From Sphingobacteriales bacterium (GTDB taxonomy: Bacteria; Bacteroidota; Bacteroidia; Chitinophagales; Chitinophagaceae): a DNA stretch of 64,000 bases. The first letter of the stretch is position 1, and every line of letters begins with the position of its first letter. Under the pieces are notes generated by a model, which was not told where the DNA came from, searched no databases, and saw nothing but the letters and a program-made list of their open reading frames with translations. Location of the stretch: the NCBI GenBank assembly GCA_037443285.1, contig JBBIOQ010000004.1, positions 23,681 to 87,680 of the forward strand. The letters run 5' to 3'. Shown here in pieces: positions 1 through 64,000 of this stretch. The position numbers and the translations under genes were made by a program.

Positions 1-233
1 AAACCATCGGCACTCACAATTTCGCCGGTGCATCCGCGACCAAAAATCACGATGGCATCTTTAATGGAACCTTTGTTAATACTGTACAGTTGTTCCGCAG
101 TCAGTTTCAGGCCTTTGGCCTTCATTTCGGCATACTTCTGTTGGCCTAAAAGGTATGGAAGCCACATGCCTTCATCGGCAAAAGCCAGCACACTTACAAC
201 CAGCAGCGCAATCGATAGGAATAGTTTTTTCAT
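1..233 (-). CDS. S46 family dipeptidyl-peptidase (DPP7/DPP11-like), N-terminal fragment running off the window edge
   Basis: Minus-strand ORF absent from the ORF track because it is truncated by the window. ATG (reverse complement) at 231-233 gives MKKLFLSIALLVVSVLAFADEGMWLPYLLGQQKYAEMKAKGLKL...GRGCTGEIVSADG. It has a signal peptide, then the ADEGMWL start and the GCTGE(I/V)VS block typical of S46 peptidases. Confidence 0.8.
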   Translation of the reverse strand, partial: MKKLFLSIALLVVSVLAFADEGMWLPYLLGQQKYAEMKAKGLKLTAEQLYSINKGSIKDAIVIFGRGCTGEIVSADG

Positions 234-539
234 ATGTAAAAAGCTTTGAAAGGTTGGCAAACCTAGGGCAATAGGCCCACGTTATTTGCAAACGCAATTT
301 TAAACCCATACCACAACAAAAAAGATGATTTGGAGCAGCAACTGCAGGCAATTCCTGGCAACGGTTTCCAGCCCTACGCTGCTACTCCGCCTGCCACCCA
401 ACGGCCCTGCCCCTGCGCACATGGCAAAGGCGGGGGTATCCGCTGCGGTCAGGGCTAGGCCAAGCCACTTGCATTGCCCGGCTTTCCCTTTGTTGCATGC
501 CGGCTTCGTCATCTCAATTCACCGTGATGCAGCTATTTA

Positions 540-1490
540 ATGCCTACCTTTCTGCATTCAACCTCAACTAAAAAATCAAGCTATATGACATTCGTTTTTT
601 TGGGAATACTGGTCATTATCATCGTATCCATAATTGCACGCAGCGTGCCGCAGGCACATCGTTTTGCACCGGCTGGCAGGGGCGTGGGTATTGCCCTGGT
701 GGTGCTGGGCATTCTTGTATCGTCTATAGTACAAATTGGTCCTGGTGAAATAGGTGTGAAAGTGCTTTTCGGAAAAGTGCAGAATTCGGTTTTGGCAAGC
801 GGGCTGCACTTCGTGAATCCTCTGCTCGAAATCCAACATCTCGACGTTCGTACCCAAAACTACACCATGAGCAGTGTGCACGATGAAGGCGACAGGGCCG
901 GCGATGATGCCATTCGTGTACTCACCAGTGATGGTCTTGAAGTAGTGATAGACCTAACGGTTTTATACCGCGTGGTGGGCAGCGAAGCACCGCGTTTGCT
1001 GCAGGAAACAGGTTTTGACTTCCGTGATAAAATCGTACGCCCGTTATGCCGCACCAAAATTCGCGATAATGCAGTTTATTATCAGGCTATTGAATTGTAC
1101 AGCCTCAAACGCGATGAGTTTCAGGATCGCATTTACAAAAGCATTGAAGGCGATTTCAAAAAACGTGGCTTGCTGCTGGAGCAACTGCTGGTGCGCAACA
1201 TCACCTTGCCGGCCAGTGTACGCTTGACTATTGAACAAAAAATCAATGCAGAACAGGAAGCACAGAAAATGCAGTTTGTATTGCAGAAGGAACGCCAGGA
1301 AGCTGAACGCAAACGCGTGGAAGCGCAGGGCATTTCAGACTATCAGCACATCATTAGCGAAAGCCTTACAGATAAACAATTGCAATACGAAAGCATCAAA
1401 GCCATGAAGGAACTTGCCCAAAGCCAAAACAGCAAGATGATCATCATGGGCCGTGGAAATACGCCCATCATACTCGATGGCAAGCAGTAG
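540..1490 (+). CDS. SPFH/band-7 (prohibitin/HflC-like) membrane protein
   Basis: 316-aa ORF with an N-terminal TM helix, then GEIGVKVLFGKVQ...GLHFVNPLLEIQHLDVRTQ and a Glu/Gln-rich coiled-coil tail, which is the SPFH layout. The true start may be Met16 (585). Confidence 0.85.
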   Translation: MPTFLHSTSTKKSSYMTFVFLGILVIIIVSIIARSVPQAHRFAPAGRGVGIALVVLGILVSSIVQIGPGEIGVKVLFGKVQNSVLASGLHFVNPLLEIQHLDVRTQNYTMSSVHDEGDRAGDDAIRVLTSDGLEVVIDLTVLYRVVGSEAPRLLQETGFDFRDKIVRPLCRTKIRDNAVYYQAIELYSLKRDEFQDRIYKSIEGDFKKRGLLLEQLLVRNITLPASVRLTIEQKINAEQEAQKMQFVLQKERQEAERKRVEAQGISDYQHIISESLTDKQLQYESIKAMKELAQSQNSKMIIMGRGNTPIILDGKQ

Positions 1491-1504
1491 CAGCAGCCTG
1501 CTAC
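1487..1504. terminator. Short hairpin spanning both stop codons of the convergent SPFH and cysS genes
   Basis: GTAGCAG-cagc-CTGCTAC, a 7-bp stem. It contains the TAG of the + gene (1488-1490) and the stop of cysS (1501-1503). There is no U-tract, so terminator function is uncertain. Confidence 0.3.
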
Positions 1505-3006
1505 GCCGACCAGCTTACCGTTCCGTCTTTTTCGTCCTTCAACTGTATGCCCAATTCGGCCAGTTGGTTGCGGATGGCATCACTTGTCTGAAAGTCTTTA
1601 CGGGCCCTGGCTTGACGACGCAGGTCAATCAACACTTGCATCACTCCATCCAGCTTGCCGTTGCTGCCCGATGCAGCAGAAAGTGGTTGCAATCCCAGGA
1701 TATCTTCCAGCCAGGTTTTCATGGCTGATTGTAGCAGTGTGATGGTTTGGCTGCTAACAGCATCTGCCTTTACCTGCCCGCCTTTGATGCCGTTGATAAC
1801 GGGCGCCAGTTCGAACATATTGGCCAGCACTTTTGCAGTATTCAGGTCATCATTCATGAAGTCTGTGAACTCAGCAACCAACTGCAGGATGCGGGCTTCG
1901 AGTTCTTTGTCACCGGCCACCGCAGGAAATTTTTCTGCATCAAACTTCAGCAGGTTTTCATACGCTTCCCACAAACGCTTCAACGCTTTTTCCGAAGCCT
2001 GCAAAGCCTCATTGCCAAAATCGAGTGTGCTGCGGTAATGACTTTGCAGTATGAAGAAGCGGATGGCCATGGGATGATAAGCCTGCTCGAGCAATGGATG
2101 GTTGCCGCTGAACATTTCCGTTAGTTTAATAACGTTGTTGTAGCTCTTGCCCATCTTTTTACCGTTGATGGTAATCATATTGTTATGCAGCCAGTATCGG
2201 GCCATCATTTTGCCATGGTGGCAAATGCAGCTTTGCGCAATCTCACTTTCATGATGCGGAAACTGAAGGTCCATGCCTCCGCCATGGATGTCGAATTCGT
2301 CGCCCAGGTATTTACTGCTCATGGCCGAGCATTCAATGTGCCAGCCCGGAAAGCCTTCACCCCATGGGCTTGCCCATCGCATGATGTGTTCTGCGGGTGC
2401 TTTTTTCCAAAGTGCAAAATCCTGAACGTTTCGCTTTTCCTCCTGGCCTTCGAGGTCGCGGGTGGTTTCCATCAATTCATCAATAACCCTGCCGCTAAGT
2501 TTTCCGTAGGGATAACCTGCAGCGTATTTCTTTACATCAAAATACACTGAGCCATTTACCTCGTAAGCGTATCCTTCCTCAATGATTTTCTTGATCATTT
2601 CTATCTGCTCCACAATGTGGCCGGTAGCTGTTGGTTCAATGCTGGGGTCAACATTATTGAACTGCTGCATTGCCCAGTGAAACAGGTTGGTATACTTCGT
2701 AACCAGTTCCATGGGTTCCAGTTTTTCCAGCACAGCCTTCATGCTGATTTTGTCTTCTGCTTCGCGGCCTTCTTCTTCAAAATGACCAGCATCGGTAATG
2801 TTGCGTACATAGCGCACTTTGTAGCCGAGGTAGTTGAGATAGCGATAGACAACATCAAACGTGATATACGGCCTTGCATGGCCCAGGTGGCTCTCGCCGC
2901 TAACGGTGGGTCCGCACACATACATGCCTACATGGCCGGGAGTAATGGGCGAAAAAACTTCTTTCTGACGGGTATAACTGTTGTAAACCTGCAATTGCGT
3001 TGACAT
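1501..3006 (-). CDS. cysS: Cysteine--tRNA ligase
   Basis: 501 aa. Class I HIGH-type motif ([11 protein letters not shown]) near the N-terminus after MYVCGPTV, a KMSKS-type motif (KMGKSYNN), and typical CysRS length. Confidence 0.97.
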
Positions 3007-3066
3007 CGGGATAATGCTTTGGAAAGAAATAAAAAGGGATGAATGAAATGATGCCTGCCGGAGGCA

Positions 3067-3090
3067 GAAAAATAGTAGCCGCTCAGCGGC
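3067..3090 (-). terminator. Putative rho-independent terminator downstream of the EEP gene
   Basis: On the minus strand, GCCGC-TGA-GCGGC is followed by TACTATTTTT. It lies about 60 nt after the stop at 3150. Confidence 0.45.
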
Positions 3091-3149
3091 AGCAACAACA
3101 ACATGCTAGGTGAAATACTGCGTCATTCATCTTGCTGCAATGTTACGGA

Positions 3150-4283
3150 TTATTTTGTGAGTTTGAGGTCTGCAATCACCGGCTGGTGGTCGCTGAGCTT
3201 GTTGCTGACCGTGGTGCATTGCTCCACCTCCCATGCGGGGTCTGCCAATATGTAGTCTATGCGCAGTGTGGGCGCCAATGAAATAAATGTGCGGCCAATG
3301 CCGAATCCGCGGTCGAGGAATGCATCGGTGCGATCGCCCTTGATGTGCCAGTATGCATAGCTGTTGGGCACGTCATTCAAATCGCCGCAAAATATTTCAG
3401 GCCCTGTGCAACTGTCGAGATAGGGCCTTATCTGGTCTGCCTGAGAACCGCGGTTGCGGAAGGCCCTTTTCATTTTTTCAAAAATGTTGGCCGATGCCTC
3501 AACAAGGCTGTCCTCGGTATTGCGGATACGTTCAAGGTCTCGGTAATCTGTACCGGAAAACTTGAATGATTGCAGGTGCGAAGTGAATACACGTATCGTA
3601 TCGTTTTTGAAAAGTATATCGGCATACAACAAGCTTTCGGGGCTTGATGTGAACTGGATTCTTTTCTTTCCTACAATCAGGTGTTTCGAAAAAATGGCCA
3701 GGCCGCTGGAATACCCAAAAACAGCCCTTGAATAATCTTTCGACAATACCATGTATTTGTAGCCAAGTTCCTCCATAAAATGCTGGTTGTCGCGGCCAAT
3801 TTCGGGTGCATCATATTGGCCAAACTCCTGCAGGCATACTACATCAGGCTGATATTTTTTGATGAGTGCAAAAATCTTTCTTGCATTGGCTTGTTTTTCT
3901 TCGCGGTTCAGTTGCCCAAGGCCTGCCATTGATTTCACATTCCATGTCATTATCCGCAGTTCGGCATGGCGGTTGTTTTTCCTGCCTACTGCAAATCCAT
4001 CGGCTGTTAGCCCGGCAATAACACTTACCTGTTTCCAGCCAAGCAAAATGGTGGCAATAGGAATGAGCATCAACCTGATTTTGAAAAAGAACCAAAAGAC
4101 AAGGAAAGCCAACAACACAATAAGCAGGTAGGGAAGCAGTAAGCTGAGGAAACTTATCAGCCAGAAAGTTTCAGGGTTGAGCCATGGTTGCAGGCATGCC
4201 AGCAAAAACACCAGGCTCACCACCACATTGCTGATAATGAAAAAGTTTTTGCCGAGTTTTCTGATGCTGAATGCCATAGCCAA
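3150..4283 (-). CDS. Membrane-anchored endonuclease/exonuclease/phosphatase (EEP) family protein
   Basis: 377 aa. About 100 aa of hydrophobic helices at the N-terminus, then EEP-like blocks (MTWNV, VVCLQE, GDLND, SDHQPV). Confidence 0.85.
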   Translation of the reverse strand: MAMAFSIRKLGKNFFIISNVVVSLVFLLACLQPWLNPETFWLISFLSLLLPYLLIVLLAFLVFWFFFKIRLMLIPIATILLGWKQVSVIAGLTADGFAVGRKNNRHAELRIMTWNVKSMAGLGQLNREEKQANARKIFALIKKYQPDVVCLQEFGQYDAPEIGRDNQHFMEELGYKYMVLSKDYSRAVFGYSSGLAIFSKHLIVGKKRIQFTSSPESLLYADILFKNDTIRVFTSHLQSFKFSGTDYRDLERIRNTEDSLVEASANIFEKMKRAFRNRGSQADQIRPYLDSCTGPEIFCGDLNDVPNSYAYWHIKGDRTDAFLDRGFGIGRTFISLAPTLRIDYILADPAWEVEQCTTVSNKLSDHQPVIADLKLTK

Positions 4284-4338
4284 TTGCTGTGAAATTAATG
4301 GGAATGACTGTTTTTTTGTGCAGAAGGGTTGCCCACAT

Positions 4339-5478
4339 TCAACGAAGCTGCAAATCGGAAATTACCGGGTAATGGTCAGAAAACCGCACAGGAAAGGTGC
4401 AGGACTGCAATATTTCAAATTCGGGTGCTGTGAATAAATAGTCGATGCGGAGGCTGGGCAACCTTGAATGGAATGATTTTCCAAAGCCCCAACCACATGC
4501 AAGAAATGCATCTTTTCGGTTGCCTTTTACAAGCTGGTAAACATAGGAGGATGGCACAGAATTCAGGTCGGCACCCAGTAACACCGGTACACTGCAGGTG
4601 TCGAGAAAACGGCGTAATACAGTTGCTTCGCGAACATGGTAAGGTTGGTAATAGGTCATTTTGGTAAACCTGCTGCCGGAGCGGATGATGGCGCTGTCCT
4701 CCCACTGAAAATAGTCCAGTGCAGGTGGTTCATTTTTTTGGGTGCGCAGGTTCATGCTTTGCAAATGGGTGGAAACAAATCGTATGCTTTTGCCATGGAA
4801 AACAATATCTGCCCAATTAATAAATTCAGGAAATTTTCTTCCGGGGTAAGGCAGGTATCCTGTTTGCACCATTGGCATTTTTGAAAACACAGCCACCCCC
4901 GCTTTCAGGTAACCCCATGGTTTTTGTATTTCATAATGCGGCTTGAAGCTCATGTATCGGTAGCCCAATGAATCCTGCAGCAAGGCAATGTTGGAATGAA
5001 TGACATCGCTTCTGTAATCTGAAAAATCTTGTATCAAAATCACATCGGGCTGATGCAGCCTGATGAAAGCTACAGCCTGGCTACGCAAGGGCAAATCTTG
5101 TGTTTGATTGGGGTCGGCACCAATAAGGTCCATGCAATTCCATTGCATCACACGCAGTGTGTTAGCCTGCTTGTTTTCAACCCAGTTTTTGGCTGGATGC
5201 ATGCCCCAGCAGTTTTTCATTATCGGAATGCCGGCCAATAATAAAAGCAGCATTACCATTCCTAAAGGTTTCTTCAACCAGAAGACAACCATGGTAGCCG
5301 GCAAAAAACAGAACCATGAAACTGGGAAACCAATAGACAAATAACCCATGGGCCACCATTGCCCCGGATGCACGAAATAAACCAATAAGGAAGGAAGGTA
5401 AACGGCCAAGGACGGCAATGCCAGCAACCAGGTGAACCTTGTTTTCAGACGCAAACCAACAGCCTGCTTACTACTCAA
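4339..5478 (-). CDS. Membrane-anchored EEP family protein (paralog of 3150-4283)
   Basis: 379 aa with the same architecture: N-terminal TM block, then MQWNC, VILIQD, GADLNS, SDHYPV. It is a tandem paralog of the downstream gene. Confidence 0.85.
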   Translation of the reverse strand: MSSKQAVGLRLKTRFTWLLALPSLAVYLPSLLVYFVHPGQWWPMGYLSIGFPVSWFCFLPATMVVFWLKKPLGMVMLLLLLAGIPIMKNCWGMHPAKNWVENKQANTLRVMQWNCMDLIGADPNQTQDLPLRSQAVAFIRLHQPDVILIQDFSDYRSDVIHSNIALLQDSLGYRYMSFKPHYEIQKPWGYLKAGVAVFSKMPMVQTGYLPYPGRKFPEFINWADIVFHGKSIRFVSTHLQSMNLRTQKNEPPALDYFQWEDSAIIRSGSRFTKMTYYQPYHVREATVLRRFLDTCSVPVLLGADLNSVPSSYVYQLVKGNRKDAFLACGWGFGKSFHSRLPSLRIDYLFTAPEFEILQSCTFPVRFSDHYPVISDLQLR

Positions 5479-5501
5479 GCGTAATTGTTTTGTGGAACTA
5501 A

Positions 5502-6425
5502 CTACAATTCTTCTTTGCTTGCCCGGCGAAGAAATTCTTTTTCCTCATCTGACAAATGATTGTAACCCTTTGCGTTGATTTTATCAAGCAGTTCATCAAC
5601 GCGTTGCTGTGTTACGTTGGGCGTTCGTACAAAGGGCTCTTTGGTAGCTTTGTAATGACGCTGTTCTTTTGTTTGTGGCTTTGCAGGCTTGTTGCGTGCC
5701 GGGTCGAACAAACCAAAGAACCAGTTGTACAATTGATGCATCCATTCGCCCCAATCAGCTCCGCGTTGATAGGCACGCATGTACAACAAACCAGTGAGGC
5801 CACCCGAAAGGTGAGCAATAGCAATGCCCGCACCGCTGCTGGCAATCAGCGCATAGTCGAGCAATACAAAAATCAATGTAAGCACCCACAATGGGATGCC
5901 ACCATGCAGCATGGGAAATAATCGGTAACCAGGTGCCAGTGTTGTGGTGGCCACTGCAATGGCCATTACTGCTGCACCTCCACCCTGCAAGGCCGCAACA
6001 TTGTTGATGTTGAGCGCAAGCGCAGGAAAAAGGTTAACCGAAATCACAAACATGATGGCGCCAAAAAAGCCACCATACAAATAGGCGGGCGCCATGGTGC
6101 GGTTGCCTGTGAGGTCCTGCAAAATATATCCGAAGGCCCAGAGCCACAGCATGTTGCTTATCATTTGCCAAACACCTTCATGCGTAAACATGGACGTGAG
6201 CAATGTCCATGGCCGCGTAAGCAGCACATCTACTTTGGCAGGCACGGTAAACCAAGCAAGCACATTGTGGTAGTATGCGGCAATGTCCATGCCGCTGAGG
6301 TAATAACCAATTTTGATGAAATTGATGAGTACGAAGACGAGGGCGTTCAATGCAATTAAGGCAACAAGGGTATTGCCTTCCTGCCCAAGCAGCATTCTTT
6401 TCCTGTTTTGTTGCATTAATGCCAT
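5502..6425 (-). CDS. Rhomboid-family membrane protein lacking the catalytic Ser (putative pseudoprotease)
   Basis: 307 aa. It has rhomboid blocks FTHEGVWQMISNMLWLWAFG and AHLSGGLTG, but GGGAA stands where the neighbouring paralog has GASGA. The C-terminus is a soluble charged tail. Confidence 0.8.
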   Translation of the reverse strand: MALMQQNRKRMLLGQEGNTLVALIALNALVFVLINFIKIGYYLSGMDIAAYYHNVLAWFTVPAKVDVLLTRPWTLLTSMFTHEGVWQMISNMLWLWAFGYILQDLTGNRTMAPAYLYGGFFGAIMFVISVNLFPALALNINNVAALQGGGAAVMAIAVATTTLAPGYRLFPMLHGGIPLWVLTLIFVLLDYALIASSGAGIAIAHLSGGLTGLLYMRAYQRGADWGEWMHQLYNWFFGLFDPARNKPAKPQTKEQRHYKATKEPFVRTPNVTQQRVDELLDKINAKGYNHLSDEEKEFLRRASKEEL

Positions 6426-6555
6426 AAAGTGTACGGTGTGGTTATTGCTGTTTTCCGGAATTGGTTATTGTCAAGTAGGAAAGACAAATGTTCAACATAA
6501 AATGCTGGTTGGCTTCTACTGTTTTAAAGATATTATTTCTCATTAACCCGTGTCG

Positions 6556-7458
6556 TTAATAAAATGTTCGCTTGTTGGTTTTGTTCCAGAAATAAACCAA
6601 CAGAAAACCTACCAAAGCGCCACCCAGGTGTGCCCAGCGGGCTATGTTATCACCGGCGCTGTTGCGCACCGCCATGCTCAGTTCAAAAGCGATATAAATG
6701 AGCACGAACCATTTTGCTTTTATTGGCACAAAGAAATAGAGATAGATATACGTGTTGGGAAACAGGTAACCAAATGCCACGAGGCAGCCAAACACTGCAC
6801 CGCTTGCGCCCAGCGTAGCTTCGCTCAGAGCTGTGTTCACATGGTCTGTTACTGCCAACACTGCCTGGTCGGCAAACTGCAGGTTGGTGGGGTCGGCTTC
6901 CCAGGCACGGCCAATGCGGTAAGCCGTAGCACCATCATATCCACTATTTAGATTGTAGGTGTTGTAGAAATTGAAATACTGGTCGAGCGTTGGGTGGTTT
7001 TTAAATGCAGCGAAATCAGCCAGCATCTGGTGGTTTTCGTACCAGAGAAAACCGAGGTGGAGCATGGCGGCGCCAAGTCCGCAAATGAGGTAAAAAACGA
7101 GGAAGCGTTGCGGGCCCCATAGGTTTTCGAGGATACTGCCAAACATCCACAATGCAAACATGTTGCTGAATATGTGCATGAGGCTGCCATGCATGAATAA
7201 ATGGGTGACCAACTGCCAGGGCCTGAACAAAGGGGAAAACAGGTGGTGCAGTGCAAATGTGTCACTCATCCAACCCACTTTCACCTGCAAATCGCCACCG
7301 GGAATGATGCCGTCGAAAGTAATCTGGGCCAGGAATACAAGGCCATTGATGATGAGGAGATTCTTAATAACGACCGGCAAAATCTGGAAACTGCCGGGCC
7401 TGAATTGCGTCATATGCCTATCTGTGTCATTTGGATTGAAGTAGCGAAGTACGCTCAA
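6556..7458 (-). CDS. Rhomboid family intramembrane serine protease
   Basis: 300 aa with the canonical motifs HGSLMHIFSNMFALWMFG (HxxxxHxxxN), GASGAVFG (GxSG) and AHLGGALVG. An alternative start is Met16 (7413). Confidence 0.87.
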   Translation of the reverse strand: MSVLRYFNPNDTDRHMTQFRPGSFQILPVVIKNLLIINGLVFLAQITFDGIIPGGDLQVKVGWMSDTFALHHLFSPLFRPWQLVTHLFMHGSLMHIFSNMFALWMFGSILENLWGPQRFLVFYLICGLGAAMLHLGFLWYENHQMLADFAAFKNHPTLDQYFNFYNTYNLNSGYDGATAYRIGRAWEADPTNLQFADQAVLAVTDHVNTALSEATLGASGAVFGCLVAFGYLFPNTYIYLYFFVPIKAKWFVLIYIAFELSMAVRNSAGDNIARWAHLGGALVGFLLVYFWNKTNKRTFY

Positions 7459-7608
7459 ATTTTACATCAGCGTTGCATAGCAATGTTAAGCATGTGTTTT
7501 AAGGTGAATGGGCAGGGGTTGATGATATGGGGGGAGAGGTATGTAGTAAAAGCCATGATTTTTAGCTTTCTGCCCCAAACCTCAAACCATTCGCCTACCA
7601 GGCTATCC

Positions 7609-8265
7609 TCACCATTCAGCCAGCACAGTTACACCGCCCTTTACTTTTTCGCCCATGGCAACTTTCACTTTGGCAGTAACAGGCAACAACACATCCACCC
7701 GGCTACCAAATTTGATGAAACCCATTTCCTCGCCCTGCTTCACCACCATGCCTTCGCCCAGGTAGTTTACAATGCGGCGTGCTACGGCGCCGGCTATTTG
7801 CTTCACCAGTATTTCATTGTGACCTACCTGGTACACCATGGAGTGCCTTTCATTTTCAGTAGATGATTTCGGATGCCATGCTGCCAGGTATTTGCCTGCA
7901 TGGTACTTGCTGTAGGTAACCTCGCCGCTCACCGCATTGCGGTTTACATGCACATTCAGCGGGCTCATAAAAATGCTTACCTGCAGGCGTTTGCCCTTGA
8001 AATATTCTTCATCAACCGTTTCTTCAATCACTACTACTTTGCCATCAGCAGGGCAAATTATCTGGCTATCGTTGATGGTGAGGGTTCTCGACGGAAGCCG
8101 GAAAAACGAGATGATGAAAATCCATAACCCGAAAGTGAAAATGAAAATGAGGATGGACATCACCGGGTATTGTGGGCTGAGAAACCATACTGACAAGCCA
8201 TTGAGCGCCCCGAGCAACAAAGTGGCCAGGCCAATGCTTGCAAAACCTTCTTTATGAATTGTCAT
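7609..8265 (-). CDS. psd: Phosphatidylserine decarboxylase proenzyme (short form)
   Basis: 218 aa with two N-terminal TM helices and an FGSRVDV self-cleavage (G-S) region near the C-terminus. It sits next to cdsA. Confidence 0.9.
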   Translation of the reverse strand: MTIHKEGFASIGLATLLLGALNGLSVWFLSPQYPVMSILIFIFTFGLWIFIISFFRLPSRTLTINDSQIICPADGKVVVIEETVDEEYFKGKRLQVSIFMSPLNVHVNRNAVSGEVTYSKYHAGKYLAAWHPKSSTENERHSMVYQVGHNEILVKQIAGAVARRIVNYLGEGMVVKQGEEMGFIKFGSRVDVLLPVTAKVKVAMGEKVKGGVTVLAEW

Positions 8266-8343
8266 GATTTGGAAACTGAAAAATTTGAGAAAAATTCGTT
8301 CGGCAATGGTGTGAGCGGCAAAAGTAATAGTTACATGCCGAAC

Positions 8344-9207
8344 CTATTGAGTCATCAGCAAGAGTACCAGCCAAACAAATGGTGTGGCCAGCAGCATGCT
8401 GTCGAACCGGTCGAGAAAACCACCGTGGCCAGGCATCATGGTGCCGCTGTCTTTTACGCCTGCCCTGCGTTTCAGCCAGCTCTCCACCAGATCTCCTGCA
8501 GTGCCGGCTACTGCTGCCGTTAGCGAAACTGCTATGCCCATAGCAAGGCTTGTGTTCACCAGGTAGTGGGCGGAAAATGAAACCACAACCACAGCAAGTA
8601 GTACGCCTCCAATAGTCCCCTCCCAGGTTTTCTTGGGTGATATTTTTGAGAAGGGCGTTCTGCCAATCATGGAACCTACGATGTAAGCCATGGTATCATT
8701 CACCCAGAGCGATACGATAAGAAGTATCGGGAATAGCCTGCTGTTGTCGGCCATTGCAGTGTGCGAATCCTGCTGCCGAAGCAGCAGCATAAGTCCAAGG
8801 CTTAATGATATGTAAAGCAGTCCCACGGCTGCCGCTCCAAAACTTTTGAGGTGAACTGGCTTTGGATTGCTAATAATGCCGTAGGCCAATAACAGAAAGC
8901 CTGCTGCTCCAAATGGAATGAGCAGGTTGTCGCGAAGGCCATAGCCGGCAATAGCATATTGTTCGCCGCAAAACGAAAGCACTAACGAAAAACCAACCAG
9001 CATCATACCCAGTTTTTCAAAACTGCTGAAACGGTAATGATGTATTTGTTCGGTGAGCCGCAGGTATTCAAACCAGCAACCAAAATGTATGATTGCAAAT
9101 AACAACAGGAAACTCCAGTGGTTCCACAAAAGGCCCACCAGCATTACAATAGCGAAAACAACTGCGCTGATGGTACGCGTAATAAAAACTTGTTTGTTCA
9201 GTGGCAT
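8344..9207 (-). CDS. cdsA: Phosphatidate cytidylyltransferase
   Basis: 287-aa polytopic protein. The C-terminal signature is SWLKRRAGVKDSGTMMPGHGGFLDRFDS (CDS family SxxKRxxxxKDxxxxxPGHGGxxDRxD). Confidence 0.92.
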   Translation of the reverse strand: MPLNKQVFITRTISAVVFAIVMLVGLLWNHWSFLLLFAIIHFGCWFEYLRLTEQIHHYRFSSFEKLGMMLVGFSLVLSFCGEQYAIAGYGLRDNLLIPFGAAGFLLLAYGIISNPKPVHLKSFGAAAVGLLYISLSLGLMLLLRQQDSHTAMADNSRLFPILLIVSLWVNDTMAYIVGSMIGRTPFSKISPKKTWEGTIGGVLLAVVVVSFSAHYLVNTSLAMGIAVSLTAAVAGTAGDLVESWLKRRAGVKDSGTMMPGHGGFLDRFDSMLLATPFVWLVLLLMTQ

Positions 9208-9290
9208 TTCGCCAAAGTTCCTTCAAATAGGCCAATTAACAATTATTGTTGCAGGTACTTTACCCTGCGATACAGGTTAAAAAAAACAGT

Positions 9291-10649
9291 TTACACAAGT
9301 TTCAAATTCACCGGGTCCCACATGATGTACTTCTTGCCAAAATAACTGTCGTTGCAGAGCAGCGCAGGTGCGCAAGCCCTGAAGCCAAACATGGGGTCTT
9401 CCACAACGGTGCCGCCTTGACGGATAGCCCTGAAGAAATTACCGAAGTGGTCATAGTGCGCACCTTTGTATCCTTCTTCTGCTTTGTAAACCGTTTCCCT
9501 GGGTGGCAGCATTTTCTTTCTGCCTTCCGGGTTGCCTGCATTTTCCGATGACTTTGATTTAAGGAACGGGTCATCGCTTTCAGCATTGGCATTCAGGCGT
9601 ACCGTTAATTTATCCCACTCCACATCCATACTGCCTTTGCTACCGTTTAGGCGCAGGTAGGTTGTGCCACTGGTGCCGTCAATGAAATTGCAGCGCAGGC
9701 TTAGGTCAAAACTCGGATGCTCTTTCGTTTCCGGATAGTCGAACATGCCCAGCAACACATCAGGTACATCGCGACCATCTTTCCAGTAACGCAGTCCGCC
9801 CATGGCAGCAATTTTTACAGGGCCCATACTGTTGGTAATAAAATGGAGGCTGCTAAATAGATGCACAAACAAATCACCGCTCATGCCGGTACCATAATCG
9901 AGATAATTGCGCCAGCGGAAAAATCGCAATGCGTCGAAGGGATGTTTTGTTGCACCATTTTCGTAGCGTTCCCATGCTACAGTTTCCACTGATGCATCGG
10001 CTGGAATTTTGTATTGCCATGCACCTTCAGGACTCATGCGTGCCCAAAAACCTTCGGCATAATTGAGTTCGCCAATTGCGCCTGCAGCCAACAGTTCTTT
10101 TGCTTTTTCATTTCCCAATGAACTGAGGCCCTGGCTGCCTACCTGGTATACTTTGCCGCTTTTTTTCCATGCATTCACCAGTTGCCATCCTTCGCTAACG
10201 GCATGCAACATGGGCTTTTCGCAGTACACATGTTTGCCCGCTTCAAGTGCAGACACACTGATGGGCATGTGCCAGTGGTCGGGGGTTCCAATGATGACAG
10301 CATCTACATCGGAGCGCTTCAGGAGTTCTTTGTAATCGTTGGTAACAAACAGGTTGCTGCCCCATCGATCTCTTGCAGCATCCAGCCTGCCTTTGTACAA
10401 ATCGCAAACGGCAGTAATAGAAACACCGGCATGCAAAAGTGCTGTTTTCATGTCTTCACTGCCCATACCGCCAGCACCAATAAGGCCCATGCGTATAGGT
10501 TTATCATCATCCCATTCAATATTCTTTCTAAAAATGGATTCATCATTTGCTGAATTTTCATCAGCTGCAAATAGTTTGTTGCCAGCTACAAGCGCTGCGC
10601 CTGCCAAACCCATTTGCTGCAAAAATGATCGACGGTTTTTGTTACTCAT
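9291..10649 (-). CDS. Gfo/Idh/MocA family oxidoreductase with twin-arginine signal
   Basis: 452 aa. N-terminal RRSFLQQMGLAGAALVAG (Tat-like), then the Rossmann motif MGLIGAGGMGSEDM. Confidence 0.85.
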   Translation of the reverse strand: MSNKNRRSFLQQMGLAGAALVAGNKLFAADENSANDESIFRKNIEWDDDKPIRMGLIGAGGMGSEDMKTALLHAGVSITAVCDLYKGRLDAARDRWGSNLFVTNDYKELLKRSDVDAVIIGTPDHWHMPISVSALEAGKHVYCEKPMLHAVSEGWQLVNAWKKSGKVYQVGSQGLSSLGNEKAKELLAAGAIGELNYAEGFWARMSPEGAWQYKIPADASVETVAWERYENGATKHPFDALRFFRWRNYLDYGTGMSGDLFVHLFSSLHFITNSMGPVKIAAMGGLRYWKDGRDVPDVLLGMFDYPETKEHPSFDLSLRCNFIDGTSGTTYLRLNGSKGSMDVEWDKLTVRLNANAESDDPFLKSKSSENAGNPEGRKKMLPPRETVYKAEEGYKGAHYDHFGNFFRAIRQGGTVVEDPMFGFRACAPALLCNDSYFGKKYIMWDPVNLKLV

Positions 10650-10704
10650 AAGGCAATGTTGAATACCGATGAAAGTATAGAAAAATGGTGAACCGGGGAG
10701 AGGC

Positions 10705-10752
10705 GTTGAAAAGTTGAAATGTTTAAAGGTTCAAAAGTTCCATGGTTGGGGG
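10705..10752. repeat. Degenerate octamer tandem array (GTTNAAAN-like, 6 units)
   Basis: Units read directly: gttgaaaa|gttgaaat|gtttaaag|gttcaaaa|gttccatg|gttggggg. Located in the tig-oxidoreductase spacer. Confidence 0.6.
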
Positions 10753-10763
10753 CTGGATACAAA

Positions 10764-10789
10764 AATGCCCCGCAATGATGCGAGGCATT
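10764..10789 (-). terminator. Putative rho-independent terminator of tig
   Basis: On the minus strand, AATGCCTCGC-atcatt-GCGGGGCATT is followed by TTTGTAT. It is preceded by a perfect 10-bp palindrome, TTCATTCATG-t-CATGAATGAA, at 10793-10813. Confidence 0.6.
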
Positions 10790-10836
10790 CTGTTCATTCA
10801 TGACATGAATGAATAAAGCTGGGAATCCTTTTGGGC

Positions 10837-12213
10837 TTAATGATGGTGATGATGTTGCTGGGCAGTGAATTCTTCCACACTCAATTCCACATCATTGAAT
10901 TTGGTGACTTGCGATTCGGCCCAGGTGAACAGCTTGTCGGTCAGCATGTCGTTGTAAGTGCGGTCGATGTATTTGCGGTCCTGCATCATGCGTTCAACAT
11001 AGCTGTCGAGCCATGCTGTGCTTTCATCAAGCGTGGTAACGCCCATGTAGCCCATCATCTGGCGCTTGGCAAATTCACGCAGTTCATCGGGGTGAACACT
11101 CAATTGGTTATCGTGCACCAGCTTGTCGCTGATGAGCGTCCATTTGAGCGAATTGATGAACGAAGGAAATTCCTTCTCTACTTCCTCTGCAGTCTTAGGT
11201 TGTTCGCCGCCAGTTTGCAGCCAGCGTTTCAGGAAATCTTCCGGAAACTGGATTTGGGTATTGTCAATTAGGTAATGATAAATTTCATCCTGCACCTGGG
11301 TGCGTGCCTGTCCTAACCAGTATGCTTCAATATCTTCTTTTACCGCCTGCCTGAATTCTGCTTCGGTGGCGATGGCTTTGCCGGGGAAAAGTTGGTTGAA
11401 GAATTCTTCATTCAATTCACGCTTTTCTACAAAGCCAACTTTGGTGATGGTTACCCTGAAAGATTTATCTGCGGCATCGGCCACTTCATTCAATCCCAGG
11501 TCGCCAATAACCCACTCTAATTCTTTAGCCTCAAATGCTTCGCCAAGTTTTACAGTAATGGCATCATCTTTTTTGAGGCCGCTGAGCTGCGGGCGAACGC
11601 TTTCGGAAAAATAGCTTACCAGCAGGCTGTTGTCTTTGGTGATACCTCCTTCAACCAGATTACCCTCAGCATCCAGTTCGGCAAAAGTCACATTCAATAC
11701 ACACTGGTCGTTGTTTACGGTTTCGGGTTCCTGCATGTTGCCATAGCGGGTTTGCAGGCGGCCAATTTCTTCATTCACCATTTCATCGGTCACTTTCACC
11801 TTGCGGCGCTTGATGGTGGCATCGGCTGGAGAAGCCACAGTGAACGGAGGTTTGAGACCGATTTCAAAACTGAAACTATATTCACTGGGGAGGTCCATGT
11901 TCAATTGGCGAACAGTTTCACCATTGTCATCTGTTGGCAATGGCTGGGCAAAAATTTCAGGCCGCTCTTTTTCGAGGTAGCCGTTGATTTCCTTTTCCAC
12001 CGTGCGCAGAATTTCATCAGTATAAACACTGCTGCCATACATTTTCTTGACTACCTGGATGGGAACCATGCCGGGCCGGAAGCCAGGTATGCGTGCCTGC
12101 TTGCCATAGTTTTTCAAGGCTTTTTCAAAAGCCGGGTAGTAATCTTCCTTCGACAGTTTTACAGTGAGTCTATCGGTGAGCAAACCCACATTTTCTCTGG
12201 TTACTGTAGCCAT
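10837..12213 (-). CDS. tig: Trigger factor (FKBP-type PPIase chaperone) with a native C-terminal His5 tail
   Basis: Start MATVTRENVGLLTDRLTVKL, typical trigger factor length and domain order. I prefer Met22 of the listed ORF (ATG at 12213). It ends ...AQQHHHHH*. Confidence 0.92.
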   Translation of the reverse strand: MATVTRENVGLLTDRLTVKLSKEDYYPAFEKALKNYGKQARIPGFRPGMVPIQVVKKMYGSSVYTDEILRTVEKEINGYLEKERPEIFAQPLPTDDNGETVRQLNMDLPSEYSFSFEIGLKPPFTVASPADATIKRRKVKVTDEMVNEEIGRLQTRYGNMQEPETVNNDQCVLNVTFAELDAEGNLVEGGITKDNSLLVSYFSESVRPQLSGLKKDDAITVKLGEAFEAKELEWVIGDLGLNEVADAADKSFRVTITKVGFVEKRELNEEFFNQLFPGKAIATEAEFRQAVKEDIEAYWLGQARTQVQDEIYHYLIDNTQIQFPEDFLKRWLQTGGEQPKTAEEVEKEFPSFINSLKWTLISDKLVHDNQLSVHPDELREFAKRQMMGYMGVTTLDESTAWLDSYVERMMQDRKYIDRTYNDMLTDKLFTWAESQVTKFNDVELSVEEFTAQQHHHHH

Positions 12214-12255
12214 TGTTTTGTTTGTAGTTTGTAGTTTGAGGTTGGGTAGTTTCCG
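12214..12255 (-). repeat. Heptamer array forming the tig leader ((CTACAAA)n on the sense strand)
   Basis: The sense strand reads ...CCCAACCTCAAACTACAAACTACAAACAAAACA-ATG. It is G-poor and has 7-nt periodicity directly before the start codon. Confidence 0.55.
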
Positions 12256-12322
12256 GGTTAATATGATCATTTTCATGCCTCCCGGCTCAATACCACTATC
12301 AATCCCCCTTAAAATCGGGCTG

Positions 12323-12330
12323 CAAAAGTA
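12323..12330 (-). promoter_or_regulatory. Candidate Bacteroidota -7 promoter box for tig
   Basis: The minus strand reads TACTTTTG, matching the described TAnnTTTG -7 consensus, about 110 nt upstream of the tig ATG. This rests on a single motif match only. Confidence 0.3.
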
Positions 12331-12535
12331 ACGGAATAGGCTGTTGTAAACGCAGTCTTAACAAGGCAATTGCAGCGAAGGCGGTTTCTGGGCTTTTCAT
12401 ATAACGGGCATGCCGCGGCCTCGCAATAATATTTTGGGGCAATACCATAAAATATTAGCATTAAATACTAAAAAGTTTAGTGTGAAAAATTAAATCCCCC
12501 TAACTTCACCGCCTTAATAATTTTATCCTTCAATA

Positions 12536-13582
12536 ATGGCTAAGAAAGACGCAACCTTAGAAACTGAAACCATGAGTAACAACGTTAACTCCGAAAAGCT
12601 AAAGGCACTCAAACTCACCATTGATAAGATTGACAAGGACTTTGGCAAGGGTAGTGTAATGATGATGAATGAGCGGGCCAATACCCAAATCGATGTCATT
12701 TCTACCGGCTCCATTGGCCTGGATGCAGCGCTGGGAATCGGCGGCTTGCCAAGGGGGCGTATTGTTGAAATCTACGGACCTGAATCGAGTGGTAAAACCA
12801 CCATTGCCACGCATGTGATAGCTGAAGCGCAAAAGAAGGGTGGCATGTGCGCCATAATAGATGCCGAACATGCTTTTGACAGCAACTATGCGCAAAAACT
12901 GGGCGTGGACGTTGACAACCTGCTCATTAGCCAGCCCGACTATGGCGAGCAGGCGTTGGAGATTGCCGACCGGCTTATTCTCTCAGGGGCACTGGATGTA
13001 GTAGTGATTGACTCGGTAGCTGCACTGGTGCCAAAAGGAGAATTGGAAGGCGAAATGGGTGACAGCAAAATGGGCCTGCAGGCACGCCTTATGAGCCAGG
13101 CTTTGCGTAAACTCACTGCCACTATCAGCAAGACAAATACAATATGCATCTTCATCAACCAGCTTCGCGAAAAAATTGGTGTGATGTTTGGCAATCCCGA
13201 AACCACTACCGGCGGCAATGCACTTAAGTTTTATGCTTCCATACGGCTCGATATACGTCGTATCAGCCAATTGAAAGATGGCGACGAAGCTGTAGGCAAC
13301 AGGGCCAGGGTGAAGGTGGTGAAGAACAAAGTGGCACCGCCTTTCCGCCAGGCTGAGTTCGACATCATTTTTGGTGAAGGCATCAGCAAAATGGGCGAGA
13401 TAGTTGACATGGGCGTGGAACTTGGCATACTGCAAAAAAGCGGTAGCTGGTTCAGCTACGACACCAACAAGCTGGGCCAGGGCCGCGATGCGGTGAAAGA
13501 ATTGCTGCGCGACAATCCGGAACTCAACGCTGAAATTGAAGGCAAAATCAGGGAGAAAATCAGGGAAATGCAAGCGGCATGA
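12536..13582 (+). CDS. recA: Recombinase RecA
   Basis: 348 aa. Walker [10 protein letters not shown], plus the conserved blocks [14 protein letters not shown] and NALKF. Confidence 0.98.
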
Positions 13583-13667
13583 TTCTTGCCTGCTTTTGGA
13601 TAGTCCATCTATCCTAAGCTGGCATTTAGGTTGCCCGTTCTATTAGGATAATGGGTTTGTAAATACA

Positions 13668-13707
13668 AAGCCGTCTCCACCAGCCAGGAGACGGCTTGAT
13701 TTTTTTT
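13668..13707 (+). terminator. Rho-independent terminator after recA (possibly bidirectional)
   Basis: AAAGCCGTCTCC-accagcca-GGAGACGGCTT followed by GATTTTTTTT. It sits between the convergent recA and response regulator genes. Confidence 0.85.
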
Positions 13708-13709
13708 AC

Positions 13710-14357
13710 TCAATAAGTGCCCAGGTAGCCCTTGCGCATTGCGAACATAGCCAGACCTACCCGCGATTTCAATCCTAGTTTTTCGAACAGTGATTCACGG
13801 TAACCATCAATGGTGCGGGGACTCAGATCCATACGGTCGGCTATTTCCTTATACGTATGCTCGGTGGCGCAAAGCCGGAGGAATTCAATTTCTTTTGGAG
13901 TAATGTGAACAGGGTCCTGTCCATCATCAGTCACATCATCTTGAATTATGGCGTGCAGAAGTTTGCCTGTGACCATTTCATTAAAGTAAATGCCCTTTTC
14001 CACCAGGGCATGCAGCGCTTCCCGCAGTTCAGATGGTTCTGAATCTTTGAGCATATAACCCTTGGCGCCCGACCGTATCATCTTTATTACGGCCGATTCA
14101 TCATCCATCATACTCAGGGCCAGCACTTTTACATCCGGGCGATTCTTTGTCATCCATTTGCAGGTTTCAAAACCATCCATATCTGGCATCCTTATGTCAA
14201 GCAGCAGAATTTCAGGTGATTCTAAAGCCAACATTTCAATGACTTCTTTGCCATTGGCAGCCTGCCATATCACACGGTAATCGCCAAAACTATTGATCAT
14301 GTTCGCTAGGCTTTGCCTGATGAGCGCATGATCGTCGGCCATTGCTATCCTAATCAT
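13710..14357 (-). CDS. NarL/LuxR-family response regulator
   Basis: 215 aa. Receiver domain (MADDH...LLDIRMPDMDG...K), then a LuxR-type HTH (LTPKEIEFLRL...YKEIADRMDLSPRTIDGYRESLFEKL). Confidence 0.92.
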   Translation of the reverse strand: MIRIAMADDHALIRQSLANMINSFGDYRVIWQAANGKEVIEMLALESPEILLLDIRMPDMDGFETCKWMTKNRPDVKVLALSMMDDESAVIKMIRSGAKGYMLKDSEPSELREALHALVEKGIYFNEMVTGKLLHAIIQDDVTDDGQDPVHITPKEIEFLRLCATEHTYKEIADRMDLSPRTIDGYRESLFEKLGLKSRVGLAMFAMRKGYLGTY

Positions 14358-14364
14358 ATTCCTC

Positions 14365-15129
14365 TTAGCTTAACGATGTATTCGGCAGCCAAATTAGGGT
14401 TTTAAGGCCATTTGGCTGGTTGGGTAAAAACTCGATCTTTCCTTTCAGGAGTGCGGCCCTGTTTCTAAGGCTGGTGAGTCCAATGCTGGATGAAGCTTTT
14501 TGGGGCAGCCCGATTCCGTTGTCAGTGCAAGTAATGGTAAATCCTTCTTCACCAAATTGCAGATTTACATCAAATTGATTGCCACCGGAATGTTTGATGG
14601 CATTGTTCATCAACTCTTGTACCATGCGAAAAAGAATGACTTCCGTTGCTGCTTTTTCCACTTTTCCGTTGCCTGATGTTGTCAAAATTCCCTTCCAGCT
14701 TCCTGTTTTGTTCAGGGCATCAACCATGTTTTGCAGTGAGGGCAAAAGCCCTTGCTGCGCCACTTTTTCCGGGTGAAGACTCTTACTGATTTGCCTGAGC
14801 TCTCCTATAGCATGCGTCACCTGTGCTTTCACATCAGCAAGCATATTGGCATCATTTGGGGTTGCACCAAAAGCATTCAGTTGAAGCTTTACCAAACCGA
14901 GCCGTTGCCCGAGGTTATCGTGCAGTTCCTGGCTCACTGTTTGCAGTGTTTGCTCCTGAATTTCAATTTGCGAACGCAGCATTTCCTGCTGCAATTCCGC
15001 CATCTGCACCAAATGCTTCTGACGTTTGCGCTGGAAGACCAGGAAAACGGTGAGTACAAACAGCCCGATTATTAAACCAAGGCCGGTGAGTGCATACACT
15101 AAAAAGTTAAGCTCTTCTGCTGTTTCCAT
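14365..15129 (-). CDS. Sensor histidine kinase core (HisKA_3 + HATPase_c) with a single TM helix
   Basis: 254 aa with one N-terminal TM, H-box SQELHDNLGQRL, N-box ELMNNAIKHS and G-box DNGIGL. There is no sensing domain of its own. Confidence 0.88.
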   Translation of the reverse strand: METAEELNFLVYALTGLGLIIGLFVLTVFLVFQRKRQKHLVQMAELQQEMLRSQIEIQEQTLQTVSQELHDNLGQRLGLVKLQLNAFGATPNDANMLADVKAQVTHAIGELRQISKSLHPEKVAQQGLLPSLQNMVDALNKTGSWKGILTTSGNGKVEKAATEVILFRMVQELMNNAIKHSGGNQFDVNLQFGEEGFTITCTDNGIGLPQKASSSIGLTSLRNRAALLKGKIEFLPNQPNGLKTLIWLPNTSLS

Positions 15130-15770
15130 TGAATGAGAAAATCAAATGAAATCAAACTATACATTACAATAGCCATTGCGTTAGACAAGATAAACACCCG
15201 CTTTGCAAGCACAAGGTCGTCTGCCATTAGCAGGTTGAACATGCCGAATGAAGGCAAAATAGAAAGAAAGTAAAAAAAAAGGCCAACGCTGCTCCAGAAC
15301 AATGGAAACCTGAAAGGTTGAAGCACATTATCTGCATTGAATAAAAAGAAGAAATAAAGCAGTGCACAAATAATTACAAATACCGAACCGGCTACCATGT
15401 ATGGTGTGTGCAGGGTATTCCAGCCATAATCAACAAGTGAATAAAGCAATATCAAAGGTGTAATTAGCCAGAATGCAATGCTAAGTTTATACCAGTTTGA
15501 ACGCCTGGTTTTAAAGAAATGAAAATAGGCCCATGCAAGCAGTGGAAACCTGATATAGTTGTAAATATTTTGAATGAAATGATTGCGTATTTGGTGGTTG
15601 CTGGTAATCCTGATGACTAGGGTATTCAGTCCAGTGGCAATCAAAAAAAACAGAAGGATTTTAAACTCTTTTGAGGTTCGCCTATTGGTGGTAAATAATG
15701 CTATCAAAATAGCCAATGAAATGACTATGTAAGAAGTGACCCGCAGAATTTCATAAATGCGCATTTCCAT
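15099..15770 (-). CDS. Seven-TM membrane protein overlapping the kinase gene by 31 nt (possible detached sensor module)
   Basis: 223 aa with about 7 hydrophobic helices and no soluble domain. The stop at 15099 lies inside the kinase ORF (start 15129) in another frame. Confidence 0.7.
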   Translation of the reverse strand: MEMRIYEILRVTSYIVISLAILIALFTTNRRTSKEFKILLFFLIATGLNTLVIRITSNHQIRNHFIQNIYNYIRFPLLAWAYFHFFKTRRSNWYKLSIAFWLITPLILLYSLVDYGWNTLHTPYMVAGSVFVIICALLYFFFLFNADNVLQPFRFPLFWSSVGLFFYFLSILPSFGMFNLLMADDLVLAKRVFILSNAMAIVMYSLISFDFLIQWKQQKSLTF

Positions 15771-15773
15771 AGG

Positions 15774-16160
15774 CTACAGCTTTGTTTCATCCTCACTGCA
15801 CAACGGAGGGCAGAGTTGTGATTCATTGTAAACCTGGGCATCAGTGCCATCTGCACCCAGCATGTTTACTTGTTTGCCATCCGAATCTTGGGTGGACACC
15901 ATTACCAGTGTAAGCCGGTTGTCCAGTGCTAGCTGGTCTTTGGAAAGCATTGATGCATCATATGCCCCAAAATAGAAGCGTATTCCACTTACAGGGTGGT
16001 TGGCTGGTAGTTCAATACCCAGCGCTGCAGCTACCACATCAGCCGAAAACCAGGTTGACATTGTGTCGTTCTTTGGCAACACATTGCCGAGTTTGCTATT
16101 TGTGTAATTGGCGGCCAGTTTTCTTGCCTGCTCGAGTGTTATTTTTTTTCCAACTGACAT
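15774..16160 (-). CDS. Hypothetical small soluble protein, first gene of the two-component operon
   Basis: 128-aa ORF with no signal peptide and no motif I recognise. Its stop is 4 nt upstream of the 7-TM gene start. Confidence 0.55.
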   Translation of the reverse strand: MSVGKKITLEQARKLAANYTNSKLGNVLPKNDTMSTWFSADVVAAALGIELPANHPVSGIRFYFGAYDASMLSKDQLALDNRLTLVMVSTQDSDGKQVNMLGADGTDAQVYNESQLCPPLCSEDETKL

Positions 16161-16422
16161 TATGATTTGATTTTATGGGTGAAAAGTGGTGGTAGTCAAT
16201 TGCTACAAACATAAAGCGGTCTATGCAAAGAGGCTATTTATCCAGAAAAAACGTGAGTAATCAAGGTTTTTAGGTGAGTTATGCACATTGGGTGCAAATA
16301 ATAATAAAAAATAATCTATAGCTATTGTTTAAACAATGGTTTTTTACATCTTTGTACTGCTGTTGGATTATTACCCTGATTCATGCAGCATTACCCTAAG
16401 CCTTGAAACAAACCGCAATCAG

Positions 16423-16452
16423 TGCCTATGCCGCCAAAAGCTCGCATAGGCA
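16423..16452 (-). terminator. Putative terminator hairpin after the M20 peptidase gene
   Basis: TGCCTATGC-gagcttttggc-GCATAGGCA, 10 nt past the stop codon (16462-16464) on the minus strand. The T-rich tail is weak. Confidence 0.5.
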
Positions 16453-16461
16453 TTGTTGTTT

Positions 16462-17751
16462 TCAGCGGGTAAGGCGGTAAACAAGCAGCGCCGCCCGCTC
16501 AGTAAGTTTCGGCCATTCACGCAGGTTGATGATTTCACCGGGTGCATGGGCTCCGTTGCCCGAAGCGCCCAATCCATCAATACAATCAACATATTGAGCC
16601 ACCCAACTAATGTCGCCTGCCCCACGGCTGCCAGGGTCACCGGCACGGGTGGGGCCAATGCCCATATCAATGGTCACTTTGCTGAGTAACTCCACCAATT
16701 GCTGGTTGCCGGGTTTGGGCTCCATACCAGGGAAGCCATCGTAGAATTCAATCGTTGATTTGGTCCCTGTGAGGCTGTTAGCAACAATTTTCCGCATCCG
16801 GCCGCGGGCATTTTCCTTTTGTGATTCGGTCAGGAACCGCAGGTCGCCATGCACAACCGCTGAAGGTGCTATGATGTTGGTTTTACCCGAAACAGTGGCA
16901 CGCAGGTTTTCGTCATCGTTATTCAGTTCGGTGCCGCCTGCAATAATTCCTGGGTTGAACGTGAGGTATTTTTCGCCTTCCAGTTCCTTGCGGAAATCTG
17001 TGAGCACCCGGCTTGCTTCGTAAATAGCACCGTATCCTCCGTTGGCAGTAAACACGCCTGCCGAATGTGCCTGTTTTGCTTCCACGGTCAGTTTCCAAGT
17101 GCTGCTTCCACGGCGTCCGGTAGCCACGGTGCTCATACCTTGTGCTGTTTCAAAGCCTAGTGCCACATCGCATTGTTTGGCACGGGCTATGAAATCCTGC
17201 CGGCTCACCCATTCGGGATAGCCTGTTTTTTCCTCATCGCCGGTGAAGTAGCAAACAATGGTGGCCTCGCGAAGAAGGTCGAGGTTGTAAAGTGCCTGGC
17301 AAACGGCCAGCATCATCACATCGCCTCCCTTCATGTCTACCACGCCCTGCCCCGTGGCTGTGCTGTCGGTAAGCATGCGAAAAGGATTGGCTTCCATGTC
17401 GGGTTCAAACACGGTATCAAGATGGCCAATGAGCAACAGTTTTTTGCCCTTGGTGCCTTTATGGTATGCCACCAGGTGACCTGCTCTTTTGAGGGAATCG
17501 GGCACAGCCACCCATTCTGTTTTGAAACCAATCCTGCGGTATTCATTTGCCAGCCTGTCGCCCACAGCTTTCACACCGGCAATGTTGAGCGAACCGCTGT
17601 TGATATTTACGATGTCTTCCAGCAATTTGAGGTTGGCCGCATGATTTTTGCGTACTTCTTCAACCAACTTTTTTTCGACAGTGGAAAGGGATTGCGCCTT
17701 TAAGAGAGGCATTGAAAGCAGGCATGCAAAAGCCATCAGCAGTTTTCTCAT
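16462..17751 (-). CDS. M20 family metallopeptidase (carboxypeptidase G2-like), secreted
   Basis: Motifs GHLDTVF, VDMKGG and FTGDEEKTG. Signal peptide MRKLLMAFACLLSMPLLKAQ; Met20 of the listed ORF is the preferred start. Confidence 0.88.
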   Translation of the reverse strand: MRKLLMAFACLLSMPLLKAQSLSTVEKKLVEEVRKNHAANLKLLEDIVNINSGSLNIAGVKAVGDRLANEYRRIGFKTEWVAVPDSLKRAGHLVAYHKGTKGKKLLLIGHLDTVFEPDMEANPFRMLTDSTATGQGVVDMKGGDVMMLAVCQALYNLDLLREATIVCYFTGDEEKTGYPEWVSRQDFIARAKQCDVALGFETAQGMSTVATGRRGSSTWKLTVEAKQAHSAGVFTANGGYGAIYEASRVLTDFRKELEGEKYLTFNPGIIAGGTELNNDDENLRATVSGKTNIIAPSAVVHGDLRFLTESQKENARGRMRKIVANSLTGTKSTIEFYDGFPGMEPKPGNQQLVELLSKVTIDMGIGPTRAGDPGSRGAGDISWVAQYVDCIDGLGASGNGAHAPGEIINLREWPKLTERAALLVYRLTR

Positions 17752-17907
17752 TGAGCAGCTCCTTGTTTTAATGACCGAAAATAAGACGATGGAATTTTCA
17801 GAAGTCATTCATGCAAAACTGACCAGTTTCTGGCAGTGTTTTTTTCGCTGACTACATTTTACAGGAGTTAACTTGCAGCATACTTCCAAAATGTTTTCAA
17901 TGAAATT

Positions 17908-18486
17908 TTGTTCATGAATGCCATACAACATATGGTCCACTACATGCAAACGATTAGCCCGCTGTCACCCGCGGCTGCAAAGGCTTTGGAAGATATCTGT
18001 GTTGAAGTTGAGTTTGCGAAAAACGAACTGGTAAAACCCATTGGTCACACTTGCAAAACCATCTATTTTGTGATGGAAGGAGCGCTGCGTATTTACTATT
18101 ACAAAGACGGAATTGATGTGACAGAAAGCTTTGAATTCGAAAACGCATTCGTTGCCCGGGCCGAAAGTTTATTTTCCGGAAGGCCATCTCAAAAAGCTAT
18201 TCAGGCCATTGAAAACACAAAGCTCATTGCTATTCATTCTTCACGGCTTTTTCAATTGTACGATGCTTTCCATGAACTTGAAAGGCTTTTCAGAAGAGTG
18301 TTTGAAGACGCTTATGTGAAAACCGTGAACCGCTTGGAGAGCATACAGTTTCATACGGCTGAAGAAAGGTATCAACGCCTGCTACAGGACCATGCCAATA
18401 TTCTGCAACGCGTACCACTCAAATACATTGCCTCCTACCTGGGCATTACACAAGTTAGCCTGAGCAGGATTAGAGCGATGAAGTGA
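17908..18486 (+). CDS. Crp/Fnr family transcriptional regulator
   Basis: 192 aa. cNMP-binding-like beta-roll region, then a C-terminal HTH (IASYLGITQVSLSRIR). Confidence 0.85.
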   Translation: MFMNAIQHMVHYMQTISPLSPAAAKALEDICVEVEFAKNELVKPIGHTCKTIYFVMEGALRIYYYKDGIDVTESFEFENAFVARAESLFSGRPSQKAIQAIENTKLIAIHSSRLFQLYDAFHELERLFRRVFEDAYVKTVNRLESIQFHTAEERYQRLLQDHANILQRVPLKYIASYLGITQVSLSRIRAMK

Positions 18487-18522
18487 TTATTTATCATATG
18501 TAAAAAGAATAATGATCACGGT

Positions 18523-19878
18523 TTGCCACCTTTGCTTACGCAATTTGCAGCAAGGATGGAACCAATAAAACTCGGCCTTAAAGAGAATCTGAAGCAATTC
18601 TCATTATTGGTTATGGTGAATGGGTTCGTAGGTGGTGTGGTGGGGGCAGAGCGTTCCATTCTTGCGCCTATTGCAATGCATGATTTTGGCATTGCAGCCA
18701 AGAGTGGCATTCTTTCCTTCATCATCGTTTTTGGCGTTGCCAAAGCCATCAGCAACTACTACAATGGCCGGTTTTCCGACAGGTTTGGCAGAAGAAATAT
18801 GCTCATTGCAGGCTGGGTAGCAGCCATACCCGTTCCCTTCATTTTGATGTTCGCTACTAACTGGAACTGGATTGTTGCAGCCAACATTTTGCTCGGCATT
18901 AACCAGGGCCTGGCATGGAGCAGCACCGTAGTTATGAAGATTGACCTGGTGGGTGAAAAGCAACGTGGCTTTGCCATGGGCATCAATGAGTTTGCAGGGT
19001 ATATCGCTGTTGCCGTGGTGGCTTTTCTCACCGGATGGGTGGCATCGGTGTATGGCCTCAGACCTTATCCGTTCATCATTGTAGCTGTGCTTGTATTTCT
19101 TGGACTGGTGTTCAGTATATTTTTCATCAGGGAAACCAAACACCACGTGGCACTCGAAACCGCATCGAGCAAGACGCCCATGCTGAAAAACATTTTCTTC
19201 GATACCAGCTGGCGTAACCGCAACCTTGGCTCTGTAACACAAGCCGGTTTGGTAAACAACCTGAACGATGGTATGATGTGGGGATTGCTGCCTGTATTGC
19301 TTGCATCGCATGGGTTTTCCATAACGCAGATTGGCGTGGTAGCAGCTGTTTATCCTGCTGTGTGGGGCATTGGCCAATTGTTCACAGGAAAAATGGCAGA
19401 CCGTTTCTGCAAAAAAACAATGCTTTACACGGGCATGGCATTGCAGGCCATCGCCATCATCCCCATGGCGTGGTTGCACAGTTTTTACTTGTTTATTGTG
19501 TTGGCAGTTTTATTGGGTTGGGGCACTGCCATGGTTTATCCCACCTTTCTTGCCACAGTTGCTGAAAATACCCATCCAACTGATAGGGCAAAGAGCATCG
19601 GCGTTTTTCGATTTTGGCGCGACCTGGGCTACGCCATTGGAGCGGCTATCACAGGTATTATTGCCGACCTGTTCAGTATACCCGCGGCCATTGTAATTGT
19701 TGGGTTACTGACTTTGTTTTCCGCAGTGGTCATACGCTACAGGATGAATTGTGTGAACCAACTCCCAGTGTTAAAACGAACCAGGAATAAAGGAGCAGGC
19801 TTGAGGCCCGTTTCAATGCAGGCAGTTGCCTTTCTAAGGCATGGATTTTTTTCGCTCAGCGCATTATCTAAATTGTAA
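18523..19878 (+). CDS. MFS transporter
   Basis: 451 aa with about 12 TM helices. MFS loop motifs GRFSDRFGRRN (TM2-3) and GKMADRFCKK (TM8-9). Confidence 0.88.
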   Translation: MPPLLTQFAARMEPIKLGLKENLKQFSLLVMVNGFVGGVVGAERSILAPIAMHDFGIAAKSGILSFIIVFGVAKAISNYYNGRFSDRFGRRNMLIAGWVAAIPVPFILMFATNWNWIVAANILLGINQGLAWSSTVVMKIDLVGEKQRGFAMGINEFAGYIAVAVVAFLTGWVASVYGLRPYPFIIVAVLVFLGLVFSIFFIRETKHHVALETASSKTPMLKNIFFDTSWRNRNLGSVTQAGLVNNLNDGMMWGLLPVLLASHGFSITQIGVVAAVYPAVWGIGQLFTGKMADRFCKKTMLYTGMALQAIAIIPMAWLHSFYLFIVLAVLLGWGTAMVYPTFLATVAENTHPTDRAKSIGVFRFWRDLGYAIGAAITGIIADLFSIPAAIVIVGLLTLFSAVVIRYRMNCVNQLPVLKRTRNKGAGLRPVSMQAVAFLRHGFFSLSALSKL

Positions 19879-19887
19879 TTCCTGAAT

Positions 19888-20520
19888 ATGGATTCATTTG
19901 ACAGGCACAGCCATTGGGAGAAGATTTACACATCAAAGGAAACTGCAGATCTTAGTTGGTTTCAATCTTCACCGGTTACTTCCCTCAACCTTATTCGTTC
20001 CTGTAATTTGCCACCTGAGGCCAGCATTATCGATATTGGTGGTGGCGATAGCCTGCTGGTTGACCACCTGCTTGCCATGGGCTTTCAAAAAATAACGGTA
20101 CTCGATATTTCGGAAACAGCCATTGCAAAAACAAAGGCCCGTCTTGGCGAAAAGGCAGATATGGTGAATTGGATAGTTGCTGATGCAGCCGCCTTTCAGC
20201 CAACTGAACAATATGACCTGTGGCACGACCGTGCAGCATTTCATTTTCTTACCCAGGAAAAGGAAATACAACACTATTTACAAGCTGTTTGCAATGCAGT
20301 AAAACCCAACGGACACATGGTTATTGGAACTTTTTCGGAACAAGGTCCCTTAACATGCAGTGGCATTTCCATACAGCAATACAGCGAGGCATCCATGGCA
20401 AGGGTAATGCAACAGTGCTTTGAAAAAACTGATTGCAGGTATATTGACCACAAAACACCTGTTGGCATTTTGCAGAATTATATTTTCTGCAGTTTCAAAA
20501 AGCGTGATGCTGTAGCCTGA
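19888..20520 (+). CDS. Class I SAM-dependent methyltransferase
   Basis: 210 aa with motif I IIDIGGGDSLLVDHL. It starts 9 nt after the MFS gene, so co-transcription is likely. Confidence 0.85.
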   Translation: MDSFDRHSHWEKIYTSKETADLSWFQSSPVTSLNLIRSCNLPPEASIIDIGGGDSLLVDHLLAMGFQKITVLDISETAIAKTKARLGEKADMVNWIVADAAAFQPTEQYDLWHDRAAFHFLTQEKEIQHYLQAVCNAVKPNGHMVIGTFSEQGPLTCSGISIQQYSEASMARVMQQCFEKTDCRYIDHKTPVGILQNYIFCSFKKRDAVA

Positions 20521-20526
20521 TGCAAA

Positions 20527-20970
20527 TCAATGTTGCTTTGGATAACCTTTGTCAAGCCAATCGGCCTTGAGGCTGGTAGAAAGATTCAGCAATTTGTGGT
20601 TGGTGAAATGCATGGAGTTGAGTAGGTTAAATGCAGGCCTGATGTTGGGGCACCGTTCAAACGGGCAGCAGCCACAGTAAATTACTATACTCCTGCTGCG
20701 GTTTTCTTTTTCAAGCATCGCTTTCAGTTTGTCGAGGTTGCCGGAATTTCCTGCAGGCCCTGCGTCAACCGAACCTTTGATAAGTGCACCTGGCCCGATA
20801 CAGACAATCAATGGCAGGTCTTTTGCATTTGCGTCTATCATACCTGCAAGAGCTGCAGGCTGCATGAGTTGATTAGGCTTCCAGGGATCATTCTGTGCCT
20901 GGCCGCAGGAAGAATGAATGGTAAGTACTGCAAAAAACAACAAGGCAAGTGATGCAAAACGAACACGCAT
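20527..20970 (-). CDS. Secreted rhodanese-like domain protein
   Basis: Signal peptide MRVRFASLALLFFAVLTIHSSCGQ and a Cys-rich active-site-like loop, IVIYCGCCPFERCPN. Met18 of the listed ORF is preferred. Confidence 0.72.
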   Translation of the reverse strand: MRVRFASLALLFFAVLTIHSSCGQAQNDPWKPNQLMQPAALAGMIDANAKDLPLIVCIGPGALIKGSVDAGPAGNSGNLDKLKAMLEKENRSRSIVIYCGCCPFERCPNIRPAFNLLNSMHFTNHKLLNLSTSLKADWLDKGYPKQH

Positions 20971-21113
20971 GGCGAAAGATTGAATGGTTTTCCTGAATTG
21001 GTTGAAAGTCAAAAATAGCAATCCAGTTAATCGATTAAGGTGACAATGGTCTTACCGTGGCATAGGTGCATCCATTTCAAACTGCCGATACTGCTAACTT
21101 TGCCGCCCACATT

Positions 21114-22523
21114 ATGCGAAAGAAGAAGAATCAAATTGTGCGCAACCTGCTCATCACCAGTTATGCCGCCGAGGGCAAAAGCCTGGGAAAAACAGATGGC
21201 AAAGTGGTGTTTGTTGAACGTGCTGTGCCCGGCGATGTGGTGGATGTTTTACTTACTCGGAACAAAACAGATTGGGCCGAAGGCGTACCGGTTGAATTCA
21301 TTGAGTTTAGCAAAGACAGGGTGGAGCCCTTTTGCCGGCACTTTGGTGTATGTGGTGGTTGCCAGTGGCAAATGCTTCCATATGAAAAGCAATTGGCTTA
21401 CAAGCAACAACAGGTGTACGACCAATTGACAAGAATTGGCGGCGTGCCGCTAGAAAATCTGCTGCCGATTGTTGGATGCACGCAAACAGTAGGTTATCGA
21501 AACAAACTTGAATTCACTTTTGCCAACCGTCGTTACCTGAGCCGCGAGGAAATCAGTAATCCTGATGTGAGTGCCGAAGGATCCTTTGCCGGTTTTCATG
21601 CAAAAGGAGTGTTCGACAAAGTGGTGCACCTTGGCAAATGCCACCTTATGCAGGAGCCTGCCAATGAAATCCGCGATGTGCTGCGCAACAAAGCCATGGA
21701 ACTTGGCATGCCTTTTTACGATATCAAACAGCACCGGGGATGGATACGTGGCGTACAGTACAGGCTTTGCACCACCGGTGACCTGATGGTGAATGTGGTG
21801 CTGGGTTACGAAAGCGTTGAAATGCGGAGGCAACTATTGGATGATTTGCTGCAACAAGTGCCAGCCATAACCACTTTGTATTATACCATCAACAGCAAGC
21901 AAAACGACAGCATGTTTGGACTGGAACCACAATTGTATTTTGGCCAAACGCATGCCACAGAAATGCTGGAAGATTTCAGGTTCCTGATTGGCCCTAAGTC
22001 GTTTTTTCAAACGAACACCAAACAGGCCGAAGCACTTTACCATATCACCCGCGATTTTGCCGAACTAGATGGCAGCCAAAATGTGTACGACCTGTACTGC
22101 GGTACCGGCAGCATTGGCATTTTTGTGAGCAGGCAGGCTAAGAATGTAATTGGAGTGGAGTTGGTGGAGGAAGCTATTGCCGATGCAAAAGCGAATGCTG
22201 CACTCAACCAACTGGAACATACCACGTTTTACGCTGGTGATGTTATTGATATTTGCACCGATGATTTCTTTGCAGCCCATGGCCGACCCGATGTCATTAT
22301 CACTGATCCGCCACGAGCAGGCATGCATGAAAAGCTGGTGAAGAAGATACTGGAAATGGCGGCTCCGCTGGTAGTGTATGTGAGCTGCAACCCTGCAACG
22401 CAGGCCCGCGACATCAGGCTGCTGTCTGAAAAATATGAAGTGACCGAATCACAACCCGTTGATATGTTCCCGCATACGCATCATATAGAAAATGTGGTGC
22501 AACTGAAGTTGAAGAAACAGTAA
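21114..22523 (+). CDS. rlmD: 23S rRNA (uracil-C5)-methyltransferase RlmD/RumA family
   Basis: TRAM-like N-terminus, Fe-S cysteines CRHFGVCGGCQWQ, SAM motif DLYCGTGSIG and catalytic YVSCNPAT. Start at MRKKKNQ is preferred. Confidence 0.9.
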   Translation: MRKKKNQIVRNLLITSYAAEGKSLGKTDGKVVFVERAVPGDVVDVLLTRNKTDWAEGVPVEFIEFSKDRVEPFCRHFGVCGGCQWQMLPYEKQLAYKQQQVYDQLTRIGGVPLENLLPIVGCTQTVGYRNKLEFTFANRRYLSREEISNPDVSAEGSFAGFHAKGVFDKVVHLGKCHLMQEPANEIRDVLRNKAMELGMPFYDIKQHRGWIRGVQYRLCTTGDLMVNVVLGYESVEMRRQLLDDLLQQVPAITTLYYTINSKQNDSMFGLEPQLYFGQTHATEMLEDFRFLIGPKSFFQTNTKQAEALYHITRDFAELDGSQNVYDLYCGTGSIGIFVSRQAKNVIGVELVEEAIADAKANAALNQLEHTTFYAGDVIDICTDDFFAAHGRPDVIITDPPRAGMHEKLVKKILEMAAPLVVYVSCNPATQARDIRLLSEKYEVTESQPVDMFPHTHHIENVVQLKLKKQ

Positions 22524-22536
22524 AAGACTAAAACAA

Positions 22537-22570
22537 GAAACCACAACATACTTGGAAGTTGTTGTGGTTT
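22537..22570. terminator. Bidirectional terminator hairpin between convergent rlmD and the 148-aa gene
   Basis: GAAACCACAACA-tacttggaag-TTGTTGTGGTTT. The T-rich tail is on the minus-strand side (CTTGTTTTAGTCTTTT). Confidence 0.6.
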
Positions 22571-22600
22571 GCAGGCTGCAGTACCAACTGCTCAAAGCAA

Positions 22601-23047
22601 TCAGTCTACATACACTTCTTCGATGCGGCCGCTTTCAAAGCCTTTCCAGATTTGCATTTTCCCCTTCTTGTTCCTGGATTCAAAATACCAGGCGTGATCT
22701 TCATCGCTGTTCAGTTCAAAGGTTGAACTGATAGCCTGGCCATCCATCTTCTTTTCGACGGCCATTCGCAACTTGAGTGGAAAGTCTTTAAAATCCACAT
22801 CCTGTGTGGTGGCTACGTACTCGCCTTTGTCATTGAAAAAGGCATAGTAAGTTTCGCCATACATTTCAAAGGTCGCCCTCACCATGTTGTTGTACGTGGG
22901 CCTCCACATTACATTCTGGGCCTTGCTGTACAAGGCTTTCAGGTTTTCGGCAGCACGTGCGGTGAGTGTGTTGAATTTGGGAGCGGGGTCGGCTTGGGCA
23001 ACCAATGAACCGATGGCAATTGTGCCGGCTAAGATGAGTGTTTTCAT
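22601..23047 (-). CDS. Secreted hypothetical protein
   Basis: 148 aa with signal peptide MKTLILAGTIAIGSLVAQA and no catalytic motif I recognise. A PepSY/BLIP-like fold is only a guess. Confidence 0.6.
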   Translation of the reverse strand: MKTLILAGTIAIGSLVAQADPAPKFNTLTARAAENLKALYSKAQNVMWRPTYNNMVRATFEMYGETYYAFFNDKGEYVATTQDVDFKDFPLKLRMAVEKKMDGQAISSTFELNSDEDHAWYFESRNKKGKMQIWKGFESGRIEEVYVD

Positions 23048-23421
23048 GGCAATGAGATTTTAGTGTGTTTGATGGAATACGACAATAAAACTACCATGAT
23101 GCATACGGCAATCATAACCAGACTGTACAAGCGGCACTTCCAATTACATCGACTTTTATGAATGGCATTGCAGTATGCATTTTCATCTACGAAATGCATA
23201 GCTTAAAGTGCTGCAAAATGGCAACTGTAATTCCGTGTTAACGGAATATGAATTTTGCAAAAAGGCGCAAAGAAAAATGTTTTCAATGCACAGGAAATTA
23301 CAAGTGGTAATGAATGGCAATGAATGGAAAAGGAGTGCGCAAACCCGCATCATAATAAACAATGTAATTTTATAAATAAGGCACTTCAGCAGCTTCCATT
23401 TGTTTACACTTCAATGATCTC

Positions 23422-24018
23422 ATGAATTACCTGGCTCATGCACATTTTTCATTTGGCAACCCTGCCTGGATGGTAGGCAACCTGATCAGCGATTATGTGA
23501 AGGGGCGAAGCCAGTACGATTATCCGGCTGCCGTGCAGCAGGGCATCAGGTTGCACCGCGCCATCGATACTTTTACCGATGCTCATGCAGCTACAAAAAC
23601 AGCAAAGGAAATATTTCGACCGCAATACAGGTTGTATGCCGGCGCATTTATTGATGTGGTGTATGATCATTTTGTGGCAATTGACAAACAATTTTTTCCG
23701 TTGGAAAGCGACCTGTTTGAATTTTCGCAGGGAGTGTACAACAACCTGTATGATCATTTCCAGTTGCTGCCTCAAAAATTTCAGTTGATGTATCCCTACA
23801 TGCGTGATCAGAATTGGTTGTATAACTACCGTTTGCCATTTGGCATCGAAAAAAGCTTTGGGGGGCTTGTGCGCCGCAGCCGTTATCTCGATGATAGTAC
23901 AACAGCGTTTACATTGTTCCATGAGCATTATGCATTTCTTCAGGAATGCTACAATGATTTCATCATAGACCTTAATGAATACCTGCTGCAATGGAAATCA
24001 CAATTGGTCCTGCTGTAA
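23422..24018 (+). CDS. acpH: Acyl carrier protein phosphodiesterase
   Basis: 198 aa. The N-terminus MNYLAHAHFSF...GNLISDYVKG matches the characteristic AcpH start (MNFLAHLHLA...GNLLADFVRG in E. coli). Confidence 0.82.
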   Translation: MNYLAHAHFSFGNPAWMVGNLISDYVKGRSQYDYPAAVQQGIRLHRAIDTFTDAHAATKTAKEIFRPQYRLYAGAFIDVVYDHFVAIDKQFFPLESDLFEFSQGVYNNLYDHFQLLPQKFQLMYPYMRDQNWLYNYRLPFGIEKSFGGLVRRSRYLDDSTTAFTLFHEHYAFLQECYNDFIIDLNEYLLQWKSQLVLL

Positions 24019-24025
24019 AAAAGTA

Positions 24026-24054
24026 CAACCCGCCACTGTTCAGATGACGGGTTG
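24026..24054. terminator. Hairpin between convergent acpH and CoA-transferase genes
   Basis: CAACCCG-(15 nt)-CGGGTTG. The loop is large and there is no clean U-tract. Confidence 0.4.
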
Positions 24055-24076
24055 CTTATAAACCGCATAATTACAA

Positions 24077-25360
24077 TCAAAATCGCTTGAATCTTTCCCA
24101 GCATTCTTTGTCCAGCATTTCCCGGTCATCGGGGTGGGCAATGTTGATGAGTGCATGAGCCCTTTGACGAAGGTTTTTGCCAAACAGGTATGCAATACCA
24201 AATTCAGTAACCACGTAGTGGATGTGGCCACGTGTGGTAACCACGCCTGCTCCTGATTTGAGGAATGGTACGATGCGAGGCAAGCCCTTGGCCGTTCGGC
24301 TGGTAATGGCAATTATAGGTTTGCCTTTTTCACTTAGTGCTGCACCACGCATAAAGTCCATTTGGCCGCCTATACCACTGTATTGCCTGGTGCCAATGCT
24401 GTCGGCACACACCTGCCCGGTAATGTCCACTTCAATGGCACTGTTAATGGCAACAACACCCGGGTTGCGGCGGATAACATGCGGGTCGTTTACGTAATCA
24501 ATATCAAGGAATACAATGCTAGGGTTATCGTTGATGTAGCTGTAAAGTTTATTGGTGCCAACAGCAAAGGCAGTAACCGTTTTGTTGGGGTGAATTCTTT
24601 TAAACTTGTTGTTGATGACATCGTTTTCAATAAGCGGCATGATACCATCGCTGAACATTTCAGTGTGCACACCAAGATTCTTGTGGTTGTTCAGGCATTT
24701 CAATACGGCATCGGGTATGGTGCCAATGCCCATTTGAATGGTGCTGCCATCGTCTATCATTCCCGCAATGATTTCACCAATGCGCAGTTCATCAGGTCCT
24801 GTCTTTACTGAATAGTCTACTTCTATCAGCGGTTGCTCGTGCCATACCATATGATGGATGCGGCGAACATGAATCATGCCATCGCCATGTGTGCGGGGCA
24901 CATTGGGATTCACCTGTGCAATAATGCATTTGGCAGTGTTTACTGCAGTGCGGGCAATGTCGACAGATGCGCCAAGTGAGCAGTAACCATGATTGTCTGG
25001 CGGGGCAACCTGTATCAGTGCCACATCAATAGGGAGAACAGTTCTAAAGAGGTCCGGAATATCGCTGAGGAAAACAGGAATAAAATCGGCACGGCCCTCA
25101 TTGACAGCGGTGCGAACCCAGTCGCTCACAAACATGCAGTTGATATTGAAATGGCCGAGGTATTCGGGCTTGTCAATAGTAATATCGCCCTGAACGGTGA
25201 TGAATACAGTTTCTACATCGGTAAGCCTGTCTTTTTGTTTGGCAAGTTCACTCAGCAGGTAATGAGGGGTTTGTGCGCTGCCGTGAACGTATACGCGGTC
25301 ACCGCTTTTTATTGAGTGCAATGCTTCTTCGGCACTCACATAATTGAATGGAGGTAACAT
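24077..25360 (-). CDS. Acetyl-CoA hydrolase/transferase family protein (4-hydroxybutyrate/acetate CoA-transferase-like)
   Basis: 427 aa. Family blocks MGIGTIPDAVL and YSGIGGQMDFMRGA. Confidence 0.88.
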   Translation of the reverse strand: MLPPFNYVSAEEALHSIKSGDRVYVHGSAQTPHYLLSELAKQKDRLTDVETVFITVQGDITIDKPEYLGHFNINCMFVSDWVRTAVNEGRADFIPVFLSDIPDLFRTVLPIDVALIQVAPPDNHGYCSLGASVDIARTAVNTAKCIIAQVNPNVPRTHGDGMIHVRRIHHMVWHEQPLIEVDYSVKTGPDELRIGEIIAGMIDDGSTIQMGIGTIPDAVLKCLNNHKNLGVHTEMFSDGIMPLIENDVINNKFKRIHPNKTVTAFAVGTNKLYSYINDNPSIVFLDIDYVNDPHVIRRNPGVVAINSAIEVDITGQVCADSIGTRQYSGIGGQMDFMRGAALSEKGKPIIAITSRTAKGLPRIVPFLKSGAGVVTTRGHIHYVVTEFGIAYLFGKNLRQRAHALINIAHPDDREMLDKECWERFKRF

Positions 25361-25406
25361 TTGGCAAGTAATTTCGTTATGAGTGCAAATATCCTAGCCT
25401 TTATTT

Positions 25407-25988
25407 TTGATGAAAATGAGTTATATCATGATGCGGAGTTTCTTTTTTGTCTTACTATCTGCCTGCACACTTGCTGTTCATGCACAATTCCAGATTACTG
25501 AGCCCGACAAATCGCCTATGGACATGTCCTATTTCCCGCAGGGCTATCCCATTCTGAAGTTTCAAACCAAAACTGCACCCGACAAGCCAAAGGCTAGGGT
25601 TATTTACAGCAGGCCGCAAAAAAATGGCCGTATCATTTTTGGTGATGTGGTTAAGTACAACGAAGTATGGCGGCTTGGCGCCAATGAAAGCACGGAAATA
25701 GAATTTTTCAAAGATGTGACCATTGCAAAGAAGAAAGTGCTGAAAGGCCGTTACACATTGTACTGCATTCCGCAAAGCGATAAATGGACTATTATCCTGA
25801 ACAAAGATGTTGACTCGTGGGGGGCATTCAGTTATAAGAAGGATCTTGATGTTCTGCGTGCCGATGTGCCGGTAGCAGGTCTGGATGCCATTGTAGAATA
25901 CATGACCATTGTATTCGACAATTCCGGTAGCCTTGTAATGGCATGGGACAAAGTGAAAGCGGTGCTTCCCATTGTTTATTCCAAATAG
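25407..25988 (+). CDS. Secreted DUF2911-like protein
   Basis: 193 aa with a signal peptide. The pattern SPMDMSYFP...VIYSRPQKNGRIIFG...VWRLGANESTEI...GRYTLYCIP...W is as in DUF2911 proteins. Confidence 0.72.
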   Translation: MMKMSYIMMRSFFFVLLSACTLAVHAQFQITEPDKSPMDMSYFPQGYPILKFQTKTAPDKPKARVIYSRPQKNGRIIFGDVVKYNEVWRLGANESTEIEFFKDVTIAKKKVLKGRYTLYCIPQSDKWTIILNKDVDSWGAFSYKKDLDVLRADVPVAGLDAIVEYMTIVFDNSGSLVMAWDKVKAVLPIVYSK

Positions 25989-26005
25989 GATGTTATTGCT
26001 AATGC

Positions 26006-26770
26006 TTACCAGGGTTGGTTGGGGTGCCTGAAGTGGCCCCTGAACGAAGTATGGGGAGTAATATCAATAAAGTGCCCATCCTTCGGATTGAGAATGCCGC
26101 TGCGCCTTATCTGGCACCAGCTTTGGTGGCTGTCTTGCATGGTAATGAAAATCATGCCCAATACAAATACATACTGTTTGAGTGGCTGCAGTTGGTTAAT
26201 AAGTTCGCCCATGCGGAGGTCTGTTTCATCGAAGAGAATTTCGGTGGCTTCCATGAGCGGATTGGATGCTTGGGCAATGCGGTGATTGTGCTTTGCCAAC
26301 AGTTGGGCAATGAGGCCTTCTGAATTGTCGGTCGCCCATTGCTGTTTGCTTTCCTCATTGACGGTACAAATATTTTCGACAATATCTTCAATGGTGTGGC
26401 AGCAACTACAAAATTTGTTTCCGTGCAAATGCAGGTGTTTCAAAACGGGCCCTTCTTTTGTCAGCAAAATTTGTGGCCCGTACCAAAAGAGCAATGCCCC
26501 ATCGGCGGGCAGGCCAGCAGTTATCTGGCGCAATGCCTCTGTAGTAACAAAAGGAAATCCATCAATACCATCCAGCATTACAGGCCCCATCATTTCGCTG
26601 GTCGATGATGGAAATTCAATATGCGGCAGTTCTGAATTGCACAATGATGCAGCCAGCAGTATCTTATTGGAAGGAATGTAGTAATGCTCAAAAATGTAAT
26701 CAATCCAGCGATTCAGCACTTCATCAGCAGGCTTGGCATCGGGGTAGTATTGATGCAAAACTTCAAGCAT
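26006..26770 (-). CDS. Hypothetical protein with a His/Cys-rich segment
   Basis: 254 aa with no signal peptide. It contains HLHLHGNKFCSCCHT, a possible metal site. No family is assigned with confidence. Confidence 0.55.
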   Translation of the reverse strand: MLEVLHQYYPDAKPADEVLNRWIDYIFEHYYIPSNKILLAASLCNSELPHIEFPSSTSEMMGPVMLDGIDGFPFVTTEALRQITAGLPADGALLFWYGPQILLTKEGPVLKHLHLHGNKFCSCCHTIEDIVENICTVNEESKQQWATDNSEGLIAQLLAKHNHRIAQASNPLMEATEILFDETDLRMGELINQLQPLKQYVFVLGMIFITMQDSHQSWCQIRRSGILNPKDGHFIDITPHTSFRGHFRHPNQPW

Positions 26771-26878
26771 ATTAATTGGAAAGTTATGCTAAGGTAGTAA
26801 GCAGTCTGTAGTCAAAACCTGTCTGAGGTCATTAATCCAAATCAAGCATCTTTGTACACTTCAAAAAAAATAACTGTT

Positions 26879-28018
26879 ATGAAGCTTGCCACCAAAATCA
26901 TACATGCCGGCGCCGAACCTGATCCTTCTACTGGCGCTATAATGACGCCCATTTACCAGACCAGCACTTTTGTGCAGTCGGCTCCGGGCCAGCACAAAGG
27001 ATTTGAATATGCCCGCAGTCAAAATCCCACCCGCTTTGCATTGGAAGCTGCCTTTGCTGAAATTGAAAATGGAAAATATGGCCTGGCTTTCAGCAGTGGT
27101 GTAGCTGCAACTGATGCAGTGATTAAGCTGTTGCAACCCGGCGATGAGGTGATTTGCGCCAACGACATGTACGGCGGCACCTACCGGCTATTCACCAAAG
27201 TGTTTGAAAAATTTGGAATCGTTTTTCACTACGTGAATATGCAGGATGCCGAAAACATCAGGTCATTTATTAATTCCAACACCAAACTCATCTGGACCGA
27301 AACGCCCACCAACCCGCTGATGAACATTACCGACATTGCTGCGGTAAGTGCCATTGCCAAACAGCATCAAATTCTGTTATGCGTTGACAATACGTTTGCA
27401 TCGCCATACCTGCAAAACCCGCTCGACCTTGGCGCCGATATTGTCATGCACAGTGCTACCAAATACCTGGGTGGGCACAGTGATGTCATCCAGGGTTGCC
27501 TGGTGATGAACGATTCAGCCCTGCGTGACCAGTTGTATTTCATTCAGAAAAGTTGCGGAGCCGTGCCCGGGCCCATGGATTGCTTCCTGGTGTTGCGGGG
27601 CATCAAGACATTGCATGTTCGCATGCAGCGCCATTGTGAAAACGGGGAGAAGATTGCACATTGGCTTCGGCAGCATGAAAAGGTAGCCAAAGTATATTGG
27701 CCCGGTTTTGAAGACCATCCCAACCATGCCATTGCAAAAAAGCAAATGCGCGGCTACGGTGGTATGATAAGTTTTGAACTGAAAAATGACAGTGTAGATG
27801 AAGCCCGCCGTGTGCTGAGCAGCACGCATGTTTTTTCCCTGGCCGAAAGCCTGGGTGGTGTGGAAAGCCTTATCAATCATCCTGCAAGCATGACGCATGC
27901 CTCCATCCCCCGCGAGGAGCGCATCAGGAATGGTTTGAGCGATTCGCTCATACGCCTGAGTGTAGGTATTGAAGATGCCGACGACTTGATAGCCGACCTG
28001 GCTTTGGCAATTGGCTAA
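26879..28018 (+). CDS. PLP-dependent trans-sulfuration enzyme (cystathionine gamma-synthase/gamma-lyase/beta-lyase family)
   Basis: Start [11 protein letters not shown] and the PLP-lysine block [12 protein letters not shown], with Cys/Met-metabolism family length. The ATG at 26879 is preferred over the listed start. Confidence 0.9.
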
Positions 28019-28046
28019 ATCACCTGGCAACTGTAACATATTATAC

Positions 28047-28079
28047 ATGCCCGCTATCATAACGGGCATTTTTCTTTTT
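28047..28079 (+). terminator. Rho-independent terminator
   Basis: ATGCCCG-ctatcataa-CGGGCAT followed by TTTTTCTTTTT, 29 nt after the stop codon. Confidence 0.8.
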
Positions 28080-28095
28080 ATAAAAAAATTCGGCC

Positions 28096-28356
28096 ATGAA
28101 GTTGTTTATTGAAATCATCGGATGGATTGCATCCGTGCTCATCGTTGGAGCCTATTTTCTTAATATCCGCGGAAAATGGTCGGCGCAATCGGCAAAATAT
28201 ATTTGGTGCAACCTGGTGGGAGGAGCTTTTTTCATTGTCAACACAGCATATCATGGTGCTTATCCATCGGCAATTGTAAATGTGGTTTGGGTAATCATTG
28301 CCATGTTATCGCTCAGAAAACTGGCCATTGAAGGTGAAAACAAACGTCATTCATGA
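28096..28356 (+). CDS. Small three-TM membrane protein
   Basis: 86 aa with three hydrophobic helices. No PQ motif, so it is not an obvious SemiSWEET. Confidence 0.55.
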   Translation: MKLFIEIIGWIASVLIVGAYFLNIRGKWSAQSAKYIWCNLVGGAFFIVNTAYHGAYPSAIVNVVWVIIAMLSLRKLAIEGENKRHS

Positions 28357-28585
28357 ACTAAAATCGATCACTTTCGGAACATCAGAATTTCTGCACAGTC
28401 ATCCTGCATGGCGTCATTACTGCACTTCAAGGCACAAAAGCCGGAATATGTCTATTATGTTCACAAAATCGATGATGTAGGTCATGTTTTTTCTTGATAA
28501 CAATCACTCAATTTACTGACTGCGGGCATGATACTACCGGATTGCTTGCAGTTAGCTTTACACCTGAAATAAAGGCCCACAGTTT

Positions 28586-29164
28586 ATGAAAGGAAATATC
28601 ACACGGTCTATTGCGCTGGTGGTTCTGCTCATACCGGGTTTTGTTTCAGCACAGGTAAATTATCGTTCTGTATCCTGCAATTTAAAAGTGCAAGGCACAT
28701 CCAATACAAAGGATTGGGAGATGACCAGCACAGGAGGCATAACGACAATAGCCGTAACGCTTGATGCAGGCGGTAAGCCTTCGGCAGTGACTGGCATGAA
28801 TTTTACTATGGGTCCTACCTCGTTAAAGAGTGGAAAGGAATCTATGGAAAACACGGCCTACAAAGCAATGAAGACAGCCGACTATGCAGTGATAAAGTTT
28901 GAAGCAACGTTTGGTACAGTTACGCCTGCAGGAGGCTCCAACTATACCATTACCTGCCCCGGAGTGCTAACCATAGCAGGAAAGGCAGTAAGCACCGACC
29001 TCACTGCCAACTGCACACTTGGTGCCGATGGATCGCTGACCTGCACCGGTGTAAAATCGGTTTTGATGACAGATTTCGGTATTACGCCACCCAGTTTTAT
29101 GATGGGTTCCATTAGTACCGGCAATGAAGTCAAAATCAATTTCAACACACTGCTGAAAAAATAA
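28586..29164 (+). CDS. Secreted YceI-like (lipid/polyisoprenoid-binding-like) protein
   Basis: 192 aa with a signal peptide and an all-beta-looking sequence. The segment LKSGKESMENTAYKAMKTADYAVIKFEA aligns by eye to the YceI core motif. The assignment is tentative. Confidence 0.6.
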   Translation: MKGNITRSIALVVLLIPGFVSAQVNYRSVSCNLKVQGTSNTKDWEMTSTGGITTIAVTLDAGGKPSAVTGMNFTMGPTSLKSGKESMENTAYKAMKTADYAVIKFEATFGTVTPAGGSNYTITCPGVLTIAGKAVSTDLTANCTLGADGSLTCTGVKSVLMTDFGITPPSFMMGSISTGNEVKINFNTLLKK

Positions 29165-29343
29165 GAGTGCTGAAGCAAAAGTGAAACAAAAGGTGATGAT
29201 AACTGACAGGAATGAGTGCTGACTTAATGGCTGATAAATATTAATCTGACCTCAACGATAATTTCATCATTTTGAACAAAAGGATTGTCAATGTGAAAAA
29301 AGGGGTAACACCCAGCTAAAAAAGAATAAGGCAACAAGTAAGC

Positions 29344-30270
29344 GTGTGTGCTTACAGCCAAAACGTATTGTGGGCTTCTGATGGATTGATTCCGTTTCCG
29401 GGCCGGCTTTTAAGCTGGCCCTCTTCTTTTGACCATTTGCCAAAGCGTTCTTCTTTAACTCATCAGTGCATACACATTGCCACTAATTTTGAATTCGTGC
29501 ATCCACCAGGCAAGCTCAAAGATTTTCTTGATGAAAAAGTGCGGCAATACAACCGGCCCGCCTTTATTAAGGATGATCCCATCCAAATACCACACCTGTT
29601 TTCTAAAAAGCAGGATATTGAAATTGCAGGATTCTTCGCTTCCATTTTTGCCTGGGGCAATCGTACTACCATCATTGGTAAAAGCCTGGAGTTGATGCGG
29701 CACATGGATATGGCGCCACATGATTTTGTGCTGCACCATACACCGGCCGATTTGAAGCGGCTCGAAGCCTTCAGGCATCGTACGTTTAAAGCTGATGACC
29801 TGTTCTACTTCATTCATTTTTTCCGGACTCATTATTCAAGACACAGCAGCCTTGAAACAGCATTTTCGCGATGGATGAATGCCGGAGATGAAACTGTTGA
29901 AAATGCACTCAATGGCTTCAGGCAATATTTTTTTGCGGAAGAGCATTTGAAAAGAACAGAAAAACACATCAGTGCGCCGCAGCAAAAAGGCAGTTGTAAG
30001 CGTCTGAATATGTACCTGCGTTGGATGATTCGAAAGGACAGGAAAGGAGTAGACTTTGGCATCTGGAAAAATATCAAACCATCGCAACTGGTTTGCCCGC
30101 TGGATGTGCATGTGGCACGTGTGGCAAAGCGTTTCAACCTGCTGCAGCGGAAACAAACCGACTGGCAGGCTGCATTGGAACTCACCGGTTACCTTCGTGC
30201 CATGGATCCGGCTGACCCCGTGAAATACGATTTCGCATTATTCGCACTGGGGGTGGTTGAAAAATTCTGA
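29344..30270 (+). CDS. TIGR02757 (DUF2400) family protein; 5' end uncertain
   Basis: Blocks LKDFLDEKVRQYN, FFASIFAWGNRTTII and CPLDVHVARVAKRF. The family is usually about 250-260 aa, so an in-frame GTG at 29497 is a plausible start. Confidence 0.72.
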   Translation: MCAYSQNVLWASDGLIPFPGRLLSWPSSFDHLPKRSSLTHQCIHIATNFEFVHPPGKLKDFLDEKVRQYNRPAFIKDDPIQIPHLFSKKQDIEIAGFFASIFAWGNRTTIIGKSLELMRHMDMAPHDFVLHHTPADLKRLEAFRHRTFKADDLFYFIHFFRTHYSRHSSLETAFSRWMNAGDETVENALNGFRQYFFAEEHLKRTEKHISAPQQKGSCKRLNMYLRWMIRKDRKGVDFGIWKNIKPSQLVCPLDVHVARVAKRFNLLQRKQTDWQAALELTGYLRAMDPADPVKYDFALFALGVVEKF

Positions 30271-30282
30271 CAGCTAATAATT

Positions 30283-30588
30283 ATGAAGGATATCACCGAA
30301 CTGATGAGTGAGGCCAATGAATTGGTCGTTCGTTCGCCCGAATGGTACAACCGGTTAAAGGAAGACGTGGAACACCTGATCAACTTTGAATTCGACAGGC
30401 TGCTGCAGCTGTTGTACCGGGTAGATGTTTCCGAGTCGAAACTGCGCACTATGCTTGCCGAAATGCCTGCTACGGATGCTTCAGTCATTATTACCAACCT
30501 GTTGCTGGAGCGTCAACTGGAAAAAATAAAATCAAGGAAAAATTTTTCATCGGCTACCAAACCACCCAATGAGGAAGAAGCCTGGTGA
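30283..30588 (+). CDS. Hypothetical small protein
   Basis: 101-aa helical-looking ORF, 13 nt after the previous gene. No motif recognised. Confidence 0.5.
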   Translation: MKDITELMSEANELVVRSPEWYNRLKEDVEHLINFEFDRLLQLLYRVDVSESKLRTMLAEMPATDASVIITNLLLERQLEKIKSRKNFSSATKPPNEEEAW

Positions 30589-30631
30589 AAGCTGAGCCAT
30601 TTATACAATTGTCCGCCTTCAAATGTAGGCC

Positions 30632-32830
30632 ATGTTTAACTTACTCGTTTCTATGAATATGATTTCACGAACTTTTTTCTTGTCCCTCATTGCATTTGTT
30701 TTTTGTTTGACAACTTTTGCCCAGCAAGTGTCGGTCCGCATTGCGGTGCACGATGCCGGCACAAAGCAACCATTGCAGGGGGCTACGGTAACTGCTGCCA
30801 AAAAAGCCGTGGCAATTACCGATTCGCTAGGAAAGGCAAAGTTTGTTGTGCCGCCTGGTGCATTGCAGTTTACGGTTACATTGGTGGGATATAACGAGCA
30901 AATTGTGTCAGTAGGTGCTGCAGATACTGCTGAGAAAATAATTATGATGACCGTTTCCGCCAAAGCATTGGATGATGTGGTAGTAGTGGCAAGTACAAGA
31001 AACAACGCATCTATAGAAAACAGTCCGCTGAAAGTGGAGGTGTTAGGGCAGGCAGATATGAAGGAAGAAGCTTCGCTGAAGCCGGGAAATATCGCCAGCA
31101 TCCTGGGAGATTACAGCGGTATTCAAATTCAACAGTCATCAGCCGTTTCGGGCAATTCCAATGTTCGCATACAAGGACTTGATGGCCGCTACACACAAAT
31201 ACTCCGCGATGGTATGCCTTTATACGAAGGATTTTCCGGGGGCTTTGGTATCCTCACCGTTCCCCCGCTTGATCTGCGCCAGATTGAACTTATCAAAGGT
31301 TCTGCTTCAACGCTGTATGGTGGTGGTGCTATTGGCGGGTTGGTCAATATTATTTCGCGTCATCCCATTAAGCAGCAGGAAGCAGACGTGGTGCTGAACT
31401 ATACCACACTTGCTGAAGCCAACGTGAATGCTTATGCTGCCAATCGAAATGATAAGTTTGGCTACAGTGTTTTTGGTGGGGTAAACGTGCAGGAGTCGCA
31501 GGATGTGAACAAGGATGGCCTGAGTGATGTGCCCAAAATAAGCAGCCAGATCATTCATCCGCGGTTGTTCTTTTATCCATCTCCCGGCTCTGAAGTAATT
31601 GTTGGCTACAGCGGCACATTTGACCACCGCACAGGTGGCGATATGGAAGTGATTGACAACAAGGTGGGCCCCAATCACCAGTATTTCCAGGAAGATAATT
31701 CTACACGTCACACCGGTGAACTGATTTGGAATCAGCGCCTGAAGGGACAGGGCAAACTCACTGTTAAAGGAAGCTACAGTAGTTTTAACCTGAACACCAC
31801 TACAAATACTTACCAGACAAAGGGAAGACAGCAAAACTACTATTCGGAAATCTCGGTGTTCAAACCATTTGGCAACAGCAGTTTGGTGGCTGGCATCAAT
31901 GCAAACGGTGATATGTTCAACACGCTTGCTCCGGACACAGCTGCCTTGCAGCAATTGAACAATCAATACCTCGGAGCATTTGCGCAGTACAGCTGGCACA
32001 TTGGTGAAAATACCATTCTCGAAGGTGGTCTGCGCACCGATCATCACCAGGAGTACGGAGGGTTTACCTTACCACGCATCGCTATCTTCCATCGGTTGAA
32101 TGAGCATTGGGCAACCCGGGGTGGCTTTGGCATGGGTTACAAAACGCCCAATCCGTTGTCCAAAACGATTGTTGATTTTTCGTTGCTGCAATTGCAGCCT
32201 GTACCCGCAGGGGTGAAACCCGAAAAATCGTATGGCTTCAATGCAGAGGTGAATTACAAAAAGGAGTGGGGCGAAGAAAACACTTTGTTCATCAACCAGG
32301 CATTCTTCCTGACGCAGATTTCCAACCCGGTTTTGTTTAATGAACAACCTGATAATACTGTCACGCTGAAGAATGCTGACAAACCCGTTGTTACATCTGG
32401 AAGCGACACTTACATTCAAATGGAAGTAGAAGGATGGGAACTATATCTTGGGTACACCTACACCAGTGCCTTGCGTAAATACCTTCCCAACAACCAGTTT
32501 GTGCCATTAACACCAAAGCATCGCTTGGCTACTGTTATAGCAAAAGATTTAGGCAAGCATTGGTTTGGTGGAATTGAAGCCAGCTACAACGGGGAACAAA
32601 AACGATTGGACTATAGCAATACACCGGGCTATTTGTTTGCAGCTGCCATGTTGCGTTACACTGTGAACAAGCATGTGAGTGTTGTTCTCAATTGCGAAAA
32701 CCTGTTCGACTTCAGGCAAAGCAAAAAAGAACCGCTGTTCACCGGTAGTATTCTCAATCCTGAGTTTGTACCGCTTTGGGCGCCCATTGATGGGAGGGTG
32801 GCTAATATTTCTGTGGGGTGGAAACTGTAG
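30632..32830 (+). CDS. TonB-dependent receptor with N-terminal carboxypeptidase-regulatory-like domain
   Basis: 732 aa. Signal peptide, CarbopepD_reg-like segment (VSVRIAVHDAGTKQPLQGATVT), plug region (LDDVVVVAS...IELIKGSASTLYGGGAIGG) and a beta-barrel. Confidence 0.9.
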   Translation: MFNLLVSMNMISRTFFLSLIAFVFCLTTFAQQVSVRIAVHDAGTKQPLQGATVTAAKKAVAITDSLGKAKFVVPPGALQFTVTLVGYNEQIVSVGAADTAEKIIMMTVSAKALDDVVVVASTRNNASIENSPLKVEVLGQADMKEEASLKPGNIASILGDYSGIQIQQSSAVSGNSNVRIQGLDGRYTQILRDGMPLYEGFSGGFGILTVPPLDLRQIELIKGSASTLYGGGAIGGLVNIISRHPIKQQEADVVLNYTTLAEANVNAYAANRNDKFGYSVFGGVNVQESQDVNKDGLSDVPKISSQIIHPRLFFYPSPGSEVIVGYSGTFDHRTGGDMEVIDNKVGPNHQYFQEDNSTRHTGELIWNQRLKGQGKLTVKGSYSSFNLNTTTNTYQTKGRQQNYYSEISVFKPFGNSSLVAGINANGDMFNTLAPDTAALQQLNNQYLGAFAQYSWHIGENTILEGGLRTDHHQEYGGFTLPRIAIFHRLNEHWATRGGFGMGYKTPNPLSKTIVDFSLLQLQPVPAGVKPEKSYGFNAEVNYKKEWGEENTLFINQAFFLTQISNPVLFNEQPDNTVTLKNADKPVVTSGSDTYIQMEVEGWELYLGYTYTSALRKYLPNNQFVPLTPKHRLATVIAKDLGKHWFGGIEASYNGEQKRLDYSNTPGYLFAAAMLRYTVNKHVSVVLNCENLFDFRQSKKEPLFTGSILNPEFVPLWAPIDGRVANISVGWKL

Positions 32831-32833
32831 CGT

Positions 32834-33502
32834 TTAATTCTGCTTCTCAAACATCAGTTCCTGTACTTTTTCCTTGTCCTCTTTTTCTTTTTTCAAATCG
32901 AACATGGTGCCGAAGATATGGTCCCACAAAGTGCTGCTTACGCCAAAGCCCATGTGTTCATCTTTGTAATGGTGCAAATGGTGATTGCGCCACAAAGGCT
33001 TCATCCATTTGAATGGAGGATTAAATGCATGAATGGCATAGTGCATGGTACCATACATGAGGTAGCCCAGCAGGAAGCCAGGGAAAAACATGAATGCAAT
33101 ATTTCCCATGAGGAGATACATAACGCCAAAGATGGAGGACGACAGGATAATGCTTGGAACAGGAGGCATAAAAAGGCGCTGCCTGTCGCGGGGGTAATGA
33201 TGGTGGTTGCCGTGCAGGATATAGGCTAATTTCTGTCCTGCTGCACTTTTCGGCGTCATATGAAACAGGAAGCGATGTGCAATATATTCAAACAGCGACC
33301 AGCTGAAAATACCAATAGCCCATGTACCCCACACCTTGGCTGGTGTGAAGTTAAACGAGGTGGAAGCATGGTAGAGCAGCCATGCCATAATGGGAATATA
33401 CATGCCCCAAATCACGAAAGGATTTGCCTTGGTGAGTGCTTCCAGTGCCGGACTTTTAAATAAGCGGGCCTGCCCCTTGTTGTGTATTTTGTCGAATTGC
33501 AT
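32834..33502 (-). CDS. Fatty acid 2-hydroxylase (FA2H/Scs7)-like membrane hydroxylase, no cytochrome b5 domain
   Basis: 222 aa. EYIAHRFLFHMTPKS...LHGNHHHYPRDRQRLFMPPVPS...HYAIHAF...HHLHHYKD matches the His-box pattern of FA2H (HRFLFH / HGxHHxxPxD / HxxHH). Confidence 0.82.
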   Translation of the reverse strand: MQFDKIHNKGQARLFKSPALEALTKANPFVIWGMYIPIMAWLLYHASTSFNFTPAKVWGTWAIGIFSWSLFEYIAHRFLFHMTPKSAAGQKLAYILHGNHHHYPRDRQRLFMPPVPSIILSSSIFGVMYLLMGNIAFMFFPGFLLGYLMYGTMHYAIHAFNPPFKWMKPLWRNHHLHHYKDEHMGFGVSSTLWDHIFGTMFDLKKEKEDKEKVQELMFEKQN

Positions 33503-33538
33503 GCCGCAAATTTACAGCAACAAGGCTTTACTGAAACA

Positions 33539-34630
33539 TTACATTGTTTCCTCAAAAATATTCTCAACAGTTCCGTTGCGCTTGAGCAGCAGGTAATGGT
33601 TTTTCAGCGTGAGCCATAGCGGGAAGGAACGATAGGGCAGGTGGTATTCCGCGGCGAGCCGTCTCAATTCAGCGGTTACTTTAGGATAATGAACATGGTT
33701 CAGGGTAGGAAACAGGTGATGAATGACGTGATAATTGAAGCTGCCCATGAAATACCGGATAAACCAATTGTCGTGCGATACATCGTTGGTGCACATCAGC
33801 TGGTGCATGAAATAGGTGTGGCCAATCTGGTTGTTTTCATCGGGCAGTGGAAATGCTGATTCCACATTGGCATGGGGACTGAGCAAAATCATCAGCGAAA
33901 AAACACTTGCCGTGAGCAATAACAGCACAAAGGCAGTGATGATGGCAAACCATGAAATGCCCAGCACCAATTTGGGAAGCACCAGCATGTTGAAGAAATA
34001 CAACGCCTTGAAGAAGAACAGTTTGTAGAATTCTACGCGAGGAATGTCGGCAACTTTCCAAACAGGTTTTTGCTTGTTAAAATAATCTTTGAAATCGCGG
34101 ATGACCAACCAGTTGAACAAGTACAGTGGATACAAAAACGGCAGGTAAAGATGCTGGTTCTTGTGCGCTTTTGAGAACTCACCATGTGGAAAAACCCGTG
34201 CAATTGCGCTTTGTTCAATATCACTGTCCCAGCCCATGATGTTGGGATAATTATGGTGAAGGCGTTTGTGCCTTACAGCAAATACAAAACTATTGGCGCC
34301 CATCAGGTCGAAGAAGTACACGTACATGCGGTTTGCCCATTTAGCCCTGAAAATGGTTTGATGTACTGCATCGTGAATGAGGCTGAGAAAAATGAAAACA
34401 AGCAACAAACCCATAAACATGTAGCATCCGTTCAGCACCCATGGGTTTTTTCCCCATACTAAAGCACATACATAGCTTCCTATGTACATCAATGGTAGGA
34501 GAATGGCTTTTGACAGCATGATTCTTTCGGCCTTGAGGCCTTCCAATTGTTCCTGGCGGTTCGCGAATTTCTTGAGCAGGATGTAAGCTTCATCGCGACC
34601 TTTTAAAAAAGAAGGTAACGTTCGGCTCAT
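33539..34630 (-). CDS. Membrane fatty acid desaturase (front-end/sphingolipid-type His boxes), no cytochrome b5 domain
   Basis: 363 aa. His boxes HDAVHQ, HKRLHHNYPN and HVIHHLFP, with four or more TM helices. Confidence 0.88.
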   Translation of the reverse strand: MSRTLPSFLKGRDEAYILLKKFANRQEQLEGLKAERIMLSKAILLPLMYIGSYVCALVWGKNPWVLNGCYMFMGLLLVFIFLSLIHDAVHQTIFRAKWANRMYVYFFDLMGANSFVFAVRHKRLHHNYPNIMGWDSDIEQSAIARVFPHGEFSKAHKNQHLYLPFLYPLYLFNWLVIRDFKDYFNKQKPVWKVADIPRVEFYKLFFFKALYFFNMLVLPKLVLGISWFAIITAFVLLLLTASVFSLMILLSPHANVESAFPLPDENNQIGHTYFMHQLMCTNDVSHDNWFIRYFMGSFNYHVIHHLFPTLNHVHYPKVTAELRRLAAEYHLPYRSFPLWLTLKNHYLLLKRNGTVENIFEETM

Positions 34631-34790
34631 AAGCTTTTCAGGTTTTTGTTAGGATAAGGTTTGGTTTGGTGGCAAGGGGATGCCTCCTTAAAATTAAAAA
34701 TCAATCTCATATTTTCAAACGCCCTACCAATGCAACTGTTAAATGCATCCATCCAAATACCTGAAATGTTGAAACGCAGTTTTCTGCTGA

Positions 34791-37361
34791 CTACTTCAAT
34801 AGTTCAGTAATCCCAACCGCTTTGTAGCCTTCATGCTTCAGTGCTTGAAGTATTGAAGGCAACTGCATAAAGAATTTTTCTTTTCGCCTGTCACCGGCGC
34901 CAACATGCATGAGCAGCAAATAACCATTAAGTCCGCCAGGTTGTTTTGCTTTTTGAATAATGGATTGTTCAATGGTTTGGTTGCTGCGGTAGTTGGCATC
35001 ATCAGGAGTTGTATAATCAGCAGCACTTAATGTGCCGGTAGTGTTGTTGATGAGTGTAATGCCCATTTCATTTGCCCATGCTGCAATAGCTGCATTATAC
35101 CATTCGTATGCTGGAAGAAAAAATGGTGCGTTGGAGGGTGTTATTCCAAATTGTTTCAATGCCTTGAAATTGTCGAGTAAGTCTTTTTGAAATACCTCTT
35201 TGGTTACCAGCAGGCTGTCACGATTTGTCCAGTCGCAACAAAGCAAATGCTTGTTGCTGTGCGGTCCCACATAATGCCCATCGGCAACTACCTGTTTCAT
35301 TAATTCAGGATATTTTCTTACAAAATCACCGGTAAGAAAAAAAGCTGCCTTTATTTTTTCCTGCTTCAATGTTTTCAATATGAAATCACCTCCTTCTGAA
35401 AATTCATGGCCTGTAAAAACAAGCGTGAATTGTTTTTTTGTACTGTCGCCCCGAACAATGGCGCCATGTGCAAGTGTTGCAGAAGCATTCGGTTCAGCAA
35501 CAGGGTCATAAGCCGTTCTATTTTTGCAGGTTGAATTAGGCTGCTGCGCCGCCAGCAAATAAATGAGCGAAGCAGTTCCGTCCATGGTAGGCTCGTTGGT
35601 GCTGTAATCACCATAGTCATCGTGATACACAGCAAGGTCACTTTGCCATTCGGCATATTCATCCGGTTGGAAAAGTGTAAGGCCGATAAGATTCTTGAAA
35701 ATGGAAGTGTAAACAGGGCCATCCACCAGGCCACCATCAATTGGATAATTTTTCAGGTGGGTAAATGCTGAATGAGGATCGGTTGGTGTATCGCCCCATG
35801 CAGGCAAACCATATACCATGCTGGTGCCCCATGGGTTGGTGCCAAACAACCAATTAATATTGGCTTGCTCCAATTCGCGGAACTGCGCATCGCCGCTGAG
35901 ATGCCTGTACCACATACATTGCATGGCAAATGAAACCGTAAGATTATTGCTGCACCAAATGAAAGGCACACTGCGGTAGAAAGCATTTTGCTTTGCTTTT
36001 GTCCATACGTTTTCAATGCCTTGCTTGTAGAAAAGGATGAGTGAATCCCTGTAATCTTTTTGAAGACCGATGTTTGCCAACTCCCTATGACCAATGTTGA
36101 TGAATGGATACCATTGATAGTGCATGGCTGTATCGGCGCCAAGCCATGGTGTGTGTCTTTCTTGTTGAGCCCTTTCAAAAGCTGTATCCAGCATTGAACT
36201 GAATTTGGCAGCGAAAAAATGGCCAGGCAATTTGTTTGTACTTTTTGCATTTTGCTTTTGCAATGCCTGGTAAAGGGAAGCATATGCAAGTTCATCATCA
36301 TCATACCAATTTTGTTCTGCATAATAATATGGGGCTCTGTTAGGTGCAGTATTGGTGAATCCCATTTTTTTGTGCGCATAATCAAACGCAGTCCACGATT
36401 TTCCTAAAAGCACTTTAGCGTAATTGCTGTCAATGGATTGCCATTGCTGAGCACCCAAGGCAAAAGCACTGCAGAACTTAGCCGCAACAGAAGTGGTTCC
36501 TTCCGTTTTGTTTTTGTATTTGCCCAATCCCTGCGGCTCACCTGTGAGGAAATACACGGGTCTTTCGAAGCCTTTGCCATATTGCGAATCGAGTTTGGGA
36601 ATACGCATGCTGATGTGGTCGCGGTCATCGCCCAATTGAGCAAACATCCACTCCGGTTTGGGATGCATTTTCAATAGCCAGTCCAGACCCCATTTAGCTT
36701 CATCCAGCACATCGGGCAATCCATTTTTCCCATCAAGACCATTGGCGCGTTTATGGTCGGTGAATGCATTTGGATAATCACGATAGGCCATCAGCAAATG
36801 ATAGGCTGCATTGGCACTTGTGGTAGTGTATTGCAGGTAATCGCTGGCATCGTGCCAGCCACCGCTTACGTCAACATGGGTGCCGTCAGGTATGCCTGCT
36901 GCTTCACCATAGATGCTGTAGCCATCATACATGTGGCAACTGTCTTTCAAAAAAGGGTTGAAGCCGCTGCGTTGCTGGCGCATGTACCGCAGGCAGAAAT
37001 CGGCTGTGCCATTGTATACGTTATCGCCAATGCGGATGATGCCGCTGCGAATAGTGTCGTTTGCCACCAAACGGTAAAAGCCTGGTTGTTTTATCGAAGA
37101 AATGTTGATGCGGTAGCTGTGCAGGAATGGACCATAAGCGCCGTAATCTTTTTCACTTGAAGTTTTTTGATGAACAATTTTTCCTGTGATGACATTCAGC
37201 AATGCATAGTGTTTCAATTTAAATGATGCGGTCTTGCTTGCCAGCACCAACACCTTAGGGCTTTGTGTGGTGTAGCCAAGTTGATTGTAGCGAATGACAG
37301 TTTGAGAAAGGCACATGGTACATGCCGCTAAAAATGCGAGAATCAGGTTGCAAATCTTCAT
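34791..37361 (-). CDS. Secreted GH9 glycoside hydrolase fused to a C-terminal polysaccharide-deacetylase-like domain
   Basis: 856 aa. Signal peptide, Ig-like N-domain, GH9 blocks GGWHDASDYLQY (DAGD-type) and YSTNEPTMDG. The C-terminal ~230 aa (FTGHEFSEGG...GPHSNKH) resembles deacetylase family proteins. Confidence 0.82.
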   Translation of the reverse strand: MKICNLILAFLAACTMCLSQTVIRYNQLGYTTQSPKVLVLASKTASFKLKHYALLNVITGKIVHQKTSSEKDYGAYGPFLHSYRINISSIKQPGFYRLVANDTIRSGIIRIGDNVYNGTADFCLRYMRQQRSGFNPFLKDSCHMYDGYSIYGEAAGIPDGTHVDVSGGWHDASDYLQYTTTSANAAYHLLMAYRDYPNAFTDHKRANGLDGKNGLPDVLDEAKWGLDWLLKMHPKPEWMFAQLGDDRDHISMRIPKLDSQYGKGFERPVYFLTGEPQGLGKYKNKTEGTTSVAAKFCSAFALGAQQWQSIDSNYAKVLLGKSWTAFDYAHKKMGFTNTAPNRAPYYYAEQNWYDDDELAYASLYQALQKQNAKSTNKLPGHFFAAKFSSMLDTAFERAQQERHTPWLGADTAMHYQWYPFINIGHRELANIGLQKDYRDSLILFYKQGIENVWTKAKQNAFYRSVPFIWCSNNLTVSFAMQCMWYRHLSGDAQFRELEQANINWLFGTNPWGTSMVYGLPAWGDTPTDPHSAFTHLKNYPIDGGLVDGPVYTSIFKNLIGLTLFQPDEYAEWQSDLAVYHDDYGDYSTNEPTMDGTASLIYLLAAQQPNSTCKNRTAYDPVAEPNASATLAHGAIVRGDSTKKQFTLVFTGHEFSEGGDFILKTLKQEKIKAAFFLTGDFVRKYPELMKQVVADGHYVGPHSNKHLLCCDWTNRDSLLVTKEVFQKDLLDNFKALKQFGITPSNAPFFLPAYEWYNAAIAAWANEMGITLINNTTGTLSAADYTTPDDANYRSNQTIEQSIIQKAKQPGGLNGYLLLMHVGAGDRRKEKFFMQLPSILQALKHEGYKAVGITELLK

Positions 37362-37454
37362 ACAACCAAGGTACAGATTGCAATCATTTAGCGGCTACAT
37401 TTGCCCGGCCGCTCAGTGCGGGCATTTCTTCCAAACGATACAATTGCATTCACC

Positions 37455-38468
37455 ATGAAAGTGGTTACTTACCTCTATAACGAACATGAACAATTGGCTT
37501 TCTACCACGACGGCCGGTTGTTCAATATGGATAAAATTCACCCGGAACTACCGAATACCATGACTATGTTTCTGAACTATTGGGACGATGTGATTGATAT
37601 AGCCCATCGAGGAAACCAGGCCATCGTGGAGGGAGCCATTGCTGCCGCAAAAGGCATTCCGTTGGATGATATTCAACTGCTGGCGCCGGTTCCATTTCCC
37701 ACCAGTTGCCGCGATGGCTATGCCTTCAGGCAACATGTGGCTGCGGCAAGGCGCAACCGTGGTGTGGATATGATTCCTGAGTTTGATGAATACCCGATTT
37801 TCTATTTCACCAATCACAACAGTATACAAGGCGAGGGCAATATTTACTGTATGCCCGACCATTTCAAACAATTGGATTTTGAACTGGAAGTGGCGGTGGT
37901 CATTAACAGGCCGGTGCGCAACATTGCTGCCGAGCAGGCCGATGCGTACATTGGCGGACTGATGATTATGAACGACATGAGTGCCCGCCAACTGCAGATG
38001 GAAGAAATGAAACTGAACCTTGGTCCCGCAAAAGGGAAGGATTTCTGCACAGTGATTGGCCCATGGCTGGTGACGCTAGATGAACTGGAACAATATGAAA
38101 TTCCTGCCAAATCAGGCCATGTGGGTAAAAGCTGGAACCTAGGCATGCGCTGCTGGGTGAATGGCAATCAAGTGAGTGAAGGCAACGTGGGCGATATGGA
38201 CTGGACTTTTGCAGAAATTATTGAACGCTGCGCATACGGTGCCACACTGCATGCGGGTGATGTAATTGGCAGCGGCACTGTTGGCAGCGGCTGTTTGCTG
38301 GAACTGAACGGCACCGGAAAACTGAATGATCCCAACTATGAACCGCAATGGCTTCAACCTGGTGATGTGGTTGAAATGGAGGTGGATGGATTGGGCAAGC
38401 TGAGCAACACCATTGTGGAGGAGGACCAAGGGTGGAGCATACTGGAAAAAAAGAAAAAAGCGGAGTAG
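37455..38468 (+). CDS. Fumarylacetoacetate hydrolase (FAH) family protein
   Basis: Start MKVVTYLY. FAH-family blocks (FELEVAVVI, MNDMSARQLQ, GDVIGSGTVGSG). The ATG at 37455 is preferred. Confidence 0.86.
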   Translation: MKVVTYLYNEHEQLAFYHDGRLFNMDKIHPELPNTMTMFLNYWDDVIDIAHRGNQAIVEGAIAAAKGIPLDDIQLLAPVPFPTSCRDGYAFRQHVAAARRNRGVDMIPEFDEYPIFYFTNHNSIQGEGNIYCMPDHFKQLDFELEVAVVINRPVRNIAAEQADAYIGGLMIMNDMSARQLQMEEMKLNLGPAKGKDFCTVIGPWLVTLDELEQYEIPAKSGHVGKSWNLGMRCWVNGNQVSEGNVGDMDWTFAEIIERCAYGATLHAGDVIGSGTVGSGCLLELNGTGKLNDPNYEPQWLQPGDVVEMEVDGLGKLSNTIVEEDQGWSILEKKKKAE

Positions 38469-38473
38469 AAAGG

Positions 38474-39208
38474 CTATAGTACTTCGTGCAGAATAGAAAG
38501 GGTTTTTAGCTGGCCAAACTCACTCACATGGAAATGGAAAAAGTGGGTGAAGGCCTGCAACAATTCTCGCCGCTGTTGCTGGTTAAGTTTGATGCGATAA
38601 AGCGTGATTGCATTTTCCTGTTGTAATAATTCATGGGCCACTGCACTCAATTTTTCGTCGAGAAATAAACCATGTGCAGGTGGTTCGTTGGCAAAGCTGC
38701 CTTCCTGCAAATCAAGTATACTGTGCGTTTCGTTGAAATTATCTTCAATGCGAAAGCCTAGTTGGGCTGCAAGTTTCAGCGTAAAGTACAAGGGCAGGTT
38801 GGCTGCCACTTTCGGATCGCATTCGTCAAGCAGGGTAAGGATTTCGGTGATAAAGGCGAATAATTCCTCGTTTGTTTCGGGTTGTTTCAGGCATTTGCCC
38901 AGCAGTTCAATCATATATAGGGCAATAGCGTTTTTCGAAACACTCATCATCAATTGCCGGTATACCTGTGCCCACCTTATTTCCCTGATTATTTGCAGTT
39001 GTTTCAGCTCATTGTGATACACCACAAGATCGAGAATGGCGGCAGGCTGCAAAAAAGCCGCCATGTTGCTACCCTTCTTGCTGGTTTTGCGGGCACCTTT
39101 CACCATATATTGTTGAATGCCGTAGGCCTGTGTAAAAGCCGAAACAATAAGGCTGGTGTCACCGTATGGAACGGTTCGCAAAACAATGGCCTTGGTGGAG
39201 CGGAGCAT
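38474..39208 (-). CDS. recO: DNA repair protein RecO
   Basis: 244 aa. The N-terminal OB-fold pattern MLRSTKAIVLRTVPYGDTSLIV is typical of RecO. Confidence 0.86.
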   Translation of the reverse strand: MLRSTKAIVLRTVPYGDTSLIVSAFTQAYGIQQYMVKGARKTSKKGSNMAAFLQPAAILDLVVYHNELKQLQIIREIRWAQVYRQLMMSVSKNAIALYMIELLGKCLKQPETNEELFAFITEILTLLDECDPKVAANLPLYFTLKLAAQLGFRIEDNFNETHSILDLQEGSFANEPPAHGLFLDEKLSAVAHELLQQENAITLYRIKLNQQQRRELLQAFTHFFHFHVSEFGQLKTLSILHEVL

Positions 39209-39352
39209 AATTTTTCAGGAATCTGTTTGCGAATGTAAGCGACACTGCATGCTGTTAAGGGCCGATTGGCTATCATTTAGTTTCTTTGCGGCCATCGCTT
39301 CCACTCACACTGTTCTTTATTATTCATTTTCTCATTTCCATCCCCTTGCATC

Positions 39353-41719
39353 ATGTGGTATAGACTTGGAAAGTTTGTTCTTCAATACCGTGTTGTTCTT
39401 CTTGTTGTTTTGTTTACTGCGACTGCTTTTATGGGCTGGCATGCCAGCAAAGTGCAGTTGAGCTATGAATTTTCAAAGGCCATTCCAACCGATAATCCCC
39501 GCTACCAGGAATACCTGCAGTTCAAGCAGAAGTTTGGTGAAGACGGCAGTGTGCTGGTAATTGGCGTTGCTGATAATGAGTTTTTCAGTCTCAATCATTT
39601 TGATGCCTACCGCAAAATGATTGCTGAAATAAAAAAGGTGAAGGGCGTTGAAGGGTTGATTTCCGTTCCCAATGCTATCAACCTAACGAAGAACGATTCC
39701 TCGGAAGCCCTGGTGTCAAAGCCTTTGTTTCCAGCAACAATGGAGTCACAGTCTGATCTTGATAGTGCAAGGCTTGTATTTGAAAACCTGTTGTTCTACC
39801 GTGGTTTGATGCACAACCCAACGAAAAATGCTTATGTGGCCGGTGCATCGATCAACAAGGAAATCCTCGCCAGTAAAGACCGCTCAAGGGTGGTGAATGA
39901 AATAATAGCTGCTACCAATCAATACAAAAAGGAAACAGGAGTGGATGTGCACCTGAGCGGCCTTCCGCTGATACGTACCCAGATTGCGGACCGCATCAAG
40001 AATGAAATGAACTATTTCCTGTTGGGGTCGTTGGCGCTGGCTGCATTTACGCTCATTTTGTTTTTCAGGTCGGCTAGCGCAACGCTTATTTCTCTCATAG
40101 TGGTTATCATCGGTGTGGTTTGGGCAATGGGCACCATGCACCTGTTTGGATATCGCATCACCCTGCTGAATGCATTGATTCCGCCGCTCATCATTGTGAT
40201 TGGCATTCCCAACTGTATCTATTTCCTGAACAAGTACCACATGAGTTGGGAAGACCAGGTAGCTGCCGACGAGGGCAATCCCGACAAGGCCCGGTTGGAG
40301 GAAATGAAAAAGGCCGCCCTGCTGAACATGGTGAACAAAATGGGCGTGGTTACACTTTTCTGCAACATTGCAGCAGCAGTTGGATTTGCAGTTTTTGCCT
40401 TTACGGAAAGTGCCTTGCTCCAAGAGTTTGGTACCGTGGCCGGCATCAACATCATGGTCATTTTCTTCATTTCGCTCATTTTCATTCCCGGTACACTCAG
40501 CTACCTGCCTCCGCCAAAAGAACGCCACACCCGCTACCTGCGCAACCAATTGCTCGAAAACCTGCTGGTAAGAATTGAATATTGGGTGCTGCAGCGCAGG
40601 GGAATAGTATATGCAATTACCGGGGCCATGGTGGTGATGGCACTGTTGGGTATGATGCGACTTAAGAATGTCGGGTTCATTGTAGATGACCTCCCCAAGG
40701 ACGACAAAATATATACCGACCTCAAATGGTTTGAGCACAATTTTGGTGGGGTGATGCCACTGGAAATTGTGGTGGATGCAAAGAAAAAAGGAGCTATCAC
40801 TCGCAGCCTGCGCACATTTGAAAAAATGGATCAGTTTGCGCAATACCTGGCGGGCCACCCGGAGTGCGCCAAACCACTTAGCCTGGTAGAAGGTTTGAAA
40901 TTTGCCAAGCAGGCTTATTACGATGGCGACAGTCTGAGCTATATGGTGCCCAATGAATTTGACATGGCATTCCTGGCGCCTTACCTCAAGGGCAAAGGCG
41001 GCACCGACAGCAGCAGCCAGCTGTCTAAATTGGTAAAAACTTTTGTAGACAGTAATAAACAAGAAGCAAGGATAAGCGTGAACATGGCCGATGTAGGAAC
41101 TGTGCGTATGGCAGGCTTATTGGACACGTTCAAACAAGAGGCGGCCAAAAAGTTTGACACGGCATCTTATAAGGTGCAGTTCACTGGCAGTTCGGTTACC
41201 TTTTTGGAAGGCAGCCGCTTCATCATCAACGGGCTAAAGGACAGCATCTTTTGGGCATTTGTACTTATCGCCATTGCCATGCTTTACCTGTTCAGATCGT
41301 GGCGTATTTTGTTGTGTTCCCTCATTCCCAATATTATCCCATTGCTCGTTACAGCCGGCATCATGGGCTGGACGGGCGTAGCACTGAAACCCTCGACTGT
41401 ATTGGTTTTCAGCGTGGCACTTGGCATTGCTATTGATGTAACTATCCGGTTCCTTGTCAATTACAAACAGGAATTGCCAACGCATCACAATAATATTCTG
41501 GCCACCACTACATCCACCATCCGCCACACCGGCATTAGCATAATTTATACTTCCATGGTGCTGGTTGCGGGCTTTGTCATTTTTATGTTCAGTGGTTTTG
41601 GTGGCACTTTTGCCCTTGGATGGCTTACATCTTTTACACTACTGATTGCCACTTTTACCAACCTTGTTTTCTTGCCGGTAATTATGCTTGCCTTGTTGAA
41701 AAAAAATAAAACGGCGTAA
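39353..41719 (+). CDS. MMPL/RND-superfamily exporter
   Basis: 788 aa. Two repeats, each with one TM, a large loop and five TM helices (12 TM in total). There is no adjacent MFP or OMF gene. Confidence 0.83.
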   Translation: MWYRLGKFVLQYRVVLLVVLFTATAFMGWHASKVQLSYEFSKAIPTDNPRYQEYLQFKQKFGEDGSVLVIGVADNEFFSLNHFDAYRKMIAEIKKVKGVEGLISVPNAINLTKNDSSEALVSKPLFPATMESQSDLDSARLVFENLLFYRGLMHNPTKNAYVAGASINKEILASKDRSRVVNEIIAATNQYKKETGVDVHLSGLPLIRTQIADRIKNEMNYFLLGSLALAAFTLILFFRSASATLISLIVVIIGVVWAMGTMHLFGYRITLLNALIPPLIIVIGIPNCIYFLNKYHMSWEDQVAADEGNPDKARLEEMKKAALLNMVNKMGVVTLFCNIAAAVGFAVFAFTESALLQEFGTVAGINIMVIFFISLIFIPGTLSYLPPPKERHTRYLRNQLLENLLVRIEYWVLQRRGIVYAITGAMVVMALLGMMRLKNVGFIVDDLPKDDKIYTDLKWFEHNFGGVMPLEIVVDAKKKGAITRSLRTFEKMDQFAQYLAGHPECAKPLSLVEGLKFAKQAYYDGDSLSYMVPNEFDMAFLAPYLKGKGGTDSSSQLSKLVKTFVDSNKQEARISVNMADVGTVRMAGLLDTFKQEAAKKFDTASYKVQFTGSSVTFLEGSRFIINGLKDSIFWAFVLIAIAMLYLFRSWRILLCSLIPNIIPLLVTAGIMGWTGVALKPSTVLVFSVALGIAIDVTIRFLVNYKQELPTHHNNILATTTSTIRHTGISIIYTSMVLVAGFVIFMFSGFGGTFALGWLTSFTLLIATFTNLVFLPVIMLALLKKNKTA

Positions 41720-42002
41720 CATTGGCAGGAAGTATCTTCATCCTGTTGTATTGAAAACCAAAACGTTCTAACAGCTCCTTATTTTCGGTATAGAAGCATT
41801 TCATTCGTCACTTTTTCTTTTTTTTCTGCAAGAAGTAAGATGAAAAAAAGTACGCGAAAAAAGCAGCGCAGAAACTGGAGTGGGTCTCATATAACTAGTT
41901 GTAAACTGTATGCCTTTGTGATTTCGTTTAGAAAAAATGAACAAGCAAAGGATTTTATATGTTAGGGCTTCTAATCGTTCATTAATAACCAATTCATTAG
42001 CT

Positions 42003-45000
42003 ATGAGAAAAACAACCCTGTTGGTGTTGTGTCTGCTTTTTGCCATGGGGCAATTGATAGCACAATCCAAAACGCTTAGCGGTAAGGTAACCGATGAGAA
42101 CGGAGCCTCGCTTGAGGGAGTGACGGTTGCAGCAAAAGGAACCAAAACTGCAGTAACAACTCTTGCGGATGGTAGCTTTACCTTGACTGTTCCTGCCAGT
42201 ATTAAAGTGTTGGTGTTTTCTTTTGTGGGAAGGGAAACCAAGGAAATTGCCATTGGAAACAACACCAACTTCAATGTTACCTTAAAGGCCGTCGGCACCG
42301 AACCACTGGATGAAGTAGTGGTGGTTGGATACCAAACCCGCCGCAAACGCGATGAAGCAGGCGCCATTTCTACCGTGCGGGGTGCACAACTTGAAAATAT
42401 ACCCAACGCCAGTTTGGATAAGGCAATGCAGGGTAAGGCTGCCGGTGTATTGGTTCAGAGCAACAACGGTATACCGGGTGGTGCCATTAACGTACGTATT
42501 CGTGGTGAGGGTTCGATACTGGCCGGTAACGACCCGCTGTACATTGTAGACGGTGTTCCGCTTAACATTCGAAACGATGCGGCTTTTACCCAATCAAACC
42601 CGCTTGCGTTTCTCAACCCTGATGATATTGAATCTATCGACATATTAAAAGATGCCGCCAGTGCATCTATTTACGGTGTGGGCGCCGCCAACGGTGTGGT
42701 AATTGTTACCACCAAAAAAGGCAAGTCGGGCAAAACCAAGTTTACCGCCAGCGCTTACTGGGGGCAGGTAGCACCACTCAAAACACTGAACATGGTGAAC
42801 AGCCAGGAACTGTTCCGCCTGCGTACAGAAGCTGTGGGCAATGCCAACAATCTGCCCTACAACGCACTTGCCGTAAAGCAAAGTGTATTGGGCGAATACC
42901 GCGTAGCTGGTGCCTCAACGATGACAGATGCCCGGGCCGACTCTGCTGCGGCAGCATTGCCTACCTACGATTGGCAGGACTATGCTTTTAAAAATGGTTC
43001 AGCCAAAAGCTATGAAATCAGTGCCAGTGGCGGCAACGACCGTACCACATTCCGCCTTGGTCTCAGCCACCAGGCCCAGGAAACATTTGTTACCAAGGCC
43101 GACTTCAGCCGCGAAGCCATGAAGTTTGACCTGACAAACAAGGCAACCAGTCGGCTGACTTTTACCACCGGTATTAACCTGAGTACTTTTTATCAGAACA
43201 ATCCATTTGCTGTGAGCGGTTCCTTCCTGGGAAGCCCTGCTTTCTCTGCATCTGCTATTTTGCCCATTAACCCGGTGTATAATACTGATGGCACTTTCTA
43301 CGGTGTGCCTGGGCAAACTCCTTACTCCAGTATTGCCGGCATCTTGAACCAAAACATTATTGCTGTTAATACCTGGAACGAAGGTTACCAGCGTACCAAC
43401 CAGTTGATAGGCAACCTTCGCCTCGATTACAAACTGGCTCCATGGCTTACCTGGAGTTTGTTTGGTGGCCTGGATTACAGGTTGGTTCAGGGCAAAAACG
43501 TGCGTGATGCCCGCACGCCCGATGCCTACAACAGAAAGGGACTAGTTACCGTGCAGAGTAACTGGAATACCAATATCAACACCTATACTACCCTTAATGC
43601 AAACAAAACATTTGCAGAAAAGCATACCATTGATGGTTTGGTGGGTGCTGAATACCGGAGTGAAGACAACCACAGCATTACCGAATCGGGCGATGGATTT
43701 CCCATCTATGTGCTGAAGAACCTGGATAATGCTGCCAACCCGGTGACCATTGGTGAATTTGGAACCGGCTACCGCCGTAATTCCGTATTTGGCAATGCTA
43801 ACTATAGTTACAATAAAAAGTACCTGGTAGGTGCTACGCTGCGCTACGATGGCTCATCCAGGTTTGGTTCAAACCACCAATATGGATTCTTTTACGGACT
43901 GAAGGCATCATGGAATGTTGACCGGGAAAATTTCCTTAAAAATTCAAAAGCTATCAGCCAATTGCGAGTTCGCGCCGGCTATGGAACTACAGGTAACGAC
44001 CAAATTGGCAATTTCGATGGTCGTGGGCTTTATGGCTCAGGTGGTGTTTACAACAATGCCGGAGCTCTCGCCTATACACAGTTGGCAAATCCCAACCTGA
44101 AATGGGAAACCAACACAACCACCAACCTGGGTGTTGATTTTGGCTTGTTCAAAAACAGGATAACCGGTGTAGTGGAAGTGTATAACAAAATCACCAGCGA
44201 CCTGCTGCTGCCTCAGCCACTGCAGTCAACCACCGGTTTCACACAGTTTGTTTCCAATGTAGGCAAACTCCAAAACAAGGGTGTTGAACTTACATTGGGC
44301 GCCGATATCCTGAAAGCGCAAAAACAGGGCGATTTTAACTGGAACATGAATTTCATATTTGGTTACAACAAGCAGGCAATTAAAGAACTGTATGGCGGTT
44401 ACAAAGTGCTGCCCAGTGACCCAACAATTGCTGTTGGTCAGCCTGTAAACTTCCTGTTCACCCAGAAATATGCAGGTGTGAACGCTGCAACAGGTCGGCC
44501 CATGTGGTATGATACCCTAGGCAACCTGACGTACCAGGTGCAAAACCGCGACCGTGTAAACCTGGGCCAAACCCGCCTGCCCAAGTTCCAGGGCGGTTTC
44601 AGAAATACATTTACCTACAAAGGATTCAGTTTCGACATGTTCTACCAGTATGAATATGGTCGCATGGCGCAGGATGGACAGGTAAACTTCCTGATGGAAA
44701 ATATAACCCGGCTTGGCACTTTGCAGGATTACTATGACCACAGGTGGACTACCCCGGGCCAGATTACTTATTTCCCCCGCCAGAACTCTGGGGGTGCTGA
44801 AAACAAAGGTTCAGGCGCCGGTTCAGGCAGCCGCACCTGGTTCAAGGCCGATTATATTCGCCTGAAAACTTTGACTTTCTCCTACGATTTCGATAGTGAA
44901 TTCCTGCAGAAAGCAAAACTTTCAGCACTGCGTTTCTACATGCAGGCAACAAACCTGTGGACATACAGCGATTGGTATAGCTACGATGTGGAGTTTGCCG

Positions 45001-45083
45001 GTACAGCCACCAGCACTGTATCATCAACAGGCATCATTCCGCAGTCTAAGAACTTCACCGTTGGTATCCAGGTATCTTTCTAA
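42003..45083 (+). CDS. SusC/RagA family TonB-linked outer membrane protein
   Basis: Signal peptide MRKTTLLVLCLLFAMGQLIAQ, CarbopepD_reg-like domain, LDEVVVVGYQTRRKRDEAGAIS plug motif, and an aromatic C-terminus ...GIQVSF. About 1026 aa from the ATG at 42003. Confidence 0.93.
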   Translation: MRKTTLLVLCLLFAMGQLIAQSKTLSGKVTDENGASLEGVTVAAKGTKTAVTTLADGSFTLTVPASIKVLVFSFVGRETKEIAIGNNTNFNVTLKAVGTEPLDEVVVVGYQTRRKRDEAGAISTVRGAQLENIPNASLDKAMQGKAAGVLVQSNNGIPGGAINVRIRGEGSILAGNDPLYIVDGVPLNIRNDAAFTQSNPLAFLNPDDIESIDILKDAASASIYGVGAANGVVIVTTKKGKSGKTKFTASAYWGQVAPLKTLNMVNSQELFRLRTEAVGNANNLPYNALAVKQSVLGEYRVAGASTMTDARADSAAAALPTYDWQDYAFKNGSAKSYEISASGGNDRTTFRLGLSHQAQETFVTKADFSREAMKFDLTNKATSRLTFTTGINLSTFYQNNPFAVSGSFLGSPAFSASAILPINPVYNTDGTFYGVPGQTPYSSIAGILNQNIIAVNTWNEGYQRTNQLIGNLRLDYKLAPWLTWSLFGGLDYRLVQGKNVRDARTPDAYNRKGLVTVQSNWNTNINTYTTLNANKTFAEKHTIDGLVGAEYRSEDNHSITESGDGFPIYVLKNLDNAANPVTIGEFGTGYRRNSVFGNANYSYNKKYLVGATLRYDGSSRFGSNHQYGFFYGLKASWNVDRENFLKNSKAISQLRVRAGYGTTGNDQIGNFDGRGLYGSGGVYNNAGALAYTQLANPNLKWETNTTTNLGVDFGLFKNRITGVVEVYNKITSDLLLPQPLQSTTGFTQFVSNVGKLQNKGVELTLGADILKAQKQGDFNWNMNFIFGYNKQAIKELYGGYKVLPSDPTIAVGQPVNFLFTQKYAGVNAATGRPMWYDTLGNLTYQVQNRDRVNLGQTRLPKFQGGFRNTFTYKGFSFDMFYQYEYGRMAQDGQVNFLMENITRLGTLQDYYDHRWTTPGQITYFPRQNSGGAENKGSGAGSGSRTWFKADYIRLKTLTFSYDFDSEFLQKAKLSALRFYMQATNLWTYSDWYSYDVEFAGTATSTVSSTGIIPQSKNFTVGIQVSF

Positions 45084-45108
45084 TCCGCAAATGAAAATCT
45101 AGAGAAAA

Positions 45109-46668
45109 ATGAAAACTTTAAATAACAAAACAGTCATTCTTCTGCTGGCTTCAGCGCTGATTTTTGCGGGCTGCACCAAGCAACTGGAGATTGACCCACA
45201 GCAATCCATCGATGCGGCCCAGGCATTGACAACCGCCGATGGGGTGAACGCTTCCATTACAGGTATTTATGCCAAGCTCAAATCGGCACGTTGGTATGGC
45301 CGCGACATGATAACGCACCCTGAGGCTTTGGCTGACAATGGATATGCTACCAACGCTTCAGGCCGCCTGTTACCCGAGTCAAACAACACTTCGGGCGCTC
45401 ATTTCACAACTACCATTTGGACAACAGGGTATGCCGGCATTAACCAAATCAATCTTGCCATAGACGCTGTAACTGCAGGTATACCGGGAGCTTCCGCAGG
45501 CACCAAGAACAACTGGCTGGGCCAACTTTACTTCCTTCGGGGCCTTTATTATTTCGACATGGTTCGGGTGTACTCCTACATACCGGGTGCAGTAGTTGCG
45601 GCACAGGACAGGGGTGGTGTACCCCTGGTATTGAAAGGCTTCAACAGTGTTGATTCAGCCCTGGTTTTCAGGCCTTCACGTACACCTGTGAACGATGTGT
45701 ACGACCAAATTGTGAAAGACCTCACTGCTGCGAACACAAATCTTACCTGGTCAACCTCCCTGGTTAACCTGGCCAATAAGGCTGCCACCCAGGGCCTGCT
45801 GGCAAGAGTAAACCTTTACCGGAAAAACTTTGGCGAAGCCAAACGCTGGGCAGACTCAGCTATTGCGCTGGTAGGTAGCCGCCTTACCACATCGTCCACT
45901 TTTGTCTCTAACTGGCGGGCAGCTACGCACCAGGAAACTATTTTCCAGATTGCCTACCTGACCAGTGCTGAAAACATTGGTGTGAATGAATCGCTCCAGA
46001 CTTCATTTACATCCCTGGTAACACCTGGCAACCCGACCGTAACAGGCGGATTTGGTGACCTGGTTCCAAGTATTACTTTGCTCAACGACCTGGGAATTAC
46101 CTTGGTTGGAGGCAACACAAGTGCCAACTACCTTGGCGTCAATGCAGTTGTTGCCAGCCGCAGCGATGATGTACGCAACCTGTTGTTTGAGCCAGGCTCT
46201 TCCGGCAGGACTGGAAAAAGAAAAATAGAGTGTACCAAGTTTCTTGGAAAAAATGGGTTCATCAACCTGGATAACGTACCTGTGATGCGGGTGGCCGAAT
46301 TGTACCTAATCCGTGCAGAATGCGCTGCTACACAAGGTTCATCCGTATTCAGCGAAGCGAATGCCATTGCAGACCTCAAGAAAATCAAATCAAACCGTAT
46401 ACTCAATTACACCGGCTCTGATATTGAAACGGCTGACAATGCTTTAACCGGGTCGGCTTTGTACGAAGAAATCCTCAAGCAACGCCGCATTGAATTTGCG
46501 TTTGAAGGATTCCGCTTCTTCGATTTTAAACGTTTGGGCCGCGACATTGTGAAATCGGCACCCAATGCCAACCCGCCTGTTGCGTTTACGGACTTCCGTA
46601 TTTTGCCAGCCATTTACCAGCCCGATGTGGACGGTAATCCTAACATCAAACAAAATTTTGGCTACTAA
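45109..46668 (+). CDS. SusD/RagB family nutrient-binding lipoprotein
   Basis: 519 aa. Lipobox LIFAGC, immediately downstream of SusC, with a TPR-like helical composition and the RRIEFAFEGFRFFDFKR block. Confidence 0.9.
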   Translation: MKTLNNKTVILLLASALIFAGCTKQLEIDPQQSIDAAQALTTADGVNASITGIYAKLKSARWYGRDMITHPEALADNGYATNASGRLLPESNNTSGAHFTTTIWTTGYAGINQINLAIDAVTAGIPGASAGTKNNWLGQLYFLRGLYYFDMVRVYSYIPGAVVAAQDRGGVPLVLKGFNSVDSALVFRPSRTPVNDVYDQIVKDLTAANTNLTWSTSLVNLANKAATQGLLARVNLYRKNFGEAKRWADSAIALVGSRLTTSSTFVSNWRAATHQETIFQIAYLTSAENIGVNESLQTSFTSLVTPGNPTVTGGFGDLVPSITLLNDLGITLVGGNTSANYLGVNAVVASRSDDVRNLLFEPGSSGRTGKRKIECTKFLGKNGFINLDNVPVMRVAELYLIRAECAATQGSSVFSEANAIADLKKIKSNRILNYTGSDIETADNALTGSALYEEILKQRRIEFAFEGFRFFDFKRLGRDIVKSAPNANPPVAFTDFRILPAIYQPDVDGNPNIKQNFGY

Positions 46669-46682
46669 AAAAATAAGCAACC

Positions 46683-47192
46683 ATGAAGAAACTATTAATA
46701 GTAATTAGTTCCGGTTTGATGCTGATGCTTACCGGTTGCATAAAAAATGATATTGCCACTTATACCAACCAGACCATTGAATGGGATGCTGCCGCCTGGA
46801 ATGCCAATACTTCACCATTTACCTACCCCATGATGACGCGGGTTCCCATTTTCGGATTTGCTACCGGTACCAGTGCTCCCTCACTAACCCGGGCAAGCGG
46901 AACTATTCGCCTGCGCGTTAACCTGGTAGGGGCACAGGCAGCTACCGACCGGACATTTGCATACCAGTTCAGCCAGTCGGAATCAACAGCAGCTCCCGGC
47001 ACCCATTTCGAGGCTGTAAGTGGTAAAGGATCAATTGCGGCTAACAGCAGCTATGGCTATGTTGATTTGAAAATTCTGAATCCCGGACCAAGTGTGGGCA
47101 CTGCAACCATTGTGCTCCAATTGGTTAACAATGAATCATTCAAGGCATCTGTGAACTACGCAAAAATTGGTTTAAGTGTAGCGCAGAACTAA
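46683..47192 (+). CDS. PUL-associated lipoprotein of unknown function
   Basis: 169 aa. Lipobox MLMLTGC, starting 15 nt after SusD. A DUF4843-like identity is only a guess. Confidence 0.62.
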   Translation: MKKLLIVISSGLMLMLTGCIKNDIATYTNQTIEWDAAAWNANTSPFTYPMMTRVPIFGFATGTSAPSLTRASGTIRLRVNLVGAQAATDRTFAYQFSQSESTAAPGTHFEAVSGKGSIAANSSYGYVDLKILNPGPSVGTATIVLQLVNNESFKASVNYAKIGLSVAQN

Positions 47193-47210
47193 GTAAAATG
47201 GTACTCCACC

Positions 47211-47249
47211 AAAGGATACTGCCCATGCATTGCAAGGCAGTATCCTTTT
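47211..47249 (+). terminator. Rho-independent terminator closing the first SusC/D unit
   Basis: AAAGGATACTGCC-catgcattgcaa-GGCAGTATCCTTT followed by TATATT. Confidence 0.75.
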
Positions 47250-47481
47250 ATATTGGGTAAATGCAATCACCCGGTAAACAAACATGGCATAACTACTGTT
47301 AATATTTTTTTTACGATATGCAGCGACTGAATGCTGAATTATCGTCTATTTGTAACAACTGTAATTACAGCAAAACCAACTGCAAGAGAAAATAGCCCAC
47401 TCTACACCGATGATGGCTGTGTTCCGATTGCGCTGTATTGTTGCATGCGCAGGAATTCTAACACTAACTAAATTGTAAACA

Positions 47482-50400
47482 ATGAGAAAAATTGCAATTG
47501 CATGTTTATGCCTTTGCTGGGCATTAGGTGCCCTGGCTCAGGGAAAAACAGTAACCGGCAAAGTCACCGATGCTAAGGATGGCTCGCCGTTGGCAGGTGT
47601 ATCGGTAACGGTACCAGGAGGGGTCGGAGTGAAAACCGAGGGCGATGGTTCCTTTTCAATTTCAGTTCAGGCAAATGCCAAAACACTGGTATTTTCCTTC
47701 GTTGGCTTCGAAACAGCAACGTTGACTATCCCGGCTAATGGCGTACTTAATGTTAGCCTCACTTCTTCGGAAAACAAGCTTGATGAAGTAGTTGTGGTGG
47801 GTTACGGAACAGCGAAAAAGAAAGAAGTAACCGGTAGCATGGCTTCTGTAAAGGGTTCAACCCTTGCCACCAAGCCAGTACAGACATTCGACCAGGCGTT
47901 GGCAGGTCGTGCTGCAGGTGTACAAATCACCATTCCGAATGGTGTGCTCAACTCACCACCCGTATTCCGCATCAGGGGTACCAACTCTATTTCACTAAGT
48001 TCTTATCCTTTGATTGTAGTGGATGGGATTCCTTCTTACACCGGCGATTACAGCCAGACAGCTTCTGCAGGTAACGCATTGGCAAACATCAACCCCAATG
48101 ATATCGAGAGCATTGACATTGCGAAAGATGCTGCTGCTACTTCCATTTACGGAAGCCGTGCTGCCAATGGTGTTGTTTTCATCACTACCAAAAAAGGCAG
48201 GCAGGGGAAGGCAAAAGTTAGTTATGCCGGTTGGGTGAGCGTTAACAAGCCCTTCCGCAATCCTGAAGTGTTGAATGCAAATGATTACATCGCCTTCAAA
48301 ACAAGCGCTGTTGCCAACAACCCTACAGCTTCAGCCATTCAATACCTGCCTTCTTATGATGCACAGGGTAAGATGATTGATACCAAATGGGCTGACCAGG
48401 TGTACCGTGATGGTATTTCTCAAAGTCATAACGTGAACGTATCAGGTGGAAGCGATGCCACTACCTACTATTTCTCTGCAGGTTACACCGACCAGCAAGG
48501 AATTCTAAGAGGAAATAATTTCAAAAGACTCAACACCCTTTTGAATGTTGACAGCAGGATAAACAAGGTGGTAACGATTGGTGGTAAACTCTCTTTCTCC
48601 AATGAGAAAAACATTGCAGCCAATACCTCAGGCTCCTTGAATGGTTCTGCCTTCAATACCGGTGGTTTGGGTAGGTTGGCCATTGTGCTGCCTTCTATCA
48701 TTGGACCTTATAACAATGATGGCACTTACAACATCAACGGTTCTGCAATAGGAAGCTCAAACATCAAGGGCATTTCTTCCTTGTCTTATTACAACCCGGT
48801 TCCGTTGCTTGACCTGAATAATTCAAGCAGTGAGAACAACCACATTCAGAGCAATGCCTACCTGCAGATTAAGCCAGTGAATGGACTTACACTTAAGACT
48901 TCATACGGCATTGACTACCTGCTGGTTGATAACAACATTTTCTGGACACCCATCACCGGGGATGGCTACAGCTATAATGGCTATGCATGGTCTGGCTCAG
49001 ACAAATACACAACCAGCTTGTGGACGACAACCGGCCAGTACGACCGTACTATTGCCAACAAGCATAACCTCAGCCTGTTGGTAGGTAATGAGCAACAGCG
49101 TCGTACTTCACAGCGTTACGGCATACAGCGTCAGAATCTTTCTGATGCAGCCTACAACGTTATCCAGGCTGGTTATACTACCAACAACCCAGCCGACCTT
49201 TTCCTGGGAGAAAACTACCTGCTCTCCAATTTTGCCAGGTTGAGTTATAACTACGACAACAAGTATTTTATTGGAGGCAACTACCGCCGCGATGAATACT
49301 CTGCATTAGGTGAGAAGAAGGGTGATTTCTATGGCGTGTCTGCAGCATGGGATGTTTCCAAGGAAAATTTCTGGACTAAATCCGGCATCCAAAAAACAAT
49401 CAGCAGCCTCAAAGTTCGTGGTAGCTATGGCAAGGTGGGTAACATTGCCGGTATTGGCGATTTCAGCCCATACTCAACTTTCGGATCTGGTTTGTATGGT
49501 GGCCTTGCTACGCTGGCATTCAGTTCTGTGGGCAACGACAAGCTGAAATGGGAAACCAGCCTGAAGACCGACGTGGGATTGCAAATTGGATTCCTCAACG
49601 ATAAAATCACTGCCGAAGTAACCTATTACAACAACGACATCAACGGCCTTATTCTGAACGTGCCGCAATCACCTTCAACCGGTTTGCCTTCAAGCCCTCC
49701 GGCTAACGTTGGTTCGATGTACAACAAGGGCATTGAATTTACTGTAAATGCCGCTGTTATCAACAAGCGTGACTTCAGCTGGAATACCTCATTCAATATT
49801 ACTCAAAACAAGAACGAGGTAACTGCACTGGCTCCTGGTTTGCCTTATATCCTGCAGTCTACATCCGGACTTGAAAGTGTAAACAGGACTGAAGTAGGTA
49901 AATCACTGGGCTACCTTTGGGTAGTCAAAACCAATGGAGTTGATCCTGAAACAGGAAAGCGTGTTTTTGTTAACTCAAAAGGTACCAATGTTTACTACCA
50001 GTATTACGCTCCAACTGGCCAGTTCAACTATTCTACTACCCCAGATGGTACCACTAAATATGTAAGCCCAACCGGTGCCACTGCCATCAGCCAGGCTGCT
50101 GACGCGGTGATGTACGCTAACACGGTTCCAAAGATTTATGGTGGTTGGGACAACAACTTCAGGTACAAGAATTTCGACCTCAACCTGATGTTTACCTACC
50201 AAACCGGCTTCTATGTGTATTATGGTACCAATGCAGGTTTGCATGACCAACGCTGGTGGAATAACTCAACCGATGTGTTGACCAAAGCCTGGAAATCAAA
50301 AGGCGATGCCAACATGTTGTATGCAAAGCCAGTGTACAGCGACAACGTTTCGAACGGATCTTCCATGCCGCTTAACATAAACGTGTTCAAAGGTGATTTC

Positions 50401-50637
50401 TTCAAGTTCAAAAATGCGTCGTTGGGGTATACCCTGCCAAGCAGCCTCCTTACCAAAATGAAGCTTGCTTCCTTCCGGATTTATATCACTGGGCAGAACT
50501 TCCTGATAGCTACAAAGTATCCCGGACCTGATCCTGAAGTATCATCAAACGGAAACACCACCATTGCTCAGGGTGTGGACAGAAACACAGCAGCTAATGC
50601 CAAAACATTCCTGATTGGCCTCAATGTTGGATTCTAA
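47482..50637 (+). CDS. SusC/RagA family TonB-linked outer membrane protein
   Basis: 1051 aa. Signal peptide, CarbopepD_reg-like domain, LDEVVVVGYGTAKKKEVTGSMASV, and C-terminus ...GLNVGF. Confidence 0.93.
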   Translation: MRKIAIACLCLCWALGALAQGKTVTGKVTDAKDGSPLAGVSVTVPGGVGVKTEGDGSFSISVQANAKTLVFSFVGFETATLTIPANGVLNVSLTSSENKLDEVVVVGYGTAKKKEVTGSMASVKGSTLATKPVQTFDQALAGRAAGVQITIPNGVLNSPPVFRIRGTNSISLSSYPLIVVDGIPSYTGDYSQTASAGNALANINPNDIESIDIAKDAAATSIYGSRAANGVVFITTKKGRQGKAKVSYAGWVSVNKPFRNPEVLNANDYIAFKTSAVANNPTASAIQYLPSYDAQGKMIDTKWADQVYRDGISQSHNVNVSGGSDATTYYFSAGYTDQQGILRGNNFKRLNTLLNVDSRINKVVTIGGKLSFSNEKNIAANTSGSLNGSAFNTGGLGRLAIVLPSIIGPYNNDGTYNINGSAIGSSNIKGISSLSYYNPVPLLDLNNSSSENNHIQSNAYLQIKPVNGLTLKTSYGIDYLLVDNNIFWTPITGDGYSYNGYAWSGSDKYTTSLWTTTGQYDRTIANKHNLSLLVGNEQQRRTSQRYGIQRQNLSDAAYNVIQAGYTTNNPADLFLGENYLLSNFARLSYNYDNKYFIGGNYRRDEYSALGEKKGDFYGVSAAWDVSKENFWTKSGIQKTISSLKVRGSYGKVGNIAGIGDFSPYSTFGSGLYGGLATLAFSSVGNDKLKWETSLKTDVGLQIGFLNDKITAEVTYYNNDINGLILNVPQSPSTGLPSSPPANVGSMYNKGIEFTVNAAVINKRDFSWNTSFNITQNKNEVTALAPGLPYILQSTSGLESVNRTEVGKSLGYLWVVKTNGVDPETGKRVFVNSKGTNVYYQYYAPTGQFNYSTTPDGTTKYVSPTGATAISQAADAVMYANTVPKIYGGWDNNFRYKNFDLNLMFTYQTGFYVYYGTNAGLHDQRWWNNSTDVLTKAWKSKGDANMLYAKPVYSDNVSNGSSMPLNINVFKGDFFKFKNASLGYTLPSSLLTKMKLASFRIYITGQNFLIATKYPGPDPEVSSNGNTTIAQGVDRNTAANAKTFLIGLNVGF

Positions 50638-50658
50638 AACCAGTAAAAGATTATTAGT

Positions 50659-52140
50659 ATGAAATTGTATAATAAATATCTGCTCGCATTAGGTGTAGGT
50701 GCCATTTCTCTTGCTTCGTGCCATAGAGATTTGCTCTCACCGGTGCCAAAAACAAGCATTACCGATGCCTCGGCTTTCAGCACGCCATCAAGGGTATCGG
50801 CCCAGCTTTTGTCGCTCTATGGTGCCATGAAGGCCGGCAACTTCTACGGCGGCCGCTATTTGATTTATGGTGATATCAGGGGAGAAGATTTCATCAACGA
50901 AACAGGAAACCTTGTTACGGGTTCTGATGTGTGGGCACTTAACCCCACCAACAGTGCCACAGGTGTTATTAACCTCTGGTCTTCGGCTTATTACACCATC
51001 AACTGCGTAAATGTTTTCCTTGAAGGCATGGCAAATGGTGGAAACGCTGTGGTAGGCGATGCTACTGCAAAAAAGTACATTGCTGAAGCCAAATTAGTGC
51101 GTGCTGTCAGCTATTTCAGCATGTTGCAATATTACTGCCGCCCATACGCCGATGGCTCAGGCAGCAAGCCGGGATTGCCACTCAGGCTCACAGCCATCAA
51201 GGGCGCTGGAGCGTCTGACATGGCACGCAGCACAGTGGCTCAGGTGTACGACCAGGTATTAAAAGACCTGAATGAAGCAGAAGCAGATTTGCCCGCTTCT
51301 TACACAGCTGCATCAGACAATGTAACCCGTGCACACAAAAACACAGCTATCGCTCTGAAGAGCAGGGTATACCTCACCATGCAGAACTATGCCAAGGTGA
51401 TTGAAGAAGCCAACAAAATAGTGCCTGCATCTGCACCATTCAAGGCAGCTACTGGTGTTCCCAATACGCTGAATGCGAGCTACACAGGTATCTTCTCGAC
51501 TTATACCACTGCTGAGTCTATTTTCTCCATGCCTATGACTTCAACTACTGGTGACAACCCCGGTACGCAGAACCAATTGGCATATTATTTCTCGCCTACC
51601 TCATCATTGGGCGGTGTAGGCAACGGTGAATTTTCACTTAACCAATCGGGTATTATTGCCGATGCCACATGGCTGACTACTGATGCCCGCAGAAGTTTTG
51701 TGAAGAAGACTACAGCCACAAATGGTACCATCAAATATTGGCTTACCAAATACAACGTGGGAAGTCCTTACACCGACTGGGCTCCTGTAATCCGCTATGC
51801 GGAGGTGATGTTGAGCCTTGCCGAAGCCAGGGCAAGAACTACCAACAGCGTAGATGCTCAGGCTGTCGCATTGCTCAATGCAGTGCGCACAAGGTCCGAT
51901 CCATCTACTGTGTTCACCACTTCAAGCTTTGCGAATGCTACTGAACTGGTGAATGCTATCCTGAAAGAAAGAAGGATTGAATTTATGGGTGAAGGCATTC
52001 GTAACACCGACCTGTTGCGATTGCTGCAAACCATTCCGGCAAAAGGTACTGCTCAGTCTAAGTCTCCTTCAGATGTAGGTTACATTTGGCCAATATCAGC
52101 CAATGAACTTGCGCTGAATACACTCTGTACTGACAACTAA
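50659..52140 (+). CDS. SusD/RagB family nutrient-binding lipoprotein
   Basis: 493 aa. Lipobox ISLASC, starting 21 nt after SusC, with the RRIEFMGEGIRNTDLLR block. Confidence 0.9.
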   Translation: MKLYNKYLLALGVGAISLASCHRDLLSPVPKTSITDASAFSTPSRVSAQLLSLYGAMKAGNFYGGRYLIYGDIRGEDFINETGNLVTGSDVWALNPTNSATGVINLWSSAYYTINCVNVFLEGMANGGNAVVGDATAKKYIAEAKLVRAVSYFSMLQYYCRPYADGSGSKPGLPLRLTAIKGAGASDMARSTVAQVYDQVLKDLNEAEADLPASYTAASDNVTRAHKNTAIALKSRVYLTMQNYAKVIEEANKIVPASAPFKAATGVPNTLNASYTGIFSTYTTAESIFSMPMTSTTGDNPGTQNQLAYYFSPTSSLGGVGNGEFSLNQSGIIADATWLTTDARRSFVKKTTATNGTIKYWLTKYNVGSPYTDWAPVIRYAEVMLSLAEARARTTNSVDAQAVALLNAVRTRSDPSTVFTTSSFANATELVNAILKERRIEFMGEGIRNTDLLRLLQTIPAKGTAQSKSPSDVGYIWPISANELALNTLCTDN

Positions 52141-52151
52141 GATTCCTGGTT

Positions 52152-52183
52152 AACAAAGGGCTGCCATTGTGCAGCCCTTTGTT
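52152..52183 (+). terminator. Rho-independent terminator after the second SusD
   Basis: AACAAAGGGCTGC-cattgt-GCAGCCCTTTGTT followed by CATTTAT. It overlaps the 5' end of the listed ORF at 52167, which argues for the later start at 52212. Confidence 0.75.
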
Positions 52184-52211
52184 CATTTATAGCCATGCAT
52201 ATTCGCCAAAA

Positions 52212-52898
52212 ATGATTCGATATTGTTCCTTGTTCGTGCTTCTTGTGCTGCTTTCTTTCATCAAAGGAAACGGCCAGCAGGTAGCCTATTTCAACGATGG
52301 CAACGGTAAGGCTATCTATTTTGCGAAAGACAATGCAAGGTCTGAAGGAAGTCCGTATTTGTACGATGAATACAAATGGGGCATCATGCAAATGACTGAT
52401 GGAAAAAGATTTCTGCCGTTGAAAATAAAAGTGAACATCTTCAATGGCGATGTTCAGTTTTTAAGTGATACCGGCGATGAAATGCTTGCAGTTGTTCCCG
52501 TTGCTTCCATTGCATTTTATGGAAATGAAAATAACAGTGCCACTAAAGACACCACATGGATTGTTGGTCTCCCTGCAGCAATCAATGACAAGAATGCTTT
52601 GATAGCTGAACTGTTGGTTGATGGAAAAGTAAGACTCTGCAAAACATTCAGTGTTACCTGCAATTCTCAATCGGCATATGGCCAGGCCGGAACAGTGAAC
52701 ACTTATACTAATGGCAAAAGAAAACTTATTGCTGTAATGGGCGGCAAAACGGTATCACTGAAGTTTAGCCAGGATTTTGTGCTGCAGCTATGCAGCGATA
52801 AACAAACTGAAATGCAGGCGTATTTCCGAAAATCAAACAACACCTGCAATAGCGAAAATAAATTGATCGAAGCCTTTACTTTCTACAACCAACTCTGA
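52212..52898 (+). CDS. Secreted hypothetical protein
   Basis: Signal peptide MIRYCSLFVLLVLLSFIKGNGQQ. No recognisable motif. Confidence 0.58.
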   Translation: MIRYCSLFVLLVLLSFIKGNGQQVAYFNDGNGKAIYFAKDNARSEGSPYLYDEYKWGIMQMTDGKRFLPLKIKVNIFNGDVQFLSDTGDEMLAVVPVASIAFYGNENNSATKDTTWIVGLPAAINDKNALIAELLVDGKVRLCKTFSVTCNSQSAYGQAGTVNTYTNGKRKLIAVMGGKTVSLKFSQDFVLQLCSDKQTEMQAYFRKSNNTCNSENKLIEAFTFYNQL

Positions 52899-52948
52899 GC
52901 ATTAAATGCATCAAGTGATGCTTTAATCAAGGTAGGAAATTAGTTTGC

Positions 52949-54097
52949 CTACTTGAGTACTTCTTTTAGTTTCAATTCTAGTAAGCTGTCTGTAAGATTA
53001 ATGGCTTTTACTTCTCCTTTAGGGTCTACCAACATATTAAATGGCAGCGCCTGGATATCGAACAAACTTGCAGCCTTGCTATCCCAGTATTTAAGGTCAC
53101 TAACATTTGTCCATGTCAGTGTGTCCTTTGCAATAGCATTCAACCAGGCATTGCGATCTTTATCAAGCGAAACACCAAGTACAGTGAAGTTGCGCTTATT
53201 GTATTTTCTGTAGGCGGCCACCACGTTTGGATTTTGCTTTCTGCAAGGTTCGCACCAACTGGCCCAACAGTCCACCAATACCCAACGGCCTCGGAAGGAG
53301 CTAAGCGAAATATTTTTGCCCGCTGTATCAGGCAACACCAACTCCGGTACCGGCTTATTCAGCAATTGACTTCCCTGTGGCATTTTGCCTGCATTGCTTA
53401 CCCGCAGCAATGCAAGGCCCGGATGCTGTGGATGCGCAACAATAGCCTTTTCCAATTGGCCATTCCATGCATTTTGCGAGAGAAATTTCTTCGCCATCCC
53501 CAATGCAAAATATTGTGCAGTGGCATTCTTTTCACTGCTGAGATATGCCAGCAGGTAATCGTTTAATTGTTTTTGTTGTGCATCTCGTTTTTCCAGCACT
53601 GCAGTGCGGAGACTGTCGCTGGTTTTTTTGTCGCGGGAAATGTTTTCTGCATCAGCCAGCGATTGTTGCCATTGCTGGTATAGTGGCATGAAGCCTTCGT
53701 ATAATGACTTGATGGATTTGCTGGCAGGCGAACCAATTGTTTCATATCGTTCAGGATGAATGGCATCAGCTTGCAGTTCAATATGGTTTGCATCGTTGAT
53801 AATGAGGATGCCCGGGCCGCCTGCTATAAATAGCTGGTACAGGTTCTCCTGGCTTTGCACCGATTGCAGGTGAAATTTTCCTGTGCTGTCAAGAACAGCA
53901 GAATCGAGCACCATGCGGTTGGGCGAGGCATAGGGCAATTCAGCCAGCATTATTTTGCTGCCAGCGGCTTGTGTAAACACACCCTCTACAACCAGCTGGT
54001 CATTATTCTTTTGGGTGCAGGCGCCCAGCATTGTTATGGCAACAATCAGCCATGCATTCAATGGCCGCTGCGTGTTGGTTTTGTATGTCAGGTTCAT
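52949..54097 (-). CDS. TlpA-like thiol:disulfide oxidoreductase (thioredoxin fold) with N-terminal extension
   Basis: 382 aa. Signal/lipoprotein-like N-terminus, and a C-terminal thioredoxin domain with WASWCEPC (CxxC). Confidence 0.85.
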   Translation of the reverse strand: MNLTYKTNTQRPLNAWLIVAITMLGACTQKNNDQLVVEGVFTQAAGSKIMLAELPYASPNRMVLDSAVLDSTGKFHLQSVQSQENLYQLFIAGGPGILIINDANHIELQADAIHPERYETIGSPASKSIKSLYEGFMPLYQQWQQSLADAENISRDKKTSDSLRTAVLEKRDAQQKQLNDYLLAYLSSEKNATAQYFALGMAKKFLSQNAWNGQLEKAIVAHPQHPGLALLRVSNAGKMPQGSQLLNKPVPELVLPDTAGKNISLSSFRGRWVLVDCWASWCEPCRKQNPNVVAAYRKYNKRNFTVLGVSLDKDRNAWLNAIAKDTLTWTNVSDLKYWDSKAASLFDIQALPFNMLVDPKGEVKAINLTDSLLELKLKEVLK

Positions 54098-55527
54098 CCT
54101 ATTTTGAGTTTTTCTTCCAGGAGTTTGGTTACTACCTGCGGGTCTGCTTTGCCTTTCGATAATTTTTTCACTTCACCTACAAACAACCCAATGAGGCCTT
54201 TTTTGCCTTTTTGGTATTCCTTCACCTTATCCGGCATATTGCGTATTACAGCTTCCACCCAAGCTTCCAGTTCGCCTTCATTGCTTTCCTGGACAATGCC
54301 CAGTTGAGCAGCAAGTCCTGCTACGTTGTCTGCCGGTGAAGCCAACATGGCAGGCAGTAAGCGTGTGGCCGCCATGCTGAAATTTACTTTGCCGCTTTGC
54401 ACTATTTCAATCAGCGAAGCCATTTGATTAGCACTTATCGGAAACAACTCTATTTCCTGTTGGTTTTCGTTTAACCAGCTCTTCACAGGTCCCAGCAACC
54501 AGTTGGCAGCGGGCTTGGCAGGAGCACCTGCATTCAGCAGGTCGAGGAAGTAATCGGCAAATGCTTTGTCTTCAGTAAGCACTTCGGCATCTTTCTCCGG
54601 TAACTGCAGCTTACCAGTAAGTTCCGCTTTCAGTTGCTGCGGCAGGGCGGGCATCGTTGCCCTGATGCTTTCTATTTGTTCATCGGTTGTGGCAAATGGT
54701 GGTAAATCGGGACAGGGAAAATAACGGTAATCGTTGGCTTCTTCCTTTTCACGCTGACCAATAGTCGTGTTGTTGTCTGCATTGTAGCCACGCGTCTCCT
54801 GCACAATAAGGCCACCATTTTTCAATATGCCTACCTGCCTTAGCGCTTCAGCATCAATGGCCCTTTTTACATTTCGTATGCTGTTGAGGTTTTTTACTTC
54901 CACCTTGGTTCCCAGTTTCTTTTCACCCACAGGCCTTACAGAAATGTTGGCATCGCATCGCAGGCTTCCTTCTTCCATGTTACCATCGCAAACGTTGAGC
55001 CATCGCACCAGTTTGCGCAGTTCGGTAAGGAATGCAAAGGCTTCATCGCTGCTGTGAATGGCGGGGTCGGTTACCAATTCCAGCAGGGGCATGCCTGCAC
55101 GGTTCAAATCAATGCAACTATAATCAGGGTCAGCATCATGCACACTTTTTCCTGCATCTTCTTCCAGGTGAATGTGGTGGATGGGCACCTCGCCCAGTGC
55201 TGTACTAACAAAACCGCCTATGAGTATGGGCTCGGTGAGTTGGGATGTTTGATAGCCTTTCGGAAGGTCGGGGTAGAAATAGTGTTTGCGGTCGAAATGA
55301 CTATGGTGGCTGATACGGCAGTTGAGCGCAAGGCCCAGCCTGATGGCCAATTCAACGGCGTGTTTGTTGAGCATGGGTAAGGTGCCTGGGTGCGCCAGGC
55401 TGATAGGCGAAACCTGGCTGTTGGGTGCTGCGCCAAATTGTGTGGCATCTGCACAAAAAAGTTTGGTGCGGGTGAGCAGTTGTATGTGAACCTCCAGGCC
55501 CACCACCATTTCAAATCCTTCCATCAT
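54094..55527 (-). CDS. gatB: Asp-tRNA(Asn)/Glu-tRNA(Gln) amidotransferase subunit B
   Basis: MMEGFEMVVGLEVHIQL start, with conserved GatB blocks (ISLAHPGTLP, RKHYFYPDLPKGYQ). Its stop overlaps the TlpA-like start (ATGA at 54094-54097). Confidence 0.93.
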   Translation of the reverse strand: MMEGFEMVVGLEVHIQLLTRTKLFCADATQFGAAPNSQVSPISLAHPGTLPMLNKHAVELAIRLGLALNCRISHHSHFDRKHYFYPDLPKGYQTSQLTEPILIGGFVSTALGEVPIHHIHLEEDAGKSVHDADPDYSCIDLNRAGMPLLELVTDPAIHSSDEAFAFLTELRKLVRWLNVCDGNMEEGSLRCDANISVRPVGEKKLGTKVEVKNLNSIRNVKRAIDAEALRQVGILKNGGLIVQETRGYNADNNTTIGQREKEEANDYRYFPCPDLPPFATTDEQIESIRATMPALPQQLKAELTGKLQLPEKDAEVLTEDKAFADYFLDLLNAGAPAKPAANWLLGPVKSWLNENQQEIELFPISANQMASLIEIVQSGKVNFSMAATRLLPAMLASPADNVAGLAAQLGIVQESNEGELEAWVEAVIRNMPDKVKEYQKGKKGLIGLFVGEVKKLSKGKADPQVVTKLLEEKLKIG

Positions 55528-55614
55528 GCCGCAAATGTAAAGCCCTTGCCAATCGGCCAAATGAAAAAGCCCTTTGAAGGCAAAGGGCTTAACTAATAAC
55601 AAACATGAGAATAT

Positions 55615-56592
55615 TTACAAATCGGCTGTTTTGATTTTTTTGGGCACACGCAGCGTAAGGCTTTCAGTTTTGCCACTACGCAGCACTTTTAATCCAAGGG
55701 AAGATTTGTCGTGTGATTCTGCCAAAATCCTGCGGAGTTCATCAATATTCTTAATGTTCTCTCCTTCCACTTCGGTAATGATGTCATCCTTTTGCAGGCC
55801 TGCCTTTGCGGCCTGGCTTTCCGGCTCAATGGTGCTTACTTTGGCGCCATCTCCATCGGGATTGTCTTCCACACCCATACCAAACTTAGGCCTGTCGTCG
55901 CGGATAACATAGCCTCTTGGGCCATATGGGGCAGCAAAGGCCATCGGCGGATCAATACGGATATTGAAATCCTTCATGAAATCTTCCCCGTTCGAAAAGG
56001 CAAAGGCTTCCTCCGACCTTCCGAGGGTAACTTTCACTTTTTTCTCCTTGTCTTCGCGCAGGTAAGTCACATCAACGGTTTCTTCCGGCTTGAATTTGCG
56101 GATAGTTTCTTGCAGGCTTTGAGTGCTGGTAATCTTTGTTTCGTTCACACTGGTAATAATATCACCTTCTTTCAGACCAGCCTTTTCAGCTGCGCTTTCA
56201 TCCATTACATCGGTCACTTTTGCACCTTTGTCTGCTTGTTCGGTTACAACGCCCAGCATGGCCTTCGGCTTGTCTGAAGTTACTTTATAGTTGTAGGCTC
56301 CACCCTGGTGCGGTACCATTACATGGTTGCCATTAATGACTACGTCATCGTCTATTACAATATGCTTTTTACCCTGGTACTGATCAGCGGGCTTGCCGTT
56401 GATGGTCACTTTGTTTCCTTCAATCACAATCACTGTTTTTTCGCTGGCCTTCCCCGATTTTTCTTCAATAGTTATCTCTTTTTTCTCCTGCTTCTTCGTG
56501 TCAGGTGTTGTCTTTTGGGGAGTCTTTTGCTGGGCAATGGCTGCGGTGGCTATCACACCCAGGCAGGCCAGCAACAAGTATGTTTTTTTCAT
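55615..56592 (-). CDS. Secreted tandem-PDZ domain protein (no protease domain)
   Basis: 325 aa with a signal peptide and a Lys/Glu/Thr-rich linker. It has two PDZ-like units (AAEKAGLKEGDIITSVN and AAKAGLQKDDIITEVEG). Confidence 0.8.
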   Translation of the reverse strand: MKKTYLLLACLGVIATAAIAQQKTPQKTTPDTKKQEKKEITIEEKSGKASEKTVIVIEGNKVTINGKPADQYQGKKHIVIDDDVVINGNHVMVPHQGGAYNYKVTSDKPKAMLGVVTEQADKGAKVTDVMDESAAEKAGLKEGDIITSVNETKITSTQSLQETIRKFKPEETVDVTYLREDKEKKVKVTLGRSEEAFAFSNGEDFMKDFNIRIDPPMAFAAPYGPRGYVIRDDRPKFGMGVEDNPDGDGAKVSTIEPESQAAKAGLQKDDIITEVEGENIKNIDELRRILAESHDKSSLGLKVLRSGKTESLTLRVPKKIKTADL

Positions 56593-56614
56593 AACTAAGA
56601 AATTTTTCGTAGTT

Positions 56615-56622
56615 CAAATATA
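56615..56622 (-). promoter_or_regulatory. Candidate -7 promoter box for the PDZ gene
   Basis: The minus strand reads TATATTTG (TAnnTTTG consensus), 23 nt upstream of the ATG at 56592. Confidence 0.35.
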
Positions 56623-56724
56623 GGCAAGAAAATCATACTGCGAAAACTTTCGTAGATTTTAGAAATATTTATGAAAAGGGGGAGAGAAAGCTACTAGCTG
56701 CGAGCTTCACCGGGTTTTATGGTA

Positions 56725-56810
56725 ACTCTTGAACTTGTAAACTTGTGAACTTGTGAACTCGTGAACTATTAAACCCTAAACCTCAAACCTCAAACCTCGA
56801 ACTCCGAACC
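56725..56810. repeat. Two adjacent short tandem arrays: octamer (ACTTGTGA)x5, then heptamer (AAACCTC)x5-6
   Basis: Units read directly: actcttga|acttgtaa|acttgtga|acttgtga|actcgtga, then aaaccct|aaacctc|aaacctc|aaacctc|gaactcc|gaacc. The arrays end 5 nt from the stop of the reductase gene. Confidence 0.85.
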
Positions 56811-56814
56811 TTCC

Positions 56815-57891
56815 TCACCCATCATAATCCACTTTTACCATGGGAGTCCTTGGGTGCGACTGGCAGGTGAGGATGTAGCCCGCAGCAATTTCATCGGGTT
56901 CGAGGCCGTACACCACATCCATGTCCACCTTGCCCTCAATAAGTTTTGCCTTGCAGGTGCAGCAAACGCCGCCTTTGCAGGCATAGGGCAGGTCGGCGCC
57001 CTGCAGCAAGGCACCATCCAGAATGCTGTTGCCTACATACTCCAGCGGGAATGAAGATTCAATTCCGTCCATCTGAATGATTACTTCTGCCATGGGCTGT
57101 TTATGGCTGGGAGCGGCATCGTTTTTATGGATGGGCTTGTGTGCTGTTGATGTGTTGAACAATTCAAAATGAATGCGCTCCTTTGCAATTCCCTGCTCCA
57201 GCAAAAAGTCCCTGATGGTGAAAATCATGGCTTCGGGGCCGCAGATAAAACAATCATCAATAAGTGAAAAGTTGATGAACTTTCCAGCGAACTGGCTGCA
57301 TTTCAGTGCATCGAGCCGGCCATAGTTAATTTCTGTTTCTGTTTTTTCGCGGCTAAGCACGTGCAGCATGCGAAAGCGGTGTATGTATTTGTCCTTCAGT
57401 TCTTCCAGCTCTTCCTTAAAAATAATACTGTTGCGGTTTCGGTTGCCAAACACAAGGGTAAAAGTGCTGAAGTGCTCTGCATGCAACGTTCCTTTTATAA
57501 TGCTGATGATGGGTGTAATGCCGCTCCCTGCAGCAAATGCCAGGTAGTTTTTTCGGTGCGTTTCGTGCAGTGGGGTATAAAACCTTCCTGTTGGTGGCAT
57601 CACATCCAGGGTCATGCCTTTTTTCAGTTCTTCATTGGCCCAGCGGCTTAACTGGCCACCTTCCATTTTCTTGATGGCCACACGCCACACGCCTTCATTC
57701 GGGCCGGTGCAAAGACTGTAGTTGCGCCGCACTTCCTCTCCATTAATATTTGCCCGGATAGTAAGGTGCTGTCCTTGTGTAAATGCAAAAGTTTCCTTGA
57801 GTTCATCAGGTACATTAAAAGTTACCGTAACGCAATCTGCTGTTTCCGGCTGAACCCTTCTCACTGTAAGCGGATAAAAATGTGCGGCCAT
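56815..57891 (-). CDS. PaaE/PaaK-like ferredoxin-NAD(P) reductase (FAD + NAD + C-terminal 2Fe-2S domains)
   Basis: 358 aa. RNYSLC (FAD RxYS), AAGSGITPIISI (NAD), and a plant-type ferredoxin cysteine pattern CKGGVCCTCKAKL...LTCQ. Confidence 0.85.
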   Translation of the reverse strand: MAAHFYPLTVRRVQPETADCVTVTFNVPDELKETFAFTQGQHLTIRANINGEEVRRNYSLCTGPNEGVWRVAIKKMEGGQLSRWANEELKKGMTLDVMPPTGRFYTPLHETHRKNYLAFAAGSGITPIISIIKGTLHAEHFSTFTLVFGNRNRNSIIFKEELEELKDKYIHRFRMLHVLSREKTETEINYGRLDALKCSQFAGKFINFSLIDDCFICGPEAMIFTIRDFLLEQGIAKERIHFELFNTSTAHKPIHKNDAAPSHKQPMAEVIIQMDGIESSFPLEYVGNSILDGALLQGADLPYACKGGVCCTCKAKLIEGKVDMDVVYGLEPDEIAAGYILTCQSHPRTPMVKVDYDG

Positions 57892-57920
57892 ATTGTCTGA
57901 ATTCTTTTTTTGAGGTAGCG

Positions 57921-58021
57921 GGTGTATGGTGTATGGCGTGAGGTGAATGGTGTATGGTGTATGGTGTATGGCGTGAGGCGTGGAGCGTGCAGCATGTAGC
58001 GTGCAGCATGTAGCGTGCAGC
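57921..58021. repeat. Heptamer array (GGTGTAT/GGCGTGA, 9 units) followed by a 14-mer array (AGCGTGCAGCATGT x2.7)
   Basis: Read directly. It fills the spacer between the TetR stop (58021-58023) and the reductase start (57891). Confidence 0.88.
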
Positions 58022-58611
58022 TATTCTTTCAATCCTTCGAGCAGCAACAACACCAAATCTTCGGTTACTTGTTTGGCGCTGATGTTCCTTTTGTTTCGCT
58101 GCCAGTATTCAATACTGCGAACCGCCGATAGCAATGTAAGCACTGCAATATGCGGATGCACTTTCCTGATTTCGCCTGCATTAATGCCTTGCTCCACAAT
58201 GGCTGCAAAACGGTTTTCGTATTGACGGCGCTGATTCAAGAAGTTGCTTAGCCAAGGCTCCTTCAGATGCTTCCAATCGCGATTGCTGATGTACACGGCA
58301 TCGTGGTTTGTAAGCAGCATGTGAATGTGAAACCTGATGATGGCTTCGGCCTTTTGCAAGGCCGTTGAAGATTGCATCTCCAACTCGTCAAGGTGTGAAG
58401 TGAAATCATCAGCCACCGAAAAGCACAGCTCCCGCAGCAATTCTTCTTTGCTGCTGATGTGATTGTACAGGCTGGCTGCTTCCATGCCTATGTGTTCTGC
58501 AAGCAGGCGCATCGTAGTGGCATTGTAGCCTTTTGATTTGAACAGGCCTGCAGCTTTTTGCAGTATTTGTTGTTTGCGGGAAATTGATTTTTCTGGTGTC
58601 GTTTTCAACAT
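58021..58611 (-). CDS. TetR/AcrR family transcriptional regulator
   Basis: N-terminal HTH (RKQQILQKAAGLFKSKGYNATTMRLLAEHIGMEAASLYNHISSKEELL). Met23 of the listed ORF is preferred. Confidence 0.86.
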   Translation of the reverse strand: MLKTTPEKSISRKQQILQKAAGLFKSKGYNATTMRLLAEHIGMEAASLYNHISSKEELLRELCFSVADDFTSHLDELEMQSSTALQKAEAIIRFHIHMLLTNHDAVYISNRDWKHLKEPWLSNFLNQRRQYENRFAAIVEQGINAGEIRKVHPHIAVLTLLSAVRSIEYWQRNKRNISAKQVTEDLVLLLLEGLKE

Positions 58612-58944
58612 GACAAGCGTTTGAGAAGCAGTTGCCTTTGCAGGCGCCAGCCGTACTGTGGGTGTAGTAAATGGCACTGCAAAACTAACGCTTGTTAGCC
58701 TTTGTGGGGTAAAACTTCAGAAGTATTTCAGTGAATGGCTGATTGCAGGCAACATTGTTTTTGAAAGCTCACGGGTGAATTGAAAACCGAAAATGAGGAA
58801 AAAATCTAAGCAGAAAAATGCTCAATATGTGGCCGTAAAAAGCACATGTACTCAAAACATACGCAGAACACAAAAGCCCATAAGGCATGTTTTGCTGTTT
58901 AATGCAAGATGAATACTTGAAGTTGGTTATGAAGGGCAAGCGAG

Positions 58945-59223
58945 CTATGCAACCTCCGCCTGTGCAATTGCTGTGAAACCTGACAACCTGTTTAACTCAT
59001 TCTGATAGTCGGCCAGGAAGGATGCGAAAGGCACCTGCAGCGCACAGCAATAGTTGTGTACATCTGCAAAGCGAAGCGGATGAGCGCCCTGTTCCATTTT
59101 GTCGATGGTAGACTTTGAAACACCTAATGCCTGTGCTACATATTCTCTTTTAAGGTTCCTGGCTAACCTGTAGTGATACAAGGTGCGGGCCAAAGCTTTT
59201 TTGATGTGTTGTTGGTTGTGCAT
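58945..59223 (-). CDS. XRE-family helix-turn-helix transcriptional regulator
   Basis: 92 aa from the ATG at 59223. LKREYVAQALGVSKSTIDKMEQG is an XRE-type HTH. It is divergent from the beta-barrel/T9SS cassettes. Confidence 0.75.
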   Translation of the reverse strand: MHNQQHIKKALARTLYHYRLARNLKREYVAQALGVSKSTIDKMEQGAHPLRFADVHNYCCALQVPFASFLADYQNELNRLSGFTAIAQAEVA

Positions 59224-59433
59224 GGGAGTGAAATTTGGTGTTGGCCAAATGTACAATAGATAACCTATTGCGGCAGGGCACTTTAATATAATAAAGTTTA
59301 TAATTAATTGCCGCAGCTCAAAACATGACAATAGTCAGGTAAATGGAAATGGCGTGCATTTAAACTGTATGCAACATACATTTTAAGTAGTGAATGAGTT
59401 ACCAACCTTAGCCAGATGGTTTTAATTTTGGCA

Positions 59434-60000
59434 ATGCAAAAAAGGCAAATAATAAGTCAATCACTATTTACATTAATAATTGTGTTTGCTGGAAAATGTT
59501 CAGTTGGTCAAATAACAAAAGGAAACTGGATGATGGGAGGCGGAGCATCTTTCAGATCAGCCAAATATGAATTTGGAGGAGTTACTACAATACAAACTAC
59601 AGCGCAATTATCCGGCGATGTTGGTTATTTTATCTTAGACAAATTTTCAACTGGCTTGAAGCCCGGCTACAGCAGAACGGAAACGGACAGACCGCACAAC
59701 ATTGCAAATACCTATGTTATTGGGCCATTTGTGAGATTCTATTTTTTGCAGCCGGAAAAGTATGTAAACATATTTTCAGAATTGGGTTATCAATATGGAA
59801 TAACAATGACCAATCAGGGGGTAAAAGAGAATAGTAATAATTTTTCCGGGTTATTGGGCTGTGCAGCATTTTTTAACAGTAATGTGGCGTTGGAATTTAC
59901 CCTTGGATACTCTTCCTACTTGTACAATAATAATAGAGGGAAAGTCAATTCTGTAGTGGCAGGGGTTGGCTTCCATTTTCACCTTGAAAATGAGAAATAA
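59434..60000 (+). CDS. Small outer-membrane beta-barrel protein (8-strand OMP_b-brl-like), cassette 1
   Basis: About 188 aa with a signal peptide. It shows alternating beta-strand patterns and a terminal aromatic motif GVGFHFHLE. It aligns along its full length (partial identity, by eye) with the protein at 61855-62421. Confidence 0.75.
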   Translation: MQKRQIISQSLFTLIIVFAGKCSVGQITKGNWMMGGGASFRSAKYEFGGVTTIQTTAQLSGDVGYFILDKFSTGLKPGYSRTETDRPHNIANTYVIGPFVRFYFLQPEKYVNIFSELGYQYGITMTNQGVKENSNNFSGLLGCAAFFNSNVALEFTLGYSSYLYNNNRGKVNSVVAGVGFHFHLENEK

Positions 60001-60027
60001 TTATTAAAACTCACTAAATGTAATTTT

Positions 60028-60081
60028 ATGAACAAGAAATAATGTCTGGCGTACTGCCTTCTAATAATATCAAGTATTAAT
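60028..60081 (+). other. Remnant signal-peptide coding segment interrupted by an in-frame TAA (60040-60042)
   Basis: ATG AAC AAG AAA TAA TGT CTG GCG TAC TGC CTT CTA ATA ATA TCA AGT ATT AAT is in frame with the ATG at 60082. It translates as MNKK*CLAYCLLIISSIN and parallels MNKHLAKLVCIIGLLSNCN of copy 2. Confidence 0.65.
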
Positions 60082-61728
60082 ATGACTTATTCCCAATTAG
60101 TCATTGACTATTCTGCATGGAGTTCCAATCAATGCAATTCCTTTTACCCATCTACGATTATTAATAATACATTACACATGACAACATGTGGTACAGTTAT
60201 ATATGATAATGTAAATCACGCTATTGAGTTAGACACTAGGGCAGAAAGTAATATTTATAAATGTACAGAATATAAAATTGGCTTCAGTTTTAAGCAAGGA
60301 TATAGTTATACAATAAAATTAAATGCATGGTGCAATACACCAACGTCGCCCGTACCTAACTCCAAGATGAGAGTTGATTTTAACAGTGCATCTAATGGCA
60401 GTGGAGTTTTTTGCAATGGTGTTGAATCGTTTAATATTACTTCCTCATTGACCATCGATAATAACCTGCCACTCAATCCAAGTGTATTTTCAGACTATTC
60501 ATTTCATTTCAACTCATTATCTCAACCACAGAGTTTCTTATACATCGGCGGTTTCCTACCATACATAAATGGAACCGCAACTTCATGGATTTTAATTAAA
60601 AAAGTAAGCATTACTGAGATACCCCCTCCAGTATCATTTACATTATCGCCATCAAATCTCACTATTCCATGTGGTTCTATCACACCTCAAACATTCAGAG
60701 TGACAAATGTTTATAACACCCCAAATGTTGCAAATTACCGTTGGAATTTAGGTGCCAACAATGGCTGGTTATATAATGGTATTGCAGCGCCGGACACAAT
60801 TTCCACGGGAGCTGTAGATTCATTGATGCTTACTCCAGCCTGTAGTGATGTGAAGCATAATATTAGTGTTACAGTAACAGCAGGGGGGAACAATTATCAA
60901 ACAAATTCTGTCAGTGTAAGTAATTCATCACCCACACTTTCAATCAATGGCAGCAGTGCATTCTGTTTGGATTCAAGTTCTTATTTTCTTGATGGTGTGC
61001 CGTGCCGTGCCTCAGTATCCTGGATATCGTCCAATACTAGTATTGCTACCGTAACCTCAACAGGAAATCCTGCAACACTGACAAAAACGGGTGACGGCAC
61101 TTTAACCCTGACGGCCACAGTAAATGGTGTAAATTGTTTGAGTAATAATGCTGCTTTAAAATCAGTGGCTGTGGGAGCGCCGCAGGCCAATAATATTTCA
61201 CTTTGGAATTCGGCGGGCAGCATCACCATAGGACAGCCAGTGGGTTTCGTTGCAGGCTATCCTCCTGCCAATCGCTGTCAAATACAATCAACAGAATGGC
61301 AGGTGCTTAATATGGGCTATTCAATTTATACAGGCAATTTTCCATGTGAACCGGACAATGAGACAAGTAAAAATATTTTCCTTGAATCGGAGGGCACAGC
61401 GTATGTGCAGGCCCGCATTCAAAATAGCTGCGGATGGAGTAACTGGAGTGCTGCGGTGCCCATTCAGGTAAGTTCAGGATACTACTTTTTGGTTTCTCCT
61501 AATCCCGCCACATCAACAATTGCTGTTAGCCCAAAGGCCACTACTACAGACGAGATTTCGGAAATCCGCATTTACGATAACATGGGCAATTTGAAAAAGC
61601 AAATGCGATATAGCAAGGGCACCAAGCGTACGCAACTAAACATTGGTGACCTTGGAAATGGGTATTACTTTATTGAAGTGATTGCTAGCCAAAAAAGGGA
61701 CAGGCAACAATTGATAATACAGCGATAA
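60082..61728 (+). CDS. Cys-rich T9SS-sorted surface protein (variable head + Big_2-like Ig domain + type-A CTD), cassette 1; possibly 5'-disrupted
   Basis: 548 aa. Big_2-like SWISSNTSIATVTSTGNPATLTKTGDGTLTLTATVNG, then a C-terminal Por/T9SS sorting domain (YYFLVSPNPATSTIAV...IRIYDNMGNL...GYYFIEV). As called, it lacks a signal peptide. Confidence 0.82.
   Translation: MTYSQLVIDYSAWSSNQCNSFYPSTIINNTLHMTTCGTVIYDNVNHAIELDTRAESNIYKCTEYKIGFSFKQGYSYTIKLNAWCNTPTSPVPNSKMRVDFNSASNGSGVFCNGVESFNITSSLTIDNNLPLNPSVFSDYSFHFNSLSQPQSFLYIGGFLPYINGTATSWILIKKVSITEIPPPVSFTLSPSNLTIPCGSITPQTFRVTNVYNTPNVANYRWNLGANNGWLYNGIAAPDTISTGAVDSLMLTPACSDVKHNISVTVTAGGNNYQTNSVSVSNSSPTLSINGSSAFCLDSSSYFLDGVPCRASVSWISSNTSIATVTSTGNPATLTKTGDGTLTLTATVNGVNCLSNNAALKSVAVGAPQANNISLWNSAGSITIGQPVGFVAGYPPANRCQIQSTEWQVLNMGYSIYTGNFPCEPDNETSKNIFLESEGTAYVQARIQNSCGWSNWSAAVPIQVSSGYYFLVSPNPATSTIAVSPKATTTDEISEIRIYDNMGNLKKQMRYSKGTKRTQLNIGDLGNGYYFIEVIASQKRDRQQLIIQR
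60628..61586 (+). repeat. Direct repeat copy A (pairs with 63042-64000, offset 2414 bp)
   Basis: About 12 mismatches in the first 184 bp, then no mismatch from 60812 to 61586 versus 63226-64000 (775 bp, checked line by line). The repeat probably continues beyond the window. Confidence 0.95.
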
Positions 61729-61854
61729 AGTTTTCTTATTAAACAATTTGAATGTGAGCCTTGCAAAGACACCGGGCAGATTGTTGATAAATGGTGGCTC
61801 ATGTTCAGGGCAAATGCTTCGCCCAGAACATAGGCTCAACTCAAACGAAAGCAA

Positions 61855-62421
61855 ATGATTAGAATAATATTTATCCCCATCTTGATTGCGTTTTTTTCAT
61901 TTAATTCTAAAAGTCAGATAACAAAAGCAAATTGGCTTATGGGCGGAAGTGGGCGATTCGCAACCCAGAAGGAAACCTATAATTCTTATGTTACCAAGGA
62001 ATTAAATATTCAATTGTCACCTGCTGCAGGATATTTCTTTGCCGACAAATTTGCAGGTGGCCTCAGGGGCAAAGTGATTTATGAAAAAGTGGAATTTAAT
62101 GGTGGCGTAAGCAATAGTACCCAACTGGGAATAGGCCCCTTTTTACGTTACTATTTTCTGAACACAGAAAACCGGTTCAATCTTTTTGCCGAGTCAGCTT
62201 ACCAATACATGTATAGTTCAAGAAACTATGGGGCAGGGATTGACAGGAGTAATGACTTTACTCTTTCAGTAGGCCCTGTAATTTATTTAAATGAAACTCT
62301 TGGCATTGAAGGTGCCATAAACGGTGAATTGTATAATTACGTTGGTGCAAGTATCAGATCGATAACATTCTTTTTCAGTCTTGGTTTTCAAATTCATCTT
62401 GAAAAGGAAAATAGTCAATAA
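61855..62421 (+). CDS. Small outer-membrane beta-barrel protein, cassette 2
   Basis: 188 aa with a signal peptide. It shares the blocks QITK(G/A)NW(M/L)MGG, GPF(V/L)R(F/Y)YFL and a terminal F(H/Q)(F/I)HLE with cassette 1. Confidence 0.75.
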   Translation: MIRIIFIPILIAFFSFNSKSQITKANWLMGGSGRFATQKETYNSYVTKELNIQLSPAAGYFFADKFAGGLRGKVIYEKVEFNGGVSNSTQLGIGPFLRYYFLNTENRFNLFAESAYQYMYSSRNYGAGIDRSNDFTLSVGPVIYLNETLGIEGAINGELYNYVGASIRSITFFFSLGFQIHLEKENSQ

Positions 62422-62438
62422 CAATTAATATCTCCGCA

Positions 62439-64000
62439 ATGAATAAGCATTTAGCAAAATTGGTTTGCATTATTGGGCTGCTTTCCAATTGCAATTGGTG
62501 CAACTCGCAAACAACAATAATTAGCTACTTGAATAGTGGTTTAAGTACATCGGCATGCAACGTATTTAGCCCTTCTGTATCCATTAGTGGAGTGCTCCAC
62601 TCTTCACACGCTGGAGGCGTTACCTTCAATTCAACAAACGGGATCGGCCTTAGTACCTCACCACAAGTAAATCCGTCCAAGGCAACTGCTTATATTATCA
62701 ATTACAATTTTATTCCAGGTCATAATTACAACATAACAATTACAGCTATAGGTAATACAGCATTGCAGATGAAAACTTCAGTTGTTCCAAATTTGGTTCA
62801 ATTTCCAACCAACGGGACTGCGCAATGTCCAACTGACGTAAATGTTAGTTCTTATCAAACTGTCGGTGTTGGGCAATTTTCATCAGCTACATCCACAACA
62901 TCAGCGAATTATAACATACCTCAATTTAGTATACCTGGAACTGCCACTTATCCATATCTGATTGTTTGGGTATCAGGTGGCAATATTTCTCAATCAATCG
63001 ATGTGCTTTATATAAGTCAAGTAGTAATTACACAAACAACTCCAGTATCATTTACATTATCGCCATCAAATCTATCCGTTGCATGTGGTTCTACCACACC
63101 TCAAACATTCAGAGTGACAAATGTTTATAACACCCCAAATGTTACAAATTACCGCTGGAATTTAGGTGCCAACAACGGCTGGTTAAATAATGGTATTGCA
63201 GCGCCGGAAACAATTTCCACGGGAACTGTAGATTCATTGATGCTTACTCCAGCCTGTAGTGATGTGAAGCATAATATTAGTGTTACAGTAACAGCAGGGG
63301 GGAACAATTATCAAACAAATTCTGTCAGTGTAAGTAATTCATCACCCACACTTTCAATCAATGGCAGCAGTGCATTCTGTTTGGATTCAAGTTCTTATTT
63401 TCTTGATGGTGTGCCGTGCCGTGCCTCAGTATCCTGGATATCGTCCAATACTAGTATTGCTACCGTAACCTCAACAGGAAATCCTGCAACACTGACAAAA
63501 ACGGGTGACGGCACTTTAACCCTGACGGCCACAGTAAATGGTGTAAATTGTTTGAGTAATAATGCTGCTTTAAAATCAGTGGCTGTGGGAGCGCCGCAGG
63601 CCAATAATATTTCACTTTGGAATTCGGCGGGCAGCATCACCATAGGACAGCCAGTGGGTTTCGTTGCAGGCTATCCTCCTGCCAATCGCTGTCAAATACA
63701 ATCAACAGAATGGCAGGTGCTTAATATGGGCTATTCAATTTATACAGGCAATTTTCCATGTGAACCGGACAATGAGACAAGTAAAAATATTTTCCTTGAA
63801 TCGGAGGGCACAGCGTATGTGCAGGCCCGCATTCAAAATAGCTGCGGATGGAGTAACTGGAGTGCTGCGGTGCCCATTCAGGTAAGTTCAGGATACTACT
63901 TTTTGGTTTCTCCTAATCCCGCCACATCAACAATTGCTGTTAGCCCAAAGGCCACTACTACAGACGAGATTTCGGAAATCCGCATTTACGATAACATGGG
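62439..64000 (+). CDS. Cys-rich T9SS-sorted surface protein, cassette 2 (3' end beyond window)
   Basis: Open frame from the ATG at 62439 to the window edge; it is not in the ORF track because it has no stop. It has an intact signal peptide MNKHLAKLVCIIGLLSNCNWCNSQ and a head that differs from copy 1. From codon 202 it matches copy 1. Confidence 0.85.
   Translation, partial: MNKHLAKLVCIIGLLSNCNWCNSQTTIISYLNSGLSTSACNVFSPSVSISGVLHSSHAGGVTFNSTNGIGLSTSPQVNPSKATAYIINYNFIPGHNYNITITAIGNTALQMKTSVVPNLVQFPTNGTAQCPTDVNVSSYQTVGVGQFSSATSTTSANYNIPQFSIPGTATYPYLIVWVSGGNISQSIDVLYISQVVITQTTPVSFTLSPSNLSVACGSTTPQTFRVTNVYNTPNVTNYRWNLGANNGWLNNGIAAPETISTGTVDSLMLTPACSDVKHNISVTVTAGGNNYQTNSVSVSNSSPTLSINGSSAFCLDSSSYFLDGVPCRASVSWISSNTSIATVTSTGNPATLTKTGDGTLTLTATVNGVNCLSNNAALKSVAVGAPQANNISLWNSAGSITIGQPVGFVAGYPPANRCQIQSTEWQVLNMGYSIYTGNFPCEPDNETSKNIFLESEGTAYVQARIQNSCGWSNWSAAVPIQVSSGYYFLVSPNPATSTIAVSPKATTTDEISEIRIYDNM
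63042..64000 (+). repeat. Direct repeat copy B (pairs with 60628-61586)
   Basis: See copy A. The duplicated ORF-track entries 60981-61229/63395-63643 and 61250-61471/63664-63885 have identical translations. Confidence 0.95.

What the first reader, a model, noticed from the sequence alone, without database searches (positions are those of the whole stretch)
58945..64000. Tandem cassettes of a small OM beta-barrel plus a T9SS-sorted variable-head surface protein, next to an XRE regulator in an AT-richer island
Seen in sequence:
- A divergent XRE-type HTH gene (58945-59223) faces at least two consecutive two-gene cassettes. Each has a ~190-aa 8-strand-type OM beta-barrel gene (59434-60000; 61855-62421), followed after 17-80 nt by a ~550-aa Cys-rich protein with a Big_2-like Ig domain and a type-A T9SS C-terminal sorting domain (60082-61728; 62439->64000).
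- The two barrels are clearly homologous but diverged.
- The two cargo proteins have ~200-aa N-terminal heads that align only loosely. They share spacing of a few Cys/aromatic positions and the junction ...V(S/V)IT(E/Q)..PVSFTLSPSNL. Downstream of that junction they are nearly identical.
- The region looks noticeably more AT-rich by eye than the rest of the window, and the array may continue past 64000.

Inference:
- This looks like a modular, diversifying family of surface lectin/adhesin-like proteins (constant stalk and sorting signal, swappable head), each with a dedicated small barrel partner.
- The only established T9SS cargo/partner pairing I know is type-B-CTD cargo with PorP/SprF-like barrels. 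These barrels are far smaller and the CTDs look type-A, so a pairing here would be a different arrangement.
Basis: partly seen in the sequence, partly recalled or inferred. Interest (0 to 1): 0.7.

Follow-up and report, generated by a model that had tools for sequence, protein, structure and literature searches.

The report
Small barrel plus T9SS lectin-like protein cassettes
The window ends in a tandem array of a two-gene unit, a tiny outer-membrane barrel followed by a secreted sugar-binding-like surface protein, and this unnamed pairing recurs across many Bacteroidota genomes, which hints at a new kind of partner for type IX secretion cargo.

Summary
The region 59434-64000 carries two barrel-plus-cargo cassettes next to a divergent XRE gene, and its GC is 0.39-0.42 against about 0.465 for the rest of the window.

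- **Barrels:** 8-stranded OmpA-TM/NspA/OmpX-like proteins (AF2 pLDDT 89). They are not PorP/SprF.
- **Cargos:** signal peptide, a CBM-like beta-sandwich head (pLDDT 91), Ig/PKD-like stalk domains and a type-A T9SS C-terminal domain.
- **The pairing is conserved:** in 80 barrel loci from Chitinophagia, Sphingobacteriia and Flavobacteriia, 52 (65%) have a homologous cargo a median 17 nt downstream. Four of 5 loci found through the cargo have the barrel directly upstream.

- The "constant stalk" is a local, recent gene-conversion or duplication tract, 100% identical over at least 770 nt.
- Barrel and head are old lineages that are inherited together.
- Cargo 1 has an in-frame TAA at codon 5 of its signal peptide, so it is probably dead.
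- The XRE gene accompanies no other cassette.
- The array most likely ends with a third, orphan barrel just past the window.
- The pairing is not obligate: 35% of barrels have no cargo, and some cargos follow two to four barrels.

That the barrel docks or retains its cargo on the cell surface is inference only. No tool result shows physical contact.

The parts
58945..59223 (-). XRE-family HTH regulator gene (92 aa), divergent from the array. It is local to this genome and not a conserved part of the module.
   Evidence: Pfam HTH_31 1.3e-11, HTH_3 4e-8. No homologue next to cassettes in about 80 other loci.
59224..59433 (.). Divergent intergenic spacer. It holds a 7-nt inverted repeat TGCGGCA/TGCCGCA (59269-59275, 59309-59315) and Bacteroidota -7-like motifs TACATTTG (59246-59253, -) and TAATTTTG (59423-59430, +).
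   Evidence: The inverted repeat is one of 7 short ones. The motif count in the window is below the shuffle expectation, so these are leads only.
59434..60000 (+). Barrel 1: small 8-stranded OM beta-barrel (188 aa; an alternative ATG lies at 59416).
   Evidence: PF13505 1.5e-8. Barrel-family HMM 6e-60. 70% identical to the L012 barrel whose cargo has a head-1-type head.
60028..61728 (+). Cargo 1: a T9SS type-A cargo gene with an in-frame TAA at 60040-60042 (codon 5 of the signal peptide). The intact ORF from the internal ATG at 60082 is 548 aa. Head about 60094-60615, stalk 60616-61485, CTD 61489-61725. Probable recent pseudogene.
   Evidence: Translation MNKK*CLAYCLLIISSINMTYSQLVIDY. Homologues start with a signal peptide followed by SQ..I(D/N)Y. 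The public gene call starts at an internal Met (P0061). Por_Secre_tail 1.4e-9, TIGR04183 1.6e-7.
61729..61854 (.). Spacer between cargo 1 and barrel 2. It is part of the tract that recurs after cargo CTDs.
   Evidence: A related-strain contig (L094) has the same CTD end, spacer and barrel 5' half at 94% identity to 61564-62208.
61855..62421 (+). Barrel 2: small 8-stranded OM beta-barrel (188 aa). Signal peptide, then mature N-terminus QITKANW.
   Evidence: AF2 pLDDT 89.1, eight strands of 14-19 residues, loops of 2-7 residues. Foldseek top matches are OmpA-TM, NspA, OmpW, OprG, OmpX and PagL. Family HMM 4e-70.
62439..64000 (+). Cargo 2 (567 aa; continues to about 64142 beyond the window). Signal peptide 62439-62507, CBM-like head 62508-63035, Ig/PKD-like stalk 63036-63899, start of the type-A CTD from 63903.
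   Evidence: Full length = P0062. Por_Secre_tail 1.5e-9 on P0062. Head AF2 pLDDT 91.3. Foldseek matches CBM61/6/36/4/16, the Epf adhesin and the gingipain K adhesin.
60626..61586 (+). Copy 1 of the conversion/duplication tract (stalk + CTD), paired with 63040-64000. It probably extends through the spacer into the 5' half of barrel 2 (to about 62175-62208).
   Evidence: Identity 90-97% then 100% over at least 770 nt. The third barrel on the same contig, P0002, is identical to barrel 2 over 79 aa (barrel 2 residues 29-107) and then diverges. L094 similarity ends at 62208.
63040..64000 (+). Copy 2 of the conversion/duplication tract.

Best explanation
**What is shown**
The end of the window is a tandem array of a widespread, unnamed Bacteroidota two-gene unit transcribed in one direction.
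- Gene 1 encodes a small 8-stranded outer-membrane barrel. Its periplasm-proximal half is highly conserved and its surface-exposed half is hypervariable.
- Gene 2 lies a median 17 nt downstream. It encodes a Sec signal peptide, a CBM/lectin-like beta-sandwich head, about three Ig/PKD-like domains and a type-A T9SS C-terminal domain.

**Route to the surface (from established T9SS knowledge)**
The cargo crosses the inner membrane by Sec. It crosses the outer membrane through SprA/Sov, is handed to PorV, and loses its CTD to PorU. The barrel is inserted by BAM.

**What I infer**
The barrel is the cognate surface partner of the cargo. Its protruding variable rim would dock or retain the secreted head-plus-stalk protein non-covalently on the cell. 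The pair would then act as a cell-bound glycan-binding adhesin or receptor, rather than the protein being released.

**This genome**
- Cassettes of two old barrel-head lineages sit in tandem.
- A recent conversion or duplication has made stalk, CTD, spacer and the 5' half of the next barrel identical.
- Cargo 1 has a nonsense codon in its signal peptide and is probably inactive.
- A third, orphan barrel most likely ends the array just past 64000.
- The neighbouring XRE gene is a local feature, not part of the module.
For: **Conserved adjacency**
- 52 of 80 barrel loci have the cargo family immediately downstream, and 50 of these begin with the head. Background is 8 CTD hits in 1.05 Mb.
- Pfam Por_Secre_tail matches 24 of 29 downstream neighbours.
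- Four of 5 loci found through the cargo have the barrel directly upstream, E 1e-52 to 1e-63.
- The median gap is 17 nt.
- In the loci found through the barrel, the head part of the family HMM matches only ORFs directly after barrels. The one exception is a locus found through the cargo (L090).

**Barrel and head travel together**
- Barrel 1 is 70% and head 1 is 61% identical to the L012 pair, but the stalks are 36% identical.
- Barrel 2 is 57% and 54%, and head 2 is 69% and 60%, identical to the L006 and L001 pairs, but the stalks are 38% and 32% identical.

**Structures**
- The barrel has 8 strands of 14-19 residues with 2-7-residue loops, like OmpA-TM, NspA and OmpX.
- Conservation is 0.68 in the periplasmic halves against 0.33 in the outer halves, p = 3e-18.
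- The head is a confident beta-sandwich nearest to CBM61/6/36/4/16 and to the Epf and gingipain adhesin domains.

**CTD type**
- TIGR04183 matches cargo 1, and the family profile matches solved type-A CTDs 8qb1 and 8glk.

**Literature**
- Type-A CTDs use PorV. Only type-B cargos are known to have adjacent PorP/SprF shuttles (PMC12618676, PMC9143113).
- How PorU selects effectors for release or attachment is stated to be unresolved (PMC10202324).
Against: - No result shows physical contact between barrel and cargo.
- Barrel and head are adjacent on the DNA, so their co-inheritance may reflect linkage only.
- The mirror-tree test did not discriminate. The partial rho between head and outer barrel half was 0.32, against 0.24 for the stalk, and both were significant.
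- About 35% of barrels, including whole clades in Niastella/Longitalea and Flavobacterium/Mariniflexile, have no adjacent cargo.
- About 10 loci have 2-4 barrels per cargo.
- One full-length cargo (L090) has no barrel.
- The barrel's extracellular loops are very short, so there is little obvious binding surface.
- Head similarity to CBMs is at fold level only (TM 0.4-0.5, about 10% identity).
- In this window one of the two cargos is probably non-functional.
Confidence: 0.45

Rival explanations
1. The barrel and the cargo are independent surface proteins that are only co-regulated. They form a surface-remodelling or adhesion cassette. The cargo is attached or released by the ordinary PorV/PorU route, and the barrel has its own role as a small OmpX/NspA-type surface protein.
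For: - Both directions of the pairing are leaky: 35% of barrels lack a cargo, one cargo lacks a barrel, and the stoichiometry varies.
- The barrel's loops are very short.
- The co-divergence tests did not discriminate.
- A hypervariable outer half is what any exposed OMP under phage or predator pressure would show.
Against: - The barrel-then-head order with a 4-30 nt gap is kept across three classes of Bacteroidota.
- In the barrel-found loci the head family was found only directly after barrels. L090, found through the cargo, is the one exception.
- Decayed cassettes keep the same order (L088, L004, L046).
Confidence: 0.3
2. The barrel is a cargo-specific T9SS accessory, a shuttle or export helper. 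It would be the functional analogue of PorP/SprF for this subfamily of type-A cargos and would be needed for secretion itself, not for later retention.
For: - Genetic linkage of a cargo with an OM barrel is the hallmark of type-B cargo and PorP/SprF pairs (PMC12618676, PMC9143113).
- The periplasmic face of the barrel is strongly conserved (W-x-x-GG, GYFF-DKFAGG, GPFLRYYFL, GFQIHLEK). This could be a contact site for the conserved machinery or for the CTD.
Against: - The barrel has 8 strands and about 165 residues. It shows no similarity to the PorV-like barrels of the PorP/SprF family (PMC10202324).
- The CTD is canonical type A, and type-A CTDs are reported to be recognised by PorV (PMC12618676).
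- The same stalk and CTD occur on protease-headed cargos; whether those have a barrel was not checked.
- The gene order is barrel first. From memory, unchecked here, porP/sprF-like genes usually lie downstream of their cargo.
Confidence: 0.1
3. The barrel is an enzyme or channel of the 8-stranded OMP class (PagL/PagP-like lipid A modifier, or an OmpW/OprG-like channel for hydrophobic compounds). Its adjacency to the cargo would reflect a shared substrate or pathway rather than a protein complex.
For: - Foldseek matches include OmpW, OprG and PagL.
- The family has invariant polar residues (H181, E152, N109, Y100) and nearly invariant R98, N146 and D64.
Against: - The same fold matches OmpA-TM, NspA and OmpX equally well, at 10-16% identity.
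- The conserved polar residues lie near the periplasmic end. From memory, unchecked here, the PagL and PagP active sites sit at the outer leaflet.
- There is no family-level sequence match.
Confidence: 0.07
4. The tandem structure with its identical 1-1.5 kb tract is an assembly artefact, or the locus is a decaying remnant with no present function.
For: - A repeat 100% identical over at least 770 nt is hard to assemble from short reads.
- Cargo 1 has a premature stop.
- Cassette remnants occur elsewhere (L088, L004, L046).
Against: - The unique segments (barrel 1 + head 1, barrel 2 3' half + head 2, barrel 3 3' half) can be joined through the repeat in only one linear order.
- Every junction is in frame.
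- A graded 90-97% zone precedes the identical tract, as expected of a conversion tract.
- An independent sample gives the same CTD, spacer and barrel 3 junction (L094).
- Tandem cassettes with patchy conversion occur in other genomes (L007, L012, L044, L088).
- Cargo 2 and all three barrels are intact.
Confidence: 0.05

Closest known systems
Type-B-CTD cargo with adjacent PorP/SprF-like shuttle or anchor barrels (e.g. SprB/SprF in Flavobacterium johnsoniae, PG1035/PorP in P. gingivalis)
   Same: A T9SS cargo gene is genetically linked to its own outer-membrane beta-barrel gene. Several paralogous pairs can occur per genome. The barrel is proposed to determine the final surface location of the cargo (PMC12618676, PMC9143113).
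   Different: - The barrel here has 8 strands and about 165 mature residues. It is OmpA-TM/NspA-like, not a PorV-like PorP/SprF barrel, and has no PF11751 or TIGR03519 match.
- The CTD is type A (TIGR04183), not type B.
- The barrel gene lies upstream.
- The pairing is leaky, and no functional link has been shown.
PorG, the 8-stranded OM barrel of the T9SS core (P. gingivalis PG0189)
   Same: A small 8-stranded OM barrel in a T9SS-bearing phylum (PMC12365241).
   Different: - PorG is a single-copy core component encoded in the bamA-skp cluster. It has a conserved C-terminal Cys that is disulfide-bonded to PorK (PMC12365241).
- The barrels here are multi-copy and sit next to cargo genes. They have no conserved Cys and matched no NCBIfam model apart from two single-member chance-level hits.
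OmpX / Ail / NspA / Opa-type small adhesin barrels and the OmpA transmembrane domain (Pfam clan of OMP_b-brl, PF13505)
   Same: An 8-stranded barrel whose long strands appear to protrude above the membrane. The surface-exposed half is variable. 21 of 33 family members match PF13505.
   Different: - Sequence identity to solved barrels is 10-16%, with no sequence-level PDB match.
- The family has its own conserved motifs.
- No known member of those families is encoded as the first gene of a pair with a T9SS cargo, as far as my literature searches show.
Fibrillar or stalked adhesins with a lectin/CBM-like tip, and T9SS cargos with CBM or adhesin domains (gingipain K/HA adhesin domains, Epf)
   Same: An N-terminal beta-sandwich binding-type head on a stalk of Ig-like domains, with a C-terminal sorting signal. 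Foldseek matches CBM61/6/36/4/16, Epf and the Kgp K1/K3 adhesin domains.
   Different: - The head has no Pfam or PDB sequence match, so the resemblance is at fold level only (TM 0.4-0.5).
- The stalk has only about 3 domains.
- The ligand is unknown.

Membership tests
T9SS type-A CTD cargo | C-terminal Por_Secre_tail / TIGR04183 domain | tested here: met
   Cargo 1: PF18962 1.4e-9 and TIGR04183 1.6e-7. Full-length cargo 2 (P0062): PF18962 1.5e-9. The family profile matches solved CTDs 8qb1 (1e-9) and 8glk (1e-7).
T9SS type-A CTD cargo | N-terminal Sec signal peptide | tested here: inconclusive
   Cargo 2 has MNKHLAKLVCIIGLLSNCNWCNS|Q. The signal peptide of cargo 1 is interrupted by an in-frame TAA at codon 5. 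No signal-peptide predictor was available, so this was judged by eye and by alignment to homologues.
T9SS type-A CTD cargo | Secretion depends on the T9SS and PorV; the CTD is cleaved by PorU | not testable with these tools
   Needs secretion assays in porV/gldK/sprA mutants. T9SS genes of this genome were not looked for in the window.
Type-B CTD cargo | TIGR04131-type C-terminal domain | tested here: not met
   No such match at E <= 1 in the NCBIfam scan.
PorP/SprF family | Match to PF11751 / TIGR03519 | tested here: not met
   No match for either barrel at E <= 1, nor for the 33 family members at E <= 0.01.
PorP/SprF family | Large PorV-like barrel | tested here: not met
   The AF2 model has 8 strands in 188 aa. 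The top 50 PDB fold matches include OmpA-TM, NspA, OmpW, OprG, OmpX and PagL but no T9SS barrel.
PorG | Conserved C-terminal Cys (disulfide to PorK); gene in the bamA-skp cluster; single copy | tested here: not met
   The barrel alignment has no conserved Cys. The genes are multi-copy and lie next to cargo genes. The criteria are taken from PMC12365241. Direct sequence comparison with PorG was not possible because no PorG sequence was at hand.
OMP_b-brl (PF13505) superfamily of small OM barrels | Pfam match above the gathering score; 8-stranded barrel | tested here: met
   Barrel 1 scores 35.5 bits against a cut-off of 28.7. 21 of 33 family members match. Barrel 2 itself has no Pfam hit, but it belongs to the same family (E 2e-27) and folds as an 8-stranded barrel.
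Carbohydrate-binding modules (CBM6/36/61/4/16-like beta-sandwich) | Beta-jelly-roll/sandwich fold | tested here: met
   AF2 pLDDT 91.3. Foldseek against the PDB gives 2xom CBM61 (1.6e-5), then 8xmz, 5fui, 7ay3, 1k42 and 2zey. TM 0.4-0.5.
Carbohydrate-binding modules (CBM6/36/61/4/16-like beta-sandwich) | Sequence membership of a CBM family, or conserved ligand-binding residues | tested here: not met
   No Pfam match in the head. No PDB sequence match in the head. About 10% identity in the fold matches. Glycan binding is untested.
XRE/Cro-type HTH regulators | HTH_3/HTH_31 domain | tested here: met
   HTH_31 1.3e-11, HTH_3 4.2e-8. Regulation of the array is untested, and the XRE gene is not conserved with the module.

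The most novel reading that the evidence does not exclude
A large, unnamed family of 8-stranded OM barrels (626 clusters at 50% identity with E <= 1e-30) acts as cargo-specific surface receptors or anchors for one family of type-A-CTD T9SS proteins. This would be a second, structurally unrelated 'cargo plus cognate barrel' principle beside PorP/SprF with type-B cargo. It would decide whether a type-A cargo stays on the cell or is released. The barrel's variable outer rim and the CBM-like head would evolve as a matched pair.
Probability: 0.3. Interest if true: 0.8.

Novelty: new variant of a known kind. Interest (0 to 1): 0.6.

Why it matters
- **Open question in T9SS biology.** Only type-B cargos are known to come with their own outer-membrane barrel. 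How type-A cargos are sorted between release and surface retention is stated to be unresolved (PMC10202324).
- **A concrete candidate.** A conserved pairing, spread across three classes, of a type-A cargo family with a small barrel unrelated to PorP/SprF is a testable candidate for cargo-specific surface retention. Cultured carriers exist (Flavobacterium paronense, Psychroflexus tropicus, Sediminibacterium spp., Mariniflexile).
- **Annotation.** The work defines two families that currently have no name: the barrel family and the CBM-like head family.
- **Evolution of the array.** It shows how such arrays change. Old barrel-head units persist, the stalk and CTD are homogenised by local conversion, and cassettes are born and decay.

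Tried and rejected
1. **Extending the contig.**
   - Exact look-ups of window proteins and of P0001/P0002 found nothing on record.
   - An exact 34-mer from the window was not in genome contigs.
   - The extension therefore rests on indirect evidence: P0002 lies on the same 96,467-bp contig, and L094 comes from a related strain.
2. **Reciprocal metagenome scan.** The scan with the head alignment failed because no stretch was conserved enough. I replaced it with five cargo-based contig look-ups.
3. **Mirror-tree test.** Partial correlations between the outer half of the barrel and the head were significant, but so were those with the stalk. The test does not discriminate.
4. **Sequence searches for the barrel.**
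   - The barrel profile gave no meaningful PDB match.
   - The NCBIfam scan of 33 members gave only two single-member chance-level hits.
5. **Literature.**
   - Searches on DUF3575 and on Por_Secre_tail with OMP_b-brl found nothing relevant.
   - No paper describing this pairing turned up in the two broader T9SS searches.
6. **Regulatory signals.**
   - The sigma-70 promoter and terminator scan gave no more sites than shuffled sequence, and that consensus does not fit Bacteroidota.
   - The TAnnTTTG motif is not enriched in the window.
7. **Integration signals.** No tRNA gene lies near the island, so there is no sign of tRNA-targeted integration.
8. **PorP/SprF, PorG and type-B CTD.** I considered all three and rejected them after the membership tests.
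9. **XRE gene as part of the module.** Rejected, because no other locus has an XRE homologue beside a cassette.

Full report
**1. The observation**

- **XRE gene.** The gene at 58945-59223 on the minus strand matches HTH_31 (1.3e-11) and HTH_3.
- **Barrels.** Barrel 1 (59434-60000) matches Pfam OMP_b-brl above its gathering score. Barrel 2 (61855-62421) matches no Pfam model, but it is 35% identical to barrel 1 (E 2e-27).
- **Cargo 1.** It carries Por_Secre_tail (PF18962, 1.4e-9) and the type-A model TIGR04183 (1.6e-7). It has no type-B match.
- **Cargo comparison.** The two cargos have loosely alignable heads and nearly identical remainders. At DNA level identity is about 45% up to 60626/63040, 90-97% for the next 190 nt, and then 100% for the remaining 770 nt of the window.
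- **Composition.** GC falls to 0.39-0.42 in the last 6 kb, against 0.43-0.49 elsewhere.

**2. Corrections to the anatomy**

- **Cargo 1 has lost its signal peptide.** The ORF from 60082 starts inside a signal peptide. Read in frame from ATG 60028, the sequence is MNKK*CLAYCLLIISSINMTYSQLVIDY. Homologues begin with a signal peptide followed by SQ..I(D/N)Y. Cargo 1 therefore has a TAA at codon 5 of its signal peptide and, as it stands, would not be exported. The public gene call starts even further in (P0061).
- **Cargo 2 is 567 aa** (P0062). It ends near 64142 with a CTD identical to that of cargo 1.
- **A third barrel lies on the same contig.**
  - P0002 is on the same 96,467-bp contig. Its first 79 residues are identical to barrel 2 residues 29-107, and it then diverges.
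  - No third cargo of this family is on that contig.
  - A 1-kb contig from a related strain (L094) shows a cargo CTD end, the same spacer and a barrel-3-type gene. It is 94% identical to window 61564-62208 and divergent after that.
  - Downstream of barrel 3 in L094 there is only the end of a convergent ORF.
- **Likely layout:** XRE, then barrel 1 and cargo 1 (nonsense), then barrel 2 and cargo 2, then an orphan barrel 3. I could not retrieve the contig itself.

**3. What the proteins are**

- **Barrel 2.** AF2 gives pLDDT 89 and eight strands of 14-19 residues joined by loops of 2-7 residues. The nearest solved folds are the OmpA transmembrane domain, NspA, OmpW, OprG, OmpX and PagL, at 10-16% identity. 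No T9SS barrel appears among the top 50 matches.
- **The barrel family.**
  - It has its own motifs: QITKGNW-GG, GYFF-DKFAGG, GPFLRYYFL and GFQIHLEK.
  - It has no PDB sequence relative and no NCBIfam name.
  - Its Pfam matches are OMP_b-brl in 21 of 33 members, DUF3575 in 5 and OMP_b-brl_2 in 2. None matches PorP_SprF.
  - Mapped on the model, the periplasm-proximal halves of the strands and the turns are far more conserved than the outer halves and loops (0.68 against 0.33, p = 3e-18).
  - The family is large: 626 clusters at 50% identity with E <= 1e-30.
- **Head of cargo 2.** It folds as a confident beta-sandwich (pLDDT 91.3). The closest folds are CBM61, CBM6, CBM36, CBM4, CBM16, the Epf adhesin domain and the gingipain K adhesin domains, at TM 0.4-0.5 and about 10% identity. 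This is fold-level resemblance only.
- **Stalk.** In relatives it matches PKD_6 and aBig_2. The same stalk and CTD also occur behind M4, M43, trypsin-like and subtilase heads in other T9SS cargos.
- **CTD.** The family profile matches solved type-A CTDs (8qb1, 8glk, 8glj).

**4. Is the pairing real?**

A barrel-profile scan of one genome per species returned 79 loci from Chitinophagia, Sphingobacteriia and Flavobacteriia. I searched them with frameshift-tolerant HMMs.

- Of 80 barrel runs with at least 600 nt downstream, 52 (65%) are immediately followed on the same strand by a homologue of the window cargos. Fifty of these begin with the head.
- The median gap is 17 nt.
- Elsewhere in the same 1.05 Mb there are only 8 CTD hits.
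- Pfam confirms Por_Secre_tail in 24 of 29 full-length neighbours.
- In the reverse direction, I took five cargo homologues without reference to barrels. Four have a barrel-family gene directly upstream (E 1e-52 to 1e-63). One full-length cargo (L090) has none.

The pairing is therefore strongly non-random but not obligate.

- Whole barrel clades lack a cargo (Niastella/Longitalea/Flavisolibacter, and Flavobacterium/Mariniflexile).
- About ten loci have two to four barrels before one cargo, mostly with a second head class.
- Decayed cassettes occur, as barrel plus a head remnant (L088, L004, L046).
- No other locus has an XRE homologue beside the cassette.

**5. Evolutionary reading**

- **Barrel and head are old, stalk is local.** Barrel 1 and head 1 have close counterparts in L012 (70% and 61%). 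Barrel 2 and head 2 have counterparts in L006 and L001 (57% and 54%; 69% and 60%). The stalks of those counterparts are only 32-38% identical to the window stalk.
- **Consequence.** Barrel plus head is an old unit that is inherited together. The identical stalk, CTD, spacer and barrel 5' half in the window is a recent local conversion or duplication tract. It is not a constant scaffold receiving swapped heads.
- **Other genomes.** Patchy conversion between paralogous cassettes is seen elsewhere too (L007, L012, L044).
- **GC.** Barrel genes are on average 4.2 GC points below their flanks, and lower than the flanks in 68 of 76 loci. Cargos are on average only 0.7 points below. The window's barrels are 9 points and its cargos 6 points below the rest of the window. 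Part of the AT-richness is thus a family trait and part is specific to this island.

**6. Mechanism**

- **Established T9SS knowledge.** Type-A cargos are exported by Sec, pass through SprA/Sov, are shuttled by PorV, and are processed by PorU. They are then either attached or released. How that choice is made is stated to be unresolved (PMC10202324, PMC12618676). Only type-B cargos are known to have adjacent cognate barrels, of the PorP/SprF family (PMC9143113, PMC12618676).
- **My preferred reading (confidence 0.45).** The small barrel is the surface partner that docks or retains its secreted CBM-like cargo. Its variable protruding rim would face the head.
- **What is shown.** Conserved operon-like adjacency, co-inheritance of barrel and head, the two folds, and the type of CTD.
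- **What is inferred.** Any physical contact. The mirror-tree tests did not discriminate.
- **Rivals.** Mere co-regulation of two independent surface proteins (0.3), a cargo-specific export helper (0.1), an enzyme or channel role for the barrel (0.07), and artefact or dead locus (0.05).

**7. Comparison with known systems**

- **It works like** the type-B cargo and PorP/SprF arrangement, in that a cargo has its own barrel gene.
- **It is not a member of that family.** It has no PorP_SprF match, an 8-stranded fold, a type-A CTD, and the barrel gene upstream.
- **It is not PorG** either. It has no conserved Cys, is multi-copy, and lies in a different genomic context (PMC12365241).
- The literature searches found no description of this pairing.

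**8. Verdict**

- This is a new variant of a known kind, a T9SS cargo with a cognate barrel. The genomic association is solid. The mechanism is untested.
- In this genome one cassette is probably already inactivated.
- Interest: 0.6.

Noticed in passing
window 60028-60084: Cargo 1 has an in-frame TAA (60040-60042) at codon 5 of its signal peptide. The rest of the gene is intact and is 100% identical to cargo 2 over at least 770 nt. This could be a very recent nonsense mutation, a sequencing error, or a dead gene kept 'fresh' by conversion.
   Followed up: yes
L088 2623-5782; L004 8001-8781; L046 8001-8858: Decayed cassettes occur in other genomes. A barrel is followed by a 60-100-aa remnant of the cargo head, and in L088 a further intact barrel and cargo follow. 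This suggests birth-and-death turnover of cassettes.
   Followed up: partly
L031, L039, L048, L052, L054, L072, L075, L076, L081 (barrels at about 7300-9300): Two to four tandem barrels precede a single cargo. In many of these loci the cargo has a second head class (N-terminus ...NEYCPG..YTFTVT...). The representative library also holds fused double barrels of 342-423 aa (P0145-P0148, P0155).
   Followed up: partly
P0087, P0095, P0098, P0128, P0129, P0140: The same stalk and CTD module sits behind thermolysin (M4), M43, trypsin-like and subtilase heads in other T9SS cargos. The stalk plus CTD is therefore a shared, recombining module, and these genes are possible conversion donors.
   Followed up: partly
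L007 7989-8079 vs 9738-9828; L012 7989-8079 vs 12474-12564; L044 8529-8709 vs 9470-9650: Short tracts of 83-96% identity link otherwise about 45%-identical paralogous cassettes. The tracts cover the barrel signal peptide and 5' end, or the junction between barrel end and cargo start. Patchy gene conversion is thus a family habit.
   Followed up: partly
76 barrel loci: Barrel genes have lower GC than their flanks in 68 of 76 loci, by 4.2 points on average. The cargo genes are on average only 0.7 points below their flanks.
   Followed up: yes
window 61912-61917 (barrel 2), 62505-62510 (cargo 2); alignment A1 column Q21: The predicted signal-peptide cleavage leaves an N-terminal Gln in nearly all barrels and cargos (SKS|QITK, CNS|QTT). 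This fits the Bacteroidota 'Q-rule' of pyroglutamate N-termini, which I recall from the literature and did not check here.
   Followed up: no
window 59246-59253 (-), 59423-59430 (+): Bacteroidota -7-like motifs (TAnnTTTG) lie just upstream of the XRE start and just before the barrel 1 ATG. None lies in the 61729-61854 spacer, so cassette 2 may be read through from cassette 1. The motif is not enriched in the window.
   Followed up: no
window 55615-58677: The genes left of the island look like ordinary core genes, judged by reading the translations only: a PDZ-domain protein (55615-56592, -), a PaaE-like ferredoxin reductase with a C-terminal 2Fe-2S motif (56815-57891, -) and a TetR-like regulator (58021-58677, -). 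The GC drop begins right after them.
   Followed up: no
L090 3533-5728: The one full-length cargo without a barrel (Terrimonas-like, P0125) has a small GIY-YIG ORF upstream and an RHS/YD-repeat toxin gene with an AHH nuclease domain nearby.
   Followed up: no
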